Of a DNA stretch of 64,000 bases, positions 1 to 64,000 are shown one piece after another; within the stretch, counting starts at the first letter, position 1; every line of letters begins with the position of its first letter. A program made the translations under genes and the position numbers. Location of the stretch: assembly GCA_018693315.1 (NCBI GenBank), contig JABHLR010000005.1, positions 11,975 to 75,974 on the forward strand, given 5' to 3'. The notes beneath the pieces are model-generated. The model had not been told where the DNA came from. It saw only the letters and a program-made list of their open reading frames with translations, and did no database searches. This DNA is from an archaeon (GTDB taxonomy: Archaea; Nanobdellota; Nanobdellia; Pacearchaeales; GW2011-AR1).

Positions 1-192
1 CAATGCTTATGAATCCGAGAACGGAGAGTATTGCCAGGATTGTTATGAATGCCTTTGATAATTGGGTTTCTCTGTAGTGTGAAGTTGTGGCGATCTCTTT
101 TTTTATCATGTTAGAATATGGGATGGGATGTTTATAAGTTTTTATTTTTGTATAATATATAAGCTTATATATTGAAATTTCTTTTATTTTTT

Positions 193-600
193 ATGTCTTA
201 TAAGTTTTTGGAGCACACGGCTGATGTGAAGTTTCGGGCGGAGGGTTCTAGTTTGGAGGAGATGTTTGTTGCTGCGGCTGCGGCTATGAACGAGACTGTT
301 CGTGGGGATATTAAGATTTTGGAGCAGGAGGAGAAGGGTTTTGAGGTTGAAGGGAAAGATCAAGTTGGGTTGTTGTATAATTTTTTGGAGGAGTTTTTGT
401 TTTTGTTGGATGCTGAGGATTTTTTGGTTGCTAAGGTTAAATCTGTTGAGATTGATGATAATAAGTTGAAGTGTGTTGTTGTTGGGGATGCGGCGAAGAA
501 TTATAAGTTTACGAATGATGTGAAGGCTGTGACTTATTCTGATATGTTTGTTAAAGAGAAAGGTGGTAAATTTGTTTGTGAAGTTGTGTTGGATGTATAA
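193..600 (+). CDS. Archease (RtcB activator)
   Basis: N-terminal MSYKFLEHTADVKFRAEG matches the archease HTAD signature. About 136 aa, directly upstream of rtcB. ATG at 193 is preferred over the TTG at 172 used by the ORF track. Confidence 0.75.
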   Translation: MSYKFLEHTADVKFRAEGSSLEEMFVAAAAAMNETVRGDIKILEQEEKGFEVEGKDQVGLLYNFLEEFLFLLDAEDFLVAKVKSVEIDDNKLKCVVVGDAAKNYKFTNDVKAVTYSDMFVKEKGGKFVCEVVLDV

Positions 601-609
601 TTTTATATA
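601..609 (+). promoter_or_regulatory. TATA-like box TTTTATATA, 22 nt upstream of the ATG at 631
   Basis: Archaeal TATA-like element at the spacing seen before most genes in this window. Implies a short-leader or leaderless mRNA. Confidence 0.45.
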
Positions 610-630
610 GTATTCTTGGTAATTGTTTTT

Positions 631-2436
631 ATGAAGAAGAGTGGTATGTCTGCGATTGTTGCTGTAGTTTTGATTGTCTTGGTTACTGTTGTTGCGGTTG
701 GGGTTATTTGGGGTATGGTTATTCCTATGATTCAACAGGATTCAGGATTGGATACTTATGATGCTGATGTTATCATTAAGACGGATGGTGGATATACTTA
801 TTTTGATGAAGAAAAGGGTGTTGCTTGCGTGCAAGTTAAGAGGATTGGCGAAGGTAGGGGTTTGAGAAGGATTGATGTTTTGTTTAGTTATGATGGGGCG
901 ACGCTTGATGATAATGGGAATTTTTCAGGGGAAGAGTTGCCTGACGTTAACGGGATGAAGCAGAAGTGTTTTGATTTGACTAATATTATTGTTCAGGGTG
1001 CTGATGGAAAATATATTGCTCCGGATTCTATAACAATTGTGCCGATTTATTTTGATGGATCAAAGGAGATTGAGGGTACTGTCTCGAAGATTGACAGAGG
1101 TAGGGGGCTTACTTCAGGGAAATTTCTTGATTATGGGAGCGCTGAATCTGTTGGGGGATGTGAAGATGATAGCGGATGTTCGGCGGGGGTTTGCTACAAT
1201 GAGGCGTGTTATTCGGATATTATTGTTGGTGGTAAGGTAGATAATTGTTGGCAGTTGCAGAATATTAATTTGGGTTTGACTGAGGATTATATTTTAATGA
1301 AGGATCTTAATTGCTCAATGACTTCTACCTGGAACGGTGGCGATGGGTTTGACCCGATTGGAAATGATCCAAATGTATTTGCTGGGACTTTTGATGGACA
1401 AGGTTTTACGATAAGTGATTTGTATATCGATAGGCCTTCGGAGAATTATGTTGGGTTGTTTGGTTATGTTAGTGGTGGTGAAATAAAAAATGTTGGATTA
1501 GTTGATGTGATTATTCTTGGGGCTAACGATGTTGGCGGATTAGTTGGAGACAGTCATCAGTCTTTAATAGATAACTCTTATGTTACTGGAGCTGTAACTG
1601 GATCAAATAGTCGTGTAGGTGGATTGGTGGGTTATAGTCGTACAGCCTCTTTGGTAAATAACTCTTATGCGGCTGTAGAGGTAAGCGGGACGAGGGGTTT
1701 TACTGGCGGATTAGTAGGATATAATTATTATTCATCGGTAGATAATTCTTATGCAACTGGAACTGTGTTGGGAAGAGTTGCGCGTACAGGTGGATTGGTG
1801 GGCTATAGTCGTGAAGCGGCAATAGATAATTCTTATGCAACTGGAACTGTAGTTGGTGAAGCATATGTGGGGGGATTGGCCGGAGGTAATCAGAGGTCAT
1901 CAATAAATAATTCTTATGCTAGTGGGAATGTGCGAGGAGTTGATTACATTATAGGAGGATTAGTAGGTTATAATTCTCAATCGACAATAAATAACTCCTA
2001 TGCAATCGGAAATGTAGTTGGTGCAAAATCTACGGGCGGATTATCTGGAAATAATCATCAGGCCGCAATAATTAATTCTTATGCTATTGGAGATGTAAGC
2101 GGAACGGAATATGTAGGTGGGCTTGTGGGTAGTGCTGATTTTTATCCACCAATAAATAATTCTTATGCAACAGGGGCTGTGTCTGGAAGTCGCTATGTTG
2201 GGGGATTGGTAGGGGGCAGTAGTAGTGGTTCCACTCTTATAATCAGTGATTCTTATTGGAATAATCATTATTATAATCCTTCTGTTGGTTGTGGGAATTC
2301 TTGTGACGCTGTTATAATGGCTATTAGTGACGATGAAGGTTGGTTTTATGTTGAGGCTAATGCCCCTATGAATGCATGGAGCAGTTCGGCCTGGACCTGG
2401 TCTGGAACGGGTTATCCAAAACTTATTTGGGAATGA
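631..2436 (+). CDS. Pilin-like (class III signal peptide) surface protein with tandem GLUG-motif repeats
   Basis: N-terminus MKKSGMSAIVAVVLIVLVTVVAVGVIWG is a short basic stretch plus hydrophobic segment typical of archaeal type IV pilin-like signals. The C-terminal half carries about 10 tandem repeats of roughly 40 aa (NSYATGxVxGxxxVGGLVGY) that resemble the GLUG motif. Confidence 0.7.
   Translation: MKKSGMSAIVAVVLIVLVTVVAVGVIWGMVIPMIQQDSGLDTYDADVIIKTDGGYTYFDEEKGVACVQVKRIGEGRGLRRIDVLFSYDGATLDDNGNFSGEELPDVNGMKQKCFDLTNIIVQGADGKYIAPDSITIVPIYFDGSKEIEGTVSKIDRGRGLTSGKFLDYGSAESVGGCEDDSGCSAGVCYNEACYSDIIVGGKVDNCWQLQNINLGLTEDYILMKDLNCSMTSTWNGGDGFDPIGNDPNVFAGTFDGQGFTISDLYIDRPSENYVGLFGYVSGGEIKNVGLVDVIILGANDVGGLVGDSHQSLIDNSYVTGAVTGSNSRVGGLVGYSRTASLVNNSYAAVEVSGTRGFTGGLVGYNYYSSVDNSYATGTVLGRVARTGGLVGYSREAAIDNSYATGTVVGEAYVGGLAGGNQRSSINNSYASGNVRGVDYIIGGLVGYNSQSTINNSYAIGNVVGAKSTGGLSGNNHQAAIINSYAIGDVSGTEYVGGLVGSADFYPPINNSYATGAVSGSRYVGGLVGGSSSGSTLIISDSYWNNHYYNPSVGCGNSCDAVIMAISDDEGWFYVEANAPMNAWSSSAWTWSGTGYPKLIWE
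1450..2262 (+). repeat. In-frame tandem coding repeats (about 117-120 nt unit, about 10 copies) encoding the GLUG-like NSYAxG...GGLVGY motif
   Basis: Periodic recurrence of aattcttatgc(a/t)actgg and ggtggattggtgggtta strings across the region. Confidence 0.7.
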
Positions 2437-2479
2437 TTTGATAGTTAGTTTTATATAATTTCTTTTGGTTTTTGTTGAT

Positions 2480-3880
2480 ATGGATTTGAAGAAGATTTCG
2501 GATGTTGAGTGGGAGATTCCTGTCGAGGATGGGATGTTGGTTCCTGGTCGGGTTTTTGCTAGCGAGGAGCTTATAAAAAATATTAAGGGTGATAAAAGTT
2601 TGGAGCAGATTAAGAATGTGGCGAAGTTGCCTGGGATTTTGAGGGCGAGTTATGCTATGCCGGATATGCATCAGGGTTATGGTTTTCCGATTGGGGGGGT
2701 TGCGGCTTTTGATGTTGATAAGGGCGTGATTAGTCCTGGGGGAGTTGGATATGATATTAATTGTTCGGTTCGATTGTTGAAGACTAATTTGACTGAGGCT
2801 GATTTGAAAGGAAAGGAGCAGGAGATCGCTCATTCTTTGTTTAGGACTATTCCTTCTGGAGTTGGTCGAGGTGGGGATTTGAAATTGAGTGATGATGAAT
2901 TGGATGAGGTTTTGGTTGGTGGTGCGCAGTGGGCTGTTGAGAAGGGTTATGGTAAGGATGATGATTGGAAGCATATTGAGGATGAGGGGAAATTGGGTGG
3001 AGCTGAGCCGAAGTTTGTTAGTGGTAGAGCCAAGGGTAGAGGTCGAGGGCAGTTAGGCAGCCTTGGAGCTGGGAATCATTTTTTGGATGTGTTGATTGTT
3101 GATGAGGTTTTTGATAAACGAGTTGCTGAGATTTTTGGATTGGAGAAGGGGCAGGTTGTGATGCTGATTCATTGTGGTTCGCGAGGATTGGGTCATCAGG
3201 TTGCTTCGGATTATATTAAGGCGATGGAGGACGAGTATGGGGTTCCTGAGTATGATCGTGAGTTGGTGAATGCTCCGATTAAGAGTGAGCTTGGGAGGAA
3301 GTATTTGGGTGCGATGAATTGTGCTGCGAATTTTGCCTATGCTAATAAGCAGTTGATTACGCATTTTGTTCGGGAGAATATGAAGAATTATTTTGCGGAT
3401 TTTGAGGCAGAGGTTGTTTATGATATTTGTCATAATATTGCTAAGTTTGAGAAATTTGAAGATAAGGAAGTTTTGGTTATGAGAAAGGGGGCTACTAGGA
3501 GTTTTGGTCCCGGGAGGGAAGAGATTCCTGAGGATTATAGGACAGTTGGGCAGCCTGTTTTGTTGCCTGGTTCGATGGGGACGGCGTCGTATGTTTTAGT
3601 TGGAACTAAAAAGGCGGAGGAGATTTCTTGGGGCTCAACTGCTCATGGTGCTGGTCGGGCAAAGAGTCGTACTCAGGCTAAGAGAGATATAACGTTTGAA
3701 GAGGCTAGGAAGGATATGGCTAAGCGTGGGATTGTTGTTGAGTTTGGCGGGCAGAAGGGAATGGTTGAAGAGTCACCGTTTTCGTATAAGGATGTTGATG
3801 AGGTTGTTAGGGTTAGTGATGAGGCTGGGATTGGGAAACGAGTTGCTAAGTTACGTCCTGTTATGGTTGTTATTGGATAA
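2480..3880 (+). CDS. rtcB: RNA-splicing ligase RtcB
   Basis: Conserved RtcB blocks GVGYDINCSVR, GAGNHFLDV, IHCGSRGLGHQVASDY and STAHGAGR. About 466 aa. ATG at 2480, in frame with the track ORF that begins at a TTG. Confidence 0.9.
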   Translation: MDLKKISDVEWEIPVEDGMLVPGRVFASEELIKNIKGDKSLEQIKNVAKLPGILRASYAMPDMHQGYGFPIGGVAAFDVDKGVISPGGVGYDINCSVRLLKTNLTEADLKGKEQEIAHSLFRTIPSGVGRGGDLKLSDDELDEVLVGGAQWAVEKGYGKDDDWKHIEDEGKLGGAEPKFVSGRAKGRGRGQLGSLGAGNHFLDVLIVDEVFDKRVAEIFGLEKGQVVMLIHCGSRGLGHQVASDYIKAMEDEYGVPEYDRELVNAPIKSELGRKYLGAMNCAANFAYANKQLITHFVRENMKNYFADFEAEVVYDICHNIAKFEKFEDKEVLVMRKGATRSFGPGREEIPEDYRTVGQPVLLPGSMGTASYVLVGTKKAEEISWGSTAHGAGRAKSRTQAKRDITFEEARKDMAKRGIVVEFGGQKGMVEESPFSYKDVDEVVRVSDEAGIGKRVAKLRPVMVVIG

Positions 3881-3913
3881 TTATATAAAGTGGTTTGTTT
3901 TTAGTAATTTAAG

Positions 3914-4297
3914 ATGGTGAAGTTTAGTTTAGAGGTTGGGAAGAAAGATTTGATGTGGGTTGTGCCTGTAATTTTAGTTTTGGGTGTTGGGTTTGCTTTT
4001 GCTTTTGGTGGGAATACTCCGGACGTTATGGGGCATAGTTCTGAGGAGATTGTAGTTGATGATGCGTTTTGTACTAAGATAATGGGGCATGAGTGTGGAG
4101 TTGATAATGAGGGTACTGCTACTTCTGGGGTTACGTCTCCCGCGTGTACTTTTTGTCAGACCTGTGGTGGTTCTTGGCCTAGTTATCAAGGGACCTTTGT
4201 AGACTATGAAAATATTGCCAGATATAGAGGGGCGAGTTGTTCGGGATCGTGGAATTTTAATGGCGCGCTTAATCATCCGCATTTGTGTTGTAAATAA
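3914..4297 (+). CDS. Small cysteine-rich secreted or membrane-anchored protein
   Basis: Hydrophobic N-terminal segment (WVVPVILVLGVGFAFAFGG) and at least 10 Cys. TATA-like ttatataaag about 25 nt upstream. Confidence 0.45.
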   Translation: MVKFSLEVGKKDLMWVVPVILVLGVGFAFAFGGNTPDVMGHSSEEIVVDDAFCTKIMGHECGVDNEGTATSGVTSPACTFCQTCGGSWPSYQGTFVDYENIARYRGASCSGSWNFNGALNHPHLCCK

Positions 4298-4352
4298 GTG
4301 CTCTGGAAAATTGGTTAGTTAATTATATAAAGTACTTTGTTGTCTGTTGGTT

Positions 4353-5708
4353 ATGAAAAAGTTTGGTGTGATTGTTTTTGCTTTAGTGTTAGTCTTTAGT
4401 TTCGGGTTTGTTGCGGCTGCAAGCTGTGGTGTTAGCGACGATAGTCAGTTGATTATGAGATTGTATCAGGAGAATAATTCTCATGGTGCTCTTTGGAATG
4501 ATACTAATGGTTATGATGTTGAGATTTGTGTGCCTGAGGGTGTGGATGTTGGAGATCATGTTTCTGGATTTAAGTTGTATTTGAGTGATGTGTTTAATGG
4601 GCATGTTTCTAATGTATCGGATGCTGTTTATGATCAGGTTGTTGGTTTTGGTGATAATTTAAATTGCGAATATGTTGAAGGTGATTGCCCTGAGGGATTT
4701 GGGTGTGTTGTGACTTTGTCCGCTGCTACTAATGCTCATCTTGCGACATGTGGTGCTGGTGCTTATTCAAATAAAGTTTGTTGTGGAGGTAGTGAAATTA
4801 TGTGGGCAGATATGAATGGCGATCTGATTAATAGTGCTGATTTGGGAGATACTGTTCAGATGATTAAGACTTATGCTGGCTCTGGAAGTTTTGATATTTT
4901 TGAGAATGATGATAGCCTTTTTGAGTTTCTTGTTGATGTTGATGATGAGATTAGGACTGGTCTTGTTGGTGATGATGTTGGTAGTAATTTGGTTGGGAAA
5001 TGGACGATAACTCGAGAAGATTTGGGAAGGACAGAGTATGGTGATTATACTGAATTTAGATTTATTGTCGACGGTGAAACAAGTGAGGCTTTGAATATTA
5101 ATCCAAAGAGGAATGATTCTAAGATGATTATTAGTATTGAGGATCCGGCTTGTGGGAGTTCTTTTGATGTTGGTGGTCCCTCTAGGCAGATTGGAGTTAT
5201 TGCTAATGATGTCGATGATGAGATTGTTGGGTCTTTGAGTGTTTTGGGTGTTGAGGTTGATACTTTTGGTAATGAGGAAGTTCTTTTGGATCATCCATTT
5301 GGTGTTCCTGGTAATGTGCAGATTATTGCTGAGGCGAATAATACTCGAGGGAAGATATCGCGGTCGGTTTCGAGTGTGATGGTTTTGGATAGGACTGTTG
5401 ATGGTAAATATTCTGCGGCTTGTATTGATAGGCCTAGGAATTTTGAGGATTTTGATGGGAATAGTATTGCGATTGATGCTTCGACGAGTCGGGCTGTTAG
5501 AGTTACTAATGGTGGGACTACAGCGACAGTGATTGTACCTGGAGATCCTGGTTTGAATTGGTATTGGACTTTTTCAAGAAGAGATGGTAATCATGAGATT
5601 AGGAATGTTTTAGGTGTTGCCGGAGAGGAGCTTATTGCTTATAATTTTACTGCTGAGTTTCCTAGTTCTGGAAATAATTGGGCTACGTTGGGATTGGATT
5701 TGGTTTAG
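4353..5708 (+). CDS. Secreted surface protein, paralog family A. The C-terminal roughly 300 aa module is shared with the giant protein ending at 12527.
   Basis: Sec-type signal peptide MKKFGVIVFALVLVFSFGFVAAASC. The C-terminal region EIMWADMNGD...NWATLGLDL is almost identical to the C-terminus of ORF 9003-12527. Confidence 0.7.
   Translation: MKKFGVIVFALVLVFSFGFVAAASCGVSDDSQLIMRLYQENNSHGALWNDTNGYDVEICVPEGVDVGDHVSGFKLYLSDVFNGHVSNVSDAVYDQVVGFGDNLNCEYVEGDCPEGFGCVVTLSAATNAHLATCGAGAYSNKVCCGGSEIMWADMNGDLINSADLGDTVQMIKTYAGSGSFDIFENDDSLFEFLVDVDDEIRTGLVGDDVGSNLVGKWTITREDLGRTEYGDYTEFRFIVDGETSEALNINPKRNDSKMIISIEDPACGSSFDVGGPSRQIGVIANDVDDEIVGSLSVLGVEVDTFGNEEVLLDHPFGVPGNVQIIAEANNTRGKISRSVSSVMVLDRTVDGKYSAACIDRPRNFEDFDGNSIAIDASTSRAVRVTNGGTTATVIVPGDPGLNWYWTFSRRDGNHEIRNVLGVAGEELIAYNFTAEFPSSGNNWATLGLDLV
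4791..5708 (+). repeat. Duplicated 3' gene module, copy 1; the partner copy is 11624-12527
   Basis: About 85-90% nt identity over the 5' part, rising to about 97% over the last 430 nt (ggtaatgtgcagatt...ttgggattggatttgg). Confidence 0.8.
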
Positions 5709-6023
5709 TGTTACCACTTAGAGATTACAGTAATAGAAAGTTTTTTAAATTGGATTTTGCTTGTGATTTTAACAATAAACAACCAAAGATAACTACGATC
5801 GACAACTCATCCTCTGGATGGCGACACACAACAAATTGTTATCAAAAATGAACTCAAAATGACTTCATTCGTACCCGAAATATCTCGTGATATTTTGTAG
5901 GTGAATGGAATACCTGTCATTAGGCGTTGATGCCTTATAATTGAGATTCATAGTTTTTCTATATAGTGTTAACCGGATTAGATGGTTTTGGTTCGGAATA
6001 CCTTCTTTTGAAAGGAGATTGGT

Positions 6024-6473
6024 ATGAATATGCAGTTTTTAGCGACGATGGTGTTGAACGAAAAGGTGATGACTTTCCTGCTCACCTATACCATTGTGTT
6101 CATGGCAGTGGTAGTTTTGACCTCTAAGATTTCATCAATTGTCGCGTTTGTTTCCGCGATTATCGTTCCTTGCTTGTTTTGGAACGGAACTTCTGAAGAG
6201 TTCGCGAGGTATAATCTCAGTTGTAAATTAGATGGCCAGGTCTTCTTCGTGTTCAATTGTATTCTTACGATTATAGGGGTGTTTTATTCTGCCTCCTGTT
6301 ATCGGATTGAGCAAGTAGATAAGAGGCTGGATGCTGCAGGCATTGAACGTCCCGAGACGATTTGGGAAAAGATAGGCCGAGCTTTGAGCTGCGATGAGGA
6401 TGCCGTTGATTCTGCGACTGGTTGGGCAGATAAATTGTCTGATTCGCAGACAGAGGTTAGTGAAGAACAATAA
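6024..6473 (+). CDS. Membrane protein (3-4 TM segments) with an acidic C-terminal tail, function unknown
   Basis: 149 aa ORF preceded by aaaggagattggtATG. Hydrophobic segments. Atypical composition. Confidence 0.5.
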   Translation: MNMQFLATMVLNEKVMTFLLTYTIVFMAVVVLTSKISSIVAFVSAIIVPCLFWNGTSEEFARYNLSCKLDGQVFFVFNCILTIIGVFYSASCYRIEQVDKRLDAAGIERPETIWEKIGRALSCDEDAVDSATGWADKLSDSQTEVSEEQ

Positions 6474-6528
6474 TTCTCGCTTTGTAATGCGAGATTCGAG
6501 TAAGAAACGTCTTTGAAAGGACAGAACG

Positions 6529-7200
6529 ATGAAACGTAGAATGATGATGACGATGCTTATTGGGGCTCTGTTGCTTGGAGCCGGAACTATCGAGACGGTC
6601 GAGGCGGCGGTTATTGTGAGCAGTTTTCAGGATTTGATTCCTGGAGTCGGCGAGTCGGGAGTTGTTGTAAATTCGATGCATATGGACATTAATTATGACA
6701 CTGGAGTTTTGGACAATCTGAAGGTCAGAGACCTGGACACTGGTGTCGATTCGGTAGTTGACGAAATTGGCGTTTGGCACCTTGGGCCCTATAAAAAGGT
6801 CTCAGGCGAATTCGTTTTTGGTGCTTTTGCCAACAACGACAACTGGGTTGCTGATATTGGCCCCGGACAAGCCGGTTGGCTTGATGGATATGCCTATGAC
6901 AGTGTTTTTTCCGAAGGGGAAAGTCCCGACGGTATGCTGTTGGTATTCGATCCTGATGGCGGACAGATGGCCTTGTCGTTTTCTACCGGTCCCCTGGTGT
7001 TTGATGCGAATACGACGCTGTACTGGTTGGACTCTCTCGAGCTTGATGGCTCGATTGGAGATGCCAGTGCTCTTGTGTTCTCATTTGGCCCGAGTGATGT
7101 CCGTATTCCGACTGCCGTCGTCGTACCGGAACCCGCAACCCTGACGCTACTCGCTGTAGGCGGACTGGTCGTTTTGCGCCGTCGCCGATCTCGGAAGTAA
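6529..7200 (+). CDS. Secreted protein with a PEP-CTERM-type C-terminal sorting signal
   Basis: Signal peptide MKRRMMMTMLIGALLLGAGTIETVEA. The C-terminus VPEPATLTLLAVGGLVVLRRRRSRK is a PEP motif followed by a TM helix and an Arg cluster. Confidence 0.6.
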   Translation: MKRRMMMTMLIGALLLGAGTIETVEAAVIVSSFQDLIPGVGESGVVVNSMHMDINYDTGVLDNLKVRDLDTGVDSVVDEIGVWHLGPYKKVSGEFVFGAFANNDNWVADIGPGQAGWLDGYAYDSVFSEGESPDGMLLVFDPDGGQMALSFSTGPLVFDANTTLYWLDSLELDGSIGDASALVFSFGPSDVRIPTAVVVPEPATLTLLAVGGLVVLRRRRSRK

Positions 7201-7228
7201 CGGAAGCCGCATGGGACGGATCCTCGTA

Positions 7229-7278
7229 AAAGGCTTTGTGTATAAGAGACGCTTTCTTATGCACAAGCCTTTTTTATT
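7229..7278 (+). terminator. Intrinsic-terminator-like hairpin followed by a T-tract
   Basis: aaaggctttgtgtataaga...tcttatgcacaagcctttttta forms a long imperfect stem and is followed by TTTTTTATTT. Confidence 0.5.
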
Positions 7279-7374
7279 TCTTAAAATGGTTACCAATGGT
7301 TACCAGTCTTTGGTGTGTGGTTTTTGGGGTGGTCGAGGGGCGCTCAAAATGTTTATAAAGTTGTGATATGTTGG

Positions 7375-8973
7375 ATGGATATGAGGTGGGCTGTAATTGT
7401 TTTGCTTGGAGTTTTTTTATTTAGTTTTGCTAGTGCATTAGATACTAGTGATTGTGATGATAGCATGGTAGCTTATTGGCAGTTTGAGGATAGTTTGGTA
7501 GATGGTTATGGGAGTCATGATGGAGGAAGTTGGAGCGGGGTTTCTGCTTATGGCGCAGTCTTAAGTACAGGTCTCGGTGCTTCTTTTGCTGGGAGTAGTA
7601 ATGTTACTATTGATGATGCAACTGATTTGAGGTTTTCTTCATCCTTCACAATTGAGATGTGGGTTGAGGCTACTGATTCTGGAATTATATTTGAAAAAGG
7701 AAATTATAAAATTGAATGGATAAAAGGTAGTGGTCTCCCAGCTCCTAATAATATTAGAGTGAGTGTCGGCAATGTAGTTCTTGATTCTGAAACTATAAGT
7801 GCTAGTGTTCCTCATTATGTTGCGGTGGTTTGGGATGCTGGGTCGGCGGAGAATTTGAGTCTTTATGTTGATGGTGTTTCTGTTAGTGGGACTTTGACGG
7901 GGGCGAGTGATGCGACAACTGATTTGGTTCTTGGTTATGGTTTTAAGGGTTTGATTGATGAGCTTGCGATTTATAGTAGGGCGCTTAGTGCTAGTGAGCT
8001 TGGTTTGCATCGTGGGCTTACGAATGCGGGGAAGGATTATTGTGATTTGTCTGGGGCTGGTGGGACTTCTGTTACTAGAACTGATTTTAGTGTTAATGGA
8101 TGTACTTTTGTTGGTTCTAATGGTCTCAATGTTGATGTGTCGAGGGGGAAGTGTTCTATTGATCCTAATTATGGTGAGTTTTATTGTGATGATGATCTTT
8201 TTCCTTGGATTACTTCGGAAGTTGGGTTAGGTTGTGCTATGGGAAATAGTGATTATGATACTACTAATAATGATAGTTTTTGTTGTCCGCATGGGTATTT
8301 CTGTAATGAGACTACTAGCGGTGGAGAGTTTAGGTGTAGTCTTCGTCCTGAGACTTGTGCGGAGCAGTTGACACAAACGGATTGTAATGCTGTTGATATT
8401 GGATGTATTTGGTTTGATGGAGTTTGTATTGAGGGACTTGGAGATTTTGATTGTGGTTATTACGAAAAGGGTGTGGATGCAGCGAACGAGGAGATTGCCT
8501 GTAATGCTGATAGGTTTAATCTTAGTAAGGTTGGTATAGGGACCGGGATGTGTGGTGAGACAATACAGTGTGCTGATGAGACGTATTCGATTCCTGTGGA
8601 TAATTGTGCTTGTGCGTGGTATGATGGTGCTGATGATGGAAAGAAGTGTCAGGTTAAGTTGGTTGCTATGCAGTTTTTCCATCAGACTGGTGTAGATCCA
8701 AATAGTTTTTCGTGTTCTAGCTCTTATGAACTTGGTCCTTGTGAGGGTGGGCAGCAGCTTGTGAACTGGACATCTCAGGTTCCTGTGGCGGATTTAATTG
8801 GGTTTACTTTAGGTGATGAGAATCTTACTAAATGCCTTACTGCTATAGGTTGTGATAGCGATAGTGATATTAGAAGTTGTGGTGAGCCGATAATTAAGTT
8901 GCCTGGGTTTAGTTTGTTTGCTTTTTTTGCGTCTTTGTTTATTGTCGGGATGTATTATTATTTTAGGGAATAA
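7375..8973 (+). CDS. Secreted Cys-rich LamG (concanavalin-like) domain protein with a PGF-CTERM-like tail
   Basis: Signal peptide MDMRWAVIVLLGVFLFSFASA. LamG_3-like block (FTIEMWVEA...LSLYVDGVSVSG...GLIDELAIYSRALSASEL). Many Cys. The C-terminus LPGFSLFAFFASLFIVGMYYYFRE is PGF plus a TM helix. TATA tttataaag 23 nt upstream. Confidence 0.7.
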   Translation: MDMRWAVIVLLGVFLFSFASALDTSDCDDSMVAYWQFEDSLVDGYGSHDGGSWSGVSAYGAVLSTGLGASFAGSSNVTIDDATDLRFSSSFTIEMWVEATDSGIIFEKGNYKIEWIKGSGLPAPNNIRVSVGNVVLDSETISASVPHYVAVVWDAGSAENLSLYVDGVSVSGTLTGASDATTDLVLGYGFKGLIDELAIYSRALSASELGLHRGLTNAGKDYCDLSGAGGTSVTRTDFSVNGCTFVGSNGLNVDVSRGKCSIDPNYGEFYCDDDLFPWITSEVGLGCAMGNSDYDTTNNDSFCCPHGYFCNETTSGGEFRCSLRPETCAEQLTQTDCNAVDIGCIWFDGVCIEGLGDFDCGYYEKGVDAANEEIACNADRFNLSKVGIGTGMCGETIQCADETYSIPVDNCACAWYDGADDGKKCQVKLVAMQFFHQTGVDPNSFSCSSSYELGPCEGGQQLVNWTSQVPVADLIGFTLGDENLTKCLTAIGCDSDSDIRSCGEPIIKLPGFSLFAFFASLFIVGMYYYFRE

Positions 8974-8982
8974 TTTAAATAG
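8974..8982 (+). promoter_or_regulatory. TTTAAATAG box upstream of the giant surface-protein gene
   Basis: The same 9-mer recurs at 12544, 17085 and 18591, each time 21-29 nt before an ATG. Confidence 0.45.
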
Positions 8983-9002
8983 GTAATTGGGTTGTGTTGT
9001 TT

Positions 9003-12000
9003 ATGAGAAAATTTGGTGTGTTAGCTTTGGTTTTGGTTTTTTTATTTGCGTTTAGTTTTGTTGCGGCGGGGGGTGGATCGCGTGATATAATTAGAAATGT
9101 TGGTTATGAGAATGTGCGTTCTGTAGATGGGGATGTTTGTACGGTAGATCTTTATTTTGATTCTTGTGTTTGGCCAGATTTGGTCATTACCAATCAATGG
9201 TCTAGTAAAACAATTGACGATATTCAAACGGACCCCGAGGGTGATGATCTTGGGTCATGTTGGGGTGGCCAGTTGGTGCACCAGGAAGGTCAGTATTATC
9301 CTGGGACTGCTGCAAGGTATTATGTTAGGGATTTAGATGTTTCTTGTGAGACTGCTGAGGATCATGTTTTTTATGTTAAGGGTACTTGTAGCGGCGGCGA
9401 GTATTGTTGGGAGAATGAAACACATTCAATAGATGTTAATTATGAGGTGCCCTTTATTCCGAGAGATGTTTGTGGTTTATCTGGGATGGTTGGTTTTTGG
9501 GATTTTAGTGGTACGTCTGATACGGTTGTAACTGACTTTAGCGGTAACGGGTTTAATGGAGTAATGGAAGATTCTTCTACTCGTGTTGCTGGAAAAGTTG
9601 GAGAAGCGTTAAGTTTTTCAGGAGCAGGGAGAGTTAATCTTGGTAATTCTGCTTTGTTGAATCCGGTGAGTGAACTGAGTATTGAATTTTTGATGAAAAC
9701 TGCGGATGATGCTGCAGATATTGGAGTTATGTTTTCGAGGCATTGGAGTTTGGATACTGGCCCTAATTGGGCTCAGAGATTGTCTGTCGTCGCTGGAAAG
9801 CTTAATTTTGGGTATGCTGGTGGGGTGAGTTTAACTGGGAATGCGGATGTTGCGAATGGTGTTTGGCACCATGTTGTTTTGACTCATGATGGATCTAGTT
9901 TTAAGCTTTATGTTGATGGGGTTTTGGACAGAAGCGTTCCGGCTCCCGGGAATTTTATTAGTTCTACTTCTAATACATATATAGGGAATTCTAATTATGC
10001 GGGGAATTATGGGATTGGTCATTATAATGGATTGATGGATGAGGTTGCGTTTTATAATCGGGCGTTGACTACTGCGGAAATTTCTGGGCATTATGTGAGT
10101 GTTAGCAATGGTGTTAATTATTGTACGCCTATTGAGGCTGAGAGCACTTGCAATGCTGTTAATTTGGATGTCTATAAAGTTGATCGAGCGACGTATGCGG
10201 TTCCACCTGTTGGTTTGTCTGATGATATTAATTATATGACCCTTGATCGTTCTGCTTCTGATTTGACTGCTTCTGATTTGGCGAATGTTGATGTTTTGAT
10301 TATTGCTGATACTTATTTGACAGGGGATCCAACTCATTCCTGCGATTCTTTGAATGAATGGTCTTGTGCCGCGAATTATGTGAATATTATAGGTAGTTTT
10401 GCGGAGTTAGATGTGATAAAGGATGCTTGGGAAGGTGGGATGGATGTTATTTTGATTGGTGATAATGGCGGTACTCCTGTTGGTAATTCAATAGCAAATT
10501 ATTGGTCAGCGACGGTTACAAACTATTTGACAGACACTATGTATTATACTAATTATGGTATTGCTTATGCTAATGCTCCCCTTGATCCTCCGACTCCAGA
10601 TTTGGCCCAGTTTCCTTTTTTGGAAGGTGTCCAATTCTCTTTGTCATGGGATGGTATCTGGTCTCCTGGGTTGATTTACAATGTGTATTCTCCTGCTAAG
10701 TGTGCTGCTCGTACTGTTATTGATGGATCTTGTATTGCTGCCTATTTACCAAGGGCTGCGGGTCGTGGTTATTTATTTGTTTCTGGTAATGCTAATGTTG
10801 GAAGTGATATTTATACTAAGAATCTGATTGAGAGGAGTTGTCAGGCTGAATGTGCTCTACCTAATTTAGAAGGGTATTGGAGTTTTAACGATGGTTCGAG
10901 TACGAGTGTTTCTGATTTGAGTGGGAATTTTAATAATGGAGTTGTTGTTGGTATGGGTGACGATGATTTGAGCAGTGGGGTATCTGGCTTGGCTTTAGAT
11001 TTTGACGGAGTGGAGGATTATGTTGAGGTGGCAAATAATGATAATTTGAAGTTGGAAAAATTTACGACGGCTGCTTGGTTTAAGGTTAATCGTTTGTTGC
11101 AAGCAGGGGATGAATCTTGGGTGATTTTAATGAGGGGAGAAGAGGTTCAATCTGGGAATTTGAATTATAATACTCAACTTATTAATAGTCCTACTTTGTT
11201 TGGTGAGGATAGTATGAAGCTGGCTTGTGGTTTTGAAAATACTGTTGATACTAACCACTGGATTATTTATGACGTGCATGATGCTTCTTTTGTTGACCGA
11301 TGGATTCATGTTGCTTGTACTTTGGACGGAAACGATTGGAAGATGTATATTGATGGGGAAGAGGTTTCAACTGATTTAAGGAATGGTCGTGAAGCAATAG
11401 CGAGCCTTGGCGGAACTAAACCTTCGCTGATTACTTCTCCTTTTTATGTTGGGGGGGCTTTTTCCAGTGATGGTGATGAAGGAGGAGTAGATGACGTGGT
11501 TAGCTTTTTCGATGGTTCGATAGATGAGGTTTCTGTTTGGAGCAAAGCTTTGACTGCGGTGGAGGTTAAGAATTTGTACGATAAAGGAACGGCTGGACTT
11601 GGGTATTGTGATGTTGCTCCTGTGAGTGAGATTATGTGGGCAGATATGAATGGTGATGAGATTGTTAGTGCTGATCTTGGGGATACTGTTCAGATGATTA
11701 AGACTTATGCTGGTTCTGGAAGTTTTGATATTTTTGAGGAGGATGATACTGTTACAGATCCTTTTGATGATGAGATTAGGAATGATATTGCCGGCGTTGG
11801 TGTTGGTAGTAATTTGATCGGGAAGTGGACCATAACTCAGGACGATTTAAGGAAGACTCTTGGGGATTATGAGGAGTTTAGGTTTATTGTCGACGGTGAG
11901 ACGAGCGAGGCTTTGAGTATTAATCCAAGGAGAGATGATGATAGGATGGTTGTTGGTGTTGAGAATCCGGCTTGTGGTACTCATTTTAACCAAGGAGATG

Positions 12001-12527
12001 GTACAATTATTAGGGTTGTTGTCAGTGATCGTGACGATGAGGTTAGTGGATCTTTAGCTGTTTCTGATGTTGAGGTTGCTACTTTTGGCAATGGTGGAGT
12101 TATTCAGGGCTATACATTTAGTGTTCCTGGTAATGTGCAGATTGTTGCTGATGCGAATAATACTCGAGGGAAGAGATCGCGGTCGGTTTCGAGTGTGATG
12201 GTTTTGGATAGGACTGTTGATGGTAAATATTCTGCGGCTTGTATTGATAGGCCTAGGAATTTTGAGGATTTTGAGGGGAATAGTATTCCGATTGATGCTT
12301 CGACGAGTCGGGCTGTTAGAGTTACTAATGGTGGGACTACAGCGACAGTGATTGTACCTGGAGATCCTGGTTTGAATTGGTATTGGACTTTTTCGAGGAG
12401 AGATGGTAATCATGAAATTAGGAATGTTTTAGGTGTTGCCGGAGAGAGTCTTCTTGCTTATAATTTTACTGCTGAGTTTCCTAGTTCTGGAAATAATTGG
12501 GCTACGTTGGGATTGGATTTGGATTAG
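9003..12527 (+). CDS. Giant secreted surface protein (about 1175 aa) with two LamG-like domains and a shared C-terminal module
   Basis: Signal peptide MRKFGVLALVLVFLFAFSFVAAGGGS. Two concanavalin/LamG-like segments (FSGNGFNG...LYVDGVL...EVAFYNRALT and LSGNFNNG...MYIDGEE...EVSVWSKALT). C-terminal 300 aa near-identical to ORF 4353-5708. Confidence 0.75.
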   Translation: MRKFGVLALVLVFLFAFSFVAAGGGSRDIIRNVGYENVRSVDGDVCTVDLYFDSCVWPDLVITNQWSSKTIDDIQTDPEGDDLGSCWGGQLVHQEGQYYPGTAARYYVRDLDVSCETAEDHVFYVKGTCSGGEYCWENETHSIDVNYEVPFIPRDVCGLSGMVGFWDFSGTSDTVVTDFSGNGFNGVMEDSSTRVAGKVGEALSFSGAGRVNLGNSALLNPVSELSIEFLMKTADDAADIGVMFSRHWSLDTGPNWAQRLSVVAGKLNFGYAGGVSLTGNADVANGVWHHVVLTHDGSSFKLYVDGVLDRSVPAPGNFISSTSNTYIGNSNYAGNYGIGHYNGLMDEVAFYNRALTTAEISGHYVSVSNGVNYCTPIEAESTCNAVNLDVYKVDRATYAVPPVGLSDDINYMTLDRSASDLTASDLANVDVLIIADTYLTGDPTHSCDSLNEWSCAANYVNIIGSFAELDVIKDAWEGGMDVILIGDNGGTPVGNSIANYWSATVTNYLTDTMYYTNYGIAYANAPLDPPTPDLAQFPFLEGVQFSLSWDGIWSPGLIYNVYSPAKCAARTVIDGSCIAAYLPRAAGRGYLFVSGNANVGSDIYTKNLIERSCQAECALPNLEGYWSFNDGSSTSVSDLSGNFNNGVVVGMGDDDLSSGVSGLALDFDGVEDYVEVANNDNLKLEKFTTAAWFKVNRLLQAGDESWVILMRGEEVQSGNLNYNTQLINSPTLFGEDSMKLACGFENTVDTNHWIIYDVHDASFVDRWIHVACTLDGNDWKMYIDGEEVSTDLRNGREAIASLGGTKPSLITSPFYVGGAFSSDGDEGGVDDVVSFFDGSIDEVSVWSKALTAVEVKNLYDKGTAGLGYCDVAPVSEIMWADMNGDEIVSADLGDTVQMIKTYAGSGSFDIFEEDDTVTDPFDDEIRNDIAGVGVGSNLIGKWTITQDDLRKTLGDYEEFRFIVDGETSEALSINPRRDDDRMVVGVENPACGTHFNQGDGTIIRVVVSDRDDEVSGSLAVSDVEVATFGNGGVIQGYTFSVPGNVQIVADANNTRGKRSRSVSSVMVLDRTVDGKYSAACIDRPRNFEDFEGNSIPIDASTSRAVRVTNGGTTATVIVPGDPGLNWYWTFSRRDGNHEIRNVLGVAGESLLAYNFTAEFPSSGNNWATLGLDLD
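11624..12527 (+). repeat. Duplicated 3' gene module, copy 2; partner copy is 4791-5708
   Basis: Near-identical nucleotide sequence, including the last roughly 430 nt at about 97% identity. Confidence 0.8.
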
Positions 12528-12543
12528 TTTCTTGGGGGAATGA

Positions 12544-12552
12544 TTTAAATAG
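12544..12552 (+). promoter_or_regulatory. TTTAAATAG box
   Basis: Conserved 9-mer 21 nt upstream of the ATG at 12573. Confidence 0.4.
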
Positions 12553-12572
12553 TGGTTTGTGTTATATTGTTT

Positions 12573-12845
12573 ATGAAAAAGTTGTTGATGCTTTGTTTTG
12601 CTCTTGTTTTTTTTGCTAGTTTTGTCGTCGCTGCGCCTTCAGAGGTTAGAGCGAATTTTATAATTAATGATGATGAAGTAGTTGCTAACGATGATGACCT
12701 TTCTCTTCTTGAGCCTAGCTTTTGGGATAGTTATGGTAATACGCTGATAGCGATTATAGTTTTGATAATTATTTATGTTTTGTTTAAGAGTTTTAGTAAG
12801 AAGACAAAAAAGAAAACTAAGGGCAAATCTCGTAAAAGAAAGTGA
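12573..12845 (+). CDS. Small type I membrane protein (signal peptide, acidic ectodomain, TM helix, Lys-rich tail)
   Basis: MKKLLMLCFALVFFASFVVAAPSE signal, hydrophobic IAIIVLIIIYVLF segment, C-terminal KKTKKKTKGKSRKRK. Confidence 0.45.
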   Translation: MKKLLMLCFALVFFASFVVAAPSEVRANFIINDDEVVANDDDLSLLEPSFWDSYGNTLIAIIVLIIIYVLFKSFSKKTKKKTKGKSRKRK

Positions 12846-12883
12846 TTTGAAATGTTTATAAAGTATTGTTGCTAGGTTGTTAT

Positions 12884-15565
12884 ATGAAAAGATTGGTGAT
12901 GTTTTTCGTTTTGGCTTTAGCTTTGAGTTTCGTTTCTGCTTCTGTGAGTGTTCATAACATTACTGTCGATATCGCGTATTCTCCGTTTGAAAATTTGAGT
13001 GGTGAAATTAATTTGACTATTGAAGGGGAGGGATATGATGATTTGATAACTTCGAATGATAATGATAGTATTGGGATTGGAGATTTTTTGAATGCAAGCG
13101 GTGTTTTGTTCGGGTGTTCTCCTCCTGATTGTTCTAAGGATTATACTGCTTCTTCGGGTGGTATGGATAATAGTTTTGATATTGGTACTTCTGGTAAGAG
13201 TTATCTTGGTTTTGTTTTGAATGGAGATAATGTTGAGTTGACCAGTATGAATTTTAAGGTTGAGAGTAATTTTGAGGAGAGTTCGAAAGTGCCGCTGACT
13301 ATTGATTTTTTTGAGAGAGAGAATTGGAAGTATGAGGAGTTTTCAAATGATTTTTTGAATGAAAATTGGGGTTGTTATAATCCGGCGATTGAAGAGGTTG
13401 GGCCTGTAATAGGAAGTTTGCTTTATTGTGAGATGGTTTCTGTTCCTGACAGTGGGGTTTTGAAGGTTGGAGCTAAGGTTAGTGGGGTTGATGATAAGAA
13501 ATTGAATATGGAGGTTTGTCCTGAAGGTAGCACAGGTGGTTGTAGGGTATGTGATTATAATACCAGTGTCGATAGTGGATGTACAGTTTTTCCTGATGAG
13601 GGATATATATTTTCTGAGGGTGATTATCGGGTTTGTGTGAGTGCTGATACTACTACTAATTATAGGATATTTAGCGAGGATGGTGGAGAGAATTGCGGTT
13701 TTACGCATGAGTTGATGAACCCAGAGGATAGTGTGAATGATTATGCTATTTTTGCTCAAACTGTTAAGTACGATTCTTCTCTTGCTCTTGGTGCTGTTAG
13801 TTTTGATCAGGAGAGGTTTGTTGAGGCGGCTAACGATCTTCTTGAGAAAAGATATGGTAATGATTGTTCGGATGGTTGTATTTTGCCTATAGCTATTTCG
13901 GGGATTCCCCAAGATGTTAGAGTTTATGATGTTGCGCTGGAATTTGTTAAAGATAATCAGGTTGATTCTACAAATCAGGTTTATGATTTAAGTACAGTTC
14001 CGGTTCTTGTCGATTATAGCGGAGTTGTTGATTTGGGGGCTTTGGGTTTTTCTGTTTCTAAAACCATGGAGTATATTGTTTCTTTGTCTGATGTCCAGCT
14101 GCTTAAGAAAAAAATTAATATTTTACCCGCTCCGATTATTTTGAATGTTTTTCCTTTGGACCCGCCCGCAGGTGTTCCTGTTAATTTTTATGTTAATGTC
14201 GATTTTGATGCGAATAAATCTTTGACTTATGATTGGGATTTTGGTGACGGCACTAAGGACGAAACCGGTGTTCCTTATGCTCTTCATTCTTATGGGAGTT
14301 TGGGAAATTATACAATGACGGTTGAGGTTAGCGCTGGTGGAAATCTGACTTCTGAAAAAAGTTTTAATGTTGTTACGGTTAGTCCGGAGTTTGCTGTTAA
14401 TTCAACTCTTATTTCTAAGAGAAAGGCTTTGAAGGATTTCGTTAAGGATGTTTCTGAATTTCCATCTTGGTATAGTGAGGCTTTGTCTAAGCTTGCTGAT
14501 GTTGATTTTTTTGATGGTGAATTAGATAGGTTAGATAGGGCAAGGAATAATTCTTTTAGCGAGTCTGATTTTATTAAGGTTGCCGAGGAGCTTTATGATT
14601 TGAATGTTCCTAAGGGGATTACCATAAATAGTTTTACTAGTCCTTATTTGATGACAGAACCGACTGATATTAATATTGAGCCAGTTGCTACAATTGGCGG
14701 TGGTTCGACTGGTGCGTCTAATAGCGTTTATCAAAATCCGATTTTGGTGTGGCAAGAACAAAATGTCGTTGCTGATTTTGAAACAAAAGGATTTTCTGTT
14801 GTTTCTTGGAAGGGTGAAATTAATGAGGTTTTTAGAATATATTCTATGAATGTTGAATCTAGTAGTTATGGTGAAAGTTATTTTGTGATTAATAAGCCGT
14901 TTAATGATTTGTATTTTAATGGAGAAGCTAGTGCTAGGAAGGCTGGTAATGCTACTGTGATTATTTTGAATGAAGGAGTGAAGCAATCGTTTGGGTTTTA
15001 TTATAAGACTGGAGAAGAGACCTCGTTTTTTGTTTCTCCAAAATTAAGTTCGGTTATTCTCGAGGGAAATATTGAAGATATTTGTGATTATGATTTTATT
15101 TGTGAGGAAGAGATGGGAGAAAATTCGGATACTTGTCGGAATGATTGTAAGCCTGTTTTTGGTGCGATTCTTTATGTTATTTTGTCCTTGATTTTTTTGT
15201 TGATAATTTATTCTGTTTTGCAGATTTGGTACAAGCATCGTTACGAGGGGCATTTATTTAGGGATAGGAGGCAGCTGTACAATCTTTTGATGTATGTTAC
15301 TAATGCGAGAGCTAGAGGAATGAGTGATGATAGGATTGCTGCTGAGCTTCGAAAGCAGGGTTGGTCAACAGAGAGAGTTAATTATATTATTAAGAAGTCG
15401 AGAGGTCAGAGAACTGGACTTTATGAGATTATTCCGTTTGAGAAAATTTCTGCCTTCTTTAGAAATCGAAAGGCGCAGAAGATTGAGGCGGCGAAGGTTG
15501 CTACTGGGGTTCGACAACAAGACAGGAGAAACATTAATAAATCTGGGTTGCAAAGAAAATTCTAG
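12884..15565 (+). CDS. Large (about 893 aa) membrane-anchored surface protein with a PKD domain
   Basis: Signal peptide MKRLVMFFVLALALSFVSASVSV. PKD signature YDWDFGDGTKDE...YTMTVEV. TM segment near the C-terminus (FGAILYVILSLIFLLIIYSVL) followed by a roughly 110 aa basic cytoplasmic tail. Confidence 0.7.
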   Translation: MKRLVMFFVLALALSFVSASVSVHNITVDIAYSPFENLSGEINLTIEGEGYDDLITSNDNDSIGIGDFLNASGVLFGCSPPDCSKDYTASSGGMDNSFDIGTSGKSYLGFVLNGDNVELTSMNFKVESNFEESSKVPLTIDFFERENWKYEEFSNDFLNENWGCYNPAIEEVGPVIGSLLYCEMVSVPDSGVLKVGAKVSGVDDKKLNMEVCPEGSTGGCRVCDYNTSVDSGCTVFPDEGYIFSEGDYRVCVSADTTTNYRIFSEDGGENCGFTHELMNPEDSVNDYAIFAQTVKYDSSLALGAVSFDQERFVEAANDLLEKRYGNDCSDGCILPIAISGIPQDVRVYDVALEFVKDNQVDSTNQVYDLSTVPVLVDYSGVVDLGALGFSVSKTMEYIVSLSDVQLLKKKINILPAPIILNVFPLDPPAGVPVNFYVNVDFDANKSLTYDWDFGDGTKDETGVPYALHSYGSLGNYTMTVEVSAGGNLTSEKSFNVVTVSPEFAVNSTLISKRKALKDFVKDVSEFPSWYSEALSKLADVDFFDGELDRLDRARNNSFSESDFIKVAEELYDLNVPKGITINSFTSPYLMTEPTDINIEPVATIGGGSTGASNSVYQNPILVWQEQNVVADFETKGFSVVSWKGEINEVFRIYSMNVESSSYGESYFVINKPFNDLYFNGEASARKAGNATVIILNEGVKQSFGFYYKTGEETSFFVSPKLSSVILEGNIEDICDYDFICEEEMGENSDTCRNDCKPVFGAILYVILSLIFLLIIYSVLQIWYKHRYEGHLFRDRRQLYNLLMYVTNARARGMSDDRIAAELRKQGWSTERVNYIIKKSRGQRTGLYEIIPFEKISAFFRNRKAQKIEAAKVATGVRQQDRRNINKSGLQRKF

Positions 15566-15566
15566 G

Positions 15567-16205
15567 ATGATTAAGATAATTAAAAACTTCGCTAGAAGAA
15601 TTTTTTCCAGCGTCTTTAAGAAAAAAGGAGAAATAAAGTTGGGATTCTATGGTTCGCCTAATGCTGGGAAGACTAGTTTGGCTAATCGAATTTGTCAAGA
15701 TTGGTTGGGCGAGGATTTGGGTAGTGTGAGTAAGATGCCGCATGAGACAAGAGAGATTCAGGTTAAGGAAAAAGTTGCGATTGAGAAGGATGGGAAGAAG
15801 CTCGAGTTTAAGTTGATTGATACTCCAGGGATTGCGACTAAGATTGATTTTGAAGATTTTATGAAGTTTGGTTTGAAGAAGAAGGCTGCGCAGGGTCGGG
15901 CTAAGGAAGCGACTCAGGGAATTATTGAATCGATTAAGTGGCTGGATGATATGGACGCTGTTGTTGTTTTGATTGATGCGACTATTAATCCTTATAGTCA
16001 GGTTAATATTACTATTATTGGGAATTTGGTTGCTAGGAAGATTCCGGTTTTGATTGTTGCGAATAAGATTGATTTGAAGAAGGCTGATATTAAGAAAGTG
16101 CAGGGGGCTTTCCCCGAGTATGAGGTTGTTGGGATCTCTGCGAAGAACGGGGATAATATCGAGGAGTTTTATGAAGAGCTATTTAAATTGGTTAAGAAAG
16201 TTTAA
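15567..16205 (+). CDS. Small P-loop GTPase (Era/EngB-like)
   Basis: G1 GSPNAGKTS, G3 DTPG, G4 NKID. The ATG at 15567 follows the upstream TAG stop by one nucleotide. The track's 5' extension overlaps the upstream gene and is rejected. Confidence 0.7.
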   Translation: MIKIIKNFARRIFSSVFKKKGEIKLGFYGSPNAGKTSLANRICQDWLGEDLGSVSKMPHETREIQVKEKVAIEKDGKKLEFKLIDTPGIATKIDFEDFMKFGLKKKAAQGRAKEATQGIIESIKWLDDMDAVVVLIDATINPYSQVNITIIGNLVARKIPVLIVANKIDLKKADIKKVQGAFPEYEVVGISAKNGDNIEEFYEELFKLVKKV

Positions 16206-16232
16206 ATAATACTAAAACAAAGTAATAACAAT

Positions 16233-16676
16233 ATGGTGAAGAAAAAAGTGGTGAAAAAAGTTTCTAAGAAGAAGAAGGTTTCTAGGAAATCTGTGGCGAA
16301 GGATTTGACGATTCATTTTATGCCGTATTCTGAGATTGCGCATGAGGATGCGATTGGTAGGATTAAGAAAATTATGGGGATTGTTTTGAAGGGAAAGATT
16401 ATTATTTTGCAGGGGAAGTTGAGGCCTGATGAAGAGGCGAGGTTGATTGAGAATTCTATGACGCTGATTGGGAATATCGAAGGATTTCAAGGGGTTGAGA
16501 TTGCTGGGCTTTCTGGAGAGAATGAGAACCGTGGTTTGTTTGAGAAAGTGAGGCATAATATTGCGAGAATTTTGGTGGGAGAGCAGGATGCGATCACGAT
16601 TATTGGGCCAGCTTCTGTTGTTAAGGATATTACGAAGGATCCGAAGAAGATTGAGTTGATGCTTCAGCGTAGATAG
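16233..16676 (+). CDS. Conserved archaeal hypothetical protein (DUF2073-like), Lys-rich N-terminus
   Basis: 147 aa. Recalled resemblance to an archaeal family usually found next to a small GTPase and a Zn-ribbon protein; the family assignment is from memory, not a search. Confidence 0.5.
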   Translation: MVKKKVVKKVSKKKKVSRKSVAKDLTIHFMPYSEIAHEDAIGRIKKIMGIVLKGKIIILQGKLRPDEEARLIENSMTLIGNIEGFQGVEIAGLSGENENRGLFEKVRHNIARILVGEQDAITIIGPASVVKDITKDPKKIELMLQRR

Positions 16677-16710
16677 ATAAGTTTATTAATTTCTTAGTTC
16701 TGTTTATTGT

Positions 16711-17079
16711 ATGCCACATCAATGCGTACATTGTAGTAAAATAATTGAAGTTGGGAGTAAGGAAATTCTCGAGGGTTGTAATAGTTGTGGCGGTAAGTTT
16801 TTTTTCTATATTCGTGATGAGCAGGCGGCTAAAATAAAGGAGTCGAAGGAGGAAGTTATTCCGGAGTTTAATACTGTCGATAAGGTGAAAGTTGAGGAGG
16901 ACGTTCGTAGTATTTTGAAGGTTGAGGATGATGAGAAGCCTGTGATTTTGGATTTGGAGAGCGTGAAGGTTTTAGGTCCTGGAAAGTTTGAGTTGGATAT
17001 TGTGAGTTTGATGAACAGGAAGCCGATTGTGTTTAAGGTTAGCGAAGGGAAATATATTATTGATATTGAGGGGATGTGA
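16711..17079 (+). CDS. Zn-ribbon protein (CxxC...CxxC), DUF2072/COG3364-like
   Basis: N-terminal HQCVHCSKII...CNSCGGKFF four-Cys ribbon. 122 aa. Confidence 0.5.
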   Translation: MPHQCVHCSKIIEVGSKEILEGCNSCGGKFFFYIRDEQAAKIKESKEEVIPEFNTVDKVKVEEDVRSILKVEDDEKPVILDLESVKVLGPGKFELDIVSLMNRKPIVFKVSEGKYIIDIEGM

Positions 17080-17084
17080 TTAAT

Positions 17085-17093
17085 TTTAAATAG
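17085..17093 (+). promoter_or_regulatory. TTTAAATAG box
   Basis: tttaaatagtatttttgctagtatttgttATG. A near-identical 35 nt promoter plus start context recurs before the paralog at 18620. Confidence 0.45.
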
Positions 17094-17113
17094 TATTTTT
17101 GCTAGTATTTGTT

Positions 17114-18589
17114 ATGAAAAAGAGAGTATGGAGTTCTTGCGAAAACCATTCACGTATTTTTCGCGGGGCTCAAAAAAGTGGGATGTCTGCGATTGTTGCG
17201 ACGGTGTTGGTTGTCTTGATTGTTGTTGTTACTGTCGGAGTTGTGTGGGGCCTTGTTCTTCCTGTGGTTCAAGATGGGGTGGAAACTGAAATTTCTGATG
17301 TTAGAATTTCTATTGATACTGGTGGAGGTTACACTTTTTTTAATGAAAGTACCGGTGAAGCTTGTGTCCAGGTGAGGAGGTCTAGTGATAACACAAATTT
17401 AGTCAGAATTGATGTTATATTTTCTTTCGGTGGCGATACGTTTGTTGGTAATTTTACTGGTGCTGAGATCCCAGGTGCGAATGAAGCTAATACAGAATGT
17501 TTTGATCTGAGTGATTTTACTAATGAAGACGGGAGCCAAAGATTTCCAGATTCAGTAGAGCTTTCTCCCATTTTTCTTGATGGTGGCAGAGAGGTTGTTG
17601 GAAGCAGAACGCCTAAGGTTGTTAAAATAAAAAATGGAACTAGTGTTGGTGTTGATTCTGATCCACAGAGGATTGATGATGGAGAAGATGACGAGGTTGA
17701 TAACTGTAGGACTTTAGATGTTGCAGGAGGAGAATATAGGTTAGTAAAAGATATTATTAGTGATTCTACTTGTTTTATAATAGTCGCAGAGGGCATTAGC
17801 TTGGATTTAAATGGATTTAATATAACTGGTGAGGGCGATGGGTATGGTGTTTCTGTTGAGGCAGATGGTGCAACTGTTAAGAATGGCGAGATTTATAGTT
17901 TTAATAATGGCATTTATTTGAATGGGGTTAGTGGAAATAATTTGATGAACATTAATGTTGAATCTAGTTATGGAAGTGGTATATACCTTGTCTCAAGTTC
18001 TAATAATAATCTCACAGCTATAGTTTCGAATTCGAATGGGGCGGATGGAATATCTTTTTCTGGAAGTTCCGGGAATATTCTTAGAGATAGTACTACGAAT
18101 TCGAATGGGGCGAGGTTGAGTGGCGGTGGCGGGGTGATGATTTTTGGGGGTTCGAATAATATCTTGATGGATTTAATCTCTGTTTATAATCAGGGTTCAT
18201 CGTCAGATGGAATTTATATAATGAGGAGTCATTCTAATGTGTTGTTGGATATTAACGCAAGTTATAATGGACAGGTGCCAGGGGGTTTCCCTAGAGATAA
18301 TAAAGCAGATGGTGTTCAAATTAAAGAAGGCAATTCTAACAATCTCACTAGGGTTATCGCTATGTTTAATGGCCACCATGGGCTTTATTTTGAAGGTAAG
18401 AACGATGAGTCCCTGATAGTTTCCAGTTTGGTTGCTGATAGCACTTTTTGTGATAATAATGATGATATAGTGGATGTTAAATGTAAGGATTACCATATTT
18501 ATCAAAATCATGGTTTTGGCAATAAGTATGATTCTTTTAGGAGTTCCTGCGGAGAGCTTTTTGGAACTGATGCAGTTCCTTGTGATTAA
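17114..18589 (+). CDS. Pilin-like (class III signal peptide) protein fused to a parallel beta-helix (pectin-lyase-like) domain
   Basis: N-terminus ...QKSGMSAIVATVLVVLIVVVTVGVVWGLVLP. Repetitive NNxxTxIxSNSNGADGISFSG / NSNGARLSGGGG beta-helix-like repeats. Confidence 0.7.
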   Translation: MKKRVWSSCENHSRIFRGAQKSGMSAIVATVLVVLIVVVTVGVVWGLVLPVVQDGVETEISDVRISIDTGGGYTFFNESTGEACVQVRRSSDNTNLVRIDVIFSFGGDTFVGNFTGAEIPGANEANTECFDLSDFTNEDGSQRFPDSVELSPIFLDGGREVVGSRTPKVVKIKNGTSVGVDSDPQRIDDGEDDEVDNCRTLDVAGGEYRLVKDIISDSTCFIIVAEGISLDLNGFNITGEGDGYGVSVEADGATVKNGEIYSFNNGIYLNGVSGNNLMNINVESSYGSGIYLVSSSNNNLTAIVSNSNGADGISFSGSSGNILRDSTTNSNGARLSGGGGVMIFGGSNNILMDLISVYNQGSSSDGIYIMRSHSNVLLDINASYNGQVPGGFPRDNKADGVQIKEGNSNNLTRVIAMFNGHHGLYFEGKNDESLIVSSLVADSTFCDNNDDIVDVKCKDYHIYQNHGFGNKYDSFRSSCGELFGTDAVPCD

Positions 18590-18590
18590 A

Positions 18591-18599
18591 TTTAAATAG
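18591..18599 (+). promoter_or_regulatory. TTTAAATAG box
   Basis: tttaaatagtatttttgttagtatttattATG. Confidence 0.45.
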
Positions 18600-18619
18600 T
18601 ATTTTTGTTAGTATTTATT

Positions 18620-20476
18620 ATGAAAAAGAAAGGTGTTTCTGCGATTGTCGCGACTGTGTTGGTTGTTTTGATTGCTGTTGTCGGTATTGGATTGATTTGG
18701 GGTGTTGTTTTGCCGGTGATTGATGAAGGGTTTTCGGCTCAAGAGTATGATATAGATTTGGTTATTGATGACAGTGCCGGTTATACTTATTATGATGCCG
18801 ATAATAAGGTTGCATGTGTGCAGATTAAAAGAGGGGCTGATGAGTTTAATTTGTCGCGTATTGATGTGTTTTTTTATTTTAATGGAACTTCTTATGGTTC
18901 TAATTTTACTGGAAGCGATGTTCCTGGCCCAAATGAAATCAGAAAGAAATGTTTTAATCTTGAGGACTATGGGGCTCCGAATTCTATAGAAATAGCGTCG
19001 GTGATTTGGGATGATGGAAAAGAAATTATTGGGAAGGTTAGCTCGGCTGTCGCGAGAGTTAAACTTGGTAGTTATCCTGGGACTCCAACTGATATTGCTA
19101 AGTTGGATAAGCCGAAGAAGCAGAATAATAATGGGCCCGCTCCTGTCGTGTGCGTTGGTGGTTGTGATGATGGGAATGATTGTACTGTAGATGTTTGTAC
19201 TGATGGCAGTTGTTCTAATGATGATGTCGCGGATGGTACGGTTTGTACTGATGGTGGTTCTTGTTTGTCTGGGACATGTATTCTTCCTGATTGGATTGAG
19301 ATATCAGATTGTTCTTCTGTTGTGTTGAATGAAGAAGGTGCAACTTATATTCTTGTTAAGGATATTGATAGTACCGGTACGTGTTTACTTGTTGGCGCTG
19401 ATGGGATTACCGTTGATCTTAATGGGTTTGAGATTAGGGGTGAGGCCGAGTGGGATAGTTATGGTGTTATTATAGATGGTCAGGATAATACTATTGTGAG
19501 AAATGGAGGAATTTATAATTATGATACCGGTGTTTTTCTTGACTGGGGGTCAGAATCGAATACAGTAGATAATATGGTAATAAGTGATAATTTAGACCTT
19601 GGGGTGCACATTCTTGAAAGCACCAATAACAATATTATAAACAATATTATAGACGATGTTTGGGGCGGTTTTGGTTATGGAGTGTATGTTGAGGGAGCTT
19701 CTTCGGGATATAATAATATTATAAACAACACAATAGAAGATGTTTCTGCTGTGGGTGTGTCTATTGAATCTTCTGGCAATAAGGTAATAAATAATACTAT
19801 CATATCGTGTTCTGTTGGAATTAGGTCTTTCGGCGGGAGTAGTCTCGAGATTTTTAATAACAAGTTGCAGGATAATGGTGGGCGTGGAATTGATTTTTGG
19901 GGCGATAGTGATGGAAGTATTATCGGTAATTATATTCATTCGAATGGCCTTGGGATTGATTCTTCTACATCAGGTAATGTCTATATTGAAGATAATATAT
20001 TGAACGCTAATGGTCAGGGTGGTTTTTACATTTCTACTTTTAGTCCTAATACTTATGTTATTAAGAATAATTCTATTGTTGGCGATGGTTTTAATACCGG
20101 AATAAGTGTATCTTCTTCTATGGATGAGGCAACTATATCTATTGAGGATAACGTTGTTAATTCTAGTAGTGTTGGTATTTTTGTAGAACAAGGGCGTGGC
20201 TTTAGTGTTTATAATAATATTCTGGAGTCTAATGATGTTGGTTTGAAATTAGCTGGTTGGTCTTCTGGGGGTAATCATGATATTTCAGGTAATCATGTTT
20301 GTGGCAATGATGAGGATTTTGTTTGTGATAGGCATTTTTTGGGAGGTTTTTATTATAATATAGCAGATGTCTATGGAAGTGGAAATACTTTTGGTGGCGA
20401 TAGCGGAGATGTTGTTGCGTGTCCGGTAAATAGTTGGCCAGATTATGATAATGGAGATTATGGTTATTGTTCTTAA
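18620..20476 (+). CDS. Pilin-like (class III signal peptide) protein fused to a parallel beta-helix domain; tandem paralog of 17114-18589
   Basis: N-terminus MKKKGVSAIVATVLVVLIAVVGIGLIWGVVLP. Cys/Asp-rich linker, then NNIINNIIDD...NNIINNTIEDV...NKVINNTI beta-helix repeats. Confidence 0.7.
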   Translation: MKKKGVSAIVATVLVVLIAVVGIGLIWGVVLPVIDEGFSAQEYDIDLVIDDSAGYTYYDADNKVACVQIKRGADEFNLSRIDVFFYFNGTSYGSNFTGSDVPGPNEIRKKCFNLEDYGAPNSIEIASVIWDDGKEIIGKVSSAVARVKLGSYPGTPTDIAKLDKPKKQNNNGPAPVVCVGGCDDGNDCTVDVCTDGSCSNDDVADGTVCTDGGSCLSGTCILPDWIEISDCSSVVLNEEGATYILVKDIDSTGTCLLVGADGITVDLNGFEIRGEAEWDSYGVIIDGQDNTIVRNGGIYNYDTGVFLDWGSESNTVDNMVISDNLDLGVHILESTNNNIINNIIDDVWGGFGYGVYVEGASSGYNNIINNTIEDVSAVGVSIESSGNKVINNTIISCSVGIRSFGGSSLEIFNNKLQDNGGRGIDFWGDSDGSIIGNYIHSNGLGIDSSTSGNVYIEDNILNANGQGGFYISTFSPNTYVIKNNSIVGDGFNTGISVSSSMDEATISIEDNVVNSSSVGIFVEQGRGFSVYNNILESNDVGLKLAGWSSGGNHDISGNHVCGNDEDFVCDRHFLGGFYYNIADVYGSGNTFGGDSGDVVACPVNSWPDYDNGDYGYCS

Positions 20477-20513
20477 TCTAAAGATTTAATAGGTGGTTTT
20501 TCTTGTTTAGAAT

Positions 20514-21731
20514 ATGAGTATGAAAAGTGTTTTGTCGAAGGAGCTCGAGTTGATTTCGCTTTCTCGTGAGGAGATTTTGAGATTGCATAGGGTTTCTAAG
20601 GATTTTATTAGTTCGTTGAAGAGAGCGGGCCTGAGGGCTTATGTGGGGGGTAGTTTGGCGAAGGGTACACTTGTTAAGAAGGGAAAGCAAGATGTTGATA
20701 TTTTTGTTGTGTTTGATTTTAGTGAGGATATTTTGAAGTTGGAGAAGGTGCTGGAGAAAATGAAACTGCCTGGGAAGTTGAGTAAGGTTCATGGGTCGAG
20801 GGATTATTTTCAGATTGATTGTGACGATGTTATTTTGGAAGTCGTGCCTGTTGTGAAGAATAAGGATCCTGAGATGGCGGAGAATGTGACTGATGTTTCT
20901 CTTTCTCATGTTAAGTATGTTGTTGGGGCTTTGAGGAAGAATCCTAAGTTGGCGAATGAGATAAAGTTGGCGAAGACTTTTTGTTATGCGAATCGTTGTT
21001 ATGGGGCCGAGAGTTATGTGAAGGGATTTAGTGGATATTCTTTGGAGATTTTGGTTATTCATTTTGGAGGTTTTGTTAAATTTTTGAAAGGGATTGCTAA
21101 GGTTAGGGTTGTTGATCCTTTGAAATATTTTAAGGGCGAGCGTGATGTTTTGAATGAGATTAATGCTTCGAAGTTGGTTGGTCCGATTGTTGTTGTTGAT
21201 CCGACTTACAAGTATAGGAATGTGACTGCTGGTTTGGGTTATGAGACTTTTGGGAAGTTTAATGAGATTGTTAAGAGCTTTTTGAAATCGCCGTCGCTGA
21301 GTTTTTTTGAGAAGAAGGAAATTGATGTTGCTAGTTTGAAGAAAATGCGCGGTAGGTTTGTTGAAATTGATTTGAGTACTGATAGACAGGAGGGTGATAT
21401 TGCTGGGACGAAGATGAAGAAGTTGTTGGATTTTTTTGCGAGGGAATTGGTTAGAAAAGGGCAAAAGATTTTGGCGAAGGAGTTTGATTATTCGAATGTT
21501 GGGCAGAAAGCTAAGGGTTATTTGGTTGTTGGTGAGAAATTGGAGATTGAAGTTCGTGGACCTTCGGTTGGTTTGCAGGATGCTGTTAAGGCTTTTAAGA
21601 AAGCTAAGGGAAAGAATGTTTTTGCGAGGAAGGGATTTTGGTGGTTTAAGGAAAAAGTTTCTGTTGAAAGTATTTTTGAAATGGTGAAGAAAGTTTCTGG
21701 TGAGATGGGTGCTAGTGGGAAGTTAGTTTAG
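20514..21731 (+). CDS. cca: CCA-adding tRNA nucleotidyltransferase (archaeal class I)
   Basis: Nucleotidyltransferase motif GSLAKGTLVKKGKQDVDIFVVF, then HGSRDYFQIDCDDVILEVVPVV as in archaeal CCA enzymes. 405 aa. Confidence 0.75.
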   Translation: MSMKSVLSKELELISLSREEILRLHRVSKDFISSLKRAGLRAYVGGSLAKGTLVKKGKQDVDIFVVFDFSEDILKLEKVLEKMKLPGKLSKVHGSRDYFQIDCDDVILEVVPVVKNKDPEMAENVTDVSLSHVKYVVGALRKNPKLANEIKLAKTFCYANRCYGAESYVKGFSGYSLEILVIHFGGFVKFLKGIAKVRVVDPLKYFKGERDVLNEINASKLVGPIVVVDPTYKYRNVTAGLGYETFGKFNEIVKSFLKSPSLSFFEKKEIDVASLKKMRGRFVEIDLSTDRQEGDIAGTKMKKLLDFFARELVRKGQKILAKEFDYSNVGQKAKGYLVVGEKLEIEVRGPSVGLQDAVKAFKKAKGKNVFARKGFWWFKEKVSVESIFEMVKKVSGEMGASGKLV

Positions 21732-21733
21732 AG

Positions 21734-22012
21734 TTATTTGTTTCTCTCGTTTACATATTCTTCAATAGATTTTCCGTCGATGGTGTAATATGCTCTTCCT
21801 TGTTTGGTTTCGATGTAAGTTTCGTTTGTGTCTGGTGCGTTTGGATCACCGATAACGTTTTGTGTTTTGGTTCTTCTTTTTTCACTTCTAGTGATATCAT
21901 AATTATGCAAGGCATCTAATCCTTTTTTCGCTTGGACACCGACTAAGCATGCAGTTCCAATTAATAATGCTGATGCAGATATTCCAATAATATGATTTAA
22001 TATTTTTGCCAT
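21734..22012 (-). CDS. Small secreted or membrane protein, function unknown
   Basis: 92 aa with an N-terminal hydrophobic segment. Lies 2 nt downstream of the trmB-like gene on the same strand. Confidence 0.4.
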   Translation of the reverse strand: MAKILNHIIGISASALLIGTACLVGVQAKKGLDALHNYDITRSEKRRTKTQNVIGDPNAPDTNETYIETKQGRAYYTIDGKSIEEYVNERNK

Positions 22013-22013
22013 G

Positions 22014-22817
22014 TTAGTTTTTCCATGCCATGTCGAACATGTATGCTAGGGATGTTGTGAAGAATGGGGAGTTGATCCAGACGCCGTAGTCGAAATCTTC
22101 GTGGACGTTTGTTGGTTTGATTGTGAAGATTAATTCTTTCTTGTCTGCAACTACGAATCTTGCGTGGATAGGTTTTGATTTTACTTCTACTCCGAGTTTC
22201 TTAGATAATTTTGTTGCGTCCTCTTCGCTGTCGCCGATCATTACTTTGATGTCGACTTTTCGTTTCTTCAGTTTTGTGAAGACGTCTTTGAATAATTTTA
22301 GCTTTGAGGAAAGTTCGTATGCTGAGGAAGTCATGTGGATTGTTTTTTCTGCTGTTTCCATAACTGCTCGCATTTGTAAATATAAATTTGATCGGCCTTT
22401 GATGGAAGTTGAAAGTTCGTGGTTTTTGATTGGTTCGATTCCGGTCTTGTGTAGATCTTGTAATTCTTTGTATTCTGTTGTATCTTTTAGCCCTGTTAGT
22501 GTTTTGATTTTTTCTTCTGCGTGAGTTGTTGTGTTGTTCTTTAGTTTCTCGATAACGATTTCTGGTTTTACTGCGATATACTTTACAGGTTTGCCTAGTT
22601 TTTGGATTACAAATCCTCGCTTCTCTAAAGATTCTAAAACGTCGTAAGTTCTTGAACGTGGGACGCCGGAGATCTCTGCGATTTCACCTGCTGAGGAAAT
22701 TCCTTTAGAAAGCAAAGCTAGCCAGACCTTTGTTTCGTAAATGTTTAGGTCGAAGTATCCTTTCAGTTTCTTGATTAATTCTGGTTTTGCTATCATTTTA
22801 CTACTAATAGTGGACAA
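22014..22817 (-). CDS. TrmB-family transcriptional regulator
   Basis: N-terminal HTH ...SAGEIAEISGVPRSRTYDVLESLEKRGFV is typical of TrmB. 267 aa. Confidence 0.75.
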   Translation of the reverse strand: MSTISSKMIAKPELIKKLKGYFDLNIYETKVWLALLSKGISSAGEIAEISGVPRSRTYDVLESLEKRGFVIQKLGKPVKYIAVKPEIVIEKLKNNTTTHAEEKIKTLTGLKDTTEYKELQDLHKTGIEPIKNHELSTSIKGRSNLYLQMRAVMETAEKTIHMTSSAYELSSKLKLFKDVFTKLKKRKVDIKVMIGDSEEDATKLSKKLGVEVKSKPIHARFVVADKKELIFTIKPTNVHEDFDYGVWINSPFFTTSLAYMFDMAWKN

Positions 22818-22906
22818 AAAAATCTTTTATAAATGTTTGGGTTATGTTGTCTTTCTCTAGGGGTTACAATAGGAAGTTTTATATAGAATTTTTTTGTGTC
22901 ATTCTT

Positions 22907-23413
22907 ATGAGATTGAAGTATACTCTGGTATTCTTGTTGGGATTTGTTAGTTGCGCGCTTTTGTTTAGCTTGTTTAGTTATTTTGGTGTGGCACTCGCCG
23001 GTGTACCCATTGAGATGGGCAAGGTTCCGTTTGGGACAGGGATGGTGAGTTATGGGGTTAGTGCGCCTTCTGACTGGGTTTCTGAGGATGATATTGTTGT
23101 TTTTGATGATATGGTTGTTTTGAGGATTGCGAATGCTACATTGTCTAATTATGCGAATAGTGGGAGTATGTTGCCGTTTTTGGATGAGGGTGCGAATGGT
23201 ATACGTGTTGTTCCGGAGAGTGTTGATGATGTGAATGTTGGAGATATTGTTAGTTATGTTTTTGATGGGATCATGATTGTGCATCGAGTTGTTGAGAAAG
23301 GTGTGGATGATGAAGGGGTTTATTTTGTGATGCAGGGAGATAATAATTTGGTGAGTGATGGGAAGGTTCGGTTTGAGGATGTTAGGTATGTTACTGTTGG
23401 GATTCTATATTAA
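22907..23413 (+). CDS. Signal peptidase I (archaeal Sec11/S26B type)
   Basis: Catalytic Ser box NSGSMLPFL, His box IVHRVV and QGDNN box. N-terminal TM segment. TATA ttttatatag 21 nt upstream. Confidence 0.7.
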   Translation: MRLKYTLVFLLGFVSCALLFSLFSYFGVALAGVPIEMGKVPFGTGMVSYGVSAPSDWVSEDDIVVFDDMVVLRIANATLSNYANSGSMLPFLDEGANGIRVVPESVDDVNVGDIVSYVFDGIMIVHRVVEKGVDDEGVYFVMQGDNNLVSDGKVRFEDVRYVTVGILY

Positions 23414-24361
23414 GAGTTTCCAGATTAGTAATCCTAAGAATATTCCGGTTGTGATGTATGGCATTGCTGGGTATGCTTTTCCTTTTTTGGTTATGAAGAA
23501 TAGGAATGATAATCCTGCGAGTGCTCCGAAGATTACGAAGAGTGCTGGGATGATTCCGAATGCTTGCATGAAAACTCCGGCTGTGATTATTGGGAAGATG
23601 ACATCTCCGCCGCCGAGGATTGCCAAGCTTACTTTGAATTTTTTCTTTTTAATTTTGGCTGGCATTTTTTTGCCTTTGTATTTTTGTTTTATCTTTGCGA
23701 TTTGAGCTTTGACTTTTTTGGATGCTGATGGGATTAGGAAACCGCCGAATATTTTTAGTTCTTCCATTTGGAACTTTGCCATTTTTTGCATGACGCCGGA
23801 TTTCCATACTGCCCATGCGTCGTAGATTGAGATTAGGATAAGTAATACTATGACTGTTTTCCAGGTTAGGATTGGGACGAAGACTGCTGCGATTCCGGGA
23901 TAGATTAGGAGTTCTGTTAGGTTGTGGGTGTAGGCGTTTGGGTGGAATATTTTTATGAATGCTAGTGGGATTGCGATTGCCATGGCGACGATTGCGATGT
24001 TCATTAATGGTGTGTATTTTAGGATTGCGTTAAATGAAATTCCGAGGGCTAGTGCGACGACGAGGAAGAACCAGAGCCTGATGACGATTCGCCATTTGTA
24101 TTTCATTAGGATGAAAATTAGTGCGAATGCTAGGGCGAATGCGAAAATGATTGATAGAAAATCTGGAGTTGGTTCGTCTTGTGGCGCTTGGAGTCCGAAT
24201 GGAAGTGATCCTTCGGTCATAAATAATTCTTGTTCGCCTGTTTCCGGGTTGATGATTGTTAGTGATTGTGGGGCATAGGCGTTGACGACGAAGAGGCCGA
24301 TGAATTGCGTGACTATGAACATTGAAAGTAAGAGTAGAGTTATTGTTAATCTGTGTTTCAC
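23405..24361 (-). CDS. Presenilin/signal-peptide-peptidase family intramembrane aspartyl protease homolog
   Basis: Polytopic, with ordered YD (SIYDAWAV), GxGD (LGGGDVIFP) and PAL-like (AYPAMPYI) motifs. Confidence 0.65.
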   Translation of the reverse strand: MKHRLTITLLLLSMFIVTQFIGLFVVNAYAPQSLTIINPETGEQELFMTEGSLPFGLQAPQDEPTPDFLSIIFAFALAFALIFILMKYKWRIVIRLWFFLVVALALGISFNAILKYTPLMNIAIVAMAIAIPLAFIKIFHPNAYTHNLTELLIYPGIAAVFVPILTWKTVIVLLILISIYDAWAVWKSGVMQKMAKFQMEELKIFGGFLIPSASKKVKAQIAKIKQKYKGKKMPAKIKKKKFKVSLAILGGGDVIFPIITAGVFMQAFGIIPALFVIFGALAGLSFLFFITKKGKAYPAMPYITTGIFLGLLIWKLLI

Positions 24362-24402
24362 TTTGTCACCTGTTGATTATTGGGGTGAGAGGTATATAAA
24401 GA

Positions 24403-26292
24403 TTATCTTAATCTGATTGTTTCTAGATTTTTTGGGACTGTTGTTTCTGTTCGCTGTTGTTTGTAAATGGATGAAGCTAAATCTAGACACTTGGATTGTT
24501 CGCCGTGGTTTATGATTACTTTTCTTGGTTTTGGGTTTATGTTGTTCATGAATGCCATTAGTTCGTTTCGTGAGGAGTGGCCGGAGAATCCGTCCAGCGA
24601 TAGGAGTTTTAGTTTTATTGGGACAATTTCTACTTTTCCGTTTACGTCGAATTTTGCTTCTTTCAATCCTTCTTTAAGTTGTCGTCCGAGTCCGCCTGCT
24701 GGTTGGTAACATGAAAGACAGAGTCCGTTATTTGGGCTATCTGCGAATTCTCTTAGGTATTCTACGGATGCGCCGCCAACAAGCATTCCTGATGTTGCTA
24801 GAACTATGCAAGGTCCGCCTTCAATTACTTTTTTTCGTTCGTGTGGGGAGCCAACTTGGCTGAATATTTCTGATACGAATGGGTTGTTGTCTGCGAAGAT
24901 GTTTGCCCGGAGTGCGTTTGATAGGAAATCTGGGTAGGCTGTGTGGATTCCGTTGATGTCCCAGATCATACCATCGATATAGATTGGTACTTTTGTTAGC
25001 TTGCCGTTTCGCATTGCGTCTTCGAGAATTAGCATTTTTTCTTGGGCATGTCCTGTTCCTAATTCTGGAAGTAGAAGTTTTCCGCCGCCTGCTATTACAT
25101 CATTTGCGAATTTGATCAGGGCTTCTTCGGATTCTTTTTTGGGCGGGTAGTTGTTGTCTTTTCCACCGTATGTTGCTTCGAGCTGCAGTGTTTCTAGTCT
25201 TGGGAAATATGATGTTGCGGCTTCTAGGGATCTTGATTTTCCGAATTTGATGTCGCCTGAGTAGACGTAATTGTGGAGGCCGTTTCCGATGTTGAAGTGG
25301 ATCATTGCTGAGCCGAGTGTATGACCTGCGTTGTATAATGTGATTCGGACGTCTGGTGTGATGTCGGTTACTTCTTGGTAGTTTAGCGTTATTGAATGTT
25401 TTACCATGTCTCGAACGTTTGAAGATTTGAATAGTGGGGCTGCGGCTTGTTTATATGCGACGCCGATGAAGTCGAGTGCCATTAGAGCTGATATGTCTCT
25501 TGTTGGCGCTGTCATGTAGACTGGGCCTTTGTATCCCATTTTGTAGAGATAGGGAATTAGTCCGGAGTGATCCAAGTGGGCGTGTGACAAAATTACGGCG
25601 TCGATTGTTGATAGGTCTAGTTCTGGGGCTTCTAGGTATGGATATTTGTCTTTGCCGTTTGAAGATACGTCAACTCCGCAGTCGATTATGATTCTTGAGA
25701 TTGGAGTTTGCAGGAGAAAACAGGAACGTCCGACTTGTCGTCCGCCGCCTAAAGCTGTGATTCTGATCCATTCTTCCATTTTGTCGGGGTTCCATTCTTT
25801 GTAGATTTTTTCTCCGATGTTGTTCAGGAATTTTTTTCGGTACGTATTGTCTTGGTATAGAACTTCTCTGATTTTGTTTGTTATTTTGGATTTGATTGCT
25901 GGGGATCTTTGAACTTGTGGCGTCCAGAATGTTTCGACCTTTACCGTTCTTAATAGTGATCCGCCTTTTCCGATTGCTAATCCTGGTTTTTTTGCTTCGA
26001 TGATTACTGTGCTTCGTTGTGGGTCGAAAATTATTTGTGTTAGTTCGGCTTCTTGTGGGATTATTTGTTTTATTTTTGCTTCAGTCTCTTCTTGTTTCAT
26101 TAGGAGTTTCTTGTCTGCTCGTAGTTCGACTCGTTTTTTGATTGTGTTTACTACGTCTTTGATTTGTGAGTCGCCGTTTTTGAAGAATGCTGTGTCTGTT
26201 GTGTATACGACTATGTTTGCTCCTTCGAAAATTGTTGAGCCGACTACACCTCGCGGTAGCTGCCCTTCGATTGTTTGTAAGATATCTGCCAT
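24403..26292 (-). CDS. aCPSF1/FttA (KH, beta-CASP, metallo-beta-lactamase ribonuclease; transcription termination factor)
   Basis: N-terminal KH region, MBL motif HAHLDHSG, beta-CASP region. 629 aa, typical for archaeal CPSF1. Confidence 0.9.
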   Translation of the reverse strand: MADILQTIEGQLPRGVVGSTIFEGANIVVYTTDTAFFKNGDSQIKDVVNTIKKRVELRADKKLLMKQEETEAKIKQIIPQEAELTQIIFDPQRSTVIIEAKKPGLAIGKGGSLLRTVKVETFWTPQVQRSPAIKSKITNKIREVLYQDNTYRKKFLNNIGEKIYKEWNPDKMEEWIRITALGGGRQVGRSCFLLQTPISRIIIDCGVDVSSNGKDKYPYLEAPELDLSTIDAVILSHAHLDHSGLIPYLYKMGYKGPVYMTAPTRDISALMALDFIGVAYKQAAAPLFKSSNVRDMVKHSITLNYQEVTDITPDVRITLYNAGHTLGSAMIHFNIGNGLHNYVYSGDIKFGKSRSLEAATSYFPRLETLQLEATYGGKDNNYPPKKESEEALIKFANDVIAGGGKLLLPELGTGHAQEKMLILEDAMRNGKLTKVPIYIDGMIWDINGIHTAYPDFLSNALRANIFADNNPFVSEIFSQVGSPHERKKVIEGGPCIVLATSGMLVGGASVEYLREFADSPNNGLCLSCYQPAGGLGRQLKEGLKEAKFDVNGKVEIVPIKLKLLSLDGFSGHSSRNELMAFMNNINPKPRKVIINHGEQSKCLDLASSIYKQQRTETTVPKNLETIRLR

Positions 26293-26296
26293 ATTA

Positions 26297-26962
26297 TTAA
26301 TTGTGTTCTGTGTAAACTTTTTCTACTCTTTGTTTTGATATGTGTTCAATTCCGTCCTTTGTGATTTTGAAAACGTCGATTCCGTGTCCTGATGCTGTGT
26401 CTCGTTCGGATGAGGATTTGATCGCGTCGATTGCGAGTTCTACTCCTTCTTCGATTGTTAGGTCTGGCTTGTACATTCTTTCAAGCATTCCTAGTATATA
26501 AGGCATTCCTGAGGAGAAATTTGCGTCGAAGTCTTCTACTACCATTACGCTGCCGGCTGGTTCGATTGAGTATAGTTCTGCTGTACCGTTTTCGTTTAGG
26601 CCGCCGACCATTAGTCCTGCCATGAATGGGATCATTGAGGGTTGTCGGATGTTTTTGTAGGATGTCATTGCGATCATGTTTGCTGCTTCTTTGATTGTTG
26701 GTCTTGTTTTGTCTTTTAGTTCTTTTAGTTTAAGTTGTGCTGTTATTAGTTTTTTTGAGATTTCGATGTCGGATGCTGTTCCTGTTCCGGAGATTACTAG
26801 GTAGTCGTTTAGCTTTGTAACTTTTTGGCAGTTTTTTTGCATTACGATGTGTCCGCCGGCTGTTGCTTTTCGGTCGCCTGCCATAACTACGCCGTCTTTG
26901 CACACAATTCCGACTAGGCTCGTACCTGTCGTTAAAATATTTTTCTTTAATTCTGCATCCAT
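26297..26962 (-). CDS. psmB: Proteasome beta subunit
   Basis: Propeptide then TTGTSLVGIVCKDGVVMAGDRKAT with the N-terminal Thr nucleophile motif. Confidence 0.9.
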   Translation of the reverse strand: MDAELKKNILTTGTSLVGIVCKDGVVMAGDRKATAGGHIVMQKNCQKVTKLNDYLVISGTGTASDIEISKKLITAQLKLKELKDKTRPTIKEAANMIAMTSYKNIRQPSMIPFMAGLMVGGLNENGTAELYSIEPAGSVMVVEDFDANFSSGMPYILGMLERMYKPDLTIEEGVELAIDAIKSSSERDTASGHGIDVFKITKDGIEHISKQRVEKVYTEHN

Positions 26963-27069
26963 TGTAAACTCTTAGAATTTATAATAATTTGAGGATTATT
27001 TGGTTTTTAAGGTTTTTGGTGTGATTTGTGTGTAATAACTCTTATAAACGGGGGTTTGTTAAGTTTTTG

Positions 27070-27471
27070 ATGGAATATGAGGGTTTGTTGGATGAGGCTT
27101 ATGAGAATGTTGAGGCGACTGATGAGTGTGAGCGTTTTGAGGTGTTGAAAGTTAAGGGGCATCATGAGGGGGTTCGTACTATTATATCGAATTTTGGGCA
27201 GATTGTTTTGTGTATTAGAAGGAAGCCGGAGCATTTTTTGAAGTTTTTGACTAAGGAATTGGCGAGTTCGGGGGAGATTAAGGGGGATAGATTGATTTTG
27301 TCGAGGAAGTTGGCGAGTAAGGATGTTAATGATAAGATTGAGAAGTATGTGAATGGGTTCGTTTTGTGTCCTAAGTGTAAAAAACCGGATACTGAGCTTG
27401 AGAACGCGGGGGCGAAGGCTTTTTTAAGGTGTCTTGCGTGTGGTGAGAAGTATGAAGTGCATAAAATTTAG
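27070..27471 (+). CDS. Translation initiation factor 2 beta subunit (aIF2-beta)
   Basis: C-terminal zinc ribbon CPKCKKPDT...CLACGE plus conserved eIF2-beta core. ATG at 27070 lies 22 nt after cttataaa. Confidence 0.85.
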   Translation: MEYEGLLDEAYENVEATDECERFEVLKVKGHHEGVRTIISNFGQIVLCIRRKPEHFLKFLTKELASSGEIKGDRLILSRKLASKDVNDKIEKYVNGFVLCPKCKKPDTELENAGAKAFLRCLACGEKYEVHKI

Positions 27472-27498
27472 ACGAATTAAATTGAATAGGAGGAAAAT

Positions 27499-27693
27499 AT
27501 GACAATTGAAGGAAGATGTATGAAGTGTAAGGAAAACAAACCAATGAAGGATGCGGAGATGCACAAGACTTCTCGAGGCGGATTTATGGCTAAGGGAAAG
27601 TGTACTGCGTGTGGATGTGGTATGTGTAGAATTATGTCGAAGGACAATGCTGAAAAAGCAGTGACTGATGGCGAGGCCAAAAAGGCTTATTAG
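27499..27693 (+). CDS. Small Zn-ribbon protein (CxxC...CxxC)
   Basis: 64 aa, CMKCK...CTACGCGMC. Preceded by a ggagg Shine-Dalgarno-like sequence. Confidence 0.5.
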   Translation: MTIEGRCMKCKENKPMKDAEMHKTSRGGFMAKGKCTACGCGMCRIMSKDNAEKAVTDGEAKKAY

Positions 27694-27703
27694 TTTTTAT
27701 TTT

Positions 27704-27740
27704 AATTCCTCTTTTAGGGAGAAGAGGATTTTCATTTTTT
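27704..27740 (+). terminator. Hairpin plus T-tract terminator
   Basis: attcctctt-ttaggga-gaagaggat followed by TTTTCATTTTTTATT. Confidence 0.5.
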
Positions 27741-27797
27741 ATTGTGTGTAAGAAATGTGACATAGGTGTTTTGGATTGAATAGATTTTAAAGATTAA

Positions 27798-28064
27798 AAA
27801 AAAGAGTGTGGAGCATCAGAGTATGGTTTTATCATTAGGGTTAATCCCCTTCAGAAGGAGAAGATAGAGAGGCTTGTTGAATTTGCAAAGAAGGATCCGA
27901 GGTCTGTTATTTTGACTAAGTCAGCAGGGCATTTCAATTTGCATTATGATTTTTTGGTGGAAGATGATAATAGCTTAAGTGATATGCTTCACAAGGTTGA
28001 TGAAATTCTTGGAAAAGGAATTCTGGAAGGTCATAAGATTAAGGTTGATAGTATGATTAGTTAG
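27798..28064 (+). pseudogene. Stand-alone Lrp/AsnC C-terminal (RAM) domain coding segment lacking an in-frame start; possible frameshift
   Basis: Frame translates to ...EYGFIIRVNPLQKEKIERLVEFAKKDP...GHFNLHYDFLVEDDNSLSDMLHKVDEILGKG (RAM-domain-like). The only ATG (27823) is in the +1 frame and stops after 14 codons. Confidence 0.3.
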
Positions 28065-28101
28065 GAAGAAGATTTATTAATCTGCTTTTATTGGATATTT
28101 T

Positions 28102-28644
28102 ATGTATGGGAAAAGGGGACAGGGTATGTCGTTGACTACGATTATTTTGATTGTGCTTGGCTTGGCGGTTCTTGTTTTTTTAATATTTGGATTTTCTACA
28201 GGTTGGGGAAATTTGTGGGGAACTATAACTGAGCTTGGTGGTGGAGATGCTAATGTTGATGATATAAGTCGGGGTTGTGCTTTGGCTTGTCAGCAAGGGG
28301 CGTCTTATGGTTTTTGTGATCAGAAAAGGGATTTGATTATTTCTAAGGGTAAGGAGACTAGTGGGAGTTGTTTTGATTTTGCAAAGAAGAGACCTTCTTT
28401 GGGGATTGAAAATTGTAATAATTTATGTAGTGGGGATTCGGATGGTTGTGTTTCCAAGGAGAAGAAAGATGTGAATTGTGATGGGGTTGGGGAGGAGGGT
28501 TCTCCTACCAAAACAACTCCTTCTAGTTCTGTAGGAAGTGGGGCTATTGCAATTGATTTGTCTCAGGAATCTTTGGATATTTCTTATGTGGTGATTACTT
28601 CTGATGAGGATTCGTTTAGTGAAAGTGGGGAGGTTTTTGCATGA
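28102..28644 (+). CDS. Pilin-like (class III signal peptide) Cys-rich secreted protein
   Basis: MYGKRGQGMSLTTIILIVLGLAVLVFLIFG resembles archaeal prepilin signals. Eight or more Cys, Ser/Thr-rich linker. Stop overlaps the next start (ATGA). Confidence 0.55.
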   Translation: MYGKRGQGMSLTTIILIVLGLAVLVFLIFGFSTGWGNLWGTITELGGGDANVDDISRGCALACQQGASYGFCDQKRDLIISKGKETSGSCFDFAKKRPSLGIENCNNLCSGDSDGCVSKEKKDVNCDGVGEEGSPTKTTPSSSVGSGAIAIDLSQESLDISYVVITSDEDSFSESGEVFA

Positions 28645-30218
28645 GGTTGAAATTTTTAATATTGATAATATTTTTGGGATTAAGTATAACTCCGTTTGTT
28701 TTGGCGGAAGAAGTTAAGGTGAATGATGCATTTTATGTTTCTGCAAGTAATTTTGACAGTCTTAATACAAAAGAATATAGGCAATTTAAGAGGGAGCTTG
28801 AGTGGGAGGGGACTGTTCTTAAGGCTGAGAGAAAGTCGAAAATAATTGTTTATTTTTTAGATAGTTTTAATGAGGATGATATGGGGAAATTAGCTCAATC
28901 AAAATTTTCTGAATTTAAATTAGGGAAAGAAGGTCTTCCTGTTTTAAATTTATTAGTGTTTTATTCACTCAAGGAAAAGGAGATAAAAATTATTTATCCT
29001 GCAACTTGTGTATATGATCAGTCAAAATTGGATAATTTGGCAAAAGATACTGCAAGTAAAATGAAAGAATCTAAAGATTATTCTGAAATCGTTACATTGT
29101 TCAAGTCGCTGGCTGAAATTTCTATAGCTAAATTTGAAGATATAAAAGATCATCCCGTATTTAATTGCCCTGCTCCTGAAACCAGTAAATATAAAGTTAA
29201 AGAAATAAAAAAGGAGAATAAGAATTGTAAGCCTTTGTTTGAAAATGATAAATTTAATTCCTCTAGGTTAAAGATACAAATTTTAGGGAATAGTTTTGAT
29301 AATGAAAAAGAATTCAAGAATGCTATTGATAAATATGTTTTAAAAGAAGGATTCCAGAAAATAGAGCCATTCAAGAGCTACACGAAAAATGGCAAGGATG
29401 GCTTATTCCATTTTGTTTATGGGAATTATAATATTGAGGTCGATTTTGGTATGGATGAGGATTCTGAAGATAAAGTCAAGGCAATTACTGACGAGCTTTC
29501 CAAGTGTCCGAATGTGTTTTATACAATATTATTAAACGATAAGATATCTGGAAATTCCGGTGATCCTAATTATTTAAGACCTTTTTATAGACCCAATATG
29601 AAGACAAGCTTTAATACTCTTCGTGGATCAACAATTATGCATGAAACAGGTCATAGGTTTGAATTAGATGATGAATATCCTAGTGGCAATGCTATTAATG
29701 CTGAAATGAGTGAGGAGTTAGGGTCATTTCAATTATCTTGTTCAAGAAAGCCAGATGAACATTGGAAGCAAATTCTTGAGGAATTTGGGGAATATAGGTT
29801 TCGAACTTGTTCTGGAACAGATAAAGCATATAGATCTTCTTTTCAAAGTATCATGAGGCACTCAAAGGTATATAAAAAATTTAATTATTTAAGTTGTCTT
29901 TTTTTGGTTAGAGAATTTGAAAAAGTAGATTTAATTACAGATAAAAAAGTAAGCGATGTTTGTATGAATTTATATAATTCTGGAGAAATTCAACAACCAG
30001 AAGAAATTGCTAAAGAAGATAAGGACTATGAATTTTGTTTATTGGCCAAAAATATGTATGGACGGGATAATAAGAATTACGAAAATATTGATTGTAAAAA
30101 AATGTTAATAGAATGCTCAAAAATAGAAACTAATAATAATAAATTAAAATCGTGCGTACGGAGTAAATTCGATGAAATAGAAAAATTAATTTCGCAATAT
30201 GGAGGGATAACTAATTAA
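28641..30218 (+). CDS. Secreted zinc metalloprotease (HExxH)
   Basis: Signal peptide MRLKFLILIIFLGLSITPFVLA. Zinc-binding motif IMHETGHRFELDDEY. Low-GC, A-rich composition unlike neighbouring + strand genes. Confidence 0.55.
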   Translation: MRLKFLILIIFLGLSITPFVLAEEVKVNDAFYVSASNFDSLNTKEYRQFKRELEWEGTVLKAERKSKIIVYFLDSFNEDDMGKLAQSKFSEFKLGKEGLPVLNLLVFYSLKEKEIKIIYPATCVYDQSKLDNLAKDTASKMKESKDYSEIVTLFKSLAEISIAKFEDIKDHPVFNCPAPETSKYKVKEIKKENKNCKPLFENDKFNSSRLKIQILGNSFDNEKEFKNAIDKYVLKEGFQKIEPFKSYTKNGKDGLFHFVYGNYNIEVDFGMDEDSEDKVKAITDELSKCPNVFYTILLNDKISGNSGDPNYLRPFYRPNMKTSFNTLRGSTIMHETGHRFELDDEYPSGNAINAEMSEELGSFQLSCSRKPDEHWKQILEEFGEYRFRTCSGTDKAYRSSFQSIMRHSKVYKKFNYLSCLFLVREFEKVDLITDKKVSDVCMNLYNSGEIQQPEEIAKEDKDYEFCLLAKNMYGRDNKNYENIDCKKMLIECSKIETNNNKLKSCVRSKFDEIEKLISQYGGITN

Positions 30219-30220
30219 AA

Positions 30221-30799
30221 ATGGATAAAAACAAATTTATTTTTTTGTTTATTGTGATAGGTTTATCCTTAAGCTTAGTTAGTGCAATTGAAAGCGAACA
30301 GACTTATGTTTTTAGAGTTGTAAAAGATGGGCTTTATGTTTCTCCAGTAAGTTTAGATTTGTTTGATTCTCCATTTAGTGAACAATCAAATTTGAATAAG
30401 GGAGAATATCATGCAGATTTGGTTAGTAATGAAAAAGTTTTGTATTCTCTTAAATTTGATTTGTATTCTTTGAGTATGACGAATCCTACTGAAGAGTGTT
30501 TTGAAAATCCCGAAGATGTTTCATGCCAGGAAGATTTGTATATTTATGATTATGCTAATGCGGATGTTATATTGAATTTTCCTTATTATAAAAGTGCTAA
30601 TGCAATAAATGTTTACAATGAGAATGGGCTTATTTTTAGGTTTGATTTTGAGAATGAGACTACTGGTTTCTTTATGCAATATTGGTATTATTTCGTTGCG
30701 GGAGTTATTTTACTCGTTGTGATTGTCTTTTTACTGAAGAGGAAGAAAAATCCTACTTTGCAAAATCAGAGGTTTAAACAAACTCCTCGATATAATTAA
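30221..30799 (+). CDS. Secreted protein with a C-terminal TM anchor and basic tail
   Basis: N-terminal signal peptide. C-terminus YWYYFVAGVILLVVIVFLLKRKKNPT. Confidence 0.45.
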   Translation: MDKNKFIFLFIVIGLSLSLVSAIESEQTYVFRVVKDGLYVSPVSLDLFDSPFSEQSNLNKGEYHADLVSNEKVLYSLKFDLYSLSMTNPTEECFENPEDVSCQEDLYIYDYANADVILNFPYYKSANAINVYNENGLIFRFDFENETTGFFMQYWYYFVAGVILLVVIVFLLKRKKNPTLQNQRFKQTPRYN

Positions 30800-30873
30800 A
30801 GAAGAGTGCCTTATTCCTATTTAGTAGTAACAATTAGAAAGGTTTATATAACATTATTTTCTACGTATTTAAC

Positions 30874-31455
30874 ATGGAGATTATAAAATGGAAGGATATA
30901 ATTGAAGATGATAATTTATCTGGAGAACTTTATAAGAGGGTGCGCTCCCCGAAATTTGTAGATAAAATAATTAGGGAGTATGGCGCCTTTCCAGAGGGCG
31001 AATATAGTTCAGACCTTAGGTTGTGGTTGGCTTCAAAGTTTTATGCTCAGATTAACCCAGCTTATCAGGTTTTAAACGGAAATGTTTCCCAAAAAAGAAT
31101 ACTAGACCTTGGTTGTGGTTCATCCAGCGGTACTTACGAATCTGAAAAATTTGATCCAAAAATGTATGAGCCTTGGTTTTGCAGGGTATTTAAAGAACTA
31201 GGTGCAAATCCCGTTGGAATTGATATCGGAAACCTTAATGAAGAGAAATTTGAACATTACACTGCAAATCTTCTATTACCTGATTCACTTGATTTTCTTG
31301 AAAATAATTCTATAGATGTTGTAACTGCAGACTTATTGTATAATTCTCCAACCCTTGAACAAATGCGTGGTTTTGGAGACTTAAGAGAATTATTGCTTCC
31401 TCAATTAGAGAGAATTGTAAAACCAGATGGATTTTTTGTAGAAGGATCATGGTGA
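30874..31455 (+). CDS. Class I SAM-dependent methyltransferase
   Basis: Motif I ILDLGCGSSSG, acidic post-I residue (VGIDIG), motif IV-like VVTADLL. Confidence 0.6.
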   Translation: MEIIKWKDIIEDDNLSGELYKRVRSPKFVDKIIREYGAFPEGEYSSDLRLWLASKFYAQINPAYQVLNGNVSQKRILDLGCGSSSGTYESEKFDPKMYEPWFCRVFKELGANPVGIDIGNLNEEKFEHYTANLLLPDSLDFLENNSIDVVTADLLYNSPTLEQMRGFGDLRELLLPQLERIVKPDGFFVEGSW

Positions 31456-31473
31456 GGGTTTATCAATAAAATA

Positions 31474-31614
31474 TCATTTCCCCTTAGAATAACCAGCACT
31501 TTTCAACTTATTCTTAGAACACTTATAGCAAATTCTCGATGACTTTGAAATTGTACGAAAAGGCTCGTTGCATCGGTTACATACTCTTTGATAATCTTTA
31601 AGTTTCTCTGCCAT
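31474..31614 (-). CDS. Putative 46 aa Zn-ribbon protein (below the ORF-track size cutoff)
   Basis: Minus-strand ORF MAEKLKDYQRVCNRCNEPFRTISKSSRICYKCSKNKLKSAGYSKGK with two CxxC pairs. Convergent with the methyltransferase gene. Confidence 0.25.
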   Translation of the reverse strand: MAEKLKDYQRVCNRCNEPFRTISKSSRICYKCSKNKLKSAGYSKGK

Positions 31615-31732
31615 ATAAAGATGGAGGATTATTTTATTAAATAGTTTTCTACCTGCTTCTTGTTTTGTTCAGAAGCTATTCGGGGGTTGTAGATATGATT
31701 AATTTTATAAGCCCCGCAATCCTCCAGTTCCC

Positions 31733-31942
31733 ATGCCAAAACTACTAACAAAATCCAACTACCTTTTGGGCTTACAATGCTCGAGATTATTGTGGGTAGC
31801 GAAGAACGATAAGCAGAGAATTCCAGAGCCGGATTATTCTGCGAAGCATAATTTCAAGATGGGAGATATTATTGGAGTTTTAGCCACAAAGGTTTTCCCT
31901 GATGGAGTCGACCTTGTGGATTTGGGTTTTATGGAGAATTAA
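31733..31942 (+). CDS. Hypothetical protein (69 aa)
   Basis: ORF only. Lies in a compositionally atypical stretch. Confidence 0.2.
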   Translation: MPKLLTKSNYLLGLQCSRLLWVAKNDKQRIPEPDYSAKHNFKMGDIIGVLATKVFPDGVDLVDLGFMEN

Positions 31943-32091
31943 CGAAAAATTAGGCATAGAAAACCTTATAAATAATCACATATTAATAATATTAACATGC
32001 TCCCTATTGATCTCCGGGTCAATAGATGATTTTTTCTTTTTTTATTCTATTATTAACAATATTTTATAAAAGTTGATTTCCTGTTTCATTT

Positions 32092-32697
32092 ATGGAAAAA
32101 TGTATCGTAATGATTGATGCAGGATTTTTATCTAAGGTTAGTCGCGAATTGGGGGATGGACATTATTTTAAATATGATTTATTGAAATTTTCCAAAAATC
32201 TTTGTGGTAATTTAGAATTTGTATTTAAACATCTATTTTTTTATAATGCTCCACCATATCAGAGTACTAATCCAAACGAAGGTCAGAAGAAGAGAAAGGA
32301 AGAGTATGATTCTTTTGTTAGTAAGTTGGTTATAGATGATTTTGTTACGATTAAGGAGGGAAGGTGTCAAAGATTGAGAGTAGGGGGAAGATATATTTAC
32401 AAGCAAAAGGGTGTTGATACGCTTCTTACGATGGGGCTAATGGATATCCCAATAAAATATCCTAAGATAAAACAAGTTATTTTAATTGCTAGTGATAGTG
32501 ATTTCGTTCCAGTTATCGAGAGATTGAAGGATTTGGGAATTAAAGTTATATTATTTACTTATTTTAATAGAGTTCGAAATTCTAATTTTTCCAGATCAAA
32601 TGATTTGATTAAATCTGTTAGCAGATATGTTAAGTTAAAAAAAGAGGATTTTGAAGGGTGTAAGTTCTTCGAAAACCATTCAAGTATTTTTAAATAA
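32092..32697 (+). CDS. NYN/LabA-like (DUF88) domain protein, predicted RNase-fold
   Basis: IDAGFL...QKGVDTLL...LIASDSDFVPVIERLKDLGIKV matches the LabA/NYN pattern. Confidence 0.6.
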   Translation: MEKCIVMIDAGFLSKVSRELGDGHYFKYDLLKFSKNLCGNLEFVFKHLFFYNAPPYQSTNPNEGQKKRKEEYDSFVSKLVIDDFVTIKEGRCQRLRVGGRYIYKQKGVDTLLTMGLMDIPIKYPKIKQVILIASDSDFVPVIERLKDLGIKVILFTYFNRVRNSNFSRSNDLIKSVSRYVKLKKEDFEGCKFFENHSSIFK

Positions 32698-32721
32698 ATT
32701 AAAAAAAAGTGGAAGGAAAAT

Positions 32722-32784
32722 AACCGAAGTTATAATCCAACCGAATTTTTTAACCGAAGTTAAAAAATTATCCAACCGAAGTTG
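32722..32784 (+). repeat. Four spaced direct copies of (CC)AACCGAAGTT (one degenerate)
   Basis: Copies at 32722, about 32740 (aaccgaatttttt), 32752 and 32773. Spacing 20-31 nt. Too short and irregular for CRISPR. Confidence 0.55.
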
Positions 32785-32852
32785 AATAATATATGATAGT
32801 ATATTTAGTATTTAAAGGTTTTGGTGGTGGATTAGTTTTATAAAGTAGGGGA

Positions 32853-32890
32853 GGTGTAATGGTGTAATGGTATATTGGTGTAATGGTGGG
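32853..32890 (+). repeat. Three tandem GGTGTAATGG units overlapping the start region of the downstream gene
   Basis: ggtgtaatggtgtaatggtatattggtgtaatggtggg. Lies immediately downstream of tttataaag. Confidence 0.55.
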
Positions 32891-32897
32891 AGCTTGT

Positions 32898-33203
32898 ATG
32901 GGTGATATTTTGGTGAAGGTTCATGAGTCTTATCGTTGGGTTGTGGCTGTTTGTGATGAGGATATTTTTGGTCGGAAATTGGTTGAAGGTAAGAGGGTTT
33001 TGGACGTGAGTGGTGAGTTTTTTAACGGGGAGAAGATGAGCGAGGATGAGGCTGTTGCTGAGATTATTCGGTGTAATCGTGAGGATGCGACTTTTAATTT
33101 TGTTGGTGAGGAATCTGTTGATCTTGCGAAGAGGCTTGGGATTGTGAAAGATGAGGGGATTGTTTTGATTGAGGGTGTGCCGTTTGCTTTGGTGTTATTG
33201 TAA
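32898..33203 (+). CDS. Conserved hypothetical protein (about 100 aa)
   Basis: ORF MGDILVKVHESYRWVVAVCDED... ATG at 32898 is preferred to ATGs inside the tandem repeat. Confidence 0.45.
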   Translation: MGDILVKVHESYRWVVAVCDEDIFGRKLVEGKRVLDVSGEFFNGEKMSEDEAVAEIIRCNREDATFNFVGEESVDLAKRLGIVKDEGIVLIEGVPFALVLL

Positions 33204-33235
33204 GGTTTTATAAATGAAATTCTTGTAAGTGTTTT

Positions 33236-33592
33236 ATGGCGTTTAGTAAGTTTAAGGATAAGACGAAGAAGAATAAGGCGAAGGTTTTTGTGCCGGGGCA
33301 TGAGGGTCCTGTTAGAGTTAAGTTGCCTAATTCGAAGGAAGTAATCGGGATTATAACGCAGAGATGTGGTGGTTCGAGGATGCAGGTTTCGTGTATGGAT
33401 GGGAAGACTCGGAATTGTAGGGTGCCTGGAAGGAAGAGAAGAGGGCTTTGGTTGAGGGAAGGAGATGCTATAATTATTGAGCCGTGGGAGTTTGATGATG
33501 ATAAGGGAGATGTTCTGTTTAAATATACTGAAAATCAGGTGAGGAAGCTTAAGGAAATGGGTAAGTTAGATACTGATGCTAGTGAGTTCTGA
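33236..33592 (+). CDS. Translation initiation factor 1A (aIF1A)
   Basis: OB/S1-like core EVIGIITQRCGGSRMQVSCMDGKTRNCRVPGRKRRGLWLREGDAIIIEPWEFDDDKGDVLFKY matches eIF1A. Confidence 0.85.
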   Translation: MAFSKFKDKTKKNKAKVFVPGHEGPVRVKLPNSKEVIGIITQRCGGSRMQVSCMDGKTRNCRVPGRKRRGLWLREGDAIIIEPWEFDDDKGDVLFKYTENQVRKLKEMGKLDTDASEF

Positions 33593-34110
33593 TGAGAAAT
33601 GTTATTGTTGAAAATATGAATAAGGTCAAGAAGGCTGTGCCTGTGATTGAGAATTCTGTGAAGGTTAAGATTGGTTTTGGGAAGGGTAGTGTTAGATTGA
33701 AGGGGAGTGAGTTGAATGAATATTTGATTGAGAAGGTTGTGCAGGCTGTTGATTTTGGTTTTGACGTTGAGGATGCTTTGTTGTTGAAGGATGAGAAGTT
33801 TATTTTGGAGTTTATTGGGGTTAGAGAGCATACTCACCGGAAGAACTTGAAGGATGTTCGGTCGAGGTTGATTGGGACTGGCGGAAAGGCGAGGAAGACG
33901 ATTGAGAAGTTGACTGGGTCTGTGATTGTGATTCATGATAATAAAGTTGGTGTGATTACCGACGCTGATCATTTAGATGCTGTGACTCAGGCGATTGAGA
34001 ATTTGATTCGTGGGGCTAAGCATGGGAATGTTTTTGCGTATTTGGAGAAGCAGAATATTGCTAGGAATAGGTTTGATGAGGAAGATTTGGGGTTGAGGGA
34101 TGAGGAGTAG
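33592..34110 (+). CDS. KH-domain RNA-binding protein (Dim2/Pno1-like)
   Basis: Two KH-like segments (GKGSVRLKGSELNEY and IGTGGKARKTIEKLTGS). Start overlaps the aIF1A stop (ATGA). Confidence 0.65.
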   Translation: MRNVIVENMNKVKKAVPVIENSVKVKIGFGKGSVRLKGSELNEYLIEKVVQAVDFGFDVEDALLLKDEKFILEFIGVREHTHRKNLKDVRSRLIGTGGKARKTIEKLTGSVIVIHDNKVGVITDADHLDAVTQAIENLIRGAKHGNVFAYLEKQNIARNRFDEEDLGLRDEE

Positions 34111-34146
34111 TTAGTTTTATATATGCTTTTTCTGATAGTTGTTTAT

Positions 34147-34219
34147 GCTTCGGTAGCTCAGCAGGTAGAGCGCACGGCTGTTAACCGTGATGTCGGAGGT
34201 TCGAGTCCTCTCCGAAGCG
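34147..34219 (+). tRNA. tRNA-Asn (anticodon GTT)
   Basis: Manual cloverleaf: acceptor gcttcgg/ccgaagc; D stem gctc/gagc; anticodon stem cacgg/ccgtg with loop ctGTTaa; T arm ggagg-ttcgagt-cctct; discriminator G. 73 nt. Confidence 0.85.
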
Positions 34220-34491
34220 TTCCGCTTAGGGCGTAGAGTACCGAACCTGAGGTTCCCACAAGGACTACCTTCGCTTCGCTTGGCATGATTCTTTTTTGAA
34301 ATTTAATCTAGCGTAAATTAAAATTGGTTATTTGTGTGTTATTTGTGTGTTTTTGTTGGAAAATAGTGTTGTTATTCCATAATTAGACAGAATGTTTATA
34401 AAGAAACCACCATTTGGTATAGTGTTCTGATGTGAAAATTGGAAAGGTTTAAAAGTGAGAATTTGAGCAACTCGGGTTCTTGGGAATTAAA

Positions 34492-35436
34492 ATGGCAGAT
34501 AAAGAATATATAATAGGAGAAAATCAGAGATCGACAGTGTCGGAGGGCCCTGGAATTGTAAGCATATTGACCTTGAACAGGTTGGGTTTGACGAAGAAGG
34601 CAGTTGATTCGATTTTGAAAAATAGCAGAGGAGATTTTAGGATTGTTTTTTTAGATAATGGGTCTACTGACGGGACTCTTGAATATTTGGATGAGTTAAA
34701 GTTGATGTATCCTTCTTTGGTGGATGTTTTGAAGAGTGATATTAATTTGGGTGTTGCCAAAGGTAGGAATAAAATCTTTGAATATGTTCTTGATAAGTAC
34801 GGAGATAATTTTAAGTGGGTGTTGAGTCTTGATAATGATTGCACGGTTCATGAGGGATATGATATGGCGTTGACGAATTGTATTAATGAAACTGGGGCAT
34901 GGGCAGTGTGTCCTCGATTAATTCAGCCAGATGGTAAAATTTTTCATGATGCCCATAATGGGTTTTTGATTGATTTGAATGAGATGAGATTGAAGTTGGA
35001 GTATGGTGGTAGCGTGTCTATGAGTTATGATGACCCCAAGGTTTCTCAGCGGATTGAGACAGATGTTATATTGGGAACTAGTGCGAAGACTCCTAAGTTT
35101 TTGAAGAATGTTGGATTTTACGACGAGGGCCATAAAATTGGATGGGAAGATTTTGCTATTGCCCTGAAGGCTTTTGGGTTGACTGGAGATAGTTTTTCTG
35201 TATGGAGAGATCAGGATAAACACAATGGGGAGGATTGGGTTCCTTTGAGAAAGTTGGCTGATGGAAATACTTCTGGTGTGAACGTAGTGTATGAGCCGGG
35301 GTGTATGATTACTCATGATCATCCAATTGTGACTGAGGCAGATGAGGCCTATGAAAAGGTGAGGTGGGATTCTGAGGTGATTGAAGAGAGTACGGATCAT
35401 TTTGAGAAGACGTGGGGAGTTCGACCGGTATTGTAG
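34492..35436 (+). CDS. Family 2 glycosyltransferase
   Basis: N-terminal GT2 fold signature VSILTLNRLGLTKKAVDSIL...FRIVFLDNGSTDGT and a DxD-like LDND. Confidence 0.7.
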   Translation: MADKEYIIGENQRSTVSEGPGIVSILTLNRLGLTKKAVDSILKNSRGDFRIVFLDNGSTDGTLEYLDELKLMYPSLVDVLKSDINLGVAKGRNKIFEYVLDKYGDNFKWVLSLDNDCTVHEGYDMALTNCINETGAWAVCPRLIQPDGKIFHDAHNGFLIDLNEMRLKLEYGGSVSMSYDDPKVSQRIETDVILGTSAKTPKFLKNVGFYDEGHKIGWEDFAIALKAFGLTGDSFSVWRDQDKHNGEDWVPLRKLADGNTSGVNVVYEPGCMITHDHPIVTEADEAYEKVRWDSEVIEESTDHFEKTWGVRPVL

Positions 35437-35449
35437 TTGGTATTCTAAG

Positions 35450-36421
35450 ATGGCGCGAAAATTTGATGACGGTATAAAAGTTCTTGCATATGGAGATGTT
35501 TCTAAATTGAAGGCGACTATGAATAGGCATTTTCTTCATCAACTAGAAGCTGTTTCAGATGAGGTTACTCAGGCACCGAGCACAATTAATGAATTGAATA
35601 AGTATGTTCGTGATGGCGATTTTACTCATGTGGTGGTACCTGATGAGTGGTTTCATAAACTAGATGGAACGTTGAGTGGATGTGAGGTTCCTGTGGTGGA
35701 GTTGTTGGGAGATCATTGGGTTCCGTGGGCTATTGATAAAAAGAAAAAATATATGGACAATAATGGGATTCGACAGGCGATTGTTTTTTCTGATAGATTT
35801 CAGGAACAGTATAGAGGATTGGTTGATATGCACTGTGTGTTGACAGGGTATGACTCTCCTGTTTTTCAGAATAAAAATAGGAAGAGAGATATTGATATTT
35901 TGATTCATGGTTCTTTGGGTGATGATACGCACAAATGGGTTTATCCGGTTAGGAATTGGCTATCTGAGATTTTACCTGAAATTGGAGAGAAAGAGGGTCT
36001 TAATGTAGAGAGGTTGGATCATCCGGGCTACTGGCCTGATGGCGAAAGGCCCAAGGGAGGTTTTACAGGAATGTATTCTGATATGTTGAATAGATCTAAA
36101 ATAGCTATCGGTGGCTCGAGCCACTGGAGGCTTCCATTAAAAAAGTTTTATGAAGTTTCTGCTTGTGGGGCTATTTTGTTGAGCGATCTACCCTTAGAAG
36201 ATAAGGCTTTTTTTGAGGCTAGGGTGATTGGGATTGATCCTAAGAGGACTGGGTCTCGGGGGAGCGAGGATGCACTTAGGAGAACTCTTGTCGATACTTT
36301 AGAGAATTATGATGCGGTGAAAGGTAGGCTTCAGCCATTTAGGTCTGAGCAAGATCGCTTTGATAGAAGTTATGAGGGAAGGGCTTTGGAGATGAGAGCT
36401 GTTCTTGCAGGTATAAAATGA
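35450..36421 (+). CDS. Putative glycosyltransferase (GT1/CgeB-like C-terminal domain)
   Basis: C-terminal KFYEVSACGAILLSDLPLED block resembles group-1 glycosyltransferases. The ATG at 35450 follows the GT2 stop. Confidence 0.45.
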   Translation: MARKFDDGIKVLAYGDVSKLKATMNRHFLHQLEAVSDEVTQAPSTINELNKYVRDGDFTHVVVPDEWFHKLDGTLSGCEVPVVELLGDHWVPWAIDKKKKYMDNNGIRQAIVFSDRFQEQYRGLVDMHCVLTGYDSPVFQNKNRKRDIDILIHGSLGDDTHKWVYPVRNWLSEILPEIGEKEGLNVERLDHPGYWPDGERPKGGFTGMYSDMLNRSKIAIGGSSHWRLPLKKFYEVSACGAILLSDLPLEDKAFFEARVIGIDPKRTGSRGSEDALRRTLVDTLENYDAVKGRLQPFRSEQDRFDRSYEGRALEMRAVLAGIK

Positions 36422-36460
36422 ATCCCAATAATTTATAAAGTTCTTCTGGTAAGTTATTTT

Positions 36461-37027
36461 ATGCAATTAAAAGATGCGATTGAGTCGAGGAAAAGTGTGA
36501 AGCGGTTTCATCACAAGAAGCCGAATTGGCGGAAGATTATCAAGGCTATTGATGCCGTTAGGTTTGCGCCGAGTGCGGGAAATCAGTTTGTGACGAAATT
36601 TATTTTGGTTAGTGATGAGAAAAAAATTGCTGAGTTGGCTAAGGCGTCGCAGCAGAGTTTTATTGGAGAGGCTCAATATGTTGTCGTTGCTGTTTCGGAT
36701 GATTCTAGTTTGGTTAGGGATTTCGGCGAGAGGGGAGTTAGGTATACTGCGCAGCAGGCTGGAGCGGCGATTGAGAATTTTTTGTTGGCTTTGACTGAGC
36801 AGAAATTAGTGACGACTTGGGTTGGGCATTTTTATGATGATCAGGTTCGGAGGACGTTGAAGATTCCTGAGGGTTTGCATATTGAGGCTATGTTTCCGAT
36901 TGGGATTGAGACGAAGATTAAGACGACGCCGAAGAGGCAGAGGAAACTGGATGGGATTATTAATTTTGATAAGTATGGGGAGAAAAAAATGACTCCTGGG
37001 CTTAAGTTGAGTCGTAGTGCAGTATAA
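36461..37027 (+). CDS. Nitroreductase-family protein
   Basis: RKSVKRF...APSAGNQ signature. 188 aa. Confidence 0.7.
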   Translation: MQLKDAIESRKSVKRFHHKKPNWRKIIKAIDAVRFAPSAGNQFVTKFILVSDEKKIAELAKASQQSFIGEAQYVVVAVSDDSSLVRDFGERGVRYTAQQAGAAIENFLLALTEQKLVTTWVGHFYDDQVRRTLKIPEGLHIEAMFPIGIETKIKTTPKRQRKLDGIINFDKYGEKKMTPGLKLSRSAV

Positions 37028-37050
37028 TTTCTGTTGGAAATAATGTTAAT

Positions 37051-37069
37051 CCTCCGCGAAATGCGGAGG
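37051..37069. terminator. Perfect 7 bp hairpin between convergent genes
   Basis: cctccgc-gaaat-gcggagg flanked by A/T tracts. Sits between the nitroreductase (+) and ftsZ (-) stops. Confidence 0.45.
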
Positions 37070-37103
37070 AAGAATAAAAATAAAATAAAAAACTAATTTG
37101 TGC

Positions 37104-38183
37104 TTAGCTTAAATCGTCTAGTCCGAGTTCGTTGACGCTGATTGTATCTTGATCGTCGAAGGAGCTTGTGTTTTTCCCTAGGATGTATGGCGACTTAACA
37201 CCTGTCATAATTGTAATGACTCTTACTCGTCCTTGGAATTCTTTGTTAACTCTTGCTCCGATGATTACCTGCGCTTCTGGGCTTAGGTTTTCAGTAACTA
37301 ATCTTCCGATACTATCGAATTCTTCAAGCTTTAAATCTGGTCCGCATGTGATGTGGACTAGTGCGCCTGTTGCGCCCCTATAATCTACATCCAATAGTGG
37401 ATGAGTTAGTGCTTGTTGAACTGCTGCGTCTACTCGTGCGTTTGAGTTATCTTCACCGATACCTATTACCGCTACATCTCCGTTCTTCATGATAGAAGAA
37501 ACGTCTGCATAGTCTAGGTTGATTAGGGAAGGTAGTGTGATTGTCTCAACGATACCTTTAATCATAGTGGATACTAGCTCGTTCGCAACTGCGAATGCTT
37601 GTTCCATTGGTAATTGTCCTGCGATGTCAACTAATCTATTATTGTCTAATACGATTACTGTGTCGACGACTTCTCTTAGCTCTTGTAGGCCGAACTCTGC
37701 TTTGTCGATTCTTGCTTTTTCTGCCTCGAAAGGCATTGTAACAACTGCGATAACTACTGCGCCTGCTTCTTTAGCTAATTGAGCAACTACTGGAATGGAT
37801 CCAGTTCCGGATCCTCCTCCCATACCAGCCAGAACGAAAACCATATCCGAATTCGAAACAGATTTCTTCAGGTCAGTAAGAGATTCTTTAGCAGCTTCTC
37901 GTCCCTTTTTAGGGTAGCCTCCACATCCTAAACCACGTGTAAGTTCCTTACCGATAAGGATCTTTTCGTCAGTTTTAGTAATGGATAGATGAAGTGCATC
38001 AGTGTTGATACCATAAATGGTAGCTCCGTTGATACCCTTGTTGAAAAGCCAGGTCGCCATGTTACATCCACATCCTCCGCATCCGAAAACCTTGATGTTG
38101 GCTTTACCAGCTTTAAGATCATCAAAATTAATTGAGTTTGCTTCCGCAGTTTGTATTGCTTCTTTTGCAAAATCTAATGGCAT
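37104..38183 (-). CDS. ftsZ: FtsZ/tubulin-family GTPase with an atypical Cys-containing G-box
   Basis: Tubulin signature GMGGGSGTGS. N-terminal nucleotide-binding motif reads KVFGCGGCGCN rather than the canonical GVGGGGGN. Confidence 0.8.
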   Translation of the reverse strand: MPLDFAKEAIQTAEANSINFDDLKAGKANIKVFGCGGCGCNMATWLFNKGINGATIYGINTDALHLSITKTDEKILIGKELTRGLGCGGYPKKGREAAKESLTDLKKSVSNSDMVFVLAGMGGGSGTGSIPVVAQLAKEAGAVVIAVVTMPFEAEKARIDKAEFGLQELREVVDTVIVLDNNRLVDIAGQLPMEQAFAVANELVSTMIKGIVETITLPSLINLDYADVSSIMKNGDVAVIGIGEDNSNARVDAAVQQALTHPLLDVDYRGATGALVHITCGPDLKLEEFDSIGRLVTENLSPEAQVIIGARVNKEFQGRVRVITIMTGVKSPYILGKNTSSFDDQDTISVNELGLDDLS

Positions 38184-38288
38184 ATTCTCTTTTATTTAAA
38201 CCTCCTTTCAAGTGTTGAAATTGGATAGTAATATGGAGGCGTTTTTGTTTAAAAGAATATGTGTGGTGCGAAAACTATTTTGTAGGGG

Positions 38289-39425
38289 TTATGCGGCGAG
38301 AAGATGTCTTCGATTATGTGGGTGAGCGAGTCCTTCTAGGATATGTTGCTTTGTTGTTGTTCTCCATCGAATTCTTTGGTCTCCAGCTCCATAATAGATG
38401 TATATTTGATCGCCTTCTACAATCATTGCTGTTGGAAATGCCACGTCTTTAATTGTTTCTAGTCTTCCGCGTCCAGTCCTTTCTCTTAATCTGTCTTCTG
38501 GTTTCGGGGATAACAGCGCATCTCTTAGTCTTGCAGTTGCTACTGGTTCTGTTTGTCCAAGTTCAAAGAAGCTTCCGAAATATTGATACCAGTTTAAGAA
38601 TGGGCCTTCGGTTCCTATTACTCTATGGCAGGTTGCGATTTTTCTTCCATCGATGTCAATTGGCGGTCCACCCATTCCGATTTTTTGCCAGCCTTTTTCT
38701 GGGGTTAAAATAGTTCTGTCTTCGAGATTTGCGATTTCGTTTTCCCAATAATCTTTTCTGCGTAAATCGCTTTCATGTTCGAATGGATGGTATTGTATGC
38801 TTTCTGGGAATCTTCCGAAGAGACCTTTTTCTGTTGGGGTTGGATAGTAAAATGATGCGTCTTTGTTTGGGAGGAGCATATCACCCTTTCCGAATTTTTT
38901 GGCTATTTCTAGAAGTGGGGTCCATATTCTTCCGTAGTATGAATCTTTCCCAGCTATGTCTATGGCTCGTTTTAATGGGACCCGAGGTCCGGCGATTCCC
39001 TGATATTCTGCTTCTGTAAGTTCTGGGTCTGAGATGTAGTGTGCGATTCTTGGATCTTTTCCGTCGAATGAAATTGCTGCGATGTCTAGATTTCCGTCGG
39101 GTCTCATTACTGCTCTTGCGTCCTCTGTCCCAAATTTTGCGTAGTGATTGTCGGCTCCGATCAATACTCTGTATTCTTCGCTTAGTCTTGTTGGAGTTTC
39201 TAAGAATGTTGCGTAAACTTTTGAAATTTCATCTCTGGGGTTTCCGGACATTTTGCGGCCATCTCTGGGGACACGTGCACGGATTAACATAGGGTATCCT
39301 TTTCCTTCAATGTAGGTTGGTACGACCGATGGGTTGCATGAAATCTTGTTAGGGGTTTCTAGAATTCCGTCTCTATCAGTGGGCTCTCTTACGTCATCAT
39401 CGGGTGGTTCGTCCGAATCTTCCAT
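38289..39425 (-). CDS. GH130-like glycoside phosphorylase-family protein
   Basis: Blocks FDGKDPRIAHY (cf. EDPRI), KIGMGGPPIDIDGRKIATCHRV (cf. kiGaGpPPI...YHG) and GDQIYIYYGAGDQRI (cf. lyiYYGaaDt). Confidence 0.5.
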   Translation of the reverse strand: MEDSDEPPDDDVREPTDRDGILETPNKISCNPSVVPTYIEGKGYPMLIRARVPRDGRKMSGNPRDEISKVYATFLETPTRLSEEYRVLIGADNHYAKFGTEDARAVMRPDGNLDIAAISFDGKDPRIAHYISDPELTEAEYQGIAGPRVPLKRAIDIAGKDSYYGRIWTPLLEIAKKFGKGDMLLPNKDASFYYPTPTEKGLFGRFPESIQYHPFEHESDLRRKDYWENEIANLEDRTILTPEKGWQKIGMGGPPIDIDGRKIATCHRVIGTEGPFLNWYQYFGSFFELGQTEPVATARLRDALLSPKPEDRLRERTGRGRLETIKDVAFPTAMIVEGDQIYIYYGAGDQRIRWRTTTKQHILEGLAHPHNRRHLLAA

Positions 39426-39456
39426 ATTTTATATATGTGTTTTTTGTTTAAAAGCT

Positions 39457-40458
39457 TTATTGTTCTACAAAATCGCGTATATTTTGTTTGAATTTTTCGA
39501 GGTCTTTTGTTTGAATTTTCCCCCCTGCTGCCGAAGTGTGTCCTCCGGTTTTTGCGTTCTCTAGTCCTTTGATCCCTTCTCTGAGAATTCTCGATACATC
39601 TTTTTTTCTTGAGTGATTTCTTCCGCTTAGAGAAAGGCTTCCGTCTGCCCAGGGTATTACGAAAATGATTACGTCATCGGGGTTGTTTCTGCTAATTATG
39701 GCTGCGACTGGTTTTTTTATGTAGTAGTGTGGGTCGAGACAATATAGGTTTATGTTTCCGAGTTTTTCTTTTTTTGATTCGTATTCTTCTACGAATTTTT
39801 GAACCTCGTTTTCTACTGGTTCCGAATATTTTTTGAGTTGTGCTATCTCTTCTATTGAGTTTATTTCTTTCAGTATTTCAAATGCTTTATCTGGATCTTT
39901 GTTGAAGTATACGAGGGTGTTCGTTATTATGCTCGTTACGTTTTCCCGGAATTTGTCTAATGACATTCCGATTTCTTTTAGGAAGTTGTCTATGAATTCT
40001 TGGTTGATCGGGTGGAGATCTCCGGCATCTGCTATTGTTCCGGCGACGCTTAACCATTTTTTTATTTCTGTTAATTCTCCGACTGTTCTTGATGATGGGA
40101 TATATCCTTCGTCTACTGTTTGGTATGATAAGAGTTCTTTTGGGACTTCTTGTGCTTTTGGGTGATGATCTGTGTATAGGATTTCTTTATCTAGAGGGAG
40201 GTTGAGATATTCTACTCCTGATGGGGCTATGTCTGCTATTAGTATTTTGTCGAATTCTTCGAAACTTGTTTGGTCGTCCCATTCTTTGTAATCGAATGTG
40301 AAGTGTTTTGCTTCCACTCCTCTGTTTTTACACCAGTCGTAGAATAATATTCCTGATGCGAATCCGTCGAGGTCGTCGTGGTGAATTATTGCAACTTTGT
40401 CTTCGCTGGTGATATTATCTAAGAATTCTTTTGCTTGGTTGAAATTTATTTCTGGCAT
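39457..40458 (-). CDS. DHH/DHHA1 phosphoesterase (NrnA/RecJ-like)
   Basis: Motifs HHDDLDGFASG, TDHHPK and GGHTSAAGG. Confidence 0.7.
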   Translation of the reverse strand: MPEINFNQAKEFLDNITSEDKVAIIHHDDLDGFASGILFYDWCKNRGVEAKHFTFDYKEWDDQTSFEEFDKILIADIAPSGVEYLNLPLDKEILYTDHHPKAQEVPKELLSYQTVDEGYIPSSRTVGELTEIKKWLSVAGTIADAGDLHPINQEFIDNFLKEIGMSLDKFRENVTSIITNTLVYFNKDPDKAFEILKEINSIEEIAQLKKYSEPVENEVQKFVEEYESKKEKLGNINLYCLDPHYYIKKPVAAIISRNNPDDVIIFVIPWADGSLSLSGRNHSRKKDVSRILREGIKGLENAKTGGHTSAAGGKIQTKDLEKFKQNIRDFVEQ

Positions 40459-40778
40459 TTTAGTGCGGCGTATTTTAGCTTTATATTTTTAATGGTTGTT
40501 TTGGAGAGGATTAGAGCTTCTTGTTCTAGATCTTTTGATTCTTCTTTTTCTGTCATGTATATTATTTTAAAATCTTTTCCGAATCTTTCGTCTGGTTTTC
40601 CGTCGCCGTTTTCGTCAATGACTTCGAGGAGTTCGGTGTCGTACCATACCCATGCTGTGGGGATTAGTGTTGCGAGTGAGGCTTTGTTTTTTTTGAAGAG
40701 TGCTTTGACTTCTTGAGTTGCGTAGATTTCGGTTCTGAATCTTCCGAGAGTTAGCTCGCCGATTTTTGAGGGTTTCAT
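40446..40778 (-). CDS. Hypothetical protein (110 aa)
   Basis: ORF overlaps the nrnA-like start by 13 nt on the same strand. Confidence 0.35.
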   Translation of the reverse strand: MKPSKIGELTLGRFRTEIYATQEVKALFKKNKASLATLIPTAWVWYDTELLEVIDENGDGKPDERFGKDFKIIYMTEKEESKDLEQEALILSKTTIKNIKLKYAALKCQK

Positions 40779-40830
40779 ATATATTATTTAATATACACTT
40801 GTTTAAAAACTTTCATTGTTGGGTTAAATA

Positions 40831-41124
40831 ATGAAAGTTTTGCATTTTAGGGATTTTAATTGCGAGGGTATTGGTGGAGACGGAAAGTCTTTTCTTGAAG
40901 GAGAGGATAGGGAGCCTGTATCTGTAGCTGTTTTTGAAGACCTTAGTTCCGTTCCTATTGTTTGTGGGTATTATGATCCAGAGACTGAAAATTGCGTGGA
41001 CAATAGAGCCTGTCCACATGTTCGTGACCCTATAGAGTTCCCACTTAAGTCTGATCCAAATTATTTAGATAGAATTGAAGCTGGACTCGCTGCGACTAGG
41101 ATCTCAGTGAGATCTTGGAGCTGA
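40831..41124 (+). CDS. Hypothetical protein (97 aa)
   Basis: ORF only. Lone + strand gene inside a block of - strand genes. Confidence 0.3.
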   Translation: MKVLHFRDFNCEGIGGDGKSFLEGEDREPVSVAVFEDLSSVPIVCGYYDPETENCVDNRACPHVRDPIEFPLKSDPNYLDRIEAGLAATRISVRSWS

Positions 41125-41126
41125 TT

Positions 41127-42458
41127 TTATTCAAAGTCTTTGGCGAGTTTAAAGATTAGTTCTTCTTGGAAATGTGGTGCCATAATTTGGAGTCCGATGC
41201 CGCCGTTCCATTGCCCTTCGATAGGTAGAGAGATTGCCGGGATGCCTGCTATGTTTGCTAATGCTGTTAGGATGTCGTAGGAATACATTTCTTTGTCTGA
41301 GATTGATTCTCCTATTTTGTGTGGTTTTCGTGGAACTGTTGGCATGATGATTGCGTCGACTTCTTGGAATATTTTTTCGAATTGTTTTTTGACGAAGCTT
41401 CTTGCCCGTAGTGCTTCTTTGTAAAATCTTCCTTCGTGTTCGGCCTTTGTTATTTCTGAACCCCCAAGAATTCTTTTGATAACTTCTGGGCCTGCGGCGT
41501 CTTCTATTTTTTTACCAAATCTTCTACCGTCGAATTTTCTCGTTGCTGAAAAGAATTCTGTGAAGACGATTATGAAATAAGTTTCTAGTGCGATGCCCAA
41601 TGGTAGGTTTACTTTTTTTATTTTCCAGTTGTTTTTCTTCGCGATTTCTTTTGTTTTTTCTTCGATTGCGTTTGCTATTTCTTCGTTGCAGAAATCTTTG
41701 ACGTTGACTAATCCGATTATTCCTTTCTTTGTTGGTTTTGATTTTGGCGCGTCTTTTGTTGTTTGATCGAAGTTATCTTGGCCTTTGATTATGTTGAAAA
41801 TTAGTTTTGCGTCCTCGGCTGAGTTTGCTAGTGGGCCTATGCAGTCGAAGGACATGCACATGTCGATTAGGCCGTAACGTGATACTGCACCGTATGTTGG
41901 TTTTAGTCCTGTGACGCCGCAGTGTGATGCTGGGACTCGGATTGATCCGCCCGTGTCTGAGCCTAGTGCGAAATCGCAAAGTTCTTCTGCGACTGCTGCT
42001 GCCGAGCCTGAGGATGAGCCGCCGGGAATTAGTTCTGGGTTTCTAGGATTTTTAGTTGGACCGAATGCTGAAGTTTCTCCTGACCATCCGCATGCGAATT
42101 CGTCCATGTTGACTCCACCTAAGAGTATTGCGTCTTCGGCTAGGAGTTTGTTGATGACTGTTGCGTTGTATGGAGAGGTGTAGTCTTCGAGTACTTTTGA
42201 TGCGCATGTTGTTTTTTGATGTTTTACCGAGATGTTTGATTTAATGGCGAAGCATAGTCCTGCAAGTTTTCCTGCTGTTCCTTTTTTGATTCGTTTGTCG
42301 ATTTCTTTTGCCTGGTCGATTGCGTCTTCGTTTAGGTTTAGGAAAATGTTTAGGTCTTTTGTTTTTGGGGTTGAGATTTTTTTGGAGAAGTTCATTAGGT
42401 TTTCAACTGCTGTTAGTTTACCTTCTTTGATTTGTTTTAGTTTTGTTTTTAGAGTCAT
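41127..42458 (-). CDS. gatA: Asp/Glu-tRNA amidotransferase subunit A (amidase family)
   Basis: Amidase signature GGSSGGSAAAVA and catalytic Ser/Lys context. 443 aa. Confidence 0.85.
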   Translation of the reverse strand: MTLKTKLKQIKEGKLTAVENLMNFSKKISTPKTKDLNIFLNLNEDAIDQAKEIDKRIKKGTAGKLAGLCFAIKSNISVKHQKTTCASKVLEDYTSPYNATVINKLLAEDAILLGGVNMDEFACGWSGETSAFGPTKNPRNPELIPGGSSSGSAAAVAEELCDFALGSDTGGSIRVPASHCGVTGLKPTYGAVSRYGLIDMCMSFDCIGPLANSAEDAKLIFNIIKGQDNFDQTTKDAPKSKPTKKGIIGLVNVKDFCNEEIANAIEEKTKEIAKKNNWKIKKVNLPLGIALETYFIIVFTEFFSATRKFDGRRFGKKIEDAAGPEVIKRILGGSEITKAEHEGRFYKEALRARSFVKKQFEKIFQEVDAIIMPTVPRKPHKIGESISDKEMYSYDILTALANIAGIPAISLPIEGQWNGGIGLQIMAPHFQEELIFKLAKDFE

Positions 42459-43198
42459 AGTAATTCTTCCAATGGTTTTAATTTAGTATTTAGTGGGATT
42501 TCTTCTGTTATAACTTTTCCATTTGATTTGTATAGCTTGTATGCTTTTGCTTTTTTTGAAGAAGTGATTATACGGTATTTGTCATCAATAATTTCTATAG
42601 CAGTACGGTTTTCTAGTGCGATTGCTGAACCGCCGTATTTCTTTATCATTCTTTTAAGAGATGACTGTCTTGATTTTTCTGCGTTATAGTGAGGGCAAAC
42701 CATTAGGTCTACGAAGTCAAGTCCTTTCAGTTTTATTAATTTTTTATTCTTGGATGGTCCAAATCTCATTGAGTCGGAGTTTCCATATTTCATCCAACAG
42801 ATTGCGCCTGCGCTTATTCCTGAGAGAACTATATCTTTTTTGGCTGCCTTTTCAAGTATCTTATCGACTCCGAGTTTTCTCCATGTTTTTAGCATTCGGA
42901 GTGTGTTCCCTCCGCCAACGTAAATTATATCAGAATTTAAAATTTTATTTTCAATTTCTTTTTTTGTGTAATTTTCTTTTAGCAGGTATAGTGCGTCTGT
43001 TTTGCATCCTAGCTTCTCTCCGTAGTATTTTTTAACAACATCATAATAAGACTCAGAGTCGCTACTTGCAGTTGGAATGAATAGAACTCTTGGGTGCTTC
43101 TTCCCAGTTAGTTTTATTATTTCTTGATCTATTTTTTTTGTTTCAATTTTTGTTCCAGGTCTTCCTATCTCTCCGCCACCAATTGCTACTAGTTTCAT
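42455..43198 (-). CDS. Peptidase S51 (dipeptidase E / cyanophycinase-like)
   Basis: IYVGGGNTLRML...LSGISAGA matches the S51 catalytic Ser context. 4 nt overlap with gatA. Confidence 0.65.
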   Translation of the reverse strand: MKLVAIGGGEIGRPGTKIETKKIDQEIIKLTGKKHPRVLFIPTASSDSESYYDVVKKYYGEKLGCKTDALYLLKENYTKKEIENKILNSDIIYVGGGNTLRMLKTWRKLGVDKILEKAAKKDIVLSGISAGAICWMKYGNSDSMRFGPSKNKKLIKLKGLDFVDLMVCPHYNAEKSRQSSLKRMIKKYGGSAIALENRTAIEIIDDKYRIITSSKKAKAYKLYKSNGKVITEEIPLNTKLKPLEELL

Positions 43199-43815
43199 TT
43201 GATATCTCCTTTTTCGATTAGGAATTTTATATTTGGTGCAACGTTGTGTTTGCCTTGTTTTATCTCTTCGATGTCTAGCCAGATTACTTCTTTAGTAGGT
43301 GCGATTGGTTTTATTTCGTCTGGATTTTTTAATTTTGCGAGATAGTGTATTAGTAGGATCGCCATTTTTTCTTCGGTTTGTGGATTTTTCCAAATGATCA
43401 TTGGATGGAGCGGTTTAATTATTTCGATATTAGCGTTGTTTTCCTCTCTTGCTTCTCGGTAGCATGATTCTTCCAAGTCTTCTGTTCCTGGCGCAACAGA
43501 GCCTCCAGGGATTTTATAGAAGTCATCTTTTCCATCCTTGTTTACTAATAATTTTCCGTCTTGAATAATAACTGGTCCGGTGGCTACGATTGATTTTATG
43601 TTTAGTTTTGCTATTCGCTTGTCGAATTCCTTGAAGATGCTGTTTAGAATAAGTGTTGTAGCTTTTCCTTCTAGTTTTGTACTAAAATCATTATCCTCTA
43701 TCATTCCGTTTTTGCTCATGCTTCTTGCAAGGCTTAATTTTTCTTCTAGGATGTTTGATAATTGTAGATCTAGTTCTTTCATTTTTGATTCTTGTTCATC
43801 GTTCATTTTTTCCAC
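43195..43815 (-). CDS. NUDIX hydrolase
   Basis: Nudix box GGSVAPGTEDLEESCYREAREENN. Confidence 0.7.
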   Translation of the reverse strand: MEKMNDEQESKMKELDLQLSNILEEKLSLARSMSKNGMIEDNDFSTKLEGKATTLILNSIFKEFDKRIAKLNIKSIVATGPVIIQDGKLLVNKDGKDDFYKIPGGSVAPGTEDLEESCYREAREENNANIEIIKPLHPMIIWKNPQTEEKMAILLIHYLAKLKNPDEIKPIAPTKEVIWLDIEEIKQGKHNVAPNIKFLIEKGDIK

Positions 43816-44066
43816 GCTCCTTTTTCTGCTACGATTGCGTCGTCTTTTGCGAATGGCGCGTTTGATAATGTGGTGCTTCGGAATTCTGGATCGGTGTTCC
43901 AGCCTTCGCCTTCTTCTCTTGTTCCTGTTTCGTTTTCGAAGTGGCCTTCTGGAGCTTTTATTTTAGATAATTTTGATGCAAATTCATTTAGGAGCTTCTT
44001 TGAGTCCTTTCGGATTTGTTCTTTTTCTTTCTCGGTGACCTCGTGCCATGTGAAGTTTTTTGTCAT
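43803..44066 (-). CDS. gatC: GatC-like amidotransferase subunit C (putative)
   Basis: 87 aa. C-terminal LSNAPFAKDDAIVAEKG resembles the conserved GatC NAP...DG.F.VP segment. First gene of the overlapping gatC-nudix-pepE-gatA chain. Confidence 0.45.
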   Translation of the reverse strand: MTKNFTWHEVTEKEKEQIRKDSKKLLNEFASKLSKIKAPEGHFENETGTREEGEGWNTDPEFRSTTLSNAPFAKDDAIVAEKGAWKK

Positions 44067-44116
44067 ATAGGATAGTATTTGGAAATGTTTATAATGTTTT
44101 GGTTGTTGGTTATTTT

Positions 44117-44455
44117 ATGAGTGATGACTGTGTGTTTTGTAAGATTGTGAAAGGCGAGATTCCGGCTGAAGTGTTTTTGGCGAATGATGAATTTATTGTG
44201 ATTTTGGATGCGAACCCGAAAGTTGAAGGGCATATGTTGGTGATTCCGAAAGAGCATTATGATAATTTTATGGATTTGCCGTCGGGGATGTATGAGAAGT
44301 TTTTGTCGACTGCGAAGGATGCTATTGAGAAGTTGGGCGTGAAAGATTTTAATTTGATTGTGAATAATGGAAAGGATGCGGGGCAGGTTGTTGGTCATTT
44401 GCATTTGCATATTTTGCCTAGAAAAGATGGTGATGGGTTTGAGATTGGGGCTTAG
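44117..44455 (+). CDS. HIT-family nucleotide hydrolase
   Basis: CVFCKIVKGEIP N-terminus and histidine triad HLHLHILP. ATG at 44117 is in frame with the track ORF. Confidence 0.8.
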   Translation: MSDDCVFCKIVKGEIPAEVFLANDEFIVILDANPKVEGHMLVIPKEHYDNFMDLPSGMYEKFLSTAKDAIEKLGVKDFNLIVNNGKDAGQVVGHLHLHILPRKDGDGFEIGA

Positions 44456-44457
44456 AG

Positions 44458-45843
44458 TTATTTCTTTTTCTTTTTTGGAACATCTGTTTTTATGTGAACG
44501 TCTTTGAGTTGTTGTGTCGATAAAGTTGATGGTGCTTCTGTCATTAGGTCTCGCGCTTCTTTGTTTTTTGGGAATGCGATTGTTTCCCTGATTGATTCTG
44601 CGCCTAATATGATTTGTACCAATCTGTCAAGTCCCCATGCGATTCCGCCGTGAGGTGGTGCTCCAAATTTTAGTGCGTCTAGTAGGAATCCGAATTTTTC
44701 TTTTTGTTCTTTTTCTCCGATTCCTAAAACTTCGAATACTTTTTTCTGGACATCCTCTTCGTGGATTCTGATTGATCCTCCACCGATTTCTGTTCCGTTT
44801 AACACGATGTCGTAAGCGATTGATTTTGCTGACTCTGGATCTTTGTTGAATGATTCCATTTCTGGGTGTGTGAATGGATGATGTGTTGCGATCATTTTTC
44901 CTTTACCTTCTGATTTGTCGAATGCGGGGAAATCTACCACCCAGCAGAATGCGAATTCTTTTGGATCGTCTTTGTTTTTTCTTAGGTCTGGTCTGTCTAT
45001 GTTGTATTTTTTCATTGCGTCATCATATTGAATTCTTTGGAATGGGATTTTGATGTCGACGTTTAAGATTTCTTTCCAGATTTTTTTAAGAAGTTTTTCT
45101 GTTAGTGCTATGATGTCGTCTTGAGATGCGAATGACATTTCGATGTCGAGTTGTGTGAATTCTGGTTGTCGATCTGATCTTAGATCTTCGTCTCGGAAGC
45201 ATCTTGCGATTTGGAAATATTTTTCGAAGCCTGCTACCATTAGAAGTTGTTTGAATAGTTGTGGGGATTGTGGAAGTGCGAAGAATTTTCCTGGCTGTGT
45301 TCTTGAAGGTACGACGTAATCTCGTGCGCCTTCCGGTGTCGATTTTCCTAGGATTGGTGTTTCGAATTCGTTGAAGCCTTCTTCGTATAATGTGTCTCGG
45401 ATGATTCTGATTATTTGGCTTCTTAGGACTAGGTTTTTTTGCATCTCTGGTCTTCTTAAATCTAGATATCTATATTTTAGCCTGGTGTCCTCGTTTAGTT
45501 CATCGTTGTCGATGTCGAATGGTAATGGCGGGCATTTTGTGTAAATTTCTAGTTCTGAGATTTTTATTTCGACTGTTCCGGCTGGAGAGTCTTTGTTTTG
45601 TGTTCCTTCAGGCCTTGGTTTTACTTCGCCTGCTAATCTTACCGAGGATTCTTTGGAAAGTGATTTTGCTATTGCAAAGTTTGTTTCGTCTTTTGCTGTT
45701 GTCAGTGTTTGAACTGTTCCGGTGATGTCTCGGATTTCTAAGAAGATTAGTTTTCCGTGTTCCCTGATTGTGTCGATCCAACCTTTGATTTCTACCTGTT
45801 TTCCTTCCATTGATGGGAGATCTTTGATCATTGTTCTTTCCAT
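44458..45843 (-). CDS. aspS: Aspartyl-tRNA synthetase (archaeal type)
   Basis: N-terminal OB anticodon-binding domain and class II core motifs (FRDEDLRSDRQPEFTQLD, GGGSIRIH). 461 aa. Confidence 0.9.
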   Translation of the reverse strand: MERTMIKDLPSMEGKQVEIKGWIDTIREHGKLIFLEIRDITGTVQTLTTAKDETNFAIAKSLSKESSVRLAGEVKPRPEGTQNKDSPAGTVEIKISELEIYTKCPPLPFDIDNDELNEDTRLKYRYLDLRRPEMQKNLVLRSQIIRIIRDTLYEEGFNEFETPILGKSTPEGARDYVVPSRTQPGKFFALPQSPQLFKQLLMVAGFEKYFQIARCFRDEDLRSDRQPEFTQLDIEMSFASQDDIIALTEKLLKKIWKEILNVDIKIPFQRIQYDDAMKKYNIDRPDLRKNKDDPKEFAFCWVVDFPAFDKSEGKGKMIATHHPFTHPEMESFNKDPESAKSIAYDIVLNGTEIGGGSIRIHEEDVQKKVFEVLGIGEKEQKEKFGFLLDALKFGAPPHGGIAWGLDRLVQIILGAESIRETIAFPKNKEARDLMTEAPSTLSTQQLKDVHIKTDVPKKKKK

Positions 45844-45851
45844 GTTGATTA

Positions 45852-46076
45852 ATGTTAATCGGGGTTTTTAAAATTGTGGGAAGGGTTTTTATAGTGAAAA
45901 GTTTTTGTGGTGTTATGGAAAGTAAGAGGAATATGTTTTGGACTGCTGCTTTGTCTGGTGCTGTCGGTGCTGGGTTTGGTTCTGTTTCGGGTTCGAATAG
46001 TGTTGTTGTGACTTTTATTGTCGGAGCTGTTATTGCGTTTTTGATTGCTTGGGGAATTTCTGGGTTTTTTAAATAA
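45852..46076 (+). CDS. Small hydrophobic protein (74 aa)
   Basis: ORF with two TM-like segments. Weak support. Confidence 0.25.
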   Translation: MLIGVFKIVGRVFIVKSFCGVMESKRNMFWTAALSGAVGAGFGSVSGSNSVVVTFIVGAVIAFLIAWGISGFFK

Positions 46077-47462
46077 TTATAATAATTCTTTTAGAATGTC
46101 TGCGACTTCTTTTCCTGAGACTTGGCCCTTGAATTTTCCCATGAGCAATCCCATATATGCTCCTTGAGATAATCCAGGTTTTTCATTGATTATTTTTTCA
46201 GCTTCGGATTTTAAGTTGATGTCTGATTTTTTCATTGCTTCTTTTAGGGATTTTCCTTGAGATATTTTTTGCATTATGTTTTTTATGTCGTTCTCTGAAA
46301 TTTTTCCTTCTTTGGTTTTTTGGAGGATTTCTTCTAACTTATCTATTAAAACTGGTTTGTCAGTTTGGAATAGTGTTAACATTTTTGCGATTAGGTTTGG
46401 ATTGTTGTGTTCTTGAATTAGAACCTTGAAATCTTCGACTTTGTTTTTCTTTAGAATTAGTTTCATTAGTTCTGGGTTGAGTCCGAATTTGTCGAGGTAA
46501 GATCTGTGTTCGGATGCTAGTTTTGGTAAATTCTTTTTTGTTTCGTTGATTAGTTCTCTTGAGATTTTTAGTAAAGGGACGTCGGTTTCTGGATACATTC
46601 TTGCTGCGCCAGGCATTGGTCTTTGGAATTTTGATGTGCCGTCTGGCAGTGCGCCTCGAACTTCTTTTTGGCAGGATTTCTTTTTAATGCATTCTTGTTG
46701 TCTTTCGATTTCTTTGTCGACTGTTGTGATCATCATTTTTGGATCCTGGAATCCTTTGATTTCTACTCGCTTGCTTCCTTTGATTGAGATGTTTACGTCT
46801 TGACGGATTGTTCCAATTCCTCTTTTGACTTTGCAGGCTCGTAGGATTTCTCCGATTTTCAAGGCGGCTTCTTTGATTTCTTCTGGTGTGTGCATGTGTG
46901 GGCCCGTTGCGATTTCTACCATTGCGAATCCTAGTCTGTCTAGCTTGTAGGTTTTTGAGTTTTCATTTTCTGATACTGGTCTTGCCGAGTCTTCTTCGAG
47001 CATGACTGCGTCGATTGCGATTTTGCCCGATGAGATTTCGATGTAGCCGTCGTGTGCGATTAGTGCTGTTCGCTGGAAGCCTGTTGTGTTTGATCCGTCT
47101 ACTACGGTTTTTCGCATGATTTGTGCGACTGGGAAAATTTTGCAGTTTAATAGGTGGGCTATTTGGAGTGTGATTTTTAGGGCTTCTTGGTTTATGTTGT
47201 GCGGCGGTTCTTCGTCTAGTTCTACCAGGCAGTTTGTGTCGAAAACTTGGTATGTGAAGTTTTTGTTTTGTGTTGCTTCGTGCGCGACTGCTACGTCTAT
47301 CTCGCCCGTTTCGCCGACGACTGGATTTAGTGTTCTTTGGATTTCGTATGATGGTTCGTCGGTTCTAAGGAGGCTTGGGCATTCGCAGAATAGCTTGTGG
47401 GTGTCGAGCTGCTGGTGGATTTCTAGCCCTGATTTTAGTCCGAGTTTTTTGTAGTCTTTCAT
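46077..47462 (-). CDS. gatE: Glu-tRNA(Gln) amidotransferase subunit E-like (short form)
   Basis: N-terminal LGLKSGLEIHQQLDTHKLFCECPS matches the GatE-type GLEIHQQL block (GatB has GLEVH). Next to gatD. 461 aa, shorter than typical GatE. Confidence 0.7.
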   Translation of the reverse strand: MKDYKKLGLKSGLEIHQQLDTHKLFCECPSLLRTDEPSYEIQRTLNPVVGETGEIDVAVAHEATQNKNFTYQVFDTNCLVELDEEPPHNINQEALKITLQIAHLLNCKIFPVAQIMRKTVVDGSNTTGFQRTALIAHDGYIEISSGKIAIDAVMLEEDSARPVSENENSKTYKLDRLGFAMVEIATGPHMHTPEEIKEAALKIGEILRACKVKRGIGTIRQDVNISIKGSKRVEIKGFQDPKMMITTVDKEIERQQECIKKKSCQKEVRGALPDGTSKFQRPMPGAARMYPETDVPLLKISRELINETKKNLPKLASEHRSYLDKFGLNPELMKLILKKNKVEDFKVLIQEHNNPNLIAKMLTLFQTDKPVLIDKLEEILQKTKEGKISENDIKNIMQKISQGKSLKEAMKKSDINLKSEAEKIINEKPGLSQGAYMGLLMGKFKGQVSGKEVADILKELL

Positions 47463-47518
47463 ATCTGATTTAATCTGGGAAGGTTTAAATAAGTTGGTTT
47501 ATTTGGTTTAATAAGGAG

Positions 47519-47794
47519 GTGAAAATGAAATTAACAAAGATTAATTATGTGTCGGCTGTGTTTATTGGAGTGTCTGCTCTGGTGATGTATTTCATCTTGG
47601 GTGTTCTGCAATTGATTCTGTTGTCGCAAGATCCAACTTTGATTGCATTGATGGGGTCTGCTAGTAAGGTTCAGATTCTTGTTTATACTCCGCTTATAGG
47701 TGGTGTTGTTGCATATGTATTTACGCTAGTCATGATTTTAGTTTACAATGTTGTAGCTAAGAAGTTCCCGATTAGCTGGAATATTAAGAAGTAA
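47519..47794 (+). CDS. Small membrane protein (91 aa)
   Basis: Two or three TM segments. Preceded by aaggaggtgaaaATG. Confidence 0.4.
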   Translation: MKMKLTKINYVSAVFIGVSALVMYFILGVLQLILLSQDPTLIALMGSASKVQILVYTPLIGGVVAYVFTLVMILVYNVVAKKFPISWNIKK

Positions 47795-47813
47795 CTAAAC
47801 TAAATTTTTTATT

Positions 47814-49064
47814 TTATTTTTTATTAAATTCGCTAGAAATATTTTCTAGCATCTTTTTTTCTGTGTTCCATTGTTTGTGACCTAGCACCCAGCCAAGTTT
47901 TACTAGAGCTGTTTCTGGAAGCATGTCTTCTAAAAATATGATTCCGGTTTTTTGGAGATCTCGTCCGGCTGTGTATATGTTTGGGTTTAGTCGGCCGTAG
48001 ATCGTTTGTGGGGTTGCACAGATTGTTACGCCTTTTTTTATTGCTTGTTTTATTTTTGGGAGCCAGTTGAATTTTGCGTCTTGGGTTGGGACCTGTCCGA
48101 TTCCTGTTACTTCTAAAACGATTCCTTTGTATCCTTGCTCTTGGTAGAATTCTAGAATTGCGGGATCTTGTCCTGGGTATACTTGGACTAGTGCGACTTT
48201 GTCTTGGAATTTTGTGTCGAGTTTTGCTTTGTTGTCTGATCGGGCGTTGAATGTTTTCAGAATTTCAATTTTGTCTGAGTTGATTTCTGCGATTGGTGTG
48301 TCGTTGATTATTTTGAATGCGTCTCTTCGTGATGTGTGCATTTTTCTGACTTTGGTTCCTGGCATTGCGACGCATGCTTCGTCGTTTGTGTTCTTGTGTC
48401 CGACTAGTGCGACTTCGGCGACGTCTGATGTTGCGTATTTTGCTGCGCAGATTAGGTTTAGTGAGGCGTCGGTTGATGCTCGGTCTACTGATCGCTGGGA
48501 GTATGTTAGCGCGATTGGTTTGTTTAGGTCTTTGATGAAGAATGATAGTGCGGCTGCGGTGTAGTGGAGAAAGTCGGTTCCTTGGGTTACGATTATTCCG
48601 GAGATTGAATCGTCGTTCAGATATTTCTCGCAGACTTCTGCGATTTTTTTCCAGTCAGAGAATGTCATGTTTTCGGACCATTTCATGAATGGGCTGACTA
48701 GGACTGGGTTGCAGATTTTTTTGAGTTCGGGTGCTATGTTTAGGATTGCTTCTTTGTCGGTTGAGATTACTCCTCCTGATTTTGGATCTAGTCTTGAGGA
48801 GATTGTTCCGCCGGTGATTATGATTGCGACGTTTGGTAGTTTTGGGTTTATCGTTTCTGGGGCTTCTGTTTTTTTTGGGGCTGTTGATTTTTCTAGGATT
48901 GTTGCGTCTAGGATTTCGTTTTCACGGATTCCGATGTTGTAGCCTGAACCTAGCTTTAGGAGGATTATTTCTGGGTCGTGGGATTGGAGGGCGTGGCCTG
49001 TCCATGATTTTTCTTTTGTTTGGAGTTTGACTTTGTCGCCAGGGGAAAATGTTTTTGTCTTCAT
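47814..49064 (-). CDS. gatD: Glu-tRNA(Gln) amidotransferase subunit D (asparaginase-like)
   Basis: GatD N-terminal domain (PGDKVKL...LKLGSGYNIGI) and asparaginase motif IITGGTISS. Confidence 0.85.
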   Translation of the reverse strand: MKTKTFSPGDKVKLQTKEKSWTGHALQSHDPEIILLKLGSGYNIGIRENEILDATILEKSTAPKKTEAPETINPKLPNVAIIITGGTISSRLDPKSGGVISTDKEAILNIAPELKKICNPVLVSPFMKWSENMTFSDWKKIAEVCEKYLNDDSISGIIVTQGTDFLHYTAAALSFFIKDLNKPIALTYSQRSVDRASTDASLNLICAAKYATSDVAEVALVGHKNTNDEACVAMPGTKVRKMHTSRRDAFKIINDTPIAEINSDKIEILKTFNARSDNKAKLDTKFQDKVALVQVYPGQDPAILEFYQEQGYKGIVLEVTGIGQVPTQDAKFNWLPKIKQAIKKGVTICATPQTIYGRLNPNIYTAGRDLQKTGIIFLEDMLPETALVKLGWVLGHKQWNTEKKMLENISSEFNKK

Positions 49065-49124
49065 ATATTTAGTAGATAAGTTGATTATATAAATTTTTAT
49101 AAATGGGTTTTTTGTTGGGATTTT

Positions 49125-49697
49125 ATGGCGAATACTGTTTTCCGGAAGGCGAAGGCTGGAGATCTTGAGGGGATTTTCGGATTAGCTAAAAGCTTGAAGG
49201 TTGATTATGACGCCCCTCAGAAAACTGGTTTTTTGGTTTATCCTTTGGATCGTAAGGGGTATGGGCGTAGGATTGATTCGTCTGATTTTTTTTATGTTGC
49301 TGATAATGGCGATGGTATTGTTGGGTTTTTGATGTGTTATGGTGGGGATACTGTGAAAACTTTGATGGAGAGTGGGGATTTGAACCATGAGGATTCTATT
49401 ATAAATGGAATATCTGAGGGGGAATATATTTTTGGGGATCAGGTAGGGGTTTCTTCTGGTGATGCTACGAAGGGAATTGGGACTGGGATGATGGAGAGAC
49501 TTTTTGAGGATATGAGGAAAAAGGGTGTTGGTGTTATGCGTGTTGGGATTTTACATGAGCCGGTTGAGAATGTTGCGTCGAAGACGTTTTGTGAGAAGTT
49601 GGGATTTGTTTATCAAAGCGAGGTGACTACGAGGGACGGACATGTGTGGGGTATTTATGAGTTGAGACCGTTTGGAGATGGTCGTGAAAAGAATTAA
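49125..49697 (+). CDS. GNAT-family N-acetyltransferase
   Basis: Motif A-like KGIGTGMMERLFEDMRKKG. Confidence 0.55.
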   Translation: MANTVFRKAKAGDLEGIFGLAKSLKVDYDAPQKTGFLVYPLDRKGYGRRIDSSDFFYVADNGDGIVGFLMCYGGDTVKTLMESGDLNHEDSIINGISEGEYIFGDQVGVSSGDATKGIGTGMMERLFEDMRKKGVGVMRVGILHEPVENVASKTFCEKLGFVYQSEVTTRDGHVWGIYELRPFGDGREKN

Positions 49698-49721
49698 AAA
49701 GTGAAATGAGTAATTGTTTTT

Positions 49722-50393
49722 ATGTGCTTTGCTCCGTATATATCTTTGGCGACGTTTGTTATAGAATTTTCACTGGCTTTGTTTTTTTTGCTTAGAGATC
49801 CGCGGGATAATCTCAATAGGATGCTTGCGTTGATTTCGTTTTTGCTTGGATTTTATCAGCTTAATGAGTTTTTGATTTGTACTACTGGGTTTAATTTGTT
49901 TTCTAGGCTCGCTGTGATTACTACTAGTCTTCTTCCGGTTTTGGCGGTATTTTTTGCGTTGATTGTTTTTAGAAAGAAGTTGAGGTTTTATTGGCGTATT
50001 TTAATTTGTGCGCCTGCGGTTTTTTTTGTTTTGATGTTTGCGATTTCGGATATTCTTAGAGAGTCTGCCACTTGTATGACGATATTTATTCAGTATCCTT
50101 ATTTTGGTTTGGTGTGGAGATTTTTGGGTTTGTATTATATTGTGTATTTGGTTGCGGCGTTGATTTTGTTTTATTTCGCGTCTTTGTCTGTTAAGACGAA
50201 AGAGGAGCGAAGGTTGTCTCACTTGGGTATGTTGGCGATGTTGATTTTTACTGTTCCGACTTTTGTGTTTTTGCTTTTCTTGCCGGTTTTTAATGTTCAG
50301 TTCCCTAGTGTTCTTTGTGAGTTTGGTTTGCTTTTGGCGATTGAGCTTATTGTTCTTATTTGGTATAAAGAAAAGCATAATTTGAAATATTAG
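49722..50393 (+). CDS. Polytopic membrane protein (6-7 TM), function unknown
   Basis: 223 aa, mostly hydrophobic. Confidence 0.5.
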   Translation: MCFAPYISLATFVIEFSLALFFLLRDPRDNLNRMLALISFLLGFYQLNEFLICTTGFNLFSRLAVITTSLLPVLAVFFALIVFRKKLRFYWRILICAPAVFFVLMFAISDILRESATCMTIFIQYPYFGLVWRFLGLYYIVYLVAALILFYFASLSVKTKEERRLSHLGMLAMLIFTVPTFVFLLFLPVFNVQFPSVLCEFGLLLAIELIVLIWYKEKHNLKY

Positions 50394-50433
50394 TCTTAGT
50401 TAGATTTAAAATATAGTTATTCTATTGATTGTT

Positions 50434-51819
50434 ATGAGTGAGAAAGCGTTTCCGGTGAAGATTGGTTTGGAGGTTCATGGGTATCTTGATACTCGGGAGA
50501 AGTTGTTTTGTATGTGTAAGACTGATAGTTTGAGCTCATCCGTTAATTCTAATATTTGTCCGATTTGTACGGGGACTCCTGGTTCGAAGCCGATGGCTGT
50601 TAATGCTGCGGCTGTTGATAAGTTGCTTGAGATTGCTTTGGTTTTTGGGTCTAAGATTAACTATAAGGATTTGATTTGGCAGAGGAAGCATTATGATTGG
50701 GCGGATAATCCTAAGGGGTATCAGACGACGATTTCGGGGGCTCATGCGACGACTAATGCGGTTGGAGGTAAGTTTAAGGGGATAAATATAACAGAGCTTC
50801 ATTTGGAGGAGGATCCGGCGCAGTGGAATCCTGGGACTGGGAAAATTGATTATAATAGATCGGGATTGCCGTTGGTTGAGATCGTTACGGAGCCTGAATT
50901 TAGTGATAGTGAGCAGGTTGTTGAGTGGTTGAAGGCTTTGGTTTTGAGTTTGAGTTATATTAAGGCGGTGAGGAAGAATGCGGGGATTAAGGTTGATGTT
51001 AATGTTTCGACTTATGGTGAGAGGGTTGAGATGAAGAATTTGAATTCCTTAGAGAAGATTCGGAAGGCTATTGAATATGAGATCGCGCGGCAGATTGAGG
51101 CGCATGATAATGGGGAGGTTCAGGAGAGGGAGACTTTGGCGTTTGATGAGAAGCTTGGGAAGACGATTAAGATGAGGAGTAAAGAAGGGGCTGCGGATTA
51201 TAGGTTTATTAGGGATCCTGATTTGCCGATGATTGTTGTGGATAAGAAACGTGTTGGTGAGTTGAAGAGGGGACTGCCTGAGATGCCTGAGAAGAAGTTG
51301 TCGAAGTTGTTGACTAAGTTTAAGGTTGGGGAGAAGGATGCTAAGATACTTACTCGAAATCTAGAGCTTGTCGAATTCTTCGAGAAGCTCGTGGAATTTG
51401 GAGTAGACCCGGGGAGGTACATGTCTTGGATTACGATTGAGTTGTTGAGGGTTTTGAATTATAATAAGAAGTCGCTTGAAGATGAGGATGTTGAGGTTAA
51501 ACCTGAGCATTTGGCGGAGTTGATTAAGGTGGTTGCTGCTGGTGAGATTACTGTTTTGAAGGGGAAGCAGATTATGAATGATATGATTCCGAAGTCGTTT
51601 AGTTTGAAGGATCATAAGGGGGAGATATCTAGTATTGATGAGAGTGCGATAGAGAATCTTTGTCAACAGGTAATTGATGAGAATTTGAAGGTGGTGACCG
51701 AGTATAAAGGTGGGAAGGATGCTAGCTTGAATTATTTAATTGGGCAGGTTATGAGGCTGAGTGAGAGGCGGGCTGATTTTAAGGTCGCTGGGGATTGTTT
51801 GAAGAGGTTGATAGGATGA
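50434..51819 (+). CDS. gatB: Asp/Glu-tRNA amidotransferase subunit B
   Basis: GatB N-terminus VKIGLEVHGYLDT...LFCMC...CPICTGTPG and the C-terminal YqeY-like tail. ATG at 50434. Confidence 0.9.
   Translation: MSEKAFPVKIGLEVHGYLDTREKLFCMCKTDSLSSSVNSNICPICTGTPGSKPMAVNAAAVDKLLEIALVFGSKINYKDLIWQRKHYDWADNPKGYQTTISGAHATTNAVGGKFKGINITELHLEEDPAQWNPGTGKIDYNRSGLPLVEIVTEPEFSDSEQVVEWLKALVLSLSYIKAVRKNAGIKVDVNVSTYGERVEMKNLNSLEKIRKAIEYEIARQIEAHDNGEVQERETLAFDEKLGKTIKMRSKEGAADYRFIRDPDLPMIVVDKKRVGELKRGLPEMPEKKLSKLLTKFKVGEKDAKILTRNLELVEFFEKLVEFGVDPGRYMSWITIELLRVLNYNKKSLEDEDVEVKPEHLAELIKVVAAGEITVLKGKQIMNDMIPKSFSLKDHKGEISSIDESAIENLCQQVIDENLKVVTEYKGGKDASLNYLIGQVMRLSERRADFKVAGDCLKRLIG
51746..51816 (+). repeat. gatB 3' terminal segment; source copy of two downstream partial duplicates
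   Basis: caggttatgaggctgagtgagaggcgggctgattttaaggtcgctggggattgtttgaagaggttgatagg. Confidence 0.7.
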
Positions 51820-52061
51820 AAAGGTGGGCGAAGGTTTTGTTGGTGATTGCGATTGTTTGGATTGTTTTATCTGTTTTTCTTTCTTTTTATTTGTGCAGAG
51901 CTGTAGATAAAAATGTGGCTTGTATGCAGGAGGGCTATTGTCCTGTTAGGAATAACTGTCATTTTGTTGATATGCTTTTGTGGTCTTTTGTTTTAGATAT
52001 TCCTGCGTGGATAATGTTTATTGTTGTGGCTATTTTGGGAAGAAGTAAGGGAAAGAAATAA
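51816..52061 (+). CDS. Small membrane protein (81 aa); start overlaps the gatB stop (ATGA)
   Basis: MKRWAKVLLVIAIVWIVLSVFLSFYL... with two TM segments. Confidence 0.4.
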   Translation: MKRWAKVLLVIAIVWIVLSVFLSFYLCRAVDKNVACMQEGYCPVRNNCHFVDMLLWSFVLDIPAWIMFIVVAILGRSKGKK

Positions 52062-52096
52062 TTCTGTATTAAATTAAAAGGAAAGTAAAGAGAACC

Positions 52097-52330
52097 TTGG
52101 TTCTTTTTGTTGTGGAGCGTAGCGATTACATGTGGTGTGGTGGTGGTGTTGAGGGGATGGGGAGATTGGATAGTCTTTCAGAGAAAGAGATTGATGAGTT
52201 GGCGAAGATTATGGATGTTGGGTTTCTTCAGGATGATTTAGATAGGGATGATAAGATTCTTGTTTTGTCTTCAGAGGCTGAAGAGAAAATTAATGATGGG
52301 TTGAAGAAACTTGGTGGGGGCTCGAAATAA
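52097..52330 (+). CDS. Hypothetical acidic protein (77 aa)
   Basis: ORF only. Its 5' region contains one copy of the GAGCGTAGCGATTACATGTGG repeat. Confidence 0.3.
   Translation: MVLFVVERSDYMWCGGGVEGMGRLDSLSEKEIDELAKIMDVGFLQDDLDRDDKILVLSSEAEEKINDGLKKLGGGSK
52114..52154 (+). repeat. Direct repeat GGAGCGTAGCGATTACATGTGGTGTGGTGGTGGTGTTGAGG; partner at 53859-53917
   Basis: The second copy contains an internal triplication of the GAGCGATTA(C/T)ATGTGG core. Confidence 0.6.
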
Positions 52331-52331
52331 T

Positions 52332-52367
52332 GGTTATGAGGTTGAGTGAGAGAAGGGCTGATTTTAA
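52332..52367 (+). repeat. Partial copy of the gatB 3' end (32 of 36 nt match 51748-51783)
   Basis: ggttatgaggttgagtgagagaagggctgattttaa. Confidence 0.6.
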
Positions 52368-52411
52368 ACAGGCGACGGAAATTATAAAAAGGTTGTTGGG
52401 GGATAAATAAG

Positions 52412-52609
52412 ATGACTAGTGATAGAATAAGTGGTAAAGGGTTAGGTGATTTTGCCCTAGCTGAGGTTGATGCAGCTGATGCAGCTTCTGGTGATTCTTA
52501 TCGCGCATCTATGGGGAGTGATATATGGGGTGTTAGTAATAATACTGGTGCGTCTAGTGAATCTGTTTTGAGTTATGCGGCTAGCTTGGTGGATCAAGAC
52601 GATGTTTGA
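52412..52609 (+). CDS. Hypothetical small protein (65 aa)
   Basis: ORF only. Confidence 0.2.
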   Translation: MTSDRISGKGLGDFALAEVDAADAASGDSYRASMGSDIWGVSNNTGASSESVLSYAASLVDQDDV

Positions 52610-52645
52610 TTTTAAGGTTGCTGGGGATTGTTTGAAGAGGTTGAT
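52607..52645 (+). repeat. Second partial copy of the gatB 3' end (38 of 39 nt match 51773-51811), directly before the HNH gene
   Basis: tgattttaaggttgctggggattgtttgaagaggttgat. Confidence 0.65.
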
Positions 52646-52647
52646 TA

Positions 52648-53427
52648 ATGGTTAATTATGTTGATGAGAATGGTTATAAGAGAGGAAAAATAAAACATTC
52701 AGATTTAATTCACAGACAGATTGCATATGAATTTATTTATAAAAAAAATAAAGGAAAATATTCTAAACCTTTTTCTTCGTATATTGTTCATCATATAGAT
52801 GGCGATAAGAAAAATAATGATATAAGCAATTTGCAAATTATGACTCAGAAGAAACATGAAAAAGTTCATGGGATTATAAGAACAAAAAAAGAAAGAGACT
52901 TATTTGAATTTGAGGAGAAGATTAGAAAGAAAAAGATTCATCCATTAAATGCTGAGTCAATCTCTAAAATAATAAAACAAAACAAAATTTCAAGAAGTAA
53001 TTTGGAGAGAGTTTCAAAATTAAAGAACGTAAAGAAAGCTGAAAAAAAGAAAAGGAATAAAAGAAGGAAGATGTTTTTTGGTTTGATTGTTTTGTTTGTC
53101 GTTTTGTTTGGAATTTTTATTTTTAATGGAGAAGAGGTTAGTCAGAATGCGAATCAGGTTGTTAAGCAAGTTGAAGAAGTTGAACCTTATGAGATTTTAA
53201 TAGATAAATATACAATGATTATAAAAAATAATCAAGACGAAGATATTAATTTGACAATTGTTTATCAAAGATATTCTAAGTGGTTTGGGATAGATGAGGT
53301 AAAAGAGGTGGATGTAGTATTGCTTCCGAATGAAGAGAGGAAAATTGTTGATGAGGGATTTTCTTCAAATAGTGGATGTTCTACTTCTCCGTGTCAATTA
53401 ATTCTAAAAGATGTTATAGTCAACTAA
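52648..53427 (+). CDS. HNH endonuclease-domain protein with a C-terminal TM segment
   Basis: HNH motif HHIDGDKKNNDISNLQIMTQKKHEKVH. Lys-rich linker, then TM FFGLIVLFVVLFGIFIF. Low-GC, A-rich composition. Confidence 0.65.
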   Translation: MVNYVDENGYKRGKIKHSDLIHRQIAYEFIYKKNKGKYSKPFSSYIVHHIDGDKKNNDISNLQIMTQKKHEKVHGIIRTKKERDLFEFEEKIRKKKIHPLNAESISKIIKQNKISRSNLERVSKLKNVKKAEKKKRNKRRKMFFGLIVLFVVLFGIFIFNGEEVSQNANQVVKQVEEVEPYEILIDKYTMIIKNNQDEDINLTIVYQRYSKWFGIDEVKEVDVVLLPNEERKIVDEGFSSNSGCSTSPCQLILKDVIVN

Positions 53428-53816
53428 TGGGAATTATAGAAATTATCGAAAATGCTCCTGCTTGGAAGAAGTGGCTGGGCGCGTCATCTCTCATATTTAT
53501 AATAGCTTTTTTAATTGTTGTTTCAGTTTTTGGAGGGAATGAGGTGGTGACTCTTCCGTCAGATGTTGCAGAAATAAGGCAGAATGCTACAGAATTAGTT
53601 GTCGAGGAAACTGTAAGTGCAGGGGGTGAGATAGCGGGTGCGTTTGCAGATGCAGGAAAAGAAATGGCAAAAACAGTTGATGATCCAATTCTTAGTGCAC
53701 AAATTATTTTTTTAATGTGGCTTTTGGGGGTTTTACTTGCATTTGCTCTGTTTTTAAAAATGTTAGAGGTCGTGGGCATTGATATTGATGCTATTATTAA
53801 AAGTTTAAATAAATAA
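53427..53816 (+). CDS. Membrane protein (129 aa); start overlaps the HNH stop (TAATG)
   Basis: Two TM segments. Confidence 0.4.
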   Translation: MGIIEIIENAPAWKKWLGASSLIFIIAFLIVVSVFGGNEVVTLPSDVAEIRQNATELVVEETVSAGGEIAGAFADAGKEMAKTVDDPILSAQIIFLMWLLGVLLAFALFLKMLEVVGIDIDAIIKSLNK

Positions 53817-53858
53817 TTCTAAGTTACACGAGCGGAGCGATTGGTTGAATAATTTACG

Positions 53859-53917
53859 GGAGCGTAGCGATTACATGTGGAGGAGCGATTATATGTGGTG
53901 TGGTGTTGGTGTTGAGG
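53859..53917 (+). repeat. Direct repeat partner of 52114-52154
   Basis: gggagcgtagcgattacatgtggaggagcgattatatgtggtgtggtgttggtgttgagg. Confidence 0.6.
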
Positions 53918-54016
53918 CACTGCTGTAAGTACCCTCTGTGGAGGGCAGGATGGGAGAAGATTGTTGGGAGGCAGGGAGAGAGGAAGATTTTTAAGAGTGT
54001 GAATTTCTGAGATTGG

Positions 54017-54415
54017 ATGGAAAATAGAGCGTCGGAATATTTTGATAGTAAATTTCGGAAGTGTAAGCAGAGGATTAGGTTGGCTTTTGCTGGAGTTGTT
54101 CTTGGGACGGTTTGTTCTATTGGCGGGGTGATGCTTAATGGTGGAAAATTCTTGGCGCGAGATTCGGGGAAGAGTTTTGTTGAGAAGCGGGTTAGTGATT
54201 CGCTTGTGCTTGGCGGAGGTTTGTTGACTGCCTCTAGTATGGTTGGGGTGTTATTGTGTACTGCGAAGGATGATAAGCTGAAGAAGGAGAGGCGTGAGTT
54301 GGATAGACAGATGATTAAGGCTGATATTTATTCTAGGGAATTTGATCGTCGAGAAGAGATGTTGTCTGGTGGTAATAAGTATGGTGGGGTTAGGGATTTG
54401 TATAAGTGTAATTGA
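54017..54415 (+). CDS. Hypothetical membrane protein (132 aa)
   Basis: ORF with two TM-like segments. Confidence 0.35.
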   Translation: MENRASEYFDSKFRKCKQRIRLAFAGVVLGTVCSIGGVMLNGGKFLARDSGKSFVEKRVSDSLVLGGGLLTASSMVGVLLCTAKDDKLKKERRELDRQMIKADIYSREFDRREEMLSGGNKYGGVRDLYKCN

Positions 54416-54468
54416 GGTTTGGGGAGTTGGGGGATTAATTTTATATAGTTTAGAATGTTGGTGGATGT

Positions 54469-54849
54469 ATGAAGAAGTGGTTAGTAATTTTAGTTGTTTT
54501 AGTTGTTGTGATTTTTGCAGCTGCGCTTGTTTATATCTTTAATGAAGATGAGGTTGAATCAGATAAAGGGAGAGGTGTTTATTATCATGAGCAGGGGTTT
54601 GTTTTGGGTAGCTGTTTAGAGTGGGATGAATTTGACAATGGAGATTCTGGTGCAGGGACGGTTTACACAGAGTATTATCATAAGGAAGATGGTCTGATTG
54701 GAAAGTGTTGGTCTTATCATGGGCCTGGTTCTTCTGGTGGCGCGGGGACCGGTTGTGATACTGATGAGCTATTGGGAGATGCGATAGAAGAGAGTGCTCT
54801 TGGTGGGAAAAGGTTTCCAAAATATGATTGTGATATATATGAAGAATAA
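54469..54849 (+). CDS. Small secreted or anchored protein (126 aa)
   Basis: N-terminal MKKWLVILVVLVVVIFAAALVYIF. TATA ttttatatag 20 nt upstream. Confidence 0.45.
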   Translation: MKKWLVILVVLVVVIFAAALVYIFNEDEVESDKGRGVYYHEQGFVLGSCLEWDEFDNGDSGAGTVYTEYYHKEDGLIGKCWSYHGPGSSGGAGTGCDTDELLGDAIEESALGGKRFPKYDCDIYEE

Positions 54850-54879
54850 TTTTATATAGTTGTTGTGGGTTTTTATTGG

Positions 54880-55026
54880 ATGGCATGGGAATTGGATTTG
54901 AAGGAGAGATCCGGGGTTAATAGGAAACATGTTTATTCTGGAAGTAGGGAGAGTCCGGTTTATGAGTTGACTAAGGAGTGGGAAGAGAATCCGTTTAGGT
55001 TTACTTATTTTGGTAATGAGTGGTAG
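54880..55026 (+). CDS. Putative 48 aa protein (below track cutoff)
   Basis: ORF MAWELDLKERSG...FGNEW with tttatatag 21 nt upstream. Confidence 0.25.
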   Translation: MAWELDLKERSGVNRKHVYSGSRESPVYELTKEWEENPFRFTYFGNEW

Positions 55027-55079
55027 TGTCTATTCTGTAGTGCAATAATTTTTATAAAGTATTTTTTTGTGTTGTTTGG

Positions 55080-55373
55080 ATGAGTCGCGGTAATGAGCAA
55101 ACGTATGATTGTCCTGATTGTGGCGAGGAGGGTGCAACTTTGGATTTTGGTCTTGGTTGTTCTAAGGTGAATGAGTTTAACATATGTTCTGAAACTGGTG
55201 ATTACTGTCCTGTGTGGACGAGTTCTGAGGCTGCTGATGCGCGCGAGACTAAGGCGAGGGGGCTTGAGGGATCTGATTTTTTTGATGGAGATGGTTTGGG
55301 CGAAGACGCGGCTGAGGTTTTACGAGGGCTTGATGATGACGATGGTTATGGTAATCATTATGATATTGATTAG
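55080..55373 (+). CDS. Small acidic Cys-containing protein (97 aa)
   Basis: CPDCGEEG...CSETGDYCP then an Asp/Gly-rich tail. tttataaag upstream. Confidence 0.4.
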   Translation: MSRGNEQTYDCPDCGEEGATLDFGLGCSKVNEFNICSETGDYCPVWTSSEAADARETKARGLEGSDFFDGDGLGEDAAEVLRGLDDDDGYGNHYDID

Positions 55374-55380
55374 GGCGATT

Positions 55381-55390
55381 GTTTTATAAG
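55381..55390 (+). promoter_or_regulatory. TATA-like box gttttataag, 22 nt upstream of the topIB-like ATG
   Basis: Same TATA-to-ATG spacing as other genes in the window. Confidence 0.4.
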
Positions 55391-55411
55391 TGTTGGAGTT
55401 TTTGTTGGGGG

Positions 55412-56512
55412 ATGGAAGGAGATGAGATCGGTTCAGTTAGGATTCTTGCTAAGGGTTTGTCGACTGTTAGAAAAACTAAATCTGGATGGATGAAGGTTTA
55501 TGTTGATATTCCGAAGACGTTTGATGCGATAAAACTTTTTAAGAAAAATAATTATTTGAAGGCTTTGGTTGATTCCAAGGATTCGAAGTTTTTGAAGGGC
55601 GGGTTGAATGCGAAGGGGAAAGTTTTTGGGGATAGGGTGAATGTGCTTCCGAGTAAACATGAGTTAGATAAGGCGTTTTCGCTTTTCGCTGATGGTTTGG
55701 TGATTCATGATGAGTTGTCGAGTTCGCATTGGGATGTGATTTTTAGGAATCCGAATGGTAAGTATTCTTATTTGTATACTTTGGAAAAGAAGAAAAAAAG
55801 TAAGGCGAGGAAGTTTTCGGCTGTTGATAATTTTGAGAAGAATTTGGTTAAGATAAATCGGGCTGTGAATAAAGGGATTGTTGATGGTGATTTGATGGCT
55901 TTGGCGATGAGGACTTTGTTGCAAACTAGGATGAGAGTTGGTAGTGAGGTTTATTATAAAGCTGATGGACATAAGGGTTTGACGACGCTGAAGAAAGGTG
56001 ATGTGAAGATTTCTGGGAATAAAGTTACGTTTTCATTTATTGCTAAGGATGGCGTTCCCCAGGTTATTAGTGAGAGGTTTTCGAAGGAGTATGTTAAAAA
56101 TTTGAAGAGTGTTTTGAGAAAGTTGAAGAGTAATGGTTTTATTTTTGCGAAGGCTGGTCGGCCATTTAGAGATACGGATTTTAAGAAAGCGTTTGAGAAT
56201 TATTGTGGTGAGGAATTTTATCCGCATATTGTTAGGTCTCATTATGCTACGAAGAGGGCTGAGGATTTTTTGAAGAAGCACAAGAAGTCTAACAGGGATG
56301 AGGTTGAGAAATTGTTTGGGGATATTGCTGTGAAGTTGGGGCATAAGAAATTTTCGAAGGGCGAGTGGAAGACTGATTATTCTGCGACTGTTCATTATTA
56401 TATTAAGCCGAAGTTTGTTGATAGGATTTTGAAGAAAATGGAAGCTGGCGCCGCACGCGGCATACCCTCTAAGGAGGGAACTAAAGTTCCAGTTTTATCG
56501 GGCAAAGTTTAA
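55412..56512 (+). CDS. Type IB DNA topoisomerase, small poxvirus/bacterial-type (putative)
   Basis: Matches to conserved TopIB blocks: NPNGKYSYLY (cf. DxxGRxQYxY), TRMRVG...GLTTLKKGDVKISGNKVTFSFIAKDGV (cf. vaccinia IRFG...GLLTLKNKHIEIS...FVGKDKV with catalytic Lys), PHIVRSHYA (Arg), LGH...HYYIKP (cf. catalytic Tyr in Y-[IL]-x-P). About 366 aa. Confidence 0.6.
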   Translation: MEGDEIGSVRILAKGLSTVRKTKSGWMKVYVDIPKTFDAIKLFKKNNYLKALVDSKDSKFLKGGLNAKGKVFGDRVNVLPSKHELDKAFSLFADGLVIHDELSSSHWDVIFRNPNGKYSYLYTLEKKKKSKARKFSAVDNFEKNLVKINRAVNKGIVDGDLMALAMRTLLQTRMRVGSEVYYKADGHKGLTTLKKGDVKISGNKVTFSFIAKDGVPQVISERFSKEYVKNLKSVLRKLKSNGFIFAKAGRPFRDTDFKKAFENYCGEEFYPHIVRSHYATKRAEDFLKKHKKSNRDEVEKLFGDIAVKLGHKKFSKGEWKTDYSATVHYYIKPKFVDRILKKMEAGAARGIPSKEGTKVPVLSGKV

Positions 56513-56548
56513 GTAATTGTTTTTGTTTGATAATTTAGGAGGTGATGT

Positions 56549-56758
56549 ATGATGGAGTATTTTAATAAGAGGATAAAGAAGCTTGATGTTTGGGATATTG
56601 CTTTGACAAAGTTGAGTGTTTTGATTTTTGCTTTGTTTTTAGTTGGAGTTTGGCCCGCCCTTCGTGTTTGGGTTGATTCTAGAAATCCCTGGTGTTTTGT
56701 AGCTGCTTTTGTTATTGTTGTGGCTAGGCCGATTTATAGATTTTATTTGAAGAAATAA
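56549..56758 (+). CDS. Small membrane protein (69 aa)
   Basis: aggaggtgatgtATG context. Two TM segments. Confidence 0.35.
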   Translation: MMEYFNKRIKKLDVWDIALTKLSVLIFALFLVGVWPALRVWVDSRNPWCFVAAFVIVVARPIYRFYLKK

Positions 56759-56788
56759 TTTTATAAAGGAATTTGTATTGTTTATTTT

Positions 56789-56974
56789 ATGGTAAAGAAA
56801 AAAGAGGCGTGTTCTGTGAATGGCGGAGCTTGTCCATGCGGGGGTTTGATGGCGATTGTCATTATTGTTCTTGTTTGGATTTCGACGGCTATGTGGTCTA
56901 AGATTGTGATCACTATTGCTGCAGCTTTGATCCTTTTGTCTGCTGGTGCGTCTTCCTGTGGAAAGAAAAAGTAA
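56789..56974 (+). CDS. Small Cys-containing membrane protein (61 aa)
   Basis: ORF only. Confidence 0.25.
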   Translation: MVKKKEACSVNGGACPCGGLMAIVIIVLVWISTAMWSKIVITIAAALILLSAGASSCGKKK

Positions 56975-57014
56975 TTTTAAAAAAATAAAAAATTGCCAGA
57001 TGTTAGTCTGGACT

Positions 57015-57479
57015 TTATTCGGATTTAGCTTCTTCGGCGTCTTCTTTTGCTTCTTCAACTGTTTCGATCTTCTCTTCGCCTTCTTCAGCGTCTGAGTTAT
57101 CGTCTACAACTTCTGGAGCAGCTTCGTCGTCAAGTGCATCTTCAACATTGCTGTTGATTTCTGATGGGTTTGCTACTGGTGCTTCTGATGGTTCTGAGTT
57201 ATCCCTATCATTGTACCGTGGAGCATTGTCTCGTGGAACCATTGGTTTAGCCTCGCTAACTGTCAATGGTCGACCCTCGACTTCCTTCTTGTTCATTTCG
57301 TCGATGGCTTTTTGAGCAGCACCGTCGTCTGTGAATGTTACAAATCCGAATCCTTTGGATCTACCTGAGAATTTATCTTTGATTAGAACTGCTTCCTCAA
57401 TGTCGCCGTATGACGCAAAAAGTTCGCTCAATCCCTTGTCATCGATAGACCATGGTAGATTACCTACGTATAATTTCAT
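57015..57479 (-). CDS. RRM-domain RNA-binding protein with an acidic C-terminal tail
   Basis: RNP-2 LYVGNL and RNP-1 KGFGFVTF. C-terminal Asp/Glu-rich tail. Confidence 0.75.
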   Translation of the reverse strand: MKLYVGNLPWSIDDKGLSELFASYGDIEEAVLIKDKFSGRSKGFGFVTFTDDGAAQKAIDEMNKKEVEGRPLTVSEAKPMVPRDNAPRYNDRDNSEPSEAPVANPSEINSNVEDALDDEAAPEVVDDNSDAEEGEEKIETVEEAKEDAEEAKSE

Positions 57480-57585
57480 ATTTTCCTCCTGTGTTATTTA
57501 ATAATTTTAATAGAATTGTCATGATTGTTCTTGTTCTCGCTTTACATAATTTTATAGATTGAGGGTTTTTAAGGTTGTGGGTCGT

Positions 57586-58701
57586 TTAATGTGTGAACTC
57601 TAGGATTATTCCTGTGATGAAAATTATTGAGAGGATGATTATTAGGGTCCAGTTTATTGGAACTCGGATTTCTGGATCTTTTTTGTTCCGTTTGTTTGAT
57701 TTTGCTTTTCTTGCCATTAGCATTATTAGGATTCCTGTTAGTCCTCCTGAGATTACACCGCCGACACCTAGGATTAGTGCGAAGCCGACGAAATCGAATT
57801 GTGTCATGAAGATGTAGAGTGCTAATGGAACCATTGATGTTAGGAGGAATCTCATTTTTTTGCCGGTTTTGATGTCGAATTTGAATGTGTCGTTTAGGGA
57901 GAATGATAGGACGAAGTATGACGTGAGCATTGTGAAGATTCCGAGGATTGTCATTAGTGGGCCGAAAGATAGGGTTGCTACTTCAGTGATTGAGCTTCCT
58001 AGGACGCCGATGAATGTTGCGCTGAATATTACGTAAAGTAGGATTGGGATTAGACTTCCGATGATGATTGCTCTTTTTAGGTATTTTTCTTGGCCCTTGA
58101 TTTCTTGTCGTAGTTCTGGGATTGATGTGAAACCGAGTAGCGCGAACATTACTACACCGATGGGTATTGCGAAGTTTGGTGTGCTCCATGTCATTAGGTT
58201 TGATGTGTTGAGTTCTGGTGCGAATCTTGCGAAGATTCCTAGGATGATTGCTATGATTGCTATGACGCCCCATGTTTCGATTTTCTTTAAGCCCTTTAAT
58301 CCTTCTTTTAGCAATAGCGTCATGACGAGCCAGAATATGATTCCGAAAACTAGTGGGGGGATGTTGCCTGGGATTAGTTGTGCTAGGGACTGGCCTTCAC
58401 CGATTAGATAAGCCAGAAGTGCTGAGTAGATACCGAAGAGGACCGATATGAGCATTGCGTATTTCCCCCATTTGCCGAGGTATTTTTCTGCGTAGCCTGA
58501 GAGTTGGTGCTTGCCTCGGGTTCTTAATGTGATTTCTCCGAGTGCTAAGTTTACGAAAACCATTACTGCTCCAAGAACGATTAGCCAGAATATACCGACT
58601 AGGAAGCCTGATTTTGCGAAGACGTATGGGAGACCGAGGATTCCTGCTCCGATAATTGTTCCTGTAAGTGTGAATGTTGTTGCCCAGAATTTTTTGTTCA
58701 T
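57586..58701 (-). CDS. Amino acid permease (APC/HAAAP-like, about 11 TM)
   Basis: N-terminal GTIIGAGILGLP motif and polytopic hydrophobic profile. Confidence 0.65.
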   Translation of the reverse strand: MNKKFWATTFTLTGTIIGAGILGLPYVFAKSGFLVGIFWLIVLGAVMVFVNLALGEITLRTRGKHQLSGYAEKYLGKWGKYAMLISVLFGIYSALLAYLIGEGQSLAQLIPGNIPPLVFGIIFWLVMTLLLKEGLKGLKKIETWGVIAIIAIILGIFARFAPELNTSNLMTWSTPNFAIPIGVVMFALLGFTSIPELRQEIKGQEKYLKRAIIIGSLIPILLYVIFSATFIGVLGSSITEVATLSFGPLMTILGIFTMLTSYFVLSFSLNDTFKFDIKTGKKMRFLLTSMVPLALYIFMTQFDFVGFALILGVGGVISGGLTGILIMLMARKAKSNKRNKKDPEIRVPINWTLIIILSIIFITGIILEFTH

Positions 58702-58790
58702 TGTATCACCTTGATTGTATAGGGTGTTTCCTTTTTTATAGCTTACTACAATAATTTTTTTAAAGGGGTTAGGGTTGCTAATTGTCTAAG

Positions 58791-60575
58791 ATGGTGGATA
58801 TTATTGTGAATGAGAATTTTGAAGAGGATGCTTCTGAGTTGTTTGGAGATATCGAGAGCGGGAGCTTTGATTCGTCGGAGTTGTTTAAGTTGCAGATGGA
58901 TGCGCGGGAGATTTCTTCGGATTCGGAAATTGATGATTTGATTTCTTATGGGATGATTAAGAAAAATTTGGCTTATGATTTGCCGTACCAGAGGGAGGGT
59001 GCTTTGAGGTTATTGAAGGATTTGAATGCGACGGCTCTGTTGGCTGATGAGGTTGGTCTTGGGAAAACGATTACGACGGCGATGGTGATTAAGGAGGGTG
59101 TTGTTCGGGGGTTTTTGAAGAAAGTTGCGATTTTGTGTCCGCCGAGTTTGGTTGATCAGTGGGTTGCGGAGTTGAAGGAAAAGTTTGAGTTGGATTTTCA
59201 TATTGTTGAGTCGGTTGAGGATTGGGAGGAGCATGATTTTGTGATTGCGTCGATCGATAGGGTTAAGATTTTTGATAAGGTTAATAGTCGGTTTAAGCAT
59301 AAGGCGGCGCATGGGATTTCGTGGGATTTGGTTATTGTTGATGAGGCGCATAAGTTGAAAGAGCGGAATACTGTGAGGTGGCGGTTTGTTGATCGGTTGC
59401 GGAAGAAGAGGTTTTTGTTGTTGACAGCGACGCCGTTTCAGAATGATTTGGTTGAGTTGTATAATTTGTTGCATATTTTGAAGCGGGGGCATTTGGGGAC
59501 GATGAAGGAATTTCGGAAGAAGTTTTTGTATCGGGGGAATAAGAGGCATCCGTTGAATCCTGATGAGTTGAAGGAAAAGTTGGAGCAGGTGATGGTTAGG
59601 CGGAGGCGTGATGAGACTGGGATTAATTATAAAAAAAGGATTCCGAAGATTGTGACGATTGAGATGACGCCGCAGGAAAAGACGATTTATGACAATACTG
59701 TTAGGTTGTTGAAGGAGAATTATTTTAGGGCGGACGGTCGTGAGATTAATGGGGCGTTGATTGTGTTTGCGATTTTGCCTAAAGTGACTAGTAGTTCTAA
59801 GTCTGCGATTGAGAGTTTGACTAAGATTGTTGAGGGCGATGTTTATAGTGATGGGACGAAGGATTTTGCGCAGGGAATTTTGGATGATTATGCGACGTTG
59901 AATAAGGATTCGAAAATTGAGAAGCTTGTTGAGTTAGTTGAGGAGATTCGGAATAGATCTGATGATGAGAAAATTTTGATTTATACGCGGCATCCGACGA
60001 CTTTGAAATATATTGTTGAGAAATTGGAGCCGTTTGGCTTGAAGATTATTGAGTTTATGGGTGGGCTGACTAGAGAGGAGAAGTCTGAGAAGATTGAGTC
60101 GTTTAAGAGGGGCGAGGCGGATATTATGATTTCGACTGATTGTGGGGCCGAGGGTTTGAATTTTCAGTTTTGTCGGAATTTGATTAATTATGATTTGCCA
60201 TGGAATCCGATGAGTGTTGAGCAGAGGATTGGGCGGTTGGATAGGATTGGGCAGGAGCGGGATATGTATATTTATTCGTTTGCGACGAAGGGGACGATGG
60301 AAGAGCACGTGGTTGATTTGATTATTAATAAGATGTGTTGCGTTGGCTTGGTGATTGGGGAGTTGCCGATTATTTTATTTAATTTGGGTTTGGATGGTTC
60401 GGGGAAAAGTGGGAAGAATAAGATTGAGGAGAAGTTGATGGCGTCGTTTATTGAAGGGAAGGGGAATTTGGATTTTTTTGCGAGGGGAGTTGATGAGATT
60501 GCTGACGAGATTGCTTTGGGGATGAAGGATTATGAGAAGGAGAAGGTTCATAATAAGAAGTTTTTTGATGAGTAG
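58791..60575 (+). CDS. SNF2-family helicase/ATPase
   Basis: Motif I GLGKT, motif II VIVDEAHKLK, LLLTATPFQN, helicase-C motifs (STDCGAEGLNFQ, QRIGRLDRIGQ). ATG at 58791. Confidence 0.8.
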   Translation: MVDIIVNENFEEDASELFGDIESGSFDSSELFKLQMDAREISSDSEIDDLISYGMIKKNLAYDLPYQREGALRLLKDLNATALLADEVGLGKTITTAMVIKEGVVRGFLKKVAILCPPSLVDQWVAELKEKFELDFHIVESVEDWEEHDFVIASIDRVKIFDKVNSRFKHKAAHGISWDLVIVDEAHKLKERNTVRWRFVDRLRKKRFLLLTATPFQNDLVELYNLLHILKRGHLGTMKEFRKKFLYRGNKRHPLNPDELKEKLEQVMVRRRRDETGINYKKRIPKIVTIEMTPQEKTIYDNTVRLLKENYFRADGREINGALIVFAILPKVTSSSKSAIESLTKIVEGDVYSDGTKDFAQGILDDYATLNKDSKIEKLVELVEEIRNRSDDEKILIYTRHPTTLKYIVEKLEPFGLKIIEFMGGLTREEKSEKIESFKRGEADIMISTDCGAEGLNFQFCRNLINYDLPWNPMSVEQRIGRLDRIGQERDMYIYSFATKGTMEEHVVDLIINKMCCVGLVIGELPIILFNLGLDGSGKSGKNKIEEKLMASFIEGKGNLDFFARGVDEIADEIALGMKDYEKEKVHNKKFFDE

Positions 60576-60605
60576 ATTTAAATAATTGAATTGTGTTTGT
60601 GATGT

Positions 60606-60965
60606 ATGGCGAAGAAAGAGGGTAAAAAAGAGAGGGAAGAGGAGTGGAGTAGGCTTTCTCAGAAACTTAAAGAATTGAGGTTTGAGGATTCTCCGGCTAA
60701 ACGGAAAGTAATTCTTGACGAGGCTATTGCGTCTGAAGATGATAGACTTATGGCAGATGCCTTTTTTTATCTGGGGAATAGTGGTAAGGATTATTCTGTG
60801 AAGTTAAAATATCTTGAGGATGCTAGGGCTTTGTTTAAGAAGACGAATCAGCCGTATTATGCGAATTCGACTTGGACCAGGATACAAATGCTTCAGCAAG
60901 AGGAGAGGCAGAGGCGTCGTCCGCGTTGGAAGAAGATGTTGTTTCCTTTTAGGGCTGCGGCTTAG
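60606..60965 (+). CDS. Hypothetical charged protein (119 aa)
   Basis: ORF lying between the SNF2 gene and the CxxC-rich gene. Confidence 0.35.
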   Translation: MAKKEGKKEREEEWSRLSQKLKELRFEDSPAKRKVILDEAIASEDDRLMADAFFYLGNSGKDYSVKLKYLEDARALFKKTNQPYYANSTWTRIQMLQQEERQRRRPRWKKMLFPFRAAA

Positions 60966-61012
60966 TTTTTTATCACAATAATATTCTTAAAGGGGCTTGC
61001 CGATTTTTTCTG

Positions 61013-62407
61013 ATGTCGAATCAAATAGAAAAGTTTGTGATGGGGTTTTTTGAGAACCTGAAGTGTGGCGTTTCTTTAGAGGATGGTGTTTTGGTCGTTG
61101 AGAATGTCCCGAAGGCTTTTGAGGATTTGTATGGGAAAGTTGCGCCGTATAGATTTTGTTTTGTCGCGGGAATGAAGAATTGTGAGTTTGTTGGGAAGGG
61201 TAGTGTTCTGTTGGCTGCGATGACGAAATTTTTGAAGGGGGCCGGGAAGACGACTTTGTTGAAGATAGATTTTGATGTTGACCCGATGAAGGAAATTGAT
61301 AAGGTTTTGAGTTTGAAGAATTGTGAGATTGATAGTTTGGTTAAGAAATATAAGAATAGTTTTTTCTCGAGGTTTACTTTTATGACAACGTTTAGATATT
61401 TGAATGAGGCGGAACAGATTGTGAATGAGGTTTATGTTCATGATGGGAAAGTTGTCGACGGTGATTTGAGTGGGTATAAGGTTTTGGAGGGCGAGAGTGA
61501 TGCGGTTTCTGAGGATAGTGTGAAGCGGGATTATGATATTGCGAAGGATGTTTTGAAGGGGGTGTTGGAGGCGAAGACTGCGGAGATTGGTGAGAGTTTG
61601 GGGGAGAAGGCTGGGGTTGAGATTGAAAGGATTCGGGCGCATTATGAAAATTTGATGGGGGAGCTTGGTGGGGATTTGGCTGGGGCGTTGAAAAAAATTA
61701 AGGAAGTTGAGTTAGAGTTGAGAAATGCCGAAGATGAAGATAGGGATGTTTTGAGGGCGAGACTGGAGAGATTGAGGAAGGGGCTTGTGAAGATTGGGGA
61801 TGATGAGGCGAGGGATAAGATTTTGAAGGAGCAGGAGTTTACGATTAAGGATGCGATGCATAAGCACAGTTTGAATATTGATAATAAGTTGGTGAATACG
61901 ACTGTGATTTATTATCCTGTTTTTAGCTTTAATTTGTTTCTAAAAGGGGATTCTTCTGGGAGATTTGTTGAGATGAATTATGATCCTTTAACTAAGACTT
62001 TGAATAAGTTGGTTTGTGAATCTTGTGGGAAGGATATTGTGAGGTTGAATTTGTGTTCGGCTGGGCATATTAGTTGTGATGATTGTTTGGAGAAGTGCGG
62101 GGAGTGCGGGAAAGGATTTTGTGGGAAGTGTTTGAAGCGAAGTTGTAGTTCTTGTGGGAAATTGCTCTGTAAGGGTTGTGCGAAGATGTGTATGGGGTGT
62201 GGTAAGCATGTTTGTGGGAATCATATGAGGCGGGATTGTGTTTCTGGGGATGATCGGTGCGTTAGTTGTTTGCGGGCGTGTTTGAGGTGTCATGGTTTGT
62301 CGAGTCCGAAATATTTTGGTGAGGCTTTGGATGGATCGAAGGTTTGCCAGAAATGTTTGGGTGCTGAGAAAAGGGGTAATGTTTTGAAGGATGTTTTTAG
62401 GGATTAG
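61013..62407 (+). CDS. Hypothetical protein with a coiled-coil middle and a C-terminal array of about 9 CxxC pairs
   Basis: C-terminus CESCGK...CDDCLEKCGECGKGFCGKCLKRSCSSCGKLLCKGCAKMCMGCGKHVCGNH...CVSCLRACLRCHG...CQKC. Confidence 0.5.
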   Translation: MSNQIEKFVMGFFENLKCGVSLEDGVLVVENVPKAFEDLYGKVAPYRFCFVAGMKNCEFVGKGSVLLAAMTKFLKGAGKTTLLKIDFDVDPMKEIDKVLSLKNCEIDSLVKKYKNSFFSRFTFMTTFRYLNEAEQIVNEVYVHDGKVVDGDLSGYKVLEGESDAVSEDSVKRDYDIAKDVLKGVLEAKTAEIGESLGEKAGVEIERIRAHYENLMGELGGDLAGALKKIKEVELELRNAEDEDRDVLRARLERLRKGLVKIGDDEARDKILKEQEFTIKDAMHKHSLNIDNKLVNTTVIYYPVFSFNLFLKGDSSGRFVEMNYDPLTKTLNKLVCESCGKDIVRLNLCSAGHISCDDCLEKCGECGKGFCGKCLKRSCSSCGKLLCKGCAKMCMGCGKHVCGNHMRRDCVSGDDRCVSCLRACLRCHGLSSPKYFGEALDGSKVCQKCLGAEKRGNVLKDVFRD

Positions 62408-62447
62408 TTAATCTTATAAAATCATATTTGGTTATGATATAAACTAT

Positions 62448-62519
62448 GAGCCCGTAGTTTAACGGATAGAATAACAGGTTTCGGCCCTGTAGATGGGAGT
62501 TCGATTCTTCCCGGGCTCG
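62448..62519 (+). tRNA. tRNA-Arg (anticodon TCG)
   Basis: Manual cloverleaf: acceptor gagcccg/cgggctc; anticodon stem acagg/cctgt with loop ttTCGgc; T arm gggag-ttcgatt-cttcc; discriminator G. 72 nt. Confidence 0.8.
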
Positions 62520-62589
62520 TTATTTTTAATTCCGTGAAAATGTGAAATTCCTTTGGAATTTGCCAAATTTTCCGCTCCTTCGGTAGTGC

Positions 62590-63279
62590 CTAGATATTTT
62601 TGATAGATATTTTCTTTATCTCTCCTTGTTCAAGGTTTCCGAGCTTTATATTTCCCATTGAAATTCTTTTTAGTAAGTAGATTTTATATTTTAGTTTCTT
62701 GAGTGCTATTCGGATTATTCTATTTCGCCCTTCTTTGATTGTGATGTCGAATGTGTTTTTATTTATGTTACTGATCTTTGCAAATAATTTTCTGTCTTCG
62801 ATTAGTAATCCGTTTTTTAGTTTTGTAATGTCTTCTTTTGTTATGGAGGGCTCTGTTCGGACTTGGTATGTTTTTTCGCTTTCGTGTTTTGGGTGGGTTA
62901 ATTTATTGTTTAGTTCGCCGTCGTTTGTTAATAGTAATAATCCTTCAGATGCTCCGTCTAATCTTCCGACATAGTTTAGGTCGAATCCAATTTCTTTTTT
63001 TAGTTGAGATAATGCTTTAAGGTTGTAGATTGTTCTTCTGTTTTGTGGGTCGTCTTTTGTTACGAGGATTCCTTTTGGTTTGTTTAGGATATAGTAATAG
63101 TTTTTTTGTTTTCGTTCTAAAGCTTTTCCTTCGACTGTTATTTTGTCTGATTCTTCGGCTTTGTCGCCGAGTTTTGCTAATTTGTTATTGAGTTTTACTT
63201 TTCCTTTTTCGATTAGTTCTTCGGCTTTTCGTCTTGAGCAGAATCCGGCGTTGGCGATGATTTTTTGAAGGCGTTCCAT
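62590..63279 (-). CDS. Pseudouridine synthase, RsuA/RluB family (S4 domain plus catalytic domain)
   Basis: S4-like N-terminus (RLQKIIANAGFCSRRKAEELIEKGKVKLN) and catalytic GRLD motif (NYVGRLDGASEGLLLLTNDG). ATG at 63279 (MERLQ...). Confidence 0.75.
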   Translation of the reverse strand: MERLQKIIANAGFCSRRKAEELIEKGKVKLNNKLAKLGDKAEESDKITVEGKALERKQKNYYYILNKPKGILVTKDDPQNRRTIYNLKALSQLKKEIGFDLNYVGRLDGASEGLLLLTNDGELNNKLTHPKHESEKTYQVRTEPSITKEDITKLKNGLLIEDRKLFAKISNINKNTFDITIKEGRNRIIRIALKKLKYKIYLLKRISMGNIKLGNLEQGEIKKISIKNI

Positions 63280-63329
63280 GAATTGTATAGGATAGTTAGT
63301 TTTATAAAATCTTTTAGATAGGTGATACA

Positions 63330-64000
63330 ATGGGGAAGAAGACGACTTTTAATATTAGCAAGAATGATAATTTTAGCGAATGGTATAGTGAGATTTTGGC
63401 GAAGGCTGAGGTGACGGATTTGCGTTATGGTGTTAAGGGGTTTGTTGTGATTCGGCCGTGGGGTGCGAGGATTATTGATAAGATGTATCGGATTTATGAA
63501 TCGGCTTTGAGGGCGACTGGGCATGATCCTGCGATTTTTCCGGCAGTGATTCCTGAAGATAATTTTAAGAGGGAGGCGAGTCATGTTAAGGGATTTTCGT
63601 CTGAGTTGTTTTGGTTGGATAAGAAGCAGGGTGAGGACAAGTTGGCTTTGCGTCCGACGAGTGAGACTGCGTTTTATGATATGTATAAGATTTGGATTAG
63701 GAGTTATCGTGATTTGCCGATGAAGATGTATCAGCGTGCGAATGTTTTTAGAAATGAGACCAAGGCGACTCGGCCTTTGATTAGGTCTAGGGAATTTCAT
63801 TGGATTGAGAGCCATGATGTTTTTGCGAGCAAGAAGGATGCTGAGATGCAGGTTCAGGATGATATTGTGATGACCGAGGAAGTTATGCATAAGATTTTTG
63901 GGGTACCGTTTTTGCCAATGAGGAGGCCGCAGTGGGACAAATTTCCTGGGGCGGAGTATACAATTGGTTCGGATGTTGTGATGCCTGATGGTCGCGTGAT
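63330..64000 (+). CDS. proS: Prolyl-tRNA synthetase (archaeal/eukaryotic type), 5' partial; continues past the window end
   Basis: N-terminal ...FVVIRPWGARI...LALRPTSETAF...FRNETKATRPLIRSREFHWIE is class II ProRS. tttataaaa 21 nt upstream. Confidence 0.85.
   Translation, partial: MGKKTTFNISKNDNFSEWYSEILAKAEVTDLRYGVKGFVVIRPWGARIIDKMYRIYESALRATGHDPAIFPAVIPEDNFKREASHVKGFSSELFWLDKKQGEDKLALRPTSETAFYDMYKIWIRSYRDLPMKMYQRANVFRNETKATRPLIRSREFHWIESHDVFASKKDAEMQVQDDIVMTEEVMHKIFGVPFLPMRRPQWDKFPGAEYTIGSDVVMPDGRV

What the first reader, a model, noticed from the sequence alone, without database searches (positions are those of the whole stretch)
631..2436. Archaeal pilin-type signal peptide fused to about 10 tandem GLUG-like repeats
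A class III (prepilin-like) N-terminus is followed by a long domain and then roughly 117-120 nt in-frame tandem repeats encoding NSYATGxVxG...GGLVGY. A prepilin-like signal on a very large passenger domain may mark a tip or minor pilin adhesin. The repeat copy number is likely to vary.
Basis: partly seen in the sequence, partly recalled or inferred. Interest (0 to 1): 0.55.

Follow-up and report, generated by a model that had tools for sequence, protein, structure and literature searches.

The report
Archaeal pilin fused to GLUG beta-helix
This gene from an uncultured marine DPANN-like archaeon encodes a pilin-type anchor joined to a 400-residue GLUG beta-helix, which makes it an archaeal counterpart of bacterial "modular pilins" and a likely attachment protein; it is interesting but not a new kind of system.

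Summary
Residues 1-160 belong to a large, apparently unnamed family. There are 754 clusters, and the module is always N-terminal. Its consensus start is M-x-K-[RK]-G|ISAIVATVLIILITVAA, an archaeal class III signal. AlphaFold predicts a 34-residue helix plus a beta-sandwich. Stand-alone 150-180 aa versions lie directly upstream of a type IV pilus ATPase/platform locus in a relative. The same locus lies 5-10 kb upstream of this gene.

Residues 206-601 are a GLUG right-handed beta-helix (Pfam E=4e-35, pLDDT 93). The best structural matches are the beta-helix domains of IgA1 proteases, but no protease domain is present.

Three corrections:
- The repeat period is 81-90 nt (27-30 aa), not 117-120 nt. 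There are 9 units.
- The units are only 58-74% identical in DNA, TRF finds nothing, and all full-length copies have the same repeat count. Copy-number variation is therefore unsupported.
- The target has Ser, not Lys/Arg, at position -2 (KKSG|MS), so a strict FlaFind-type rule may miss it.

No prepilin peptidase was found in the 73 kb visible. The family swaps passengers (NosD-type beta-helix, LamG, dockerin, GLUG). The best reading is a modular pilin-like adhesin.

The parts
602..609 (+). TATA-box-like TTTATATA, 21 nt before ATG 631; implies a leaderless mRNA and fixes the start codon
   Evidence: TTTA[TA]ATA lies exactly 21 nt before an ATG in 9 of 16 motif-ORF pairs in the window, including both paralogs; the promoter and 5' region are conserved among the three paralogs.
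631..645 (+). Class III-type signal n-region MKKSG (aa 1-5); predicted cleavage after G5
   Evidence: in 251 family members -1 is G 94% / A 6%, -2 is R/K 89% (S 3%) and -3 is K 93%. The target is the K-S-G variant; the NCBI record MBT7102289.1 uses this start (601 aa).
646..744 (+). Hydrophobic N-terminal alpha-helix of the pilin module (aa 6-38)
   Evidence: AF2 helix 5-38 with block pLDDT up to 97. S7, A11, L14, L17, W27 and P32 are invariant or nearly so; aligned in register with a Pilin_N-type pilin.
769..1107 (+). Beta-sandwich head of the pilin module (aa 47-159), with conserved Cys66 and Cys113
   Evidence: strands 47-155 with pLDDT 85-94; 754 clusters at 50% identity share this module, always at the N-terminus. 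ACVQV and KCF motifs are conserved.
1108..1245 (+). Low-confidence linker with four cysteines (C177, C183, C188, C193), aa 160-205
   Evidence: pLDDT 46-58 for aa 160-205. Cys positions.
1246..1488 (+). N-terminal cap/head of the GLUG beta-helix module (aa 206-286: ...LMKDLNCSMTSTWNGGDGFDPIG...FDGQGFTISDLYIDR...YVGLFGY)
   Evidence: the consensus of 60 GLUG proteins has the same head (Y.L.NDID.S.T..WN.G.GF.PIG...F.G.FDG.G..I..L.I.R...VGLFG); pLDDT about 98.
1489..2247 (+). Nine GLUG coils of 27-30 aa (81-90 nt) each, aa 287-539; one beta-helix turn per unit
   Evidence: Pfam Glug E=4.3e-35, 8 matches; unit table and identities; three strands per unit, pLDDT 97-99. Foldseek top hits are 3n6z, 7uvk and 6xjb.
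2248..2433 (+). C-terminal cap of the GLUG module (aa 540-601: DSYWN...W.W.....YPKL)
   Evidence: the family consensus ends S.WD...W.F...W.....YP.L; lower pLDDT of 64-93.
17114..18589 (+). Paralog with the same pilin module, a 23-aa leader (MKKRVWSSCENHSRIFRGAQKSG|MSAIVATV) and a NosD-type beta-helix passenger
   Evidence: HMM E=7e-59; Beta_helix/NosD.
18620..20476 (+). Paralog with a canonical MKKKG|VSAIVATV site and a NosD-type beta-helix passenger
   Evidence: HMM E=3e-61.

Best explanation
The gene encodes a bimodular, pilin-like surface protein of an uncultured marine archaeon.

Proposed mechanism:
1. It is transcribed as a leaderless mRNA from its own TATA box and is targeted to the membrane by a class III signal (MKKSG|MSAIVAVV...).
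2. A prepilin or preflagellin-type peptidase removes the five-residue n-region (inferred).
3. The remaining hydrophobic alpha-helix and its beta-sandwich head form a pilin module. This module is homologous to the 150-180 aa stand-alone pilins of the type IV pilus system encoded 5-10 kb upstream (one ATPase and two platform genes).
4. Through that helix the protein is taken up by the pilus machinery as a minor, probably tip-located, subunit. Alternatively it is held at the membrane surface.
5. Either way, a flexible cysteine-rich linker exposes a rigid nine-coil GLUG right-handed beta-helix of about 400 residues, which acts as a ligand-binding or adhesive module (inferred).

Shown here: the architecture, family membership, predicted folds and genomic association with pilus genes. 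Inferred: cleavage, incorporation into a filament and adhesion.
For: Pilin module:
- HMMER against 1.8 billion representatives finds 754 clusters, with the module always N-terminal and protein lengths of 76-1171 aa.
- The processing-site consensus is K-[RK]-G|I-S.
- The helix positions are highly conserved, more than a plain membrane anchor needs.
- TIGR02537, UpsA and Pilin_N all match just below cut-off, in register.
- hhalign to a Pilin_N-type pilin gives 87% probability, E=4e-6.
- AF2 predicts a helix at 5-38 plus a beta-sandwich.
- Source annotations of homologues include 'flagellin-like' and 'archaellin/type IV pilin N-terminal domain-containing protein'.

Genomic context:
- Stand-alone homologues P0282 and P0283 lie in a row of small genes directly upstream of a T2SSE-T2SSF-T2SSF-...-DUF87 locus.
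- The syntenic locus lies at L001 1-4911, 5-10 kb upstream of the target.

Passenger:
- Glug E=4e-35.
- The AF2 model has pLDDT 93.4 and pTM 0.93.
- Foldseek matches the IgA1 protease beta-helices 3n6z, 7uvk and 6xjb. Those are described as beta-helices in PMC7695701.

Modularity:
- Passengers in 96 family members are NosD/Beta_helix (26), LamG (23), MopE (8), fibrinogen-like (5) and Glug (2).
- The closest modules, at 52-65% identity, carry different passengers.

Precedents:
- Bacterial modular pilins include the architecture IPR012902-IPR011493 (PMC8179133). That IPR011493 is GLUG is from memory.
- The bacterial protein P0106 has G|FTLIE plus GLUG.
- Archaeal class III signals occur on non-pilin proteins (PMC2910488).
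Against: - The target has Ser at -2. Reviews state that a charged -2 residue is critical for archaeal prepilin peptidases (PMC4371748).
- Pilin_N (16.4 against 25.2 bits) and TIGR02537 (12.1 against 20) are below threshold.
- Foldseek of the N-module returned only generic Ig-V-like hits, with no pilin in the top 50.
- No A24-type peptidase was seen in the window or in the 9.3 kb upstream.
- The gene sits outside the pilus operon, between archease and RtcB.
- No experimental data exist for any member of the family.
- The GLUG motif has no demonstrated binding function.
Confidence: 0.65

Rival explanations
1. The protein is a membrane-anchored surface protein that is never polymerised. The N-terminal helix, cleaved or not, simply tethers the protein in the membrane, as proposed for the Sulfolobus bindosome sugar-binding proteins. 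The beta-sandwich acts as a stalk that lifts the GLUG beta-helix above the membrane or S-layer.
For: - The gene has its own promoter and lies outside the pilus operon.
- The family has many paralogs with bulky passengers of up to 1171 aa, which could not all fit in a filament body.
- Ser at -2 may weaken peptidase recognition (PMC4371748).
- Archaeal class III signals on non-filament proteins are documented (PMC2910488).
Against: - The strong conservation of the K-[RK]-G|IS site and of specific helix positions exceeds what a simple anchor needs.
- Stand-alone, pilin-sized members sit next to the pilus ATPase.
- Bacterial modular pilins with equally bulky modules are incorporated into filaments (PMC8179133).
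Confidence: 0.27
2. The protein is a secreted or surface enzyme, either a protease of the IgA1-protease (M26/Zmp) type or a glycan-active beta-helix enzyme, rather than an adhesin.
For: - NCBIfam gives weak ZmpA/ZmpD matches.
- The PDB sequence and fold matches are to IgA1 proteases.
- Lower-ranked Foldseek hits include polysaccharide lyases and tailspikes.
Against: - All matches are confined to the beta-helix domain. In 6xjb the match covers chain residues 172-325 only.
- There is no M26 peptidase domain in Pfam and no HExxH motif; the protein has only 3 His.
- Lyase and hydrolase hits have E>0.01 and TM-scores below 0.3.
Confidence: 0.05
3. There is a gene-model artefact. The true start is ATG 646 (MSAIV...), as in the 596-aa database entry, so there is no charged n-region and no class III signal.
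For: Several automated gene calls (P0001, P0385) start at Met6.
Against: - ATG 631 lies at the canonical 21-nt distance from a TATA box, as in 9 of 16 motif-ORF pairs in the window.
- The MKK[KS]G n-region and its upstream DNA are conserved in both paralogs and across the family.
- NCBI annotates 601 aa.
Confidence: 0.03

Closest known systems
Bacterial modular type IV pilins (S. sanguinis PilB/PilC; Raynaud et al. 2021, PMC8179133)
   Same: - An N-terminal pilin module is joined by a linker to a grafted module that is not specific to pilus biology.
- Many alternative passengers occur, including LamG-type lectin domains.
- The architecture pilin-IPR011493 (GLUG, identity from memory) is listed six times in their Dataset S1. 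The bacterial protein P0106 has exactly that architecture.
   Different: - The pilin module here is archaeal. It has no IPR012902/N_methyl motif, no Glu5 and an Ig-like beta-sandwich head, and it is a family of its own.
- That survey searched only the bacterial motif IPR012902, so it would not have recovered archaeal pilins such as this one.
- Nothing has been shown experimentally here.
Archaeal type IV pilins / class III signal peptide proteins (Pfam Pilin_N PF07790, TIGR02537; FlaFind positives)
   Same: - It has a short charged n-region with Gly at -1, followed by a hydrophobic helix of about 30 residues and a beta-sandwich.
- Homologues are associated with the ATPase and two platform genes ('system 1'-like, bioRxiv 10.64898/2026.04.22.720090).
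   Different: - It scores below both curated cut-offs.
- Position -2 is Ser.
- It carries a 400-aa passenger.
- The beta-sandwich part has no Pfam model.
GLUG beta-helix domains of Gram-positive IgA1 metalloproteases (6XJA/6XJB, 7UVK) and BACOVA_03286 (3N6Z)
   Same: It shares the same repeat motif and the same right-handed beta-helix fold (PMC7695701).
   Different: - There are no protease middle or C-terminal domains.
- The beta-helix here is the terminal passenger of a pilin-type anchor.
Sulfolobus bindosome substrate-binding proteins with class III signals
   Same: These are also large non-pilin extracellular proteins that carry a class III signal and depend on a pilus-like assembly system (PMC2910488).
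   Different: The passenger here is a beta-helix rather than a solute-binding protein, and a distinct conserved pilin head domain is present.

Membership tests
Archaeal class III signal peptide / type IV pilin | G, A or S at position -1 of the processing site, within the first ~30 residues | tested here: met
   G5 aligns with the family's G (94%) / A (6%).
Archaeal class III signal peptide / type IV pilin | Charged residue at -2 (rule as summarised in PMC4371748) | tested here: not met
   The target has S4 at -2 and K at -3 and -4. 89% of the family has K/R at -2, and 8 of 251 share K-S-G. An alternative cut, KKS|G, would satisfy the rule but disagrees with the family alignment.
Archaeal class III signal peptide / type IV pilin | Hydrophobic H-domain immediately after the site, forming a long N-terminal alpha-helix followed by a globular beta domain | tested here: met
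   There are 29 hydrophobic residues. AF2 predicts a helix at 5-38 and a beta-sandwich at 47-155.
Archaeal class III signal peptide / type IV pilin | Curated HMM above threshold (PF07790 Pilin_N; TIGR02537) | tested here: not met
   The scores are 16.4 against 25.2 bits and 12.1 against 20 bits. Family members reach 17-18.5 bits for TIGR02537. hhalign to a Pilin_N-type pilin gives 87% probability, E=4e-6.
Archaeal class III signal peptide / type IV pilin | Assembly ATPase and platform protein encoded in the genome; pilin homologues linked to them | tested here: met
   T2SSE plus two T2SSF genes lie at L001 1-2373. Stand-alone homologues lie directly upstream of the syntenic locus in another contig.
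Archaeal class III signal peptide / type IV pilin | Dedicated prepilin peptidase (PibD/FlaK/EppA, family A24) and actual cleavage | tested here: inconclusive
   None was found in 73 kb. The only GxGD membrane protein is an SPP/presenilin homologue. The rest of the genome could not be reached. Cleavage itself cannot be tested with these tools.
Archaeal class III signal peptide / type IV pilin | Structural similarity of the head domain to solved archaeal pilins | tested here: inconclusive
   The Foldseek top 50 are Ig-V-like domains with TM about 0.3. The profile search of PDB gave only 3j1r (Iho670 core) at E=1.6.
GLUG repeat beta-helix (Pfam PF07581) | Multiple GLUG motif matches above the gathering score | tested here: met
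   118.1 bits against 20.5, with 8 matches.
GLUG repeat beta-helix (Pfam PF07581) | Right-handed parallel beta-helix fold as in solved GLUG domains | tested here: met
   AF2 gives pLDDT 93.4. Foldseek gives 3n6z at E=6e-6 and 7uvk, 6xjb at probability 1.00.
IgA1 metalloprotease (M26, ZmpA-D) | Zinc metalloprotease domain with HExxH | tested here: not met
   There is no M26 Pfam hit. NCBIfam ZmpA scores 20 bits against a cut-off of 3000. The protein has only 3 His and no HExxH.
Bacterial modular pilins (IPR012902 + extra module) | N-terminal prokaryotic N-methylation motif (G|FTLxE) | tested here: not met
   There is no N_methyl hit and no Glu5. The resemblance is functional and architectural only.
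Hypervariable tandem-repeat (contingency) locus | Near-identical DNA repeats and length polymorphism among copies | tested here: not met
   TRF is negative. DNA identity between units is 58-74%. All full-length copies have the same number of repeat units.

The most novel reading that the evidence does not exclude
The N-terminal module defines an undescribed, DPANN-centred family of archaeal 'plug-and-display' pilins. In this reading one conserved pilin carrier, duplicated together with its promoter and leader, is recombined with interchangeable binding cassettes (GLUG or NosD beta-helices, LamG lectins, dockerins, fibrinogen-like domains). The resulting genes insert at varying genomic sites; here the insertion lies between archease and RtcB, which are adjacent in a relative. 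The family would then supply the host-recognition repertoire of pilus-dependent episymbiotic archaea.
Probability: 0.3. Interest if true: 0.65.

Novelty: new variant of a known kind. Interest (0 to 1): 0.45.

Why it matters
DPANN archaea are thought to live attached to host cells, and how they recognise hosts is largely unknown. In the analogous ultrasmall bacteria (Saccharibacteria), type IV pili drive episymbiosis (PMC9894109).

This family has hundreds of members. Each carries a conserved pilin carrier and one of several swappable lectin, beta-helix or dockerin passengers. That gives concrete, testable candidates for archaeal attachment factors, and it extends the 'modular pilin' principle from bacteria to archaea.

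The case also shows that current models (Pilin_N, TIGR02537) miss this family, that a strict -2 rule may miss some of its members, and that several automated gene calls clip the signal peptide.

Tried and rejected
- **Tandem repeats.** Tandem Repeats Finder on 1-6000 found no array in the repeat region. I therefore rejected the slippage-prone repeat reading.
- **Homologues of aa 1-201.** The word-indexed homology search found one hit only. The exhaustive HMMER search was needed to find the family.
- **PDB profile search with the family alignment.** It matched passenger-like columns (4qvs, ricin, laminin G). The only pilin hit was 3j1r at E=1.6.
- **Foldseek of the N-module.** It gave only antibody-like Ig domains. 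This is uninformative for pilin membership.
- **Reaching the rest of the genome to look for a prepilin peptidase.**
  - An exact-pattern scan of GTDB genomes found nothing.
  - The metagenome scan returned only a 3.6-kb marine contig.
  - The search for related loci failed with the alignment.
  - With the single protein it found no relatives.
- **Regex search for GxGD-type motifs.** It found only the SPP homologue.
- **FlaFind rule.** The FlaFind paper (PMC1797317) is not held. I took the rule from the review PMC4371748 instead.
- **IgA1-protease membership.** Rejected, because no catalytic domain is present.
- **Start at ATG 646.** Rejected on promoter spacing and family conservation.
- **Literature on GC skew in DPANN.** The search found nothing relevant.
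Full report
**What is there.** The window carries one ORF on the + strand from ATG 631 to the stop at 2434-2436, 601 aa. It lies between an archease gene (172-600) and RtcB (2480-3880). The same protein is in NCBI as MBT7102289.1, 'hypothetical protein [archaeon]', 601 aa. Several automated gene calls start five codons later, giving 596 aa.

The start at 631 is the better one, for three reasons:
- A TTTATATA box ends 21 nt upstream of it. The same 21-nt spacing holds for 9 of 16 TATA-ORF pairs in the window, including both paralogs, as expected for leaderless archaeal mRNAs.
- The upstream DNA and the MKK..G n-region are conserved among the paralogs.
- The n-region is conserved across the family.

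**The repeats.** Pfam Glug (PF07581) matches at 118 bits, E=4.3e-35, in eight stretches. By eye and by script there are nine units at aa 287-539 (nt 1489-2247), each 27-30 aa, which is 81-90 nt.
- The units are 41-60% identical in protein and 58-74% in DNA.
- Tandem Repeats Finder reports nothing there.
- The longest exact repeat is 28 nt.
- Full-length cluster members are 596, 601 and 596 aa. One variant differs by two substitutions only. The identical protein is on 13 contigs from several samples.

There is no evidence for copy-number variation.

**The passenger.** Aligned with 59 GLUG proteins, residues 206-601 are one recurrent module. It has a head (Y.L.NDID.S.T..WN.G.GF.PIG...FDG.G..I..L.I.R...VGLFG), the GLUG coils and a cap (SYW...W.W.....YP.L).
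- AlphaFold2 predicts a beta-solenoid with three strands per coil, pLDDT 93.4 and pTM 0.93.
- The best Foldseek matches in the PDB are BACOVA_03286 (3n6z, E=6e-6) and the IgA1 proteases 7uvk, 6xjb and 6xja. These agree with the sequence match to 6xjb residues 172-325.
- In those enzymes this region is a right-handed beta-helix that gates the active site (PMC7695701).
- The target has no protease domain and no HExxH motif. It shares the fold, not the enzymology.

**The N-terminal module.** The word-indexed search found a single homologue, P0121. That protein has the same first 160 residues at 65% identity, starts MKKG|ISAIVATILI, and ends in a dockerin-like tail instead of GLUG.
- The exhaustive HMMER search found 754 clusters (278 at E<=1e-10). 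The module is always at the N-terminus, in proteins of 76 to 1171 aa.
- Their N-termini are strikingly uniform: M-x-K-[RK]-G|I-S-A-I-V-A-T-V-L-I-I-L-I-T-V-A-A. In 251 members, -1 is G 94% / A 6%, -2 is R/K 89%, -3 is K 93% and +1 is I 87%.
- This is the layout of an archaeal class III signal: G/A/S at -1, a charged residue at -2, and a processing site before the hydrophobic domain (PMC4371748, PMC2910488).
- The target is one of a small K-S-G subclass (8 of 251), as is its paralog at 17114.
- Helix positions S7, A11, L14, L17, W27 and P32 are invariant or nearly so. That is more than a simple anchor would require.
- AlphaFold2 predicts a helix at 5-38 followed by a beta-sandwich at 47-155 with pLDDT 85-94, then a disordered 4-Cys linker.
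- Curated models fall just short. Pilin_N scores 16.4 against 25.2 bits. TIGR02537 scores 12-18.5 against 20 bits across members. The UpsA N-terminus also matches weakly.
- A profile of the module aligns in register with a neighbouring Pilin_N-type pilin of a relative, KKG|LSPVIATILLIA, which itself scores 25.1 bits. The hhalign probability is 87%, E=4e-6.
- Foldseek of the module gave only generic Ig-like hits. The PDB profile search gave only the Iho670 core at E=1.6.

**Context.**
- The source contig is ENA ERZ23491529 scaffold_21, 220 kb. Window position 1 corresponds to L001 position 9356.
- About 5-10 kb upstream of the target it carries a T2SSE ATPase, a 55-aa gene, two T2SSF platform genes, two small proteins with pilin-like N-termini (KKKG|AAHFEM and NKRG|WMRILE) and a HerA/DUF87 ATPase.
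- This resembles the 'system 1' layout with a split platform, described for methanogens and DPANN (bioRxiv 10.64898/2026.04.22.720090).
- In another contig the syntenic locus is directly preceded by six small genes. Two of them, P0282 and P0283, are stand-alone versions of the N-module. The profile search finds many such 150-180 aa proteins. Some are named 'flagellin-like protein' or 'archaellin/type IV pilin N-terminal domain-containing protein', from Pacearchaeota or Nanoarchaeota.
- In a relative (L008), archease and RtcB are adjacent and two stand-alone pilins follow RtcB. The GLUG gene is therefore an insertion into a conserved block.
- The window holds two further paralogs in tandem, at 17114-18589 and 18620-20476. 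They have the same promoter, leader and module but NosD-type beta-helix passengers.
- No A24 prepilin peptidase is visible in the 73 kb. The only GxGD membrane protein is an SPP/presenilin homologue. Attempts to reach more of the genome failed.

**Modularity.**
- Among 96 family members the passengers are Beta_helix/NosD (26), Laminin_G_3 (23), MopE (8), fibrinogen-like (5), DUF285 and others.
- Only two carry Glug, the target and a weak case, P0175.
- The closest modules, at 52-65% identity, carry NosD, LamG or dockerin passengers.
- Conversely, none of the other 119 listed GLUG homologues shows this module in its first 70 residues. Most show Sec-type or lipoprotein-like signals or N-terminal transmembrane helices by eye. 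One bacterial protein, P0106, is a G|FTLIE pilin fused to GLUG.

**Interpretation.** The best-supported reading is an archaeal equivalent of the bacterial modular pilins: a pilin carrier with a grafted binding module, presented by a type IV filament, most probably at its tip (PMC8179133). That survey lists a pilin-IPR011493 architecture six times (that IPR011493 is GLUG is from memory), but it searched only the bacterial N-methylation motif.
- Shown here: the architecture, family membership, predicted folds and linkage of the family to pilus genes.
- Inferred: cleavage after Gly5, incorporation into a filament and adhesion.
- Main rival: the helix merely anchors the protein at the cell surface, in the manner of the bindosome.
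- Minor rivals: an enzymatic role, and a clipped gene model. Both are poorly supported.

**Verdict.** The object is a new variant of a known kind. It is a rare GLUG-bearing member of a large, apparently undescribed DPANN family of modular pilin-like proteins. Interest is moderate (0.45).

Noticed in passing
window 1-64000 (also L008): There is an extreme strand composition asymmetry: G 27%, C 12.5%, T 36%, A 24%. At third codon positions, + strand genes have GC skew +0.69 and AT skew -0.58. Genes on the - strand show -0.57 and +0.64 on their own coding strand. The + strand is therefore G+T-loaded at synonymous sites whatever the gene orientation, with no switch over 64 kb. This is much stronger than I would expect from ordinary replication skew (from general knowledge). 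The relative L008 also shows a skew of 0.25. A literature search found no description of this.
   Followed up: partly
window, e.g. 602-609, 2450-2457, 8974, 12544, 17085, 18591, 22878, 54440, 60577; - strand 49093: A TTTA[TA]ATA box lies exactly 21 nt (range 21-24) upstream of the ATG for most motif-ORF pairs. This implies predominantly leaderless transcripts and offers a simple way to correct start codons in this genome.
   Followed up: partly
window 17114-18589 and 18620-20476: Two tandem paralogs carry the same promoter, leader and pilin module fused to NosD-type right-handed beta-helices. The first has a 54-nt insertion that encodes a 23-aa leader (MKKRVWSSCENHSRIFRGAQKSG). The WSSCENHS motif of that leader recurs in other family members, P0136 and P0252.
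   Followed up: partly
L001 1-6040 (upstream of the window; window position 1 = L001 9356): This is a type IV pilus-like locus: T2SSE ATPase, a 55-aa gene, two T2SSF genes, a 242-aa protein (KKKG|AAHFEM, Glu at +5), a 145-aa protein (NKRG|WMRILE), a HerA/DUF87 ATPase and a 359-aa secreted protein. It is syntenic with the locus next to stand-alone pilins P0282 and P0283.
   Followed up: partly
window 172-3880 versus L008 7219-9083: Archease and RtcB are adjacent in a relative (35-nt gap) but are split by the GLUG pilin gene here. In the relative, two stand-alone pilin genes follow RtcB.
   Followed up: yes
window 28102-28644: A 180-aa protein has a different class III-like start (MYGKRGQG|MSLTTIILIVLGLAV) and no family match. 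A 525-aa and a 192-aa protein with hydrophobic N-termini follow it.
   Followed up: no
window 3914-15565: This is a surface-protein island. It holds small TM and Sec-signal proteins, a 223-aa protein with a PEP-CTERM-like C-terminus (23 bits, unusual for an archaeon), two Laminin_G_3 proteins (552 and 1177 aa) and an 899-aa PKD protein.
   Followed up: no
window 23405-24361 (-): A nine-TM presenilin/SPP-type GxGD aspartyl protease (PF06550, E=2e-18) is encoded here and is conserved in the relative L008. It is not a prepilin peptidase, but it is the only GxGD membrane protease in view.
   Followed up: partly

What the first reader, a model, noticed from the sequence alone, without database searches (positions are those of the whole stretch)
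5709..7310. Bacterial-looking 1.6 kb insert encoding a PEP-CTERM protein inside the archaeal surface-protein cluster
Composition and codon bias change abruptly. Both ORFs have GGAGA/AGGA Shine-Dalgarno spacing. The second ORF has a bacterial-type signal peptide and a canonical PEP-CTERM tail (VPEPATLTLLAVGGLVVLRRRR). The unit ends in a long hairpin plus T-tract terminator (7229-7278) and tandem TGGTTACCA repeats (7287-7306), and GTTACCA also occurs at the left edge (5711). PEP-CTERM/exosortase sorting is classically bacterial; archaeal relatives usually carry other archaeosortase-type tails such as PGF-CTERM, so inter-domain transfer is a plausible origin.
Basis: partly seen in the sequence, partly recalled or inferred. 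Interest (0 to 1): 0.65.

Follow-up and report, generated by a model that had tools for sequence, protein, structure and literature searches.

The report
Swappable PEP-CTERM surface-protein cassette, archaeal locus
A 1.6 kb stretch with foreign, bacterial-style composition and gene signals really does sit in this archaeon's surface-protein cluster, but related archaea carry a related cassette in the same slot, so it looks like a recently swapped-in version of a resident cassette rather than a one-off bacterial insertion.

Summary
Window 5709-7306 differs sharply from the host in C content and in amino-acid-controlled codon use. It has two Shine-Dalgarno-led ORFs, whereas host genes have a TATA box about 30 nt upstream and no SD. 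ORF2 passes the curated PEP-CTERM thresholds and ends in a strong hairpin/T-tract followed by two TGGTTACCA boxes. It is not an assembly artefact: at least 10 independent assemblies carry it at 99.9% identity or more.

Relatives whose LamG orthologs are 47-52% identical (one about 79% at DNA level) carry the same or a related secreted, usually PEP-CTERM-tailed gene directly upstream of the LamG gene. It lies between a conserved ~300-nt leader and a conserved 35-nt element (TTTTTTATTTCTTAAAATGGTTACCAATGGTTACC). Copies range from unskewed (window) to host-like composition, and cassette ends are far better conserved than the flanking host gene.

Best reading: a conserved surface-protein slot whose content is replaced by recombination through conserved ends, from a pool that includes mobile-element copies. 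The GTTACCA target-site duplication is not supported. No sortase lies in the window; a relative encodes a pacearchaeosortase beside its LamG gene. The bacterial origin of the family remains open.

The parts
4347..5708 (+). Upstream host surface-protein gene (453 aa), the left anchor of the slot. Its C-terminal ~300 aa are repeated in the 1177-aa protein (8994-12527).
   Evidence: Host-like composition: GC3 0.27, third-position skew 0.74. About 85% nt identity to 11625-12528. A gene with the homologous C-terminal domain precedes the leader in L022.
5709..6023 (+). Conserved non-coding leader of the cassette. It contains a sigma-70-like / TATA-like element at 5914-5941 (CTGTCA-16-TATAAT), a candidate conserved hairpin around 5866-5910, and the first TTTGAAAGGA ribosome-binding region at 6007-6016. 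GTTACCA lies at 5710-5716.
   Evidence: 89% identical to L004 over 5718-5965 and 93.5% to L003 over 5890-5965. Alignable to L022 838-1173 with long invariant blocks. No Rfam match. RNAalifold on 3 sequences gives a hairpin with two compensatory pairs, which is suggestive only. GC skew is 0.09, against 0.46 for pooled host intergenic DNA.
6024..6473 (+). ORF1, 149 aa: three predicted N-terminal transmembrane helices and an acidic C-terminal tail. It is an orphan, found in this strain only. Relatives have nothing here (L003, L004) or a 38-39 aa TM peptide (L008, L022).
   Evidence: No Pfam or NCBIfam hit. The only database hit is the same strain. TM segments at residues 13, 35 and 69. Codon z = -3.4. 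Absent from L003/L004 at the homologous place.
6474..6528 (+). Inter-ORF spacer with a small hairpin (6475-6494) and the second TTTGAAAGGA ribosome-binding region (6512-6521).
   Evidence: The region 6508-6621 is 95.6% identical to L003 and 99% identical to L004.
6529..7200 (+). ORF2, 223 aa. Signal peptide is about residues 1-27 (6529-6609). An all-beta mature domain of an unnamed family spans about residues 28-195. The PEP-CTERM tripartite tail VPEPATLTLLAVGGLVVLRRRRSRK covers residues 199-223 (about 7123-7197).
   Evidence: PF07589 at 23 bits and TIGR02595 at 20.8 bits, both above cutoff. NCBI names it a PEP-CTERM sorting domain-containing protein [archaeon]. The family has 199 cluster representatives at E<=1e-3. 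AF2 model has pLDDT 88.2 and pTM 0.80, with no Foldseek match in PDB or BFVD. Codon z = -5.5.
7228..7283 (+). Intrinsic-terminator-like hairpin (stem 7228-7273) and T-tract.
   Evidence: Relatives have hairpins of different sequence at the same place.
7270..7306 (+). Conserved 35-nt element TTTTTTATTTCTTAAAATGGTTACCAATGGTTACC, with two GGTTACC boxes 10 bp apart. It marks the right end of the cassette.
   Evidence: Identical in the window, L003, L002 and L008. Variants TTTATTTC(G/T)TAnnnTGGTTACCAnnGGTTACC occur in L021, L022 and L023. It occurs once per locus, always after the cassette gene. It is the only non-coding stretch, apart from the LamG promoter and 5' end, that BLAST still finds between the window and L021/L022/L023, at 86-92%. 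The C-content change point falls at 7308.
7347..7383 (+). Host-type promoter (TTTATAAA at 7352-7359) and start codon of the LamG gene (ATG 7381).
   Evidence: The same box and spacing occur at other host genes. Conserved in L003, L021, L022 and L023.
7381..8973 (+). Downstream host gene, the right anchor of the slot: a 530-aa LamG-domain surface protein with a PGF-like C-terminal tail (KLPGFSLFAFFASLFIVGMYYYFRE).
   Evidence: PF13385 at 62 bits. Orthologs follow the cassette in L003, L020, L021, L022 and the P0047 contig. The tail was seen by regex and by eye and is not hit by any sorting-signal HMM.

Best explanation
Window 5709-7306 is the current occupant of a conserved cassette slot in the surface-protein cluster of a marine DPANN-type archaeon. 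The slot lies between the 453-aa surface-protein gene and the LamG/PGF-tail gene. Across the lineage it is bounded on the left by a ~300-nt conserved leader and on the right by a hairpin terminator plus a conserved 35-nt element with two GGTTACC boxes. In between sit SD-led genes for secreted proteins, usually this same ~170-aa all-beta domain family and usually with a PEP-CTERM tail.

The copy in this genome was replaced recently. The likely route is homologous recombination through the conserved ends (leader/SD/signal-peptide on the left, tail/terminator/35-mer/LamG promoter on the right). The incoming version had evolved in DNA without the host's extreme strand bias, such as mobile-element-borne copies. 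That is why it looks foreign. All of this step is inferred.

Functionally, also inferred: ORF2 is exported by Sec, its signal peptide is removed, and its PEP-CTERM helix is cleaved by an exosortase/archaeosortase-family enzyme encoded elsewhere in the genome. The candidate is the pacearchaeosortase type seen next to the LamG ortholog in a relative. The beta domain would then be anchored on the cell surface, where rapid allele turnover would serve attachment or evasion. ORF1 is a strain-specific small membrane protein co-transcribed with ORF2; its role is unknown.
For: Real and fixed:
- 17 contigs from several samples and assemblers carry the exact LamG protein. The 10 shown are collinear with the window through the block at 99.94-100% identity. 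L001 shows the left junction.

Foreign composition:
- (z = -5.5 and -3.4; third-position skew 0.03 against 0.68).
- Codon use fits the L023 backbone or L002 gene 2 better than the host, at -1.75 to -1.81 against -2.22.

Conserved slot:
- L003: leader, family member P0005, 35-mer, then the LamG ortholog at 78.6% nt identity.
- L021: an unrelated mature domain with a PEP-CTERM tail (TIGR02595 25.9 bits), hairpin, motif, LamG.
- L022: homologous upstream gene, homologous leader, small TM ORF, Slam-like pair, family member, motif, Bro-N, LamG.
- L020: family member P0023, LamG, pacearchaeosortase NF033505 at 116.9 bits against a cutoff of 80.
- P0047, a distant member with a PEP-CTERM tail, sits directly before LamG. 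It is followed by a 97-aa gene, PKD, GTPase, OapB, OapC and the archaeal CCA enzyme. The window has the same order.

Mosaic conservation:
- Against L003, the SD+signal region is 95.6% identical and the flanking LamG 78.6% (Fisher p = 8e-6). The leader is 93.5% (p = 0.001). The mature domains share only ~45% aa identity.
- L002 and L008 share 92% of the 5'UTR+signal region.

Different ages:
- Third-position skew of cassette genes is -0.06 to 0.03 (window, L003, L004), 0.17-0.21 (L021, L020) and 0.40-0.55 (L022, L008). Flanking host genes are 0.44-0.76.

Mobile-element copy:
- L023/L024 have GC 0.45 and no skew, and encode a VirB4/CedB-like ATPase, ThiF and DUF2958. They carry a family member, hairpin, motif, the LamG promoter and the first ~28 LamG codons, and then break off.
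Against: - No donor sequence was found. The nearest homolog of ORF2 outside the strain is only 62% identical (P0002), so the replacement event itself is inferred.
- ORF1 has no relative anywhere, so part of the block has no demonstrated counterpart in other slots.
- L020 lacks the 35-mer.
- No sortase gene is in the window, and it is untested whether a pacearchaeosortase accepts a PEP motif.
- L002 (GC 0.52) and L005-L007 show family members without a LamG neighbour. One representative is labelled Sedimentisphaerales. Direct transfer from bacteria is therefore not excluded.
- Most related contigs are short (1-3 kb).
Confidence: 0.6

Rival explanations
1. One reading: a single recent bacterium-to-archaeon transfer, in which a 1.6-kb bacterial unit was inserted site-specifically at GTTACCA and duplicated the target.
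For: - Bacterial-style SD, hairpin terminator, sigma-70-like hexamers at 5914-5941 and a PEP-CTERM tail.
- Unskewed composition.
- GTTACCA at both edges; three of the four copies in 64 kb are there.
- One family representative is annotated Sedimentisphaerales bacterium.
- Bacterial-type genes (ECF sigma, Slam-like) lie at the same slot in relatives.
Against: - The same family sits in the same position in at least five related archaeal contexts, including distant ones.
- The leader at the left end is homologous in L022, where the GTTACCA is not conserved.
- No integrase, Bro-N or tRNA is near the block.
- No close bacterial homolog turned up. The scan of 185,579 species genomes found none with the two peptide patterns used.
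- Ameliorated copies exist.
Confidence: 0.13
2. The GGTTACC x2 element is a site-specific recombination site, and the slot works like an integron or shufflon: a tyrosine recombinase captures and exchanges cassettes next to the motif.
For: - Variable gene content lies directly left of the motif.
- Extra insertions (Bro-N in L022 and L008, a second cassette in L002) lie directly right of it.
- A XerA/integron-integrase-like recombinase lies next to the family member in L020.
- An MGE-like contig carries cassette plus motif.
- L009 has the exact 22-mer and two similar pairs around a tRNA fragment and a tyrosine integrase.
- The motif is the best-conserved non-coding element of the locus.
Against: - No recombinase is in the window.
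- L020, the locus with the recombinase, has no motif.
- Cassettes are homologous to each other rather than unrelated genes.
- Conserved ends extend over hundreds of nt, which suits homologous recombination.
- The L009 match could be chance among tandem 10-mers. I estimate the expectation for an exact 22-mer in that collection at roughly 0.05-0.1.
- No motif was found in viral contigs.
Confidence: 0.12
3. No transfer at all: the cassette is vertically inherited, and its odd composition is kept by selection or by a locally different mutation regime. In that case the 35-mer is simply a transcription-factor operator or terminator element of the locus.
For: - Conserved position across the lineage.
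- The leader and 35-mer are conserved, as regulatory DNA would be.
- The conserved leader is less skewed than other intergenic DNA even in L022.
Against: - The deviation is at synonymous third positions across 223 codons (skew 0.03, GC3 0.52), and it is worse than uniform codon choice under the host model.
- Orthologous-slot copies in L008 and L022 have host-like skew, so the slot itself does not prevent amelioration.
- The signal-peptide DNA is far more similar between lineages than the flanking gene.
Confidence: 0.08
4. Metagenomic assembly chimera: bacterial reads spliced into an archaeal contig.
For: - The abrupt composition change.
- The low-coverage contig L001 ends in 61 nt of unrelated 70% GC sequence exactly at the signal/mature boundary.
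Against: - Ten independent assemblies (SPAdes-, MEGAHIT- and Logan-style names, JGI; several samples) are collinear through both junctions at 99.94% identity or more.
- Both flanks belong to the same archaeal cluster.
Confidence: 0.01

Closest known systems
PEP-CTERM / exosortase (EpsH, XrtA) protein-sorting system of Gram-negative bacteria (Haft et al. 2006, PMC1569441; overview in bioRxiv 10.1101/2023.06.07.544157)
   Same: ORF2 has an N-terminal signal peptide and a C-terminal tripartite signal: a PEP motif abutting a hydrophobic helix, then an Arg/Lys cluster. It passes both curated HMM thresholds. Several slot occupants in relatives keep the same tail, including one with an unrelated mature domain.
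   Different: The host is an archaeon without an outer membrane. No exosortase or EPS locus is in the window. The only sortase-family gene seen in the lineage is a pacearchaeosortase. The mature domain belongs to no named PEP-CTERM subfamily; the NF0381xx models hit the tail only, far below cutoff.
Archaeosortase A / PGF-CTERM anchoring of archaeal surface glycoproteins (Haloferax volcanii; reviewed in PMC6098224)
   Same: This is the likely mode of action: a Sec substrate is held by a C-terminal helix, which an intramembrane Cys protease of the exosortase/archaeosortase family cleaves, leaving the protein anchored on the surface. The neighbouring LamG protein has a PGF-like tail. In L020 its ortholog lies next to a sortase of this family.
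   Different: ORF2's signature is PEP, not PGF, and no PGF-CTERM model is hit. According to the reference list of PMC6098224, permuting PGF blocks ArtA processing in Haloferax, so cross-recognition cannot be assumed. The cognate signal of pacearchaeosortase is not described in any paper I could search.
Replacement flexible genomic islands for cell-surface structures, where different gene versions at one conserved locus are exchanged by homologous recombination at the flanks (concept from my own knowledge of the marine-microbe pangenome literature; not checked in a paper here)
   Same: Same locus, conserved flanks, divergent interior, surface-exposed product, and composition differing between versions.
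   Different: The unit here is very small (1-4 kb, one to four genes). It carries its own conserved leader and a conserved 35-nt 3' element. It is seen in DPANN-type archaea, and a copy with host promoter DNA sits on an MGE-like contig.
Integron gene cassettes (integron integrase, attI, attC)
   Same: Small, mostly single-gene units with a conserved imperfectly palindromic element at the 3' end are arranged in tandem in at least one locus (L002).
   Different: There is no integrase at the window locus. The cassettes bring their own leader, SD and terminator, and are homologous to each other. The 3' element is a 10-bp tandem of GGTTACC, not an attC-type long imperfect inverted repeat.

Membership tests
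PEP-CTERM sorting domain (PF07589 / TIGR02595) | HMM score above the curated threshold at the extreme C-terminus | tested here: met
   PF07589 scores 23.0 against 20.7 and TIGR02595 20.8 against 16, over residues 199-221 of 223.
PEP-CTERM sorting domain (PF07589 / TIGR02595) | Tripartite architecture (Pro-Glu-Pro motif, hydrophobic helix, basic cluster) plus an N-terminal signal peptide | tested here: met
   VPEP-ATLTLLAVGGLVVL-RRRRSRK; TM windows at residues 6 and 196. The signal-peptide cleavage site was read by eye.
PEP-CTERM / exosortase system | An exosortase (EpsH/Xrt) encoded in the same genome | not testable with these tools
   None in the 64-kb window: tblastn/phmmer with the L020 sortase and NCBIfam scans of the multi-TM ORFs were negative. 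The rest of the 162-232 kb contig and the genome could not be read. A relative (L020) has a pacearchaeosortase, NF033505 at 116.9 bits.
PEP-CTERM / exosortase system | Host is a Gram-negative bacterium with an outer membrane, usually with an EPS locus (as described in PMC1569441) | tested here: not met
   The window encodes archaeal FttA, GatD/GatE, archaeal CCA enzyme, OapB/OapC and archaeal signal peptidase I.
PGF-CTERM / archaeosortase A substrates | Match to the PGF-CTERM signal model | tested here: not met
   No PGF-CTERM family appears among the NCBIfam hits of ORF2 at E<=0.1.
Site-specifically integrated genomic island | Integrase gene in or beside the island | tested here: not met
   phmmer with two tyrosine recombinases found nothing among all window ORFs.
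Site-specifically integrated genomic island | Flanking direct repeats (att / target duplication) that are conserved or explain an empty site | tested here: not met
   GTTACCA is present at 5710 and at 7289/7299. The homologous left end in L022 reads GTCACTAC, and the cassettes of L021, L022 and L023 have no left copy. No empty site was found.
Site-specifically integrated genomic island | tRNA or other classical target next to the island | tested here: not met
   The only tRNAs are at 34146 and 62447.
Replacement flexible genomic island (homologous-recombination exchange) | Same chromosomal position in related genomes, conserved flanks and divergent interior | tested here: met
Replacement flexible genomic island (homologous-recombination exchange) | Flank similarity higher than the genome-wide divergence (a sign of recent exchange) | tested here: met
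   SD+signal is 95.6% identical against 78.6% for LamG, p = 8e-6. This rests on one pair of genomes, window and L003.
Integron cassette array | Integron integrase with attI upstream of cassettes that end in attC | tested here: not met
   No integrase in the window. The 3' element is a tandem 10-mer, not an attC-like structure.
Intrinsic (hairpin + T-tract) terminator | Stable GC-containing stem-loop directly followed by a T run downstream of the stop codon | tested here: met
   Stem of about 20 pairs at 7228-7273 followed by T6; z = -3.98. Function in an archaeon was not tested.

The most novel reading that the evidence does not exclude
The conserved leader and the 35-nt GGTTACC x2 element delimit a dedicated exchange slot. 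Through it, marine DPANN archaea, their mobile elements and possibly bacteria trade small, self-contained surface-protein cassettes. The lineage's pacearchaeosortase genuinely processes PEP-CTERM tails. That would make this an exosortase-type PEP sorting pathway operating in archaea, coupled to a new cassette-swapping mechanism for surface variation.
Probability: 0.15. Interest if true: 0.7.

Novelty: new variant of a known kind. Interest (0 to 1): 0.42.

Why it matters
DPANN archaea live attached to other cells, and their surface proteins are the interface of that lifestyle, yet almost nothing is known about how these proteins are sorted or how they diversify. This locus has three useful consequences.

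- PEP-CTERM-tailed proteins are long-term residents of a DPANN surface-protein cluster, not just stray bacterial genes. That gives a concrete substrate candidate for the uncharacterised pacearchaeosortase.
- It is a compact, easily tracked example of allele replacement at a surface locus. The Saanich Inlet and other oxygen-deficient-zone time series could follow it.
- It contains two conserved non-coding elements (a ~300-nt leader and a 35-nt GGTTACC x2 box) and an unnamed all-beta domain family, all of which can be tested.

It also shows that a strong composition anomaly need not mean a new insertion.

Tried and rejected
- Assembly chimera: rejected.
- Recent inversion of a host gene: rejected. 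The block fits the - strand codon model just as badly, and its third-position skew is about 0, not negative.
- GTTACCA target duplication: rejected on comparative grounds.
- tRNA/tmRNA or any Rfam family in or near the block: none.
- Exosortase/archaeosortase, integrase, Bro-N or a second family member in the window: none.
- Relatives in one genome per species (185,579 species): two scans, with the cassette family and with LamG, both empty. This method needs near-exact peptide patterns, so it says little about distant bacterial members. The window's own genome is evidently not among those representatives.
- Viral contigs: the motif (two patterns) and the protein family were all empty. One call failed because alignment A3 was too diverse.
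- Metagenome scan for the exact 22-mer: only L008 (same system) and L009. L009 is a GC-rich integrase/tRNA-fragment contig; I treat it as a weak lead, possibly chance.
- Taxonomy of the family: 30 representatives were looked up and only one is named.
- Literature: no paper links PEP-CTERM with Pacearchaeota, Woesearchaeota or DPANN, and none mentions pacearchaeosortase. Haft 2012 (PMC3256604) is not held.
- Codon-model comparison with the L023, L020 and L002 backbones: ORF2 fits them better than the host, but only at about the level of uniform codon use. It does not identify a donor.
Full report
**1. What is there**

The window belongs to an archaeon. It encodes the transcription termination factor FttA/aCPSF1, GatD/GatE, the archaeal CCA-adding enzyme, a type IB topoisomerase, OapB/OapC and archaeal signal peptidase I. 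NCBI labels the source only as 'archaeon'.

The genome has an extreme strand bias:
- Third-codon-position GC skew is +0.68 (sd 0.21) in + strand genes.
- It is about -0.55, in the gene's own sense, in - strand genes.
- The + strand is therefore G-rich and C-poor whatever the gene orientation.

Host genes carry a TTTATAAA/TTTATATA box 25-35 nt before the start codon and no Shine-Dalgarno sequence.

**2. The observation**

- *C content.* A two-change-point fit puts the anomalous block at 5780-7308, with C 0.19 inside and 0.10 outside.
- *Codon use.* Conditional on amino acid, ORF2 (6529-7200) is at z = -5.5 and ORF1 (6024-6473) at z = -3.4 relative to 38 + strand host genes. Both fall below the worst host gene, and both fit the - strand gene model equally badly, so a recent inversion is excluded.
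- *Start signals.* Both ORFs are preceded by the same TTTGAAAGGA box.
- *ORF2 tail.* ORF2 passes the Pfam and TIGRFAM PEP-CTERM thresholds.
- *Terminator.* A hairpin of about 20 bp at 7228-7273 plus a T-tract follows the stop codon; the region folds with z = -4.0.
- *Repeats.* TGGTTACCA occurs at 7287 and 7297, and GTTACCA at 5710.

**3. Not an artefact**

The exact LamG protein downstream of the block is on 17 contigs from different samples and assemblers, including Saanich Inlet samples, MGnify-type assemblies, JGI and Logan. The ten places returned are collinear with the window through both junctions at 99.94-100% identity.

**4. The same slot in related archaea**

This is what changes the interpretation. 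The slot occupants are as follows.

| Locus | Content of the slot, in order |
|---|---|
| L003 | Part of the leader (93.5%); SD+signal region (95.6%); family member with only ~45% aa identity in the mature domain; PEP-CTERM tail; hairpin; identical 35-mer; LamG ortholog at 78.6% nt identity. No ORF1. |
| L004 | Same type as L003; leader 89% identical. |
| L021 (LamG 49% aa) | A secreted protein with an unrelated mature domain but a PEP-CTERM tail (TIGR02595 25.9 bits); hairpin; TTTATTTCGTAATATGGTTACCAAAGGTTACCA; LamG. Then a 92-aa gene, PKD protein, GTPase and OapB, as in the window. |
| L022 (LamG 48% aa) | Gene with the same C-terminal domain as the window's 453-aa protein; leader alignable to window 5718-6020; 38-aa membrane peptide; Slam-like lipoprotein and SlipAM barrel; family member with a different C-terminus; hairpin; motif; Bro-N gene on the other strand; LamG. 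|
| L020 | Family member (P0023) 1.4 kb upstream of LamG; a pacearchaeosortase directly after LamG (NF033505, 116.9 bits, cutoff 80). |
| P0047 contig (94 kb) | A distant, PEP-CTERM-tailed member directly before LamG, then 97 aa, PKD, GTPase, OapB, OapC and the archaeal CCA enzyme. This is the window's gene order. |

Both ends of the supposed insert, the leader and the 35-mer, are conserved parts of the locus.

**5. Why it still looks foreign**

Slot occupants differ in how far they have drifted toward the host bias. Third-position skew is:
- -0.06 to 0.03 in the window, L003 and L004;
- 0.17-0.21 in L021 and L020;
- 0.40-0.55 in L022 and L008;
- 0.44-0.76 in their flanking host genes.

Conservation is mosaic. 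The leader, SD and signal-peptide DNA are much more similar between the window and L003 than the neighbouring LamG gene is (p = 8e-6 and 0.001), while the mature domains have diverged beyond DNA recognition. L002 and L008 likewise share the 5'UTR+signal region at 92%.

A contig with mobile-element character (L023/L024) has GC 0.45 and no skew, and encodes a VirB4/CedB-like ATPase, ThiF and DUF2958. It carries a family member, hairpin, motif, the archaeal LamG promoter and the first ~28 LamG codons, and then breaks off. Such a copy would supply both homology arms for replacement.

I therefore read the window's block as a recent replacement of the slot's content by a version that evolved outside the strand-biased chromosome. 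The replacement event is inferred; no donor was found. ORF2's codon use is close to uniform and fits the L023 and L002 backbones only slightly better than chance.

**6. The GGTTACC element**

TTTTTTATTTCTTAAAATGGTTACCAATGGTTACC is identical in four loci whose coding DNA is otherwise 72% identical or unalignable. It persists as TTTATTTC(G/T)TAnnnTGGTTACCAnnGGTTACC in L021, L022 and L023. It occurs once per locus, always just after the cassette's terminator and 20-45 nt before the LamG TATA box, unless something is inserted in between. Extra DNA sits immediately to its right: Bro-N in L022 and L008, and a second cassette in L002.

It could be an operator, a terminator-associated site, or a recombination site; I cannot tell which. 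The only hint of a recombinase link is L009. That GC-rich contig has the 22-mer and two similar pairs around a tRNA fragment and a frameshifted tyrosine integrase, and the match may be chance.

The left GTTACCA of the window is not conserved in the homologous L022 leader and is absent from other loci. No integrase or tRNA adjoins the block. The target-duplication idea is therefore dropped.

**7. Function**

ORF2 has a Sec-type signal peptide, a ~170-residue all-beta domain and the PEP-CTERM tail.

The domain family has about 200 cluster representatives at E<=1e-3 and 79 at E<=1e-10 among 1.84 billion. Its motifs are DNLMxRD, (G)YANNDN, GWCxG, DPDGGQ(F/M)A and DIEFxGVxGD, and the C-termini are either PEP-CTERM or a dockerin-like Cys/Asp segment. 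It has no Pfam or NCBIfam name. The AlphaFold model is confident (pLDDT 88, pTM 0.80) but has no significant Foldseek match in PDB or BFVD.

The PEP-CTERM tail persists in ameliorated archaeal copies and on an unrelated mature domain at the same slot (L008, L021, P0047). This argues that the tail is used in these archaea. The only sortase-family enzyme seen in the lineage is the pacearchaeosortase of L020. None is in the window. Whether it accepts PEP as well as the PGF-like tail of LamG is untested.

ORF1 is a 149-aa three-helix membrane protein with no relatives. Relatives have nothing, or a 38-39-aa membrane peptide, at that place.

**8. Origin of the family**

Bacterial features are evident: SD, hairpin terminator, the PEP-CTERM tail, and bacterial-type neighbours at the slot (ECF sigma and Slam-like genes in relatives). 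One representative is labelled Sedimentisphaerales, and P0010 lies in non-skewed, GC-richer flanks without LamG.

However, every context long enough to judge is either the archaeal LamG slot or the MGE-like contig. An old inter-domain transfer into this lineage is plausible but not shown, and the direction of transfer is open.

**9. Verdict**

This is a small, recently exchanged PEP-CTERM surface-protein cassette in a conserved slot of a DPANN-type archaeal surface-protein cluster. It combines known kinds of system: exosortase-type sorting signals and replacement surface islands. The unusual features are the host domain and two conserved non-coding elements of unknown function.

Interest is moderate (0.42). 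The most novel reading still open is a dedicated cassette-exchange site plus PEP-CTERM sorting by a pacearchaeosortase, with a probability of about 0.15.

Noticed in passing
window 1-64000: Extreme strand asymmetry. Third-position GC skew is about +0.68 in + strand genes and about -0.55 (own sense) in - strand genes. Cumulative skew rises monotonically over all 64 kb, even though the origin-associated genes oapB/oapC (16233-17079) lie in the window.
   Followed up: partly
window 5709-6023; L022 838-1173; L004 1-338: A ~300-nt non-coding leader is conserved between lineages whose LamG proteins are only ~48% identical. It has invariant blocks (GAGATTACAnTAATAG, TTCGTACCCG, TGTAGGTGAATGGAATAC, TTAGGCGT) and a candidate hairpin with two compensatory pairs. 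It matches no Rfam family.
   Followed up: partly
window 4791-5709 and 11625-12528: The 453-aa and 1177-aa surface proteins share a ~300-aa C-terminal domain at about 85% DNA identity, indicating recent duplication or gene conversion inside the cluster.
   Followed up: no
window 8890-8970; L020 9480-10142: The LamG protein ends in a PGF-like tripartite tail (KLPGFSLFAFFASLFIVGMYYYFRE) that no sorting-signal HMM recognises. In L020 the ortholog (…RVPGFSLFSLIASVV…) is followed directly by a pacearchaeosortase gene. This may be that sortase's unrecognised cognate signal.
   Followed up: partly
L022 1385-4071: A Slam-dependent-lipoprotein-like gene and a SlipAM/TPR_Slam beta-barrel gene lie in the same slot of a related archaeon. 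These are bacterial outer-membrane machinery, yet here they have host-like strand skew (0.49-0.72 at third positions).
   Followed up: no
L020 1-7900: Upstream of the LamG ortholog lies an 8-kb block without the host skew. It encodes a radical SAM enzyme, a Cys/Asp-rich repeat protein, an ECF sigma factor with a likely anti-sigma partner, a 212-aa XerA-like tyrosine recombinase, the family member P0023 and an NTase/HEPN pair.
   Followed up: partly
L023 7930-8885 (also L024): An MGE-like contig (VirB4/CedB-like ATPase, ThiF, DUF2958; GC 0.45, no skew) contains a ~950-bp patch of archaeal-locus DNA. The patch holds a family member, hairpin, GGTTACC motif, LamG promoter and 28 LamG codons, and ends abruptly.
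   Followed up: partly
L001 2747-2807 (window equivalent 6612): A low-coverage contig of the same strain departs from the window exactly at the signal-peptide/mature-domain boundary into 61 nt of 70% GC sequence. This is either a chimeric contig end or a rare alternative allele.
   Followed up: no
L009 (2591 bp, GC 0.56): The exact 22-mer AAAATGGTTACCAATGGTTACC occurs here together with two similar pairs (ATGGTTACCTGATGGTTACC; GGTTACCGATGGTTACC inside the gene). They lie around a tRNA 3' fragment and a frameshifted tyrosine integrase next to an XRE-type HTH gene.
   Followed up: partly
L002 1-1170: Two family members lie in tandem with near-identical promoter/5'UTR/signal-peptide modules (repeat unit starting CCCCTCACCCCCAACCC at 45 and 955). 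They are separated by the 35-mer and ~50 nt of G/T-rich, host-like sequence. The second gene is longer than 693 aa.
   Followed up: no
window 616-2436: The first gene of the cluster (606 aa, GLUG repeats) starts with an archaeal type IV pilin-like (class III) signal sequence, judged by eye. The cluster therefore mixes several export and anchoring routes.
   Followed up: no

What the first reader, a model, noticed from the sequence alone, without database searches (positions are those of the whole stretch)
17085..20476. Tandem paralogous pilin-fused beta-helix proteins with near-identical promoters and signal peptides
Genes at 17114 and 18620 share the upstream string tttaaatagtattttt(g/t)(c/t)tagtattt(g/a)ttATGaaaaag and the KxGxSAIVATVLVVLI prepilin-like N-terminus. 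Both continue into right-handed parallel beta-helix repeats (NNxIxNN / SNSNGADG). With 631-2436 and 28102-28644, that makes four prepilin-like genes in the window but no prepilin peptidase or pilus ATPase nearby.
Basis: partly seen in the sequence, partly recalled or inferred. Interest (0 to 1): 0.55.

Follow-up and report, generated by a model that had tools for sequence, protein, structure and literature searches.

The report
Tandem archaeal pilins carrying beta-helix domains
Two neighbouring genes of a tiny uncultured archaeon (Pacearchaeota-like, DPANN) each fuse a type IV pilin "carrier" to a sugar-binding or sugar-cutting beta-helix domain, so the cell probably displays these domains on its pili to grip or digest a partner's surface; the pilus motor genes lie just outside the window.

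Summary
Genes A (17114-18589, 491 aa) and B (18620-20476, 618 aa) are tandem paralogs. They share a 52-nt repeat (92% identical) that holds an archaeal TATA box 29 nt before the ATG, and a class III (prepilin-type) N-terminus. Both end in right-handed beta-helices (Pfam; AlphaFold plus Foldseek for B).

The shared ~150-aa N-terminal module also occurs in gene C (631-2436, GLUG repeats). It belongs to a large family with no Pfam model: 1,901 cluster representatives, named members from Pacearchaeota/Nanoarchaeota. The model shows a long helix plus a beta-sandwich (pLDDT 91).

Stand-alone homologs lie directly upstream of a pilus ATPase in 24 of 31 related loci. Fused versions, some with beta-helices, sit inside those operons.

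On the window's own scaffold the ATPase and two platform genes lie about 7-9.3 kb before window base 1. So the genes are not orphans.

Best reading: modular minor pilins that display carbohydrate-active passengers. Relatives carry one or four such genes next to the same oap genes, with mosaic sequences.

No prepilin peptidase was found. The fourth "prepilin-like" gene (28102) is unrelated. This is a new variant of a known kind, of moderate interest.

The parts
17075..17126 (+). 52-nt direct repeat, copy 1. It spans the last bases and stop codon of oapC, the TATA box, the spacer and the first codons of gene A.
   Evidence: D3, 92% identical to 18581-18632
17085..17092 (+). TATA box TTTAAATA of gene A, starting 29 nt before the ATG. 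This geometry implies a leaderless mRNA.
   Evidence: The same -29 geometry occurs at many genes of the window. The inference of leaderless transcription rests on the known archaeal TATA-to-start distance of about 26 nt.
17114..18589 (+). Gene A, 491 aa: class III leader, pilin module, then a short beta-helix with a Cys-containing C-terminal cap.
   Evidence: Identical protein in NCBI MBT7102302.1, annotated 'hypothetical protein'.
17114..17182 (+). Leader peptide of A (23 aa, MKKRVWSSCENHSRIFRGAQKSG). The predicted prepilin-peptidase cut follows Gly23.
   Evidence: The same long leader occurs in P0003, and similar 15-20-aa leaders occur in other family members. Cleavage is inferred, not shown.
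17183..17623 (+). Mature pilin module of A: hydrophobic helix plus beta-sandwich, with two conserved Cys.
   Evidence: alignments A3/A5; family HMM E 1e-56
17759..18268 (+). Right-handed beta-helix repeats of A.
   Evidence: Pfam PF13229 E 7e-11 and PF05048 E 4e-07, aa 216-385
18581..18632 (+). 52-nt direct repeat, copy 2. It holds the last codons and stop of gene A, the TATA box and the first codons of gene B.
   Evidence: D3
18591..18598 (+). TATA box TTTAAATA of gene B, starting 29 nt before the ATG and 1 nt after the stop codon of A.
18620..20476 (+). Gene B, 618 aa: class III leader, pilin module, flexible linker, Cys-rich spacer, then a long beta-helix with a Cys cap.
   Evidence: Identical protein in NCBI MBT7102303.1, annotated 'right-handed parallel beta-helix repeat-containing protein'.
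18620..18634 (+). Leader peptide of B (MKKKG). The predicted cut follows Gly5.
   Evidence: weak TIGR02537 match, aa 3-30, E 0.008-0.04
18635..19069 (+). Mature pilin module of B: helix about aa 6-37, then an eight-strand beta-sandwich, aa 47-144.
   Evidence: AlphaFold model, pLDDT 91.2, and the same elements in the full-length model
19127..19210 (+). Low-confidence, probably flexible linker (aa 170-197).
   Evidence: pLDDT below 50 in the full-length model
19151..19312 (+). Cys-rich spacer (CVGGCDDGNDCTVDVCTDGSCS...GTC). Related family members hit the MopE-type motif.
   Evidence: 14 of 95 family members hit PF11617
19337..20329 (+). Right-handed parallel beta-helix of B (aa about 240-570).
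   Evidence: Pfam PF13229 E 4e-26 and PF05048 E 2e-22; model pLDDT 85-96. Foldseek hits are GH87 glucanase, capsule lyases and depolymerases, NosD and alginate epimerases.
20300..20473 (+). C-terminal Cys-containing cap, conserved in family members that carry beta-helices.
   Evidence: alignment A7, nearly invariant C561 and C569; C617 nearly invariant in A6; sequences
602..609 (+). TATA box TTTATATA of gene C, 29 nt before its ATG. This promoter is 26-27/36 identical to those of A and B.
631..2436 (+). Gene C, 601 aa: a third copy of the same pilin module (43% identical), fused to GLUG repeats instead of a beta-helix.
   Evidence: It lies about 6.4 kb downstream of the pilus locus on the same scaffold.

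Best explanation
A and B are modular type IV pilins of a Pacearchaeota-like DPANN archaeon. Each gene has its own TATA-box promoter placed for a leaderless mRNA.

Proposed steps:
1. The protein starts with a class III signal peptide and is inserted into the membrane.
2. A prepilin peptidase removes the short basic leader after the conserved Gly (inferred).
3. The exposed hydrophobic helix, with its small beta-sandwich, forms a pilin module that the type IV pilus machinery can take up. That machinery (ATPase plus split platform protein) is encoded about 24-26 kb away on the same scaffold.
4. A bulky passenger hangs on a flexible, Cys-rich linker, so the subunit most likely sits at the pilus tip or as a rare minor subunit (inferred by analogy with bacterial modular pilins).
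5. The passenger is a right-handed beta-helix of the carbohydrate-binding/depolymerase type. It would bind or cut a polysaccharide on a partner cell, host envelope or substrate (inferred).

The tandem pair arose by duplication of a 1.5-kb unit that begins about 10 nt upstream of the TATA box. Promoter and signal-peptide DNA stayed nearly identical while the passengers diverged. In relatives the same site holds one or four such genes with mosaic sequences. The array therefore behaves as a recombining set of alternative pilus-displayed surface modules.
For: Shown:
- Shared 52-nt promoter/start repeat and paralogy.
- The TATA box at -29 is the general pattern in this window.
- The N-terminal module is a large family: 1,901 representatives at E<=1e-3.
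- Members weakly but consistently match archaeal pilin N-terminal models: TIGR02537 in 32/38, UpsA in 20/38, PF07790 in 14/38. NCBI/JGI name some of them 'type IV pilin N-terminal domain' or 'flagellin-like'.
- The model is a helix plus beta-sandwich at pLDDT 91.
- Stand-alone homologs sit about 0.7 kb upstream of a T2SSE ATPase in 24 of 31 related loci with enough upstream DNA.
- Fused versions, including a 586-aa module+Cys-rich+beta-helix protein with B's architecture, lie inside such operons.
- The window's own scaffold carries T2SSE, two T2SSF, two small accessory genes and a HerA-like gene just upstream of the window.
- The beta-helix is supported by Pfam and by model plus Foldseek.
- Passenger domains are swapped across the family: Beta_helix 30, Laminin_G_3 17, MopE 14, Fibrinogen_C 6 and GLUG 2 of 95 members.
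- Copy number at the oap locus is 1, 2 or 4, with mosaic proteins.
Against: - No class III signal peptidase (Peptidase_A24) was found in the window, in the 9.3 kb upstream, or in about 0.9 Mb of related loci.
- A, B and C score below the curated cut-offs of PF07790 and TIGR02537.
- A and C have Ser rather than Lys/Arg at position -2 of the predicted cleavage site.
- Foldseek of the module returns only generic Ig/FN3 folds (E >= 3e-3) and no solved archaeal pilin in the top 50. Profile matches to solved archaeal pilins are not significant (E 0.2-0.9).
- A and B lie outside the pilus operon.
- Nothing here shows expression, cleavage, polymerisation or a ligand.
Confidence: 0.62

Rival explanations
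1. This is surface display without filament incorporation. The class III N-terminus is processed and the pilin module forms only a short stalk or a bindosome-like envelope assembly. The beta-helix enzymes or lectins are then held at the cell surface, as with the Sulfolobus sugar-binding proteins that carry class III signal peptides, rather than carried on long pili.
For: A, B and C are encoded outside the pilus operon, each with its own promoter. The passengers are large (about 300-450 aa). A few family members weakly match the bindosome BasA/BasC models. [quoted passage not shown] 2007, cited in PMC9563170; bindosome in the archaeal TFF preprint).
Against: The carrier is a full pilin fold, not just a signal peptide, and is homologous to the stand-alone pilin next to the ATPase. 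Fused versions sit inside pilus operons. The BasA/BasC matches are weak, N-terminal only, and seen in 4-6 of 38 members.
Confidence: 0.22
2. The N-terminus is an uncleaved signal anchor. A and B would then be ordinary type II membrane proteins, envelope-bound glycan-active enzymes with no functional link to pili.
For: No prepilin peptidase was found in the accessible DNA. The curated pilin models are not reached. A has an atypically long leader, and A and C lack Lys/Arg at -2.
Against: The Gly at -1, the Ser at +2 and the helix sequence are nearly invariant over hundreds of homologs. The family is physically linked to pilus ATPase and platform genes. The module has a conserved globular pilin-like domain, which a mere anchor would not need.
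Confidence: 0.1
3. The promoter and leader identity reflects a shared regulator site or recent gene conversion and has no bearing on function. On this view the pair is a decaying duplicate, with A a truncated, possibly non-functional copy.
For: A's beta-helix is shorter and scores much lower than B's (E 7e-11 versus 4e-26). A carries an 18-codon leader insertion. TAGTATTT occurs twice between the TATA box and the ATG in both copies.
Against: A is an intact ORF. The exact protein sequence of A was found on 18 assembled contigs from several sample sets. A's long leader recurs in a relative (P0003), and similar leaders occur in other members. A retains the conserved C-terminal Cys cap. The TAGTATTT pair is not enriched elsewhere in the window.
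Confidence: 0.06

Closest known systems
Bacterial modular type IV pilins (Streptococcus sanguinis PilB with a vWA module, PilC with a concanavalin-A-like lectin module; Raynaud et al. 2021, PMC8179133)
   Same: The architecture matches: class III signal peptide, small pilin module, short linker, bulky functional module. The same carrier is grafted to many different passengers; lectin/LamG-type passengers are also frequent here. The proposed role, display at the pilus tip for adhesion, also matches.
   Different: The carrier here is archaeal: a KRG|ISAIVAT-type leader and an Ig-like beta-sandwich, not the bacterial IPR012902 N-methylation motif and alpha/beta roll. That survey was made of bacteria, and a term search found no mention of archaea in the paper. 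Genes A and B sit outside the pilus operon in a tandem array. The passenger is a beta-helix.
Archaeal type IV pilus 'system 1' / Epd-type loci (ATPase plus a platform protein split into two genes, many minor pilins; Makarova et al. 2016, PMC4858521; bioRxiv 10.64898/2026.04.22.720090)
   Same: The machinery on the window's scaffold has one T2SSE ATPase followed by two T2SSF genes and small class-III-like accessory proteins. The preprint reports this layout for methanogens and DPANN, and notes SPIII proteins with sugar-binding domains and beta-helical proteins in TFF loci.
   Different: Assignment to system 1 rather than 4A was not tested phylogenetically. The carrier family found here has no Pfam model. 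I found no description of it in the papers searched.
[quoted passage not shown] 2007)
   Same: A functional extracellular domain sits behind a class III signal peptide and depends on a type IV pilus-like assembly system.
   Different: By my recollection, not tested here, those proteins have only the signal peptide and helix, not a conserved globular pilin domain shared with the major pilin.
Right-handed beta-helix carbohydrate-active proteins (NosD/CASH repeats, GH87 alpha-1,3-glucanase, capsule lyases, phage tailspike depolymerases, alginate C5-epimerases)
   Same: Pfam Beta_helix/NosD repeats are present. The best Foldseek matches to the B model are 7c7d, 7w1c, 9k4a, 7osf and 2pyg.
   Different: Identity is low (9-17%) and E-values are modest (5e-06 to 1e-02). 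There is no sequence match to any solved structure. The NosD subfamily model is far below cut-off (43.8 versus 300 bits). No catalytic residues were identified, so binding versus cleavage is open.

Membership tests
Archaeal type IV pilin / class III signal peptide protein | Short basic leader ending in Gly/Ala, followed by about 20 or more hydrophobic residues at the extreme N-terminus | tested here: met
   B reads MKKKG|VSAIVATVLVVLIAVVGIGLIWGVVLPVI. A has the same after a 23-aa leader, and C reads MKKSG|MSAIVAVVL. G-1, S+2, A, L and W are nearly invariant in 95 homologs.
Archaeal type IV pilin / class III signal peptide protein | Score above the curated threshold of PF07790 (Pilin_N) or TIGR02537 (arch_flag_Nterm) | tested here: not met
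   PF07790 gives 14.7-19.4 bits against a cut-off of 25.2. TIGR02537 gives 12.1-15.7 bits against 20. At family level, 32/38 members match TIGR02537 and 14/38 match PF07790 at E<=0.1.
Archaeal type IV pilin / class III signal peptide protein | Fold: long N-terminal alpha-helix followed by a beta-sandwich globular domain | tested here: met
   AlphaFold2 with a 38-sequence alignment gave pLDDT 91.2, helix 6-36 and eight strands 47-144. The full-length model reproduces this.
Archaeal type IV pilin / class III signal peptide protein | Specific structural or sequence similarity to a solved archaeal pilin or archaellin | tested here: inconclusive
   The Foldseek top 50 are generic Ig/FN3 domains, best E 2.9e-03. 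The profile against PDB sequences gives 8fk7, 3j1r and 8gi2 only at E 0.2-0.9, over the N-terminal helix.
Archaeal type IV pilin / class III signal peptide protein | Genomic association with a T2SSE/FlaI-type ATPase and a T2SSF/FlaJ-type platform protein | tested here: met
   Family level: 24 of 31 loci with at least 3.5 kb upstream carry a stand-alone module pilin, and 26 carry T2SSE. Same scaffold as the window: T2SSE plus two T2SSF about 7-9.3 kb before window base 1.
Archaeal type IV pilin / class III signal peptide protein | Cleavage by a dedicated prepilin peptidase (PibD/FlaK/EppA, Peptidase_A24) encoded in the genome | not testable with these tools
None was found in the window, in L009, or in about 0.9 Mb of related loci by motif plus transmembrane scan. 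The only GxGD-type protease seen is a presenilin/SPP homolog at 23405-24361.
Modular type IV pilins (sense of Raynaud et al. 2021) | [quoted passage not shown] | tested here: met
   In B the module is aa 1-150, the low-confidence linker aa 170-197, and the beta-helix aa 240-570. The same module is fused to other Pfam domains in relatives, mainly Beta_helix/NosD, Laminin_G_3, MopE, Fibrinogen_C and GLUG.
Modular type IV pilins (sense of Raynaud et al. 2021) | Bacterial-type pilin signature (IPR012902 N-methylation motif, Glu5) | tested here: not met
   The sequence after the predicted cut is VSAIVAT/MSAIVAT, with no Phe1 or Glu5. The organism is archaeal.
Right-handed parallel beta-helix (pectin-lyase-like fold) | Pfam PF13229/PF05048 above the gathering score, and a beta-helical model matching solved beta-helix proteins | tested here: met
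   A: 42.4 and 30.3 bits. B: 92 and 80.2 bits. The B model has pLDDT 85-96 over aa 240-570. All top Foldseek hits are beta-helix CAZymes, NosD or tailspikes. A was not modelled.
NosD (nitrous-oxide reductase maturation protein) | TIGR04247 score of at least 300 bits, and a nosDFY/nosZ context | tested here: not met
   B scores 43.8 bits. There are no nos genes in the window.

The most novel reading that the evidence does not exclude
Pacearchaeota-type DPANN archaea may possess a dedicated, so far undescribed 'carrier pilin' family. Its module would serve as a universal adaptor that mounts interchangeable host-interaction domains (beta-helix depolymerases or lectins, LamG, fibrinogen-like, GLUG) on type IV pili. 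On this reading, the tandem arrays next to the oap genes (one, two or four copies, with mosaic leader, module and passenger segments) are a recombination-driven variation system. That system would tune which partner-cell glycans the episymbiont can grip or breach.
Probability: 0.3. Interest if true: 0.72.

Novelty: new variant of a known kind. Interest (0 to 1): 0.5.

Why it matters
All cultivated DPANN archaea live attached to other cells, yet how they attach is largely unknown. One genome survey found no annotated pilins in its DPANN genomes and suggested that pilin genes are small and poorly conserved (PMC9563170).

This locus gives a concrete, searchable pilin family: a profile that finds about 1,900 cluster representatives. 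The family is tied to pilus ATPase loci and serves as a carrier for a menu of glycan-binding or glycan-cutting domains. That gives candidate host-recognition molecules that can be tested directly by expression, glycan arrays and immunolabelling in enrichment cultures.

It would also extend the 'modular pilin' principle, described so far for bacteria, to archaea. Finally, it would improve annotation, since NCBI currently labels A and C 'hypothetical protein' and B only as a beta-helix protein.

Tried and rejected
- A word-indexed homolog search with B residues 1-165 found nothing. The exhaustive profile search was needed.
- Pfam and NCBIfam do not recognise the module above threshold.
- Foldseek of the module against PDB gave only generic Ig/FN3 hits. 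The profile against PDB sequences gave no significant pilin match. B's C-terminal half has no sequence relative among solved structures.
With the three-paralog alignment it returned one Pacearchaeota locus and not the window's genome, so the genome is not a GTDB species representative.
- The search for a prepilin peptidase failed. A motif plus transmembrane scan of 0.9 Mb of fetched DNA found nothing. The two multi-TM proteins of the window without a clear role are a presenilin/SPP homolog and a 7-TM protein without a GxGD motif.
- A possible regulator site (TAGTATTT repeated 12 nt apart) is not enriched beyond A and B, so I make no claim about it.
- Gene 28102-28644 was rejected as a family member (no hits).
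It was rerun without that row.
- Bacterial promoter and terminator scans were not run, because the organism is archaeal.


Full report
**What is in the sequence.** The interval holds two same-strand ORFs: A (ATG 17114, stop 18589, 491 aa) and B (ATG 18620, stop 20476, 618 aa). The repeat finder reports a 52-nt direct repeat at 17075-17126 / 18581-18632, 92% identical with 1506-nt spacing. It also reports a 107-nt repeat over the signal-peptide coding DNA at 74%.

Anchored on the ATG, positions -36..-1 are identical at 33/36, and identity falls to 5/24 further upstream. Inside the genes, nucleotide identity is 80-84% over the hydrophobic helix and 45-60% thereafter.

The repeat begins with TGTGATTAA. 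In both copies this string contains the stop codon of the preceding ORF, but in different frames: TGA of oapC and TAA of gene A. That fits tandem duplication of a 1.5-kb unit starting about 10 nt upstream of the TATA box; this last point is inference.

Relative to B, A has an 18-codon insertion after codon 4, giving a 23-aa leader.

**The promoter.** The organism is an archaeon. The window encodes RtcB, OapA/B/C, an archaeal CCA-adding enzyme, TrmB, aCPSF1/FttA, a proteasome subunit, aIF2-beta, FtsZ and GatD/E.

Its aCPSF1 is 81-86% identical to proteins named Candidatus Pacearchaeota or Nanoarchaeota archaeon.

TTTAAATA starts 29 nt before both ATGs. The same geometry recurs at many genes of the window. 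Given the known archaeal TATA-to-start distance, this indicates leaderless mRNAs, which is inference.

The generic pattern explains only part of the similarity. Among 23 such promoters the mean pairwise identity is 17.3/36 (sd 3.4). A-B at 33 is the highest of 253 pairs, and A-C (27) and B-C (26) are also near the top.

The TATA position also argues that A's long leader is translated.

**The N-terminal part is a whole pilin module.** A, B and gene C (631-2436, GLUG repeats) share about 150 residues at 43% identity. This region comprises a basic leader ending in Gly, a hydrophobic helix of about 30 residues, and a conserved domain with two Cys. In the window only these three ORFs match the family HMM.

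An exhaustive profile search found 1,901 cluster representatives at E<=1e-3 and 726 at E<=1e-10. The consensus N-terminus is M-x-K-R-G-I-S-A-I-V-A-T-V-L-I-I-L-I-T-V.

Named members come from Pacearchaeota, Nanoarchaeota or unclassified 'archaeon' MAGs. Some are called 'flagellin-like protein' or 'archaellin/type IV pilin N-terminal domain-containing protein'.

A, B and C score below the curated cut-offs of PF07790 and TIGR02537. However, 32 of 38 family members match TIGR02537, 20 match the UpsA pilin model and 14 match PF07790 at E<=0.1.

AlphaFold2 on B residues 1-165 gave pLDDT 91.2, with helix 6-36 followed by an eight-strand beta-sandwich.

Foldseek found only generic Ig/FN3 folds. A profile search of PDB sequences touched archaeal pilins only at E 0.2-0.9. 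The fold class therefore fits, but no specific structural relative was shown.

**Link to pilus machinery.** Many homologs are stand-alone proteins of 150-185 aa. Two of them (P0207, P0192) sit in a row of small class-III-type genes directly upstream of a T2SSE ATPase and two T2SSF genes. In one of these operons (L002/L003) the last pilus gene is a 586-aa protein with B's architecture: module, Gly/Cys-rich spacer, beta-helix.

Looking up gene C on public assemblies returned the window's own scaffold, ENA ERZ23491529 scaffold_21 (220,825 bp). It is 99.96% identical over the 12.4 kb that overlap the window.

Its upstream 9.3 kb reads as follows:
- the end of a T2SSE ATPase;
- a 55-aa gene;
- two T2SSF genes (confirmed by my own scan, E 5e-15 and 6e-16);
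- two small membrane proteins;
- a HerA/DUF87 ATPase;
- housekeeping genes, then archease and gene C.

The machinery is thus about 7-9.3 kb beyond window base 1 and about 24-26 kb from A/B.

A metagenome scan with the first T2SSF gave 80 orthologous loci. Of the 31 with at least 3.5 kb upstream, 26 show the ATPase and 24 show a stand-alone module-family pilin (E<1e-20). Eleven of the 80 carry a fused version with a tail of 116-474 aa.

**The passengers.** Both proteins hit Pfam Beta_helix and NosD above threshold, B much more strongly than A. The NosD subfamily model is far below its cut-off.

The full-length model of B (pLDDT 83) has these elements:
- the pilin module;
- a low-confidence linker (aa 170-197);
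- a Cys-rich spacer;
- a beta-helix over aa about 240-570 at pLDDT 85-96.

Its Foldseek matches are all beta-helix proteins. They include GH87 alpha-1,3-glucanase, Klebsiella capsule lyase, phage depolymerases and tailspikes, NosD, and alginate epimerases and lyases (E 5e-06 to 1e-02, identity 9-17%). The pectin-lyase-like fold is therefore confirmed for B. Whether it binds or cleaves glycans is open.

Among 95 family members the passengers differ: Beta_helix/NosD in 30, Laminin_G_3 in 17, MopE-type motif in 14, Fibrinogen_C in 6 and GLUG in 2, plus several rarer domains. The module thus acts as a carrier for swappable domains.

**The array varies.** Public copies of the window's population keep the order oapA-oapB-oapC-A-B-CCA enzyme.

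In another sample (JGI 3300072015), one contig has a single 761-aa gene, P0003. It has A's long leader, a B-like module and spacer (66% identity), an A-like end of the helix, and a C-like GLUG tail.

A 132.8-kb contig of the same sample has four tandem module+beta-helix genes (482, 852, 799 and 706 aa) between oapB and oapC. By eye, the first two have nearly identical beta-sandwich sequences but different leaders and helices (sequences; overall identity 42%).

Segments are thus exchanged among copies. In the window the conserved segment is the promoter plus leader/helix DNA.

**Mechanism and rivals.** The best-supported reading (0.62) is that A and B are modular minor pilins. After leader removal their pilin module is taken up by the nearby pilus system, and the beta-helix is presented on a flexible linker, most likely at the tip. 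This parallels bacterial modular pilins (PMC8179133).

- Shown: the architecture, the family, and the genomic linkage.
- Inferred: cleavage, incorporation, tip location, and the glycan ligand.

The main rival (0.22) is bindosome-like envelope display without long filaments. An uncleaved anchor (0.10) is disfavoured by the near-invariant cleavage-site residues and the conserved globular module. It cannot be excluded, because no Peptidase_A24 gene was found in the accessible DNA.

**Comparison with the literature.** Archaeal TFF loci with one ATPase and a split platform are reported for methanogens and DPANN. The same preprint notes adhesin-like and beta-helical proteins in such loci (bioRxiv 10.64898/2026.04.22.720090). 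The 2016 survey of archaeal pili does not mention DPANN.

One DPANN genome study reports that no pilins were annotated in its genomes (PMC9563170). The modular-pilin survey was made of bacteria and does not mention archaea.

NCBI annotates A and C as hypothetical and B as a beta-helix protein.

**Verdict.** This is a real and coherent feature. It is an archaeal variant of modular pilins, built on a large carrier family that has no Pfam model and that I did not find described in the papers searched. It is arranged in a variable tandem array. It is not categorically new.

Noticed in passing
window 1-64000: There is extreme strand asymmetry. The + strand is 26.9% G and 12.5% C. Third-codon-position GC skew is +0.68 in + strand genes and -0.58 (on their own coding strand) in - strand genes, and AT skew mirrors this. 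The + strand is therefore G+T-rich regardless of gene orientation. Cumulative skew rises without a turn across the window.
   Followed up: partly
window 23405-24361 (-) and 22844-23413 (+): A presenilin/signal-peptide-peptidase-type GxGD intramembrane protease (PF06550 E 2e-18; NF041679 below cut-off) lies convergent with an archaeal signal peptidase I. It is not a Peptidase_A24 prepilin peptidase, but it is the only GxGD-type protease seen near the pilin genes.
   Followed up: partly
window 4791-5617 and 11625-12528: These two stretches are 85% identical at the DNA level over about 830-925 nt. They are the C-terminal parts of a 451-aa secreted protein and of the 1174-aa Laminin_G_3 protein, which suggests recent domain copying between surface-protein genes.
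   Followed up: no
window 4347-15565: A run of large secreted proteins with ordinary (non-pilin) signal peptides lies between gene C and the oap genes: two Laminin_G_3 proteins (530 and 1174 aa) and an 893-aa PKD protein. LamG is also a frequent passenger on the pilin carrier in relatives.
   Followed up: no
It shows no similarity to the pilin module or to any pilus-locus protein, and has no Pfam or NCBIfam hit. It heads a small operon with a 525-aa secreted protein and a 192-aa protein that has a C-terminal anchor.
   Followed up: partly
window 55379-56512: This ORF matches the catalytic core of eukaryotic-type DNA topoisomerase IB (PF01028, E 7e-13). An HNH endonuclease gene lies nearby at 52648-53427.
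   Followed up: no
window 15324-17079; JGI 3300072015 contigs: The modular-pilin array always sits beside the origin-associated oapA/B/C genes, but at slightly different points: after oapC in the window, and between oapB and oapC in a relative. No Orc1/Cdc6 gene or skew turn is visible in the window.
   Followed up: partly
L002 10564-11091 (and the equivalent gene in other pilus loci): The ~175-aa gene between the module-family pilin and the ATPase starts MRKVVRKKGQVWIETVIY. After the Gly, a Glu falls at position +5, which resembles the bacterial type IV pilin signature.
   Followed up: no
window 49722-50393: This 223-aa protein has seven predicted transmembrane segments and no hit in Pfam or NCBIfam. 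It was checked as a possible prepilin peptidase, but it lacks a GxGD motif.
   Followed up: yes
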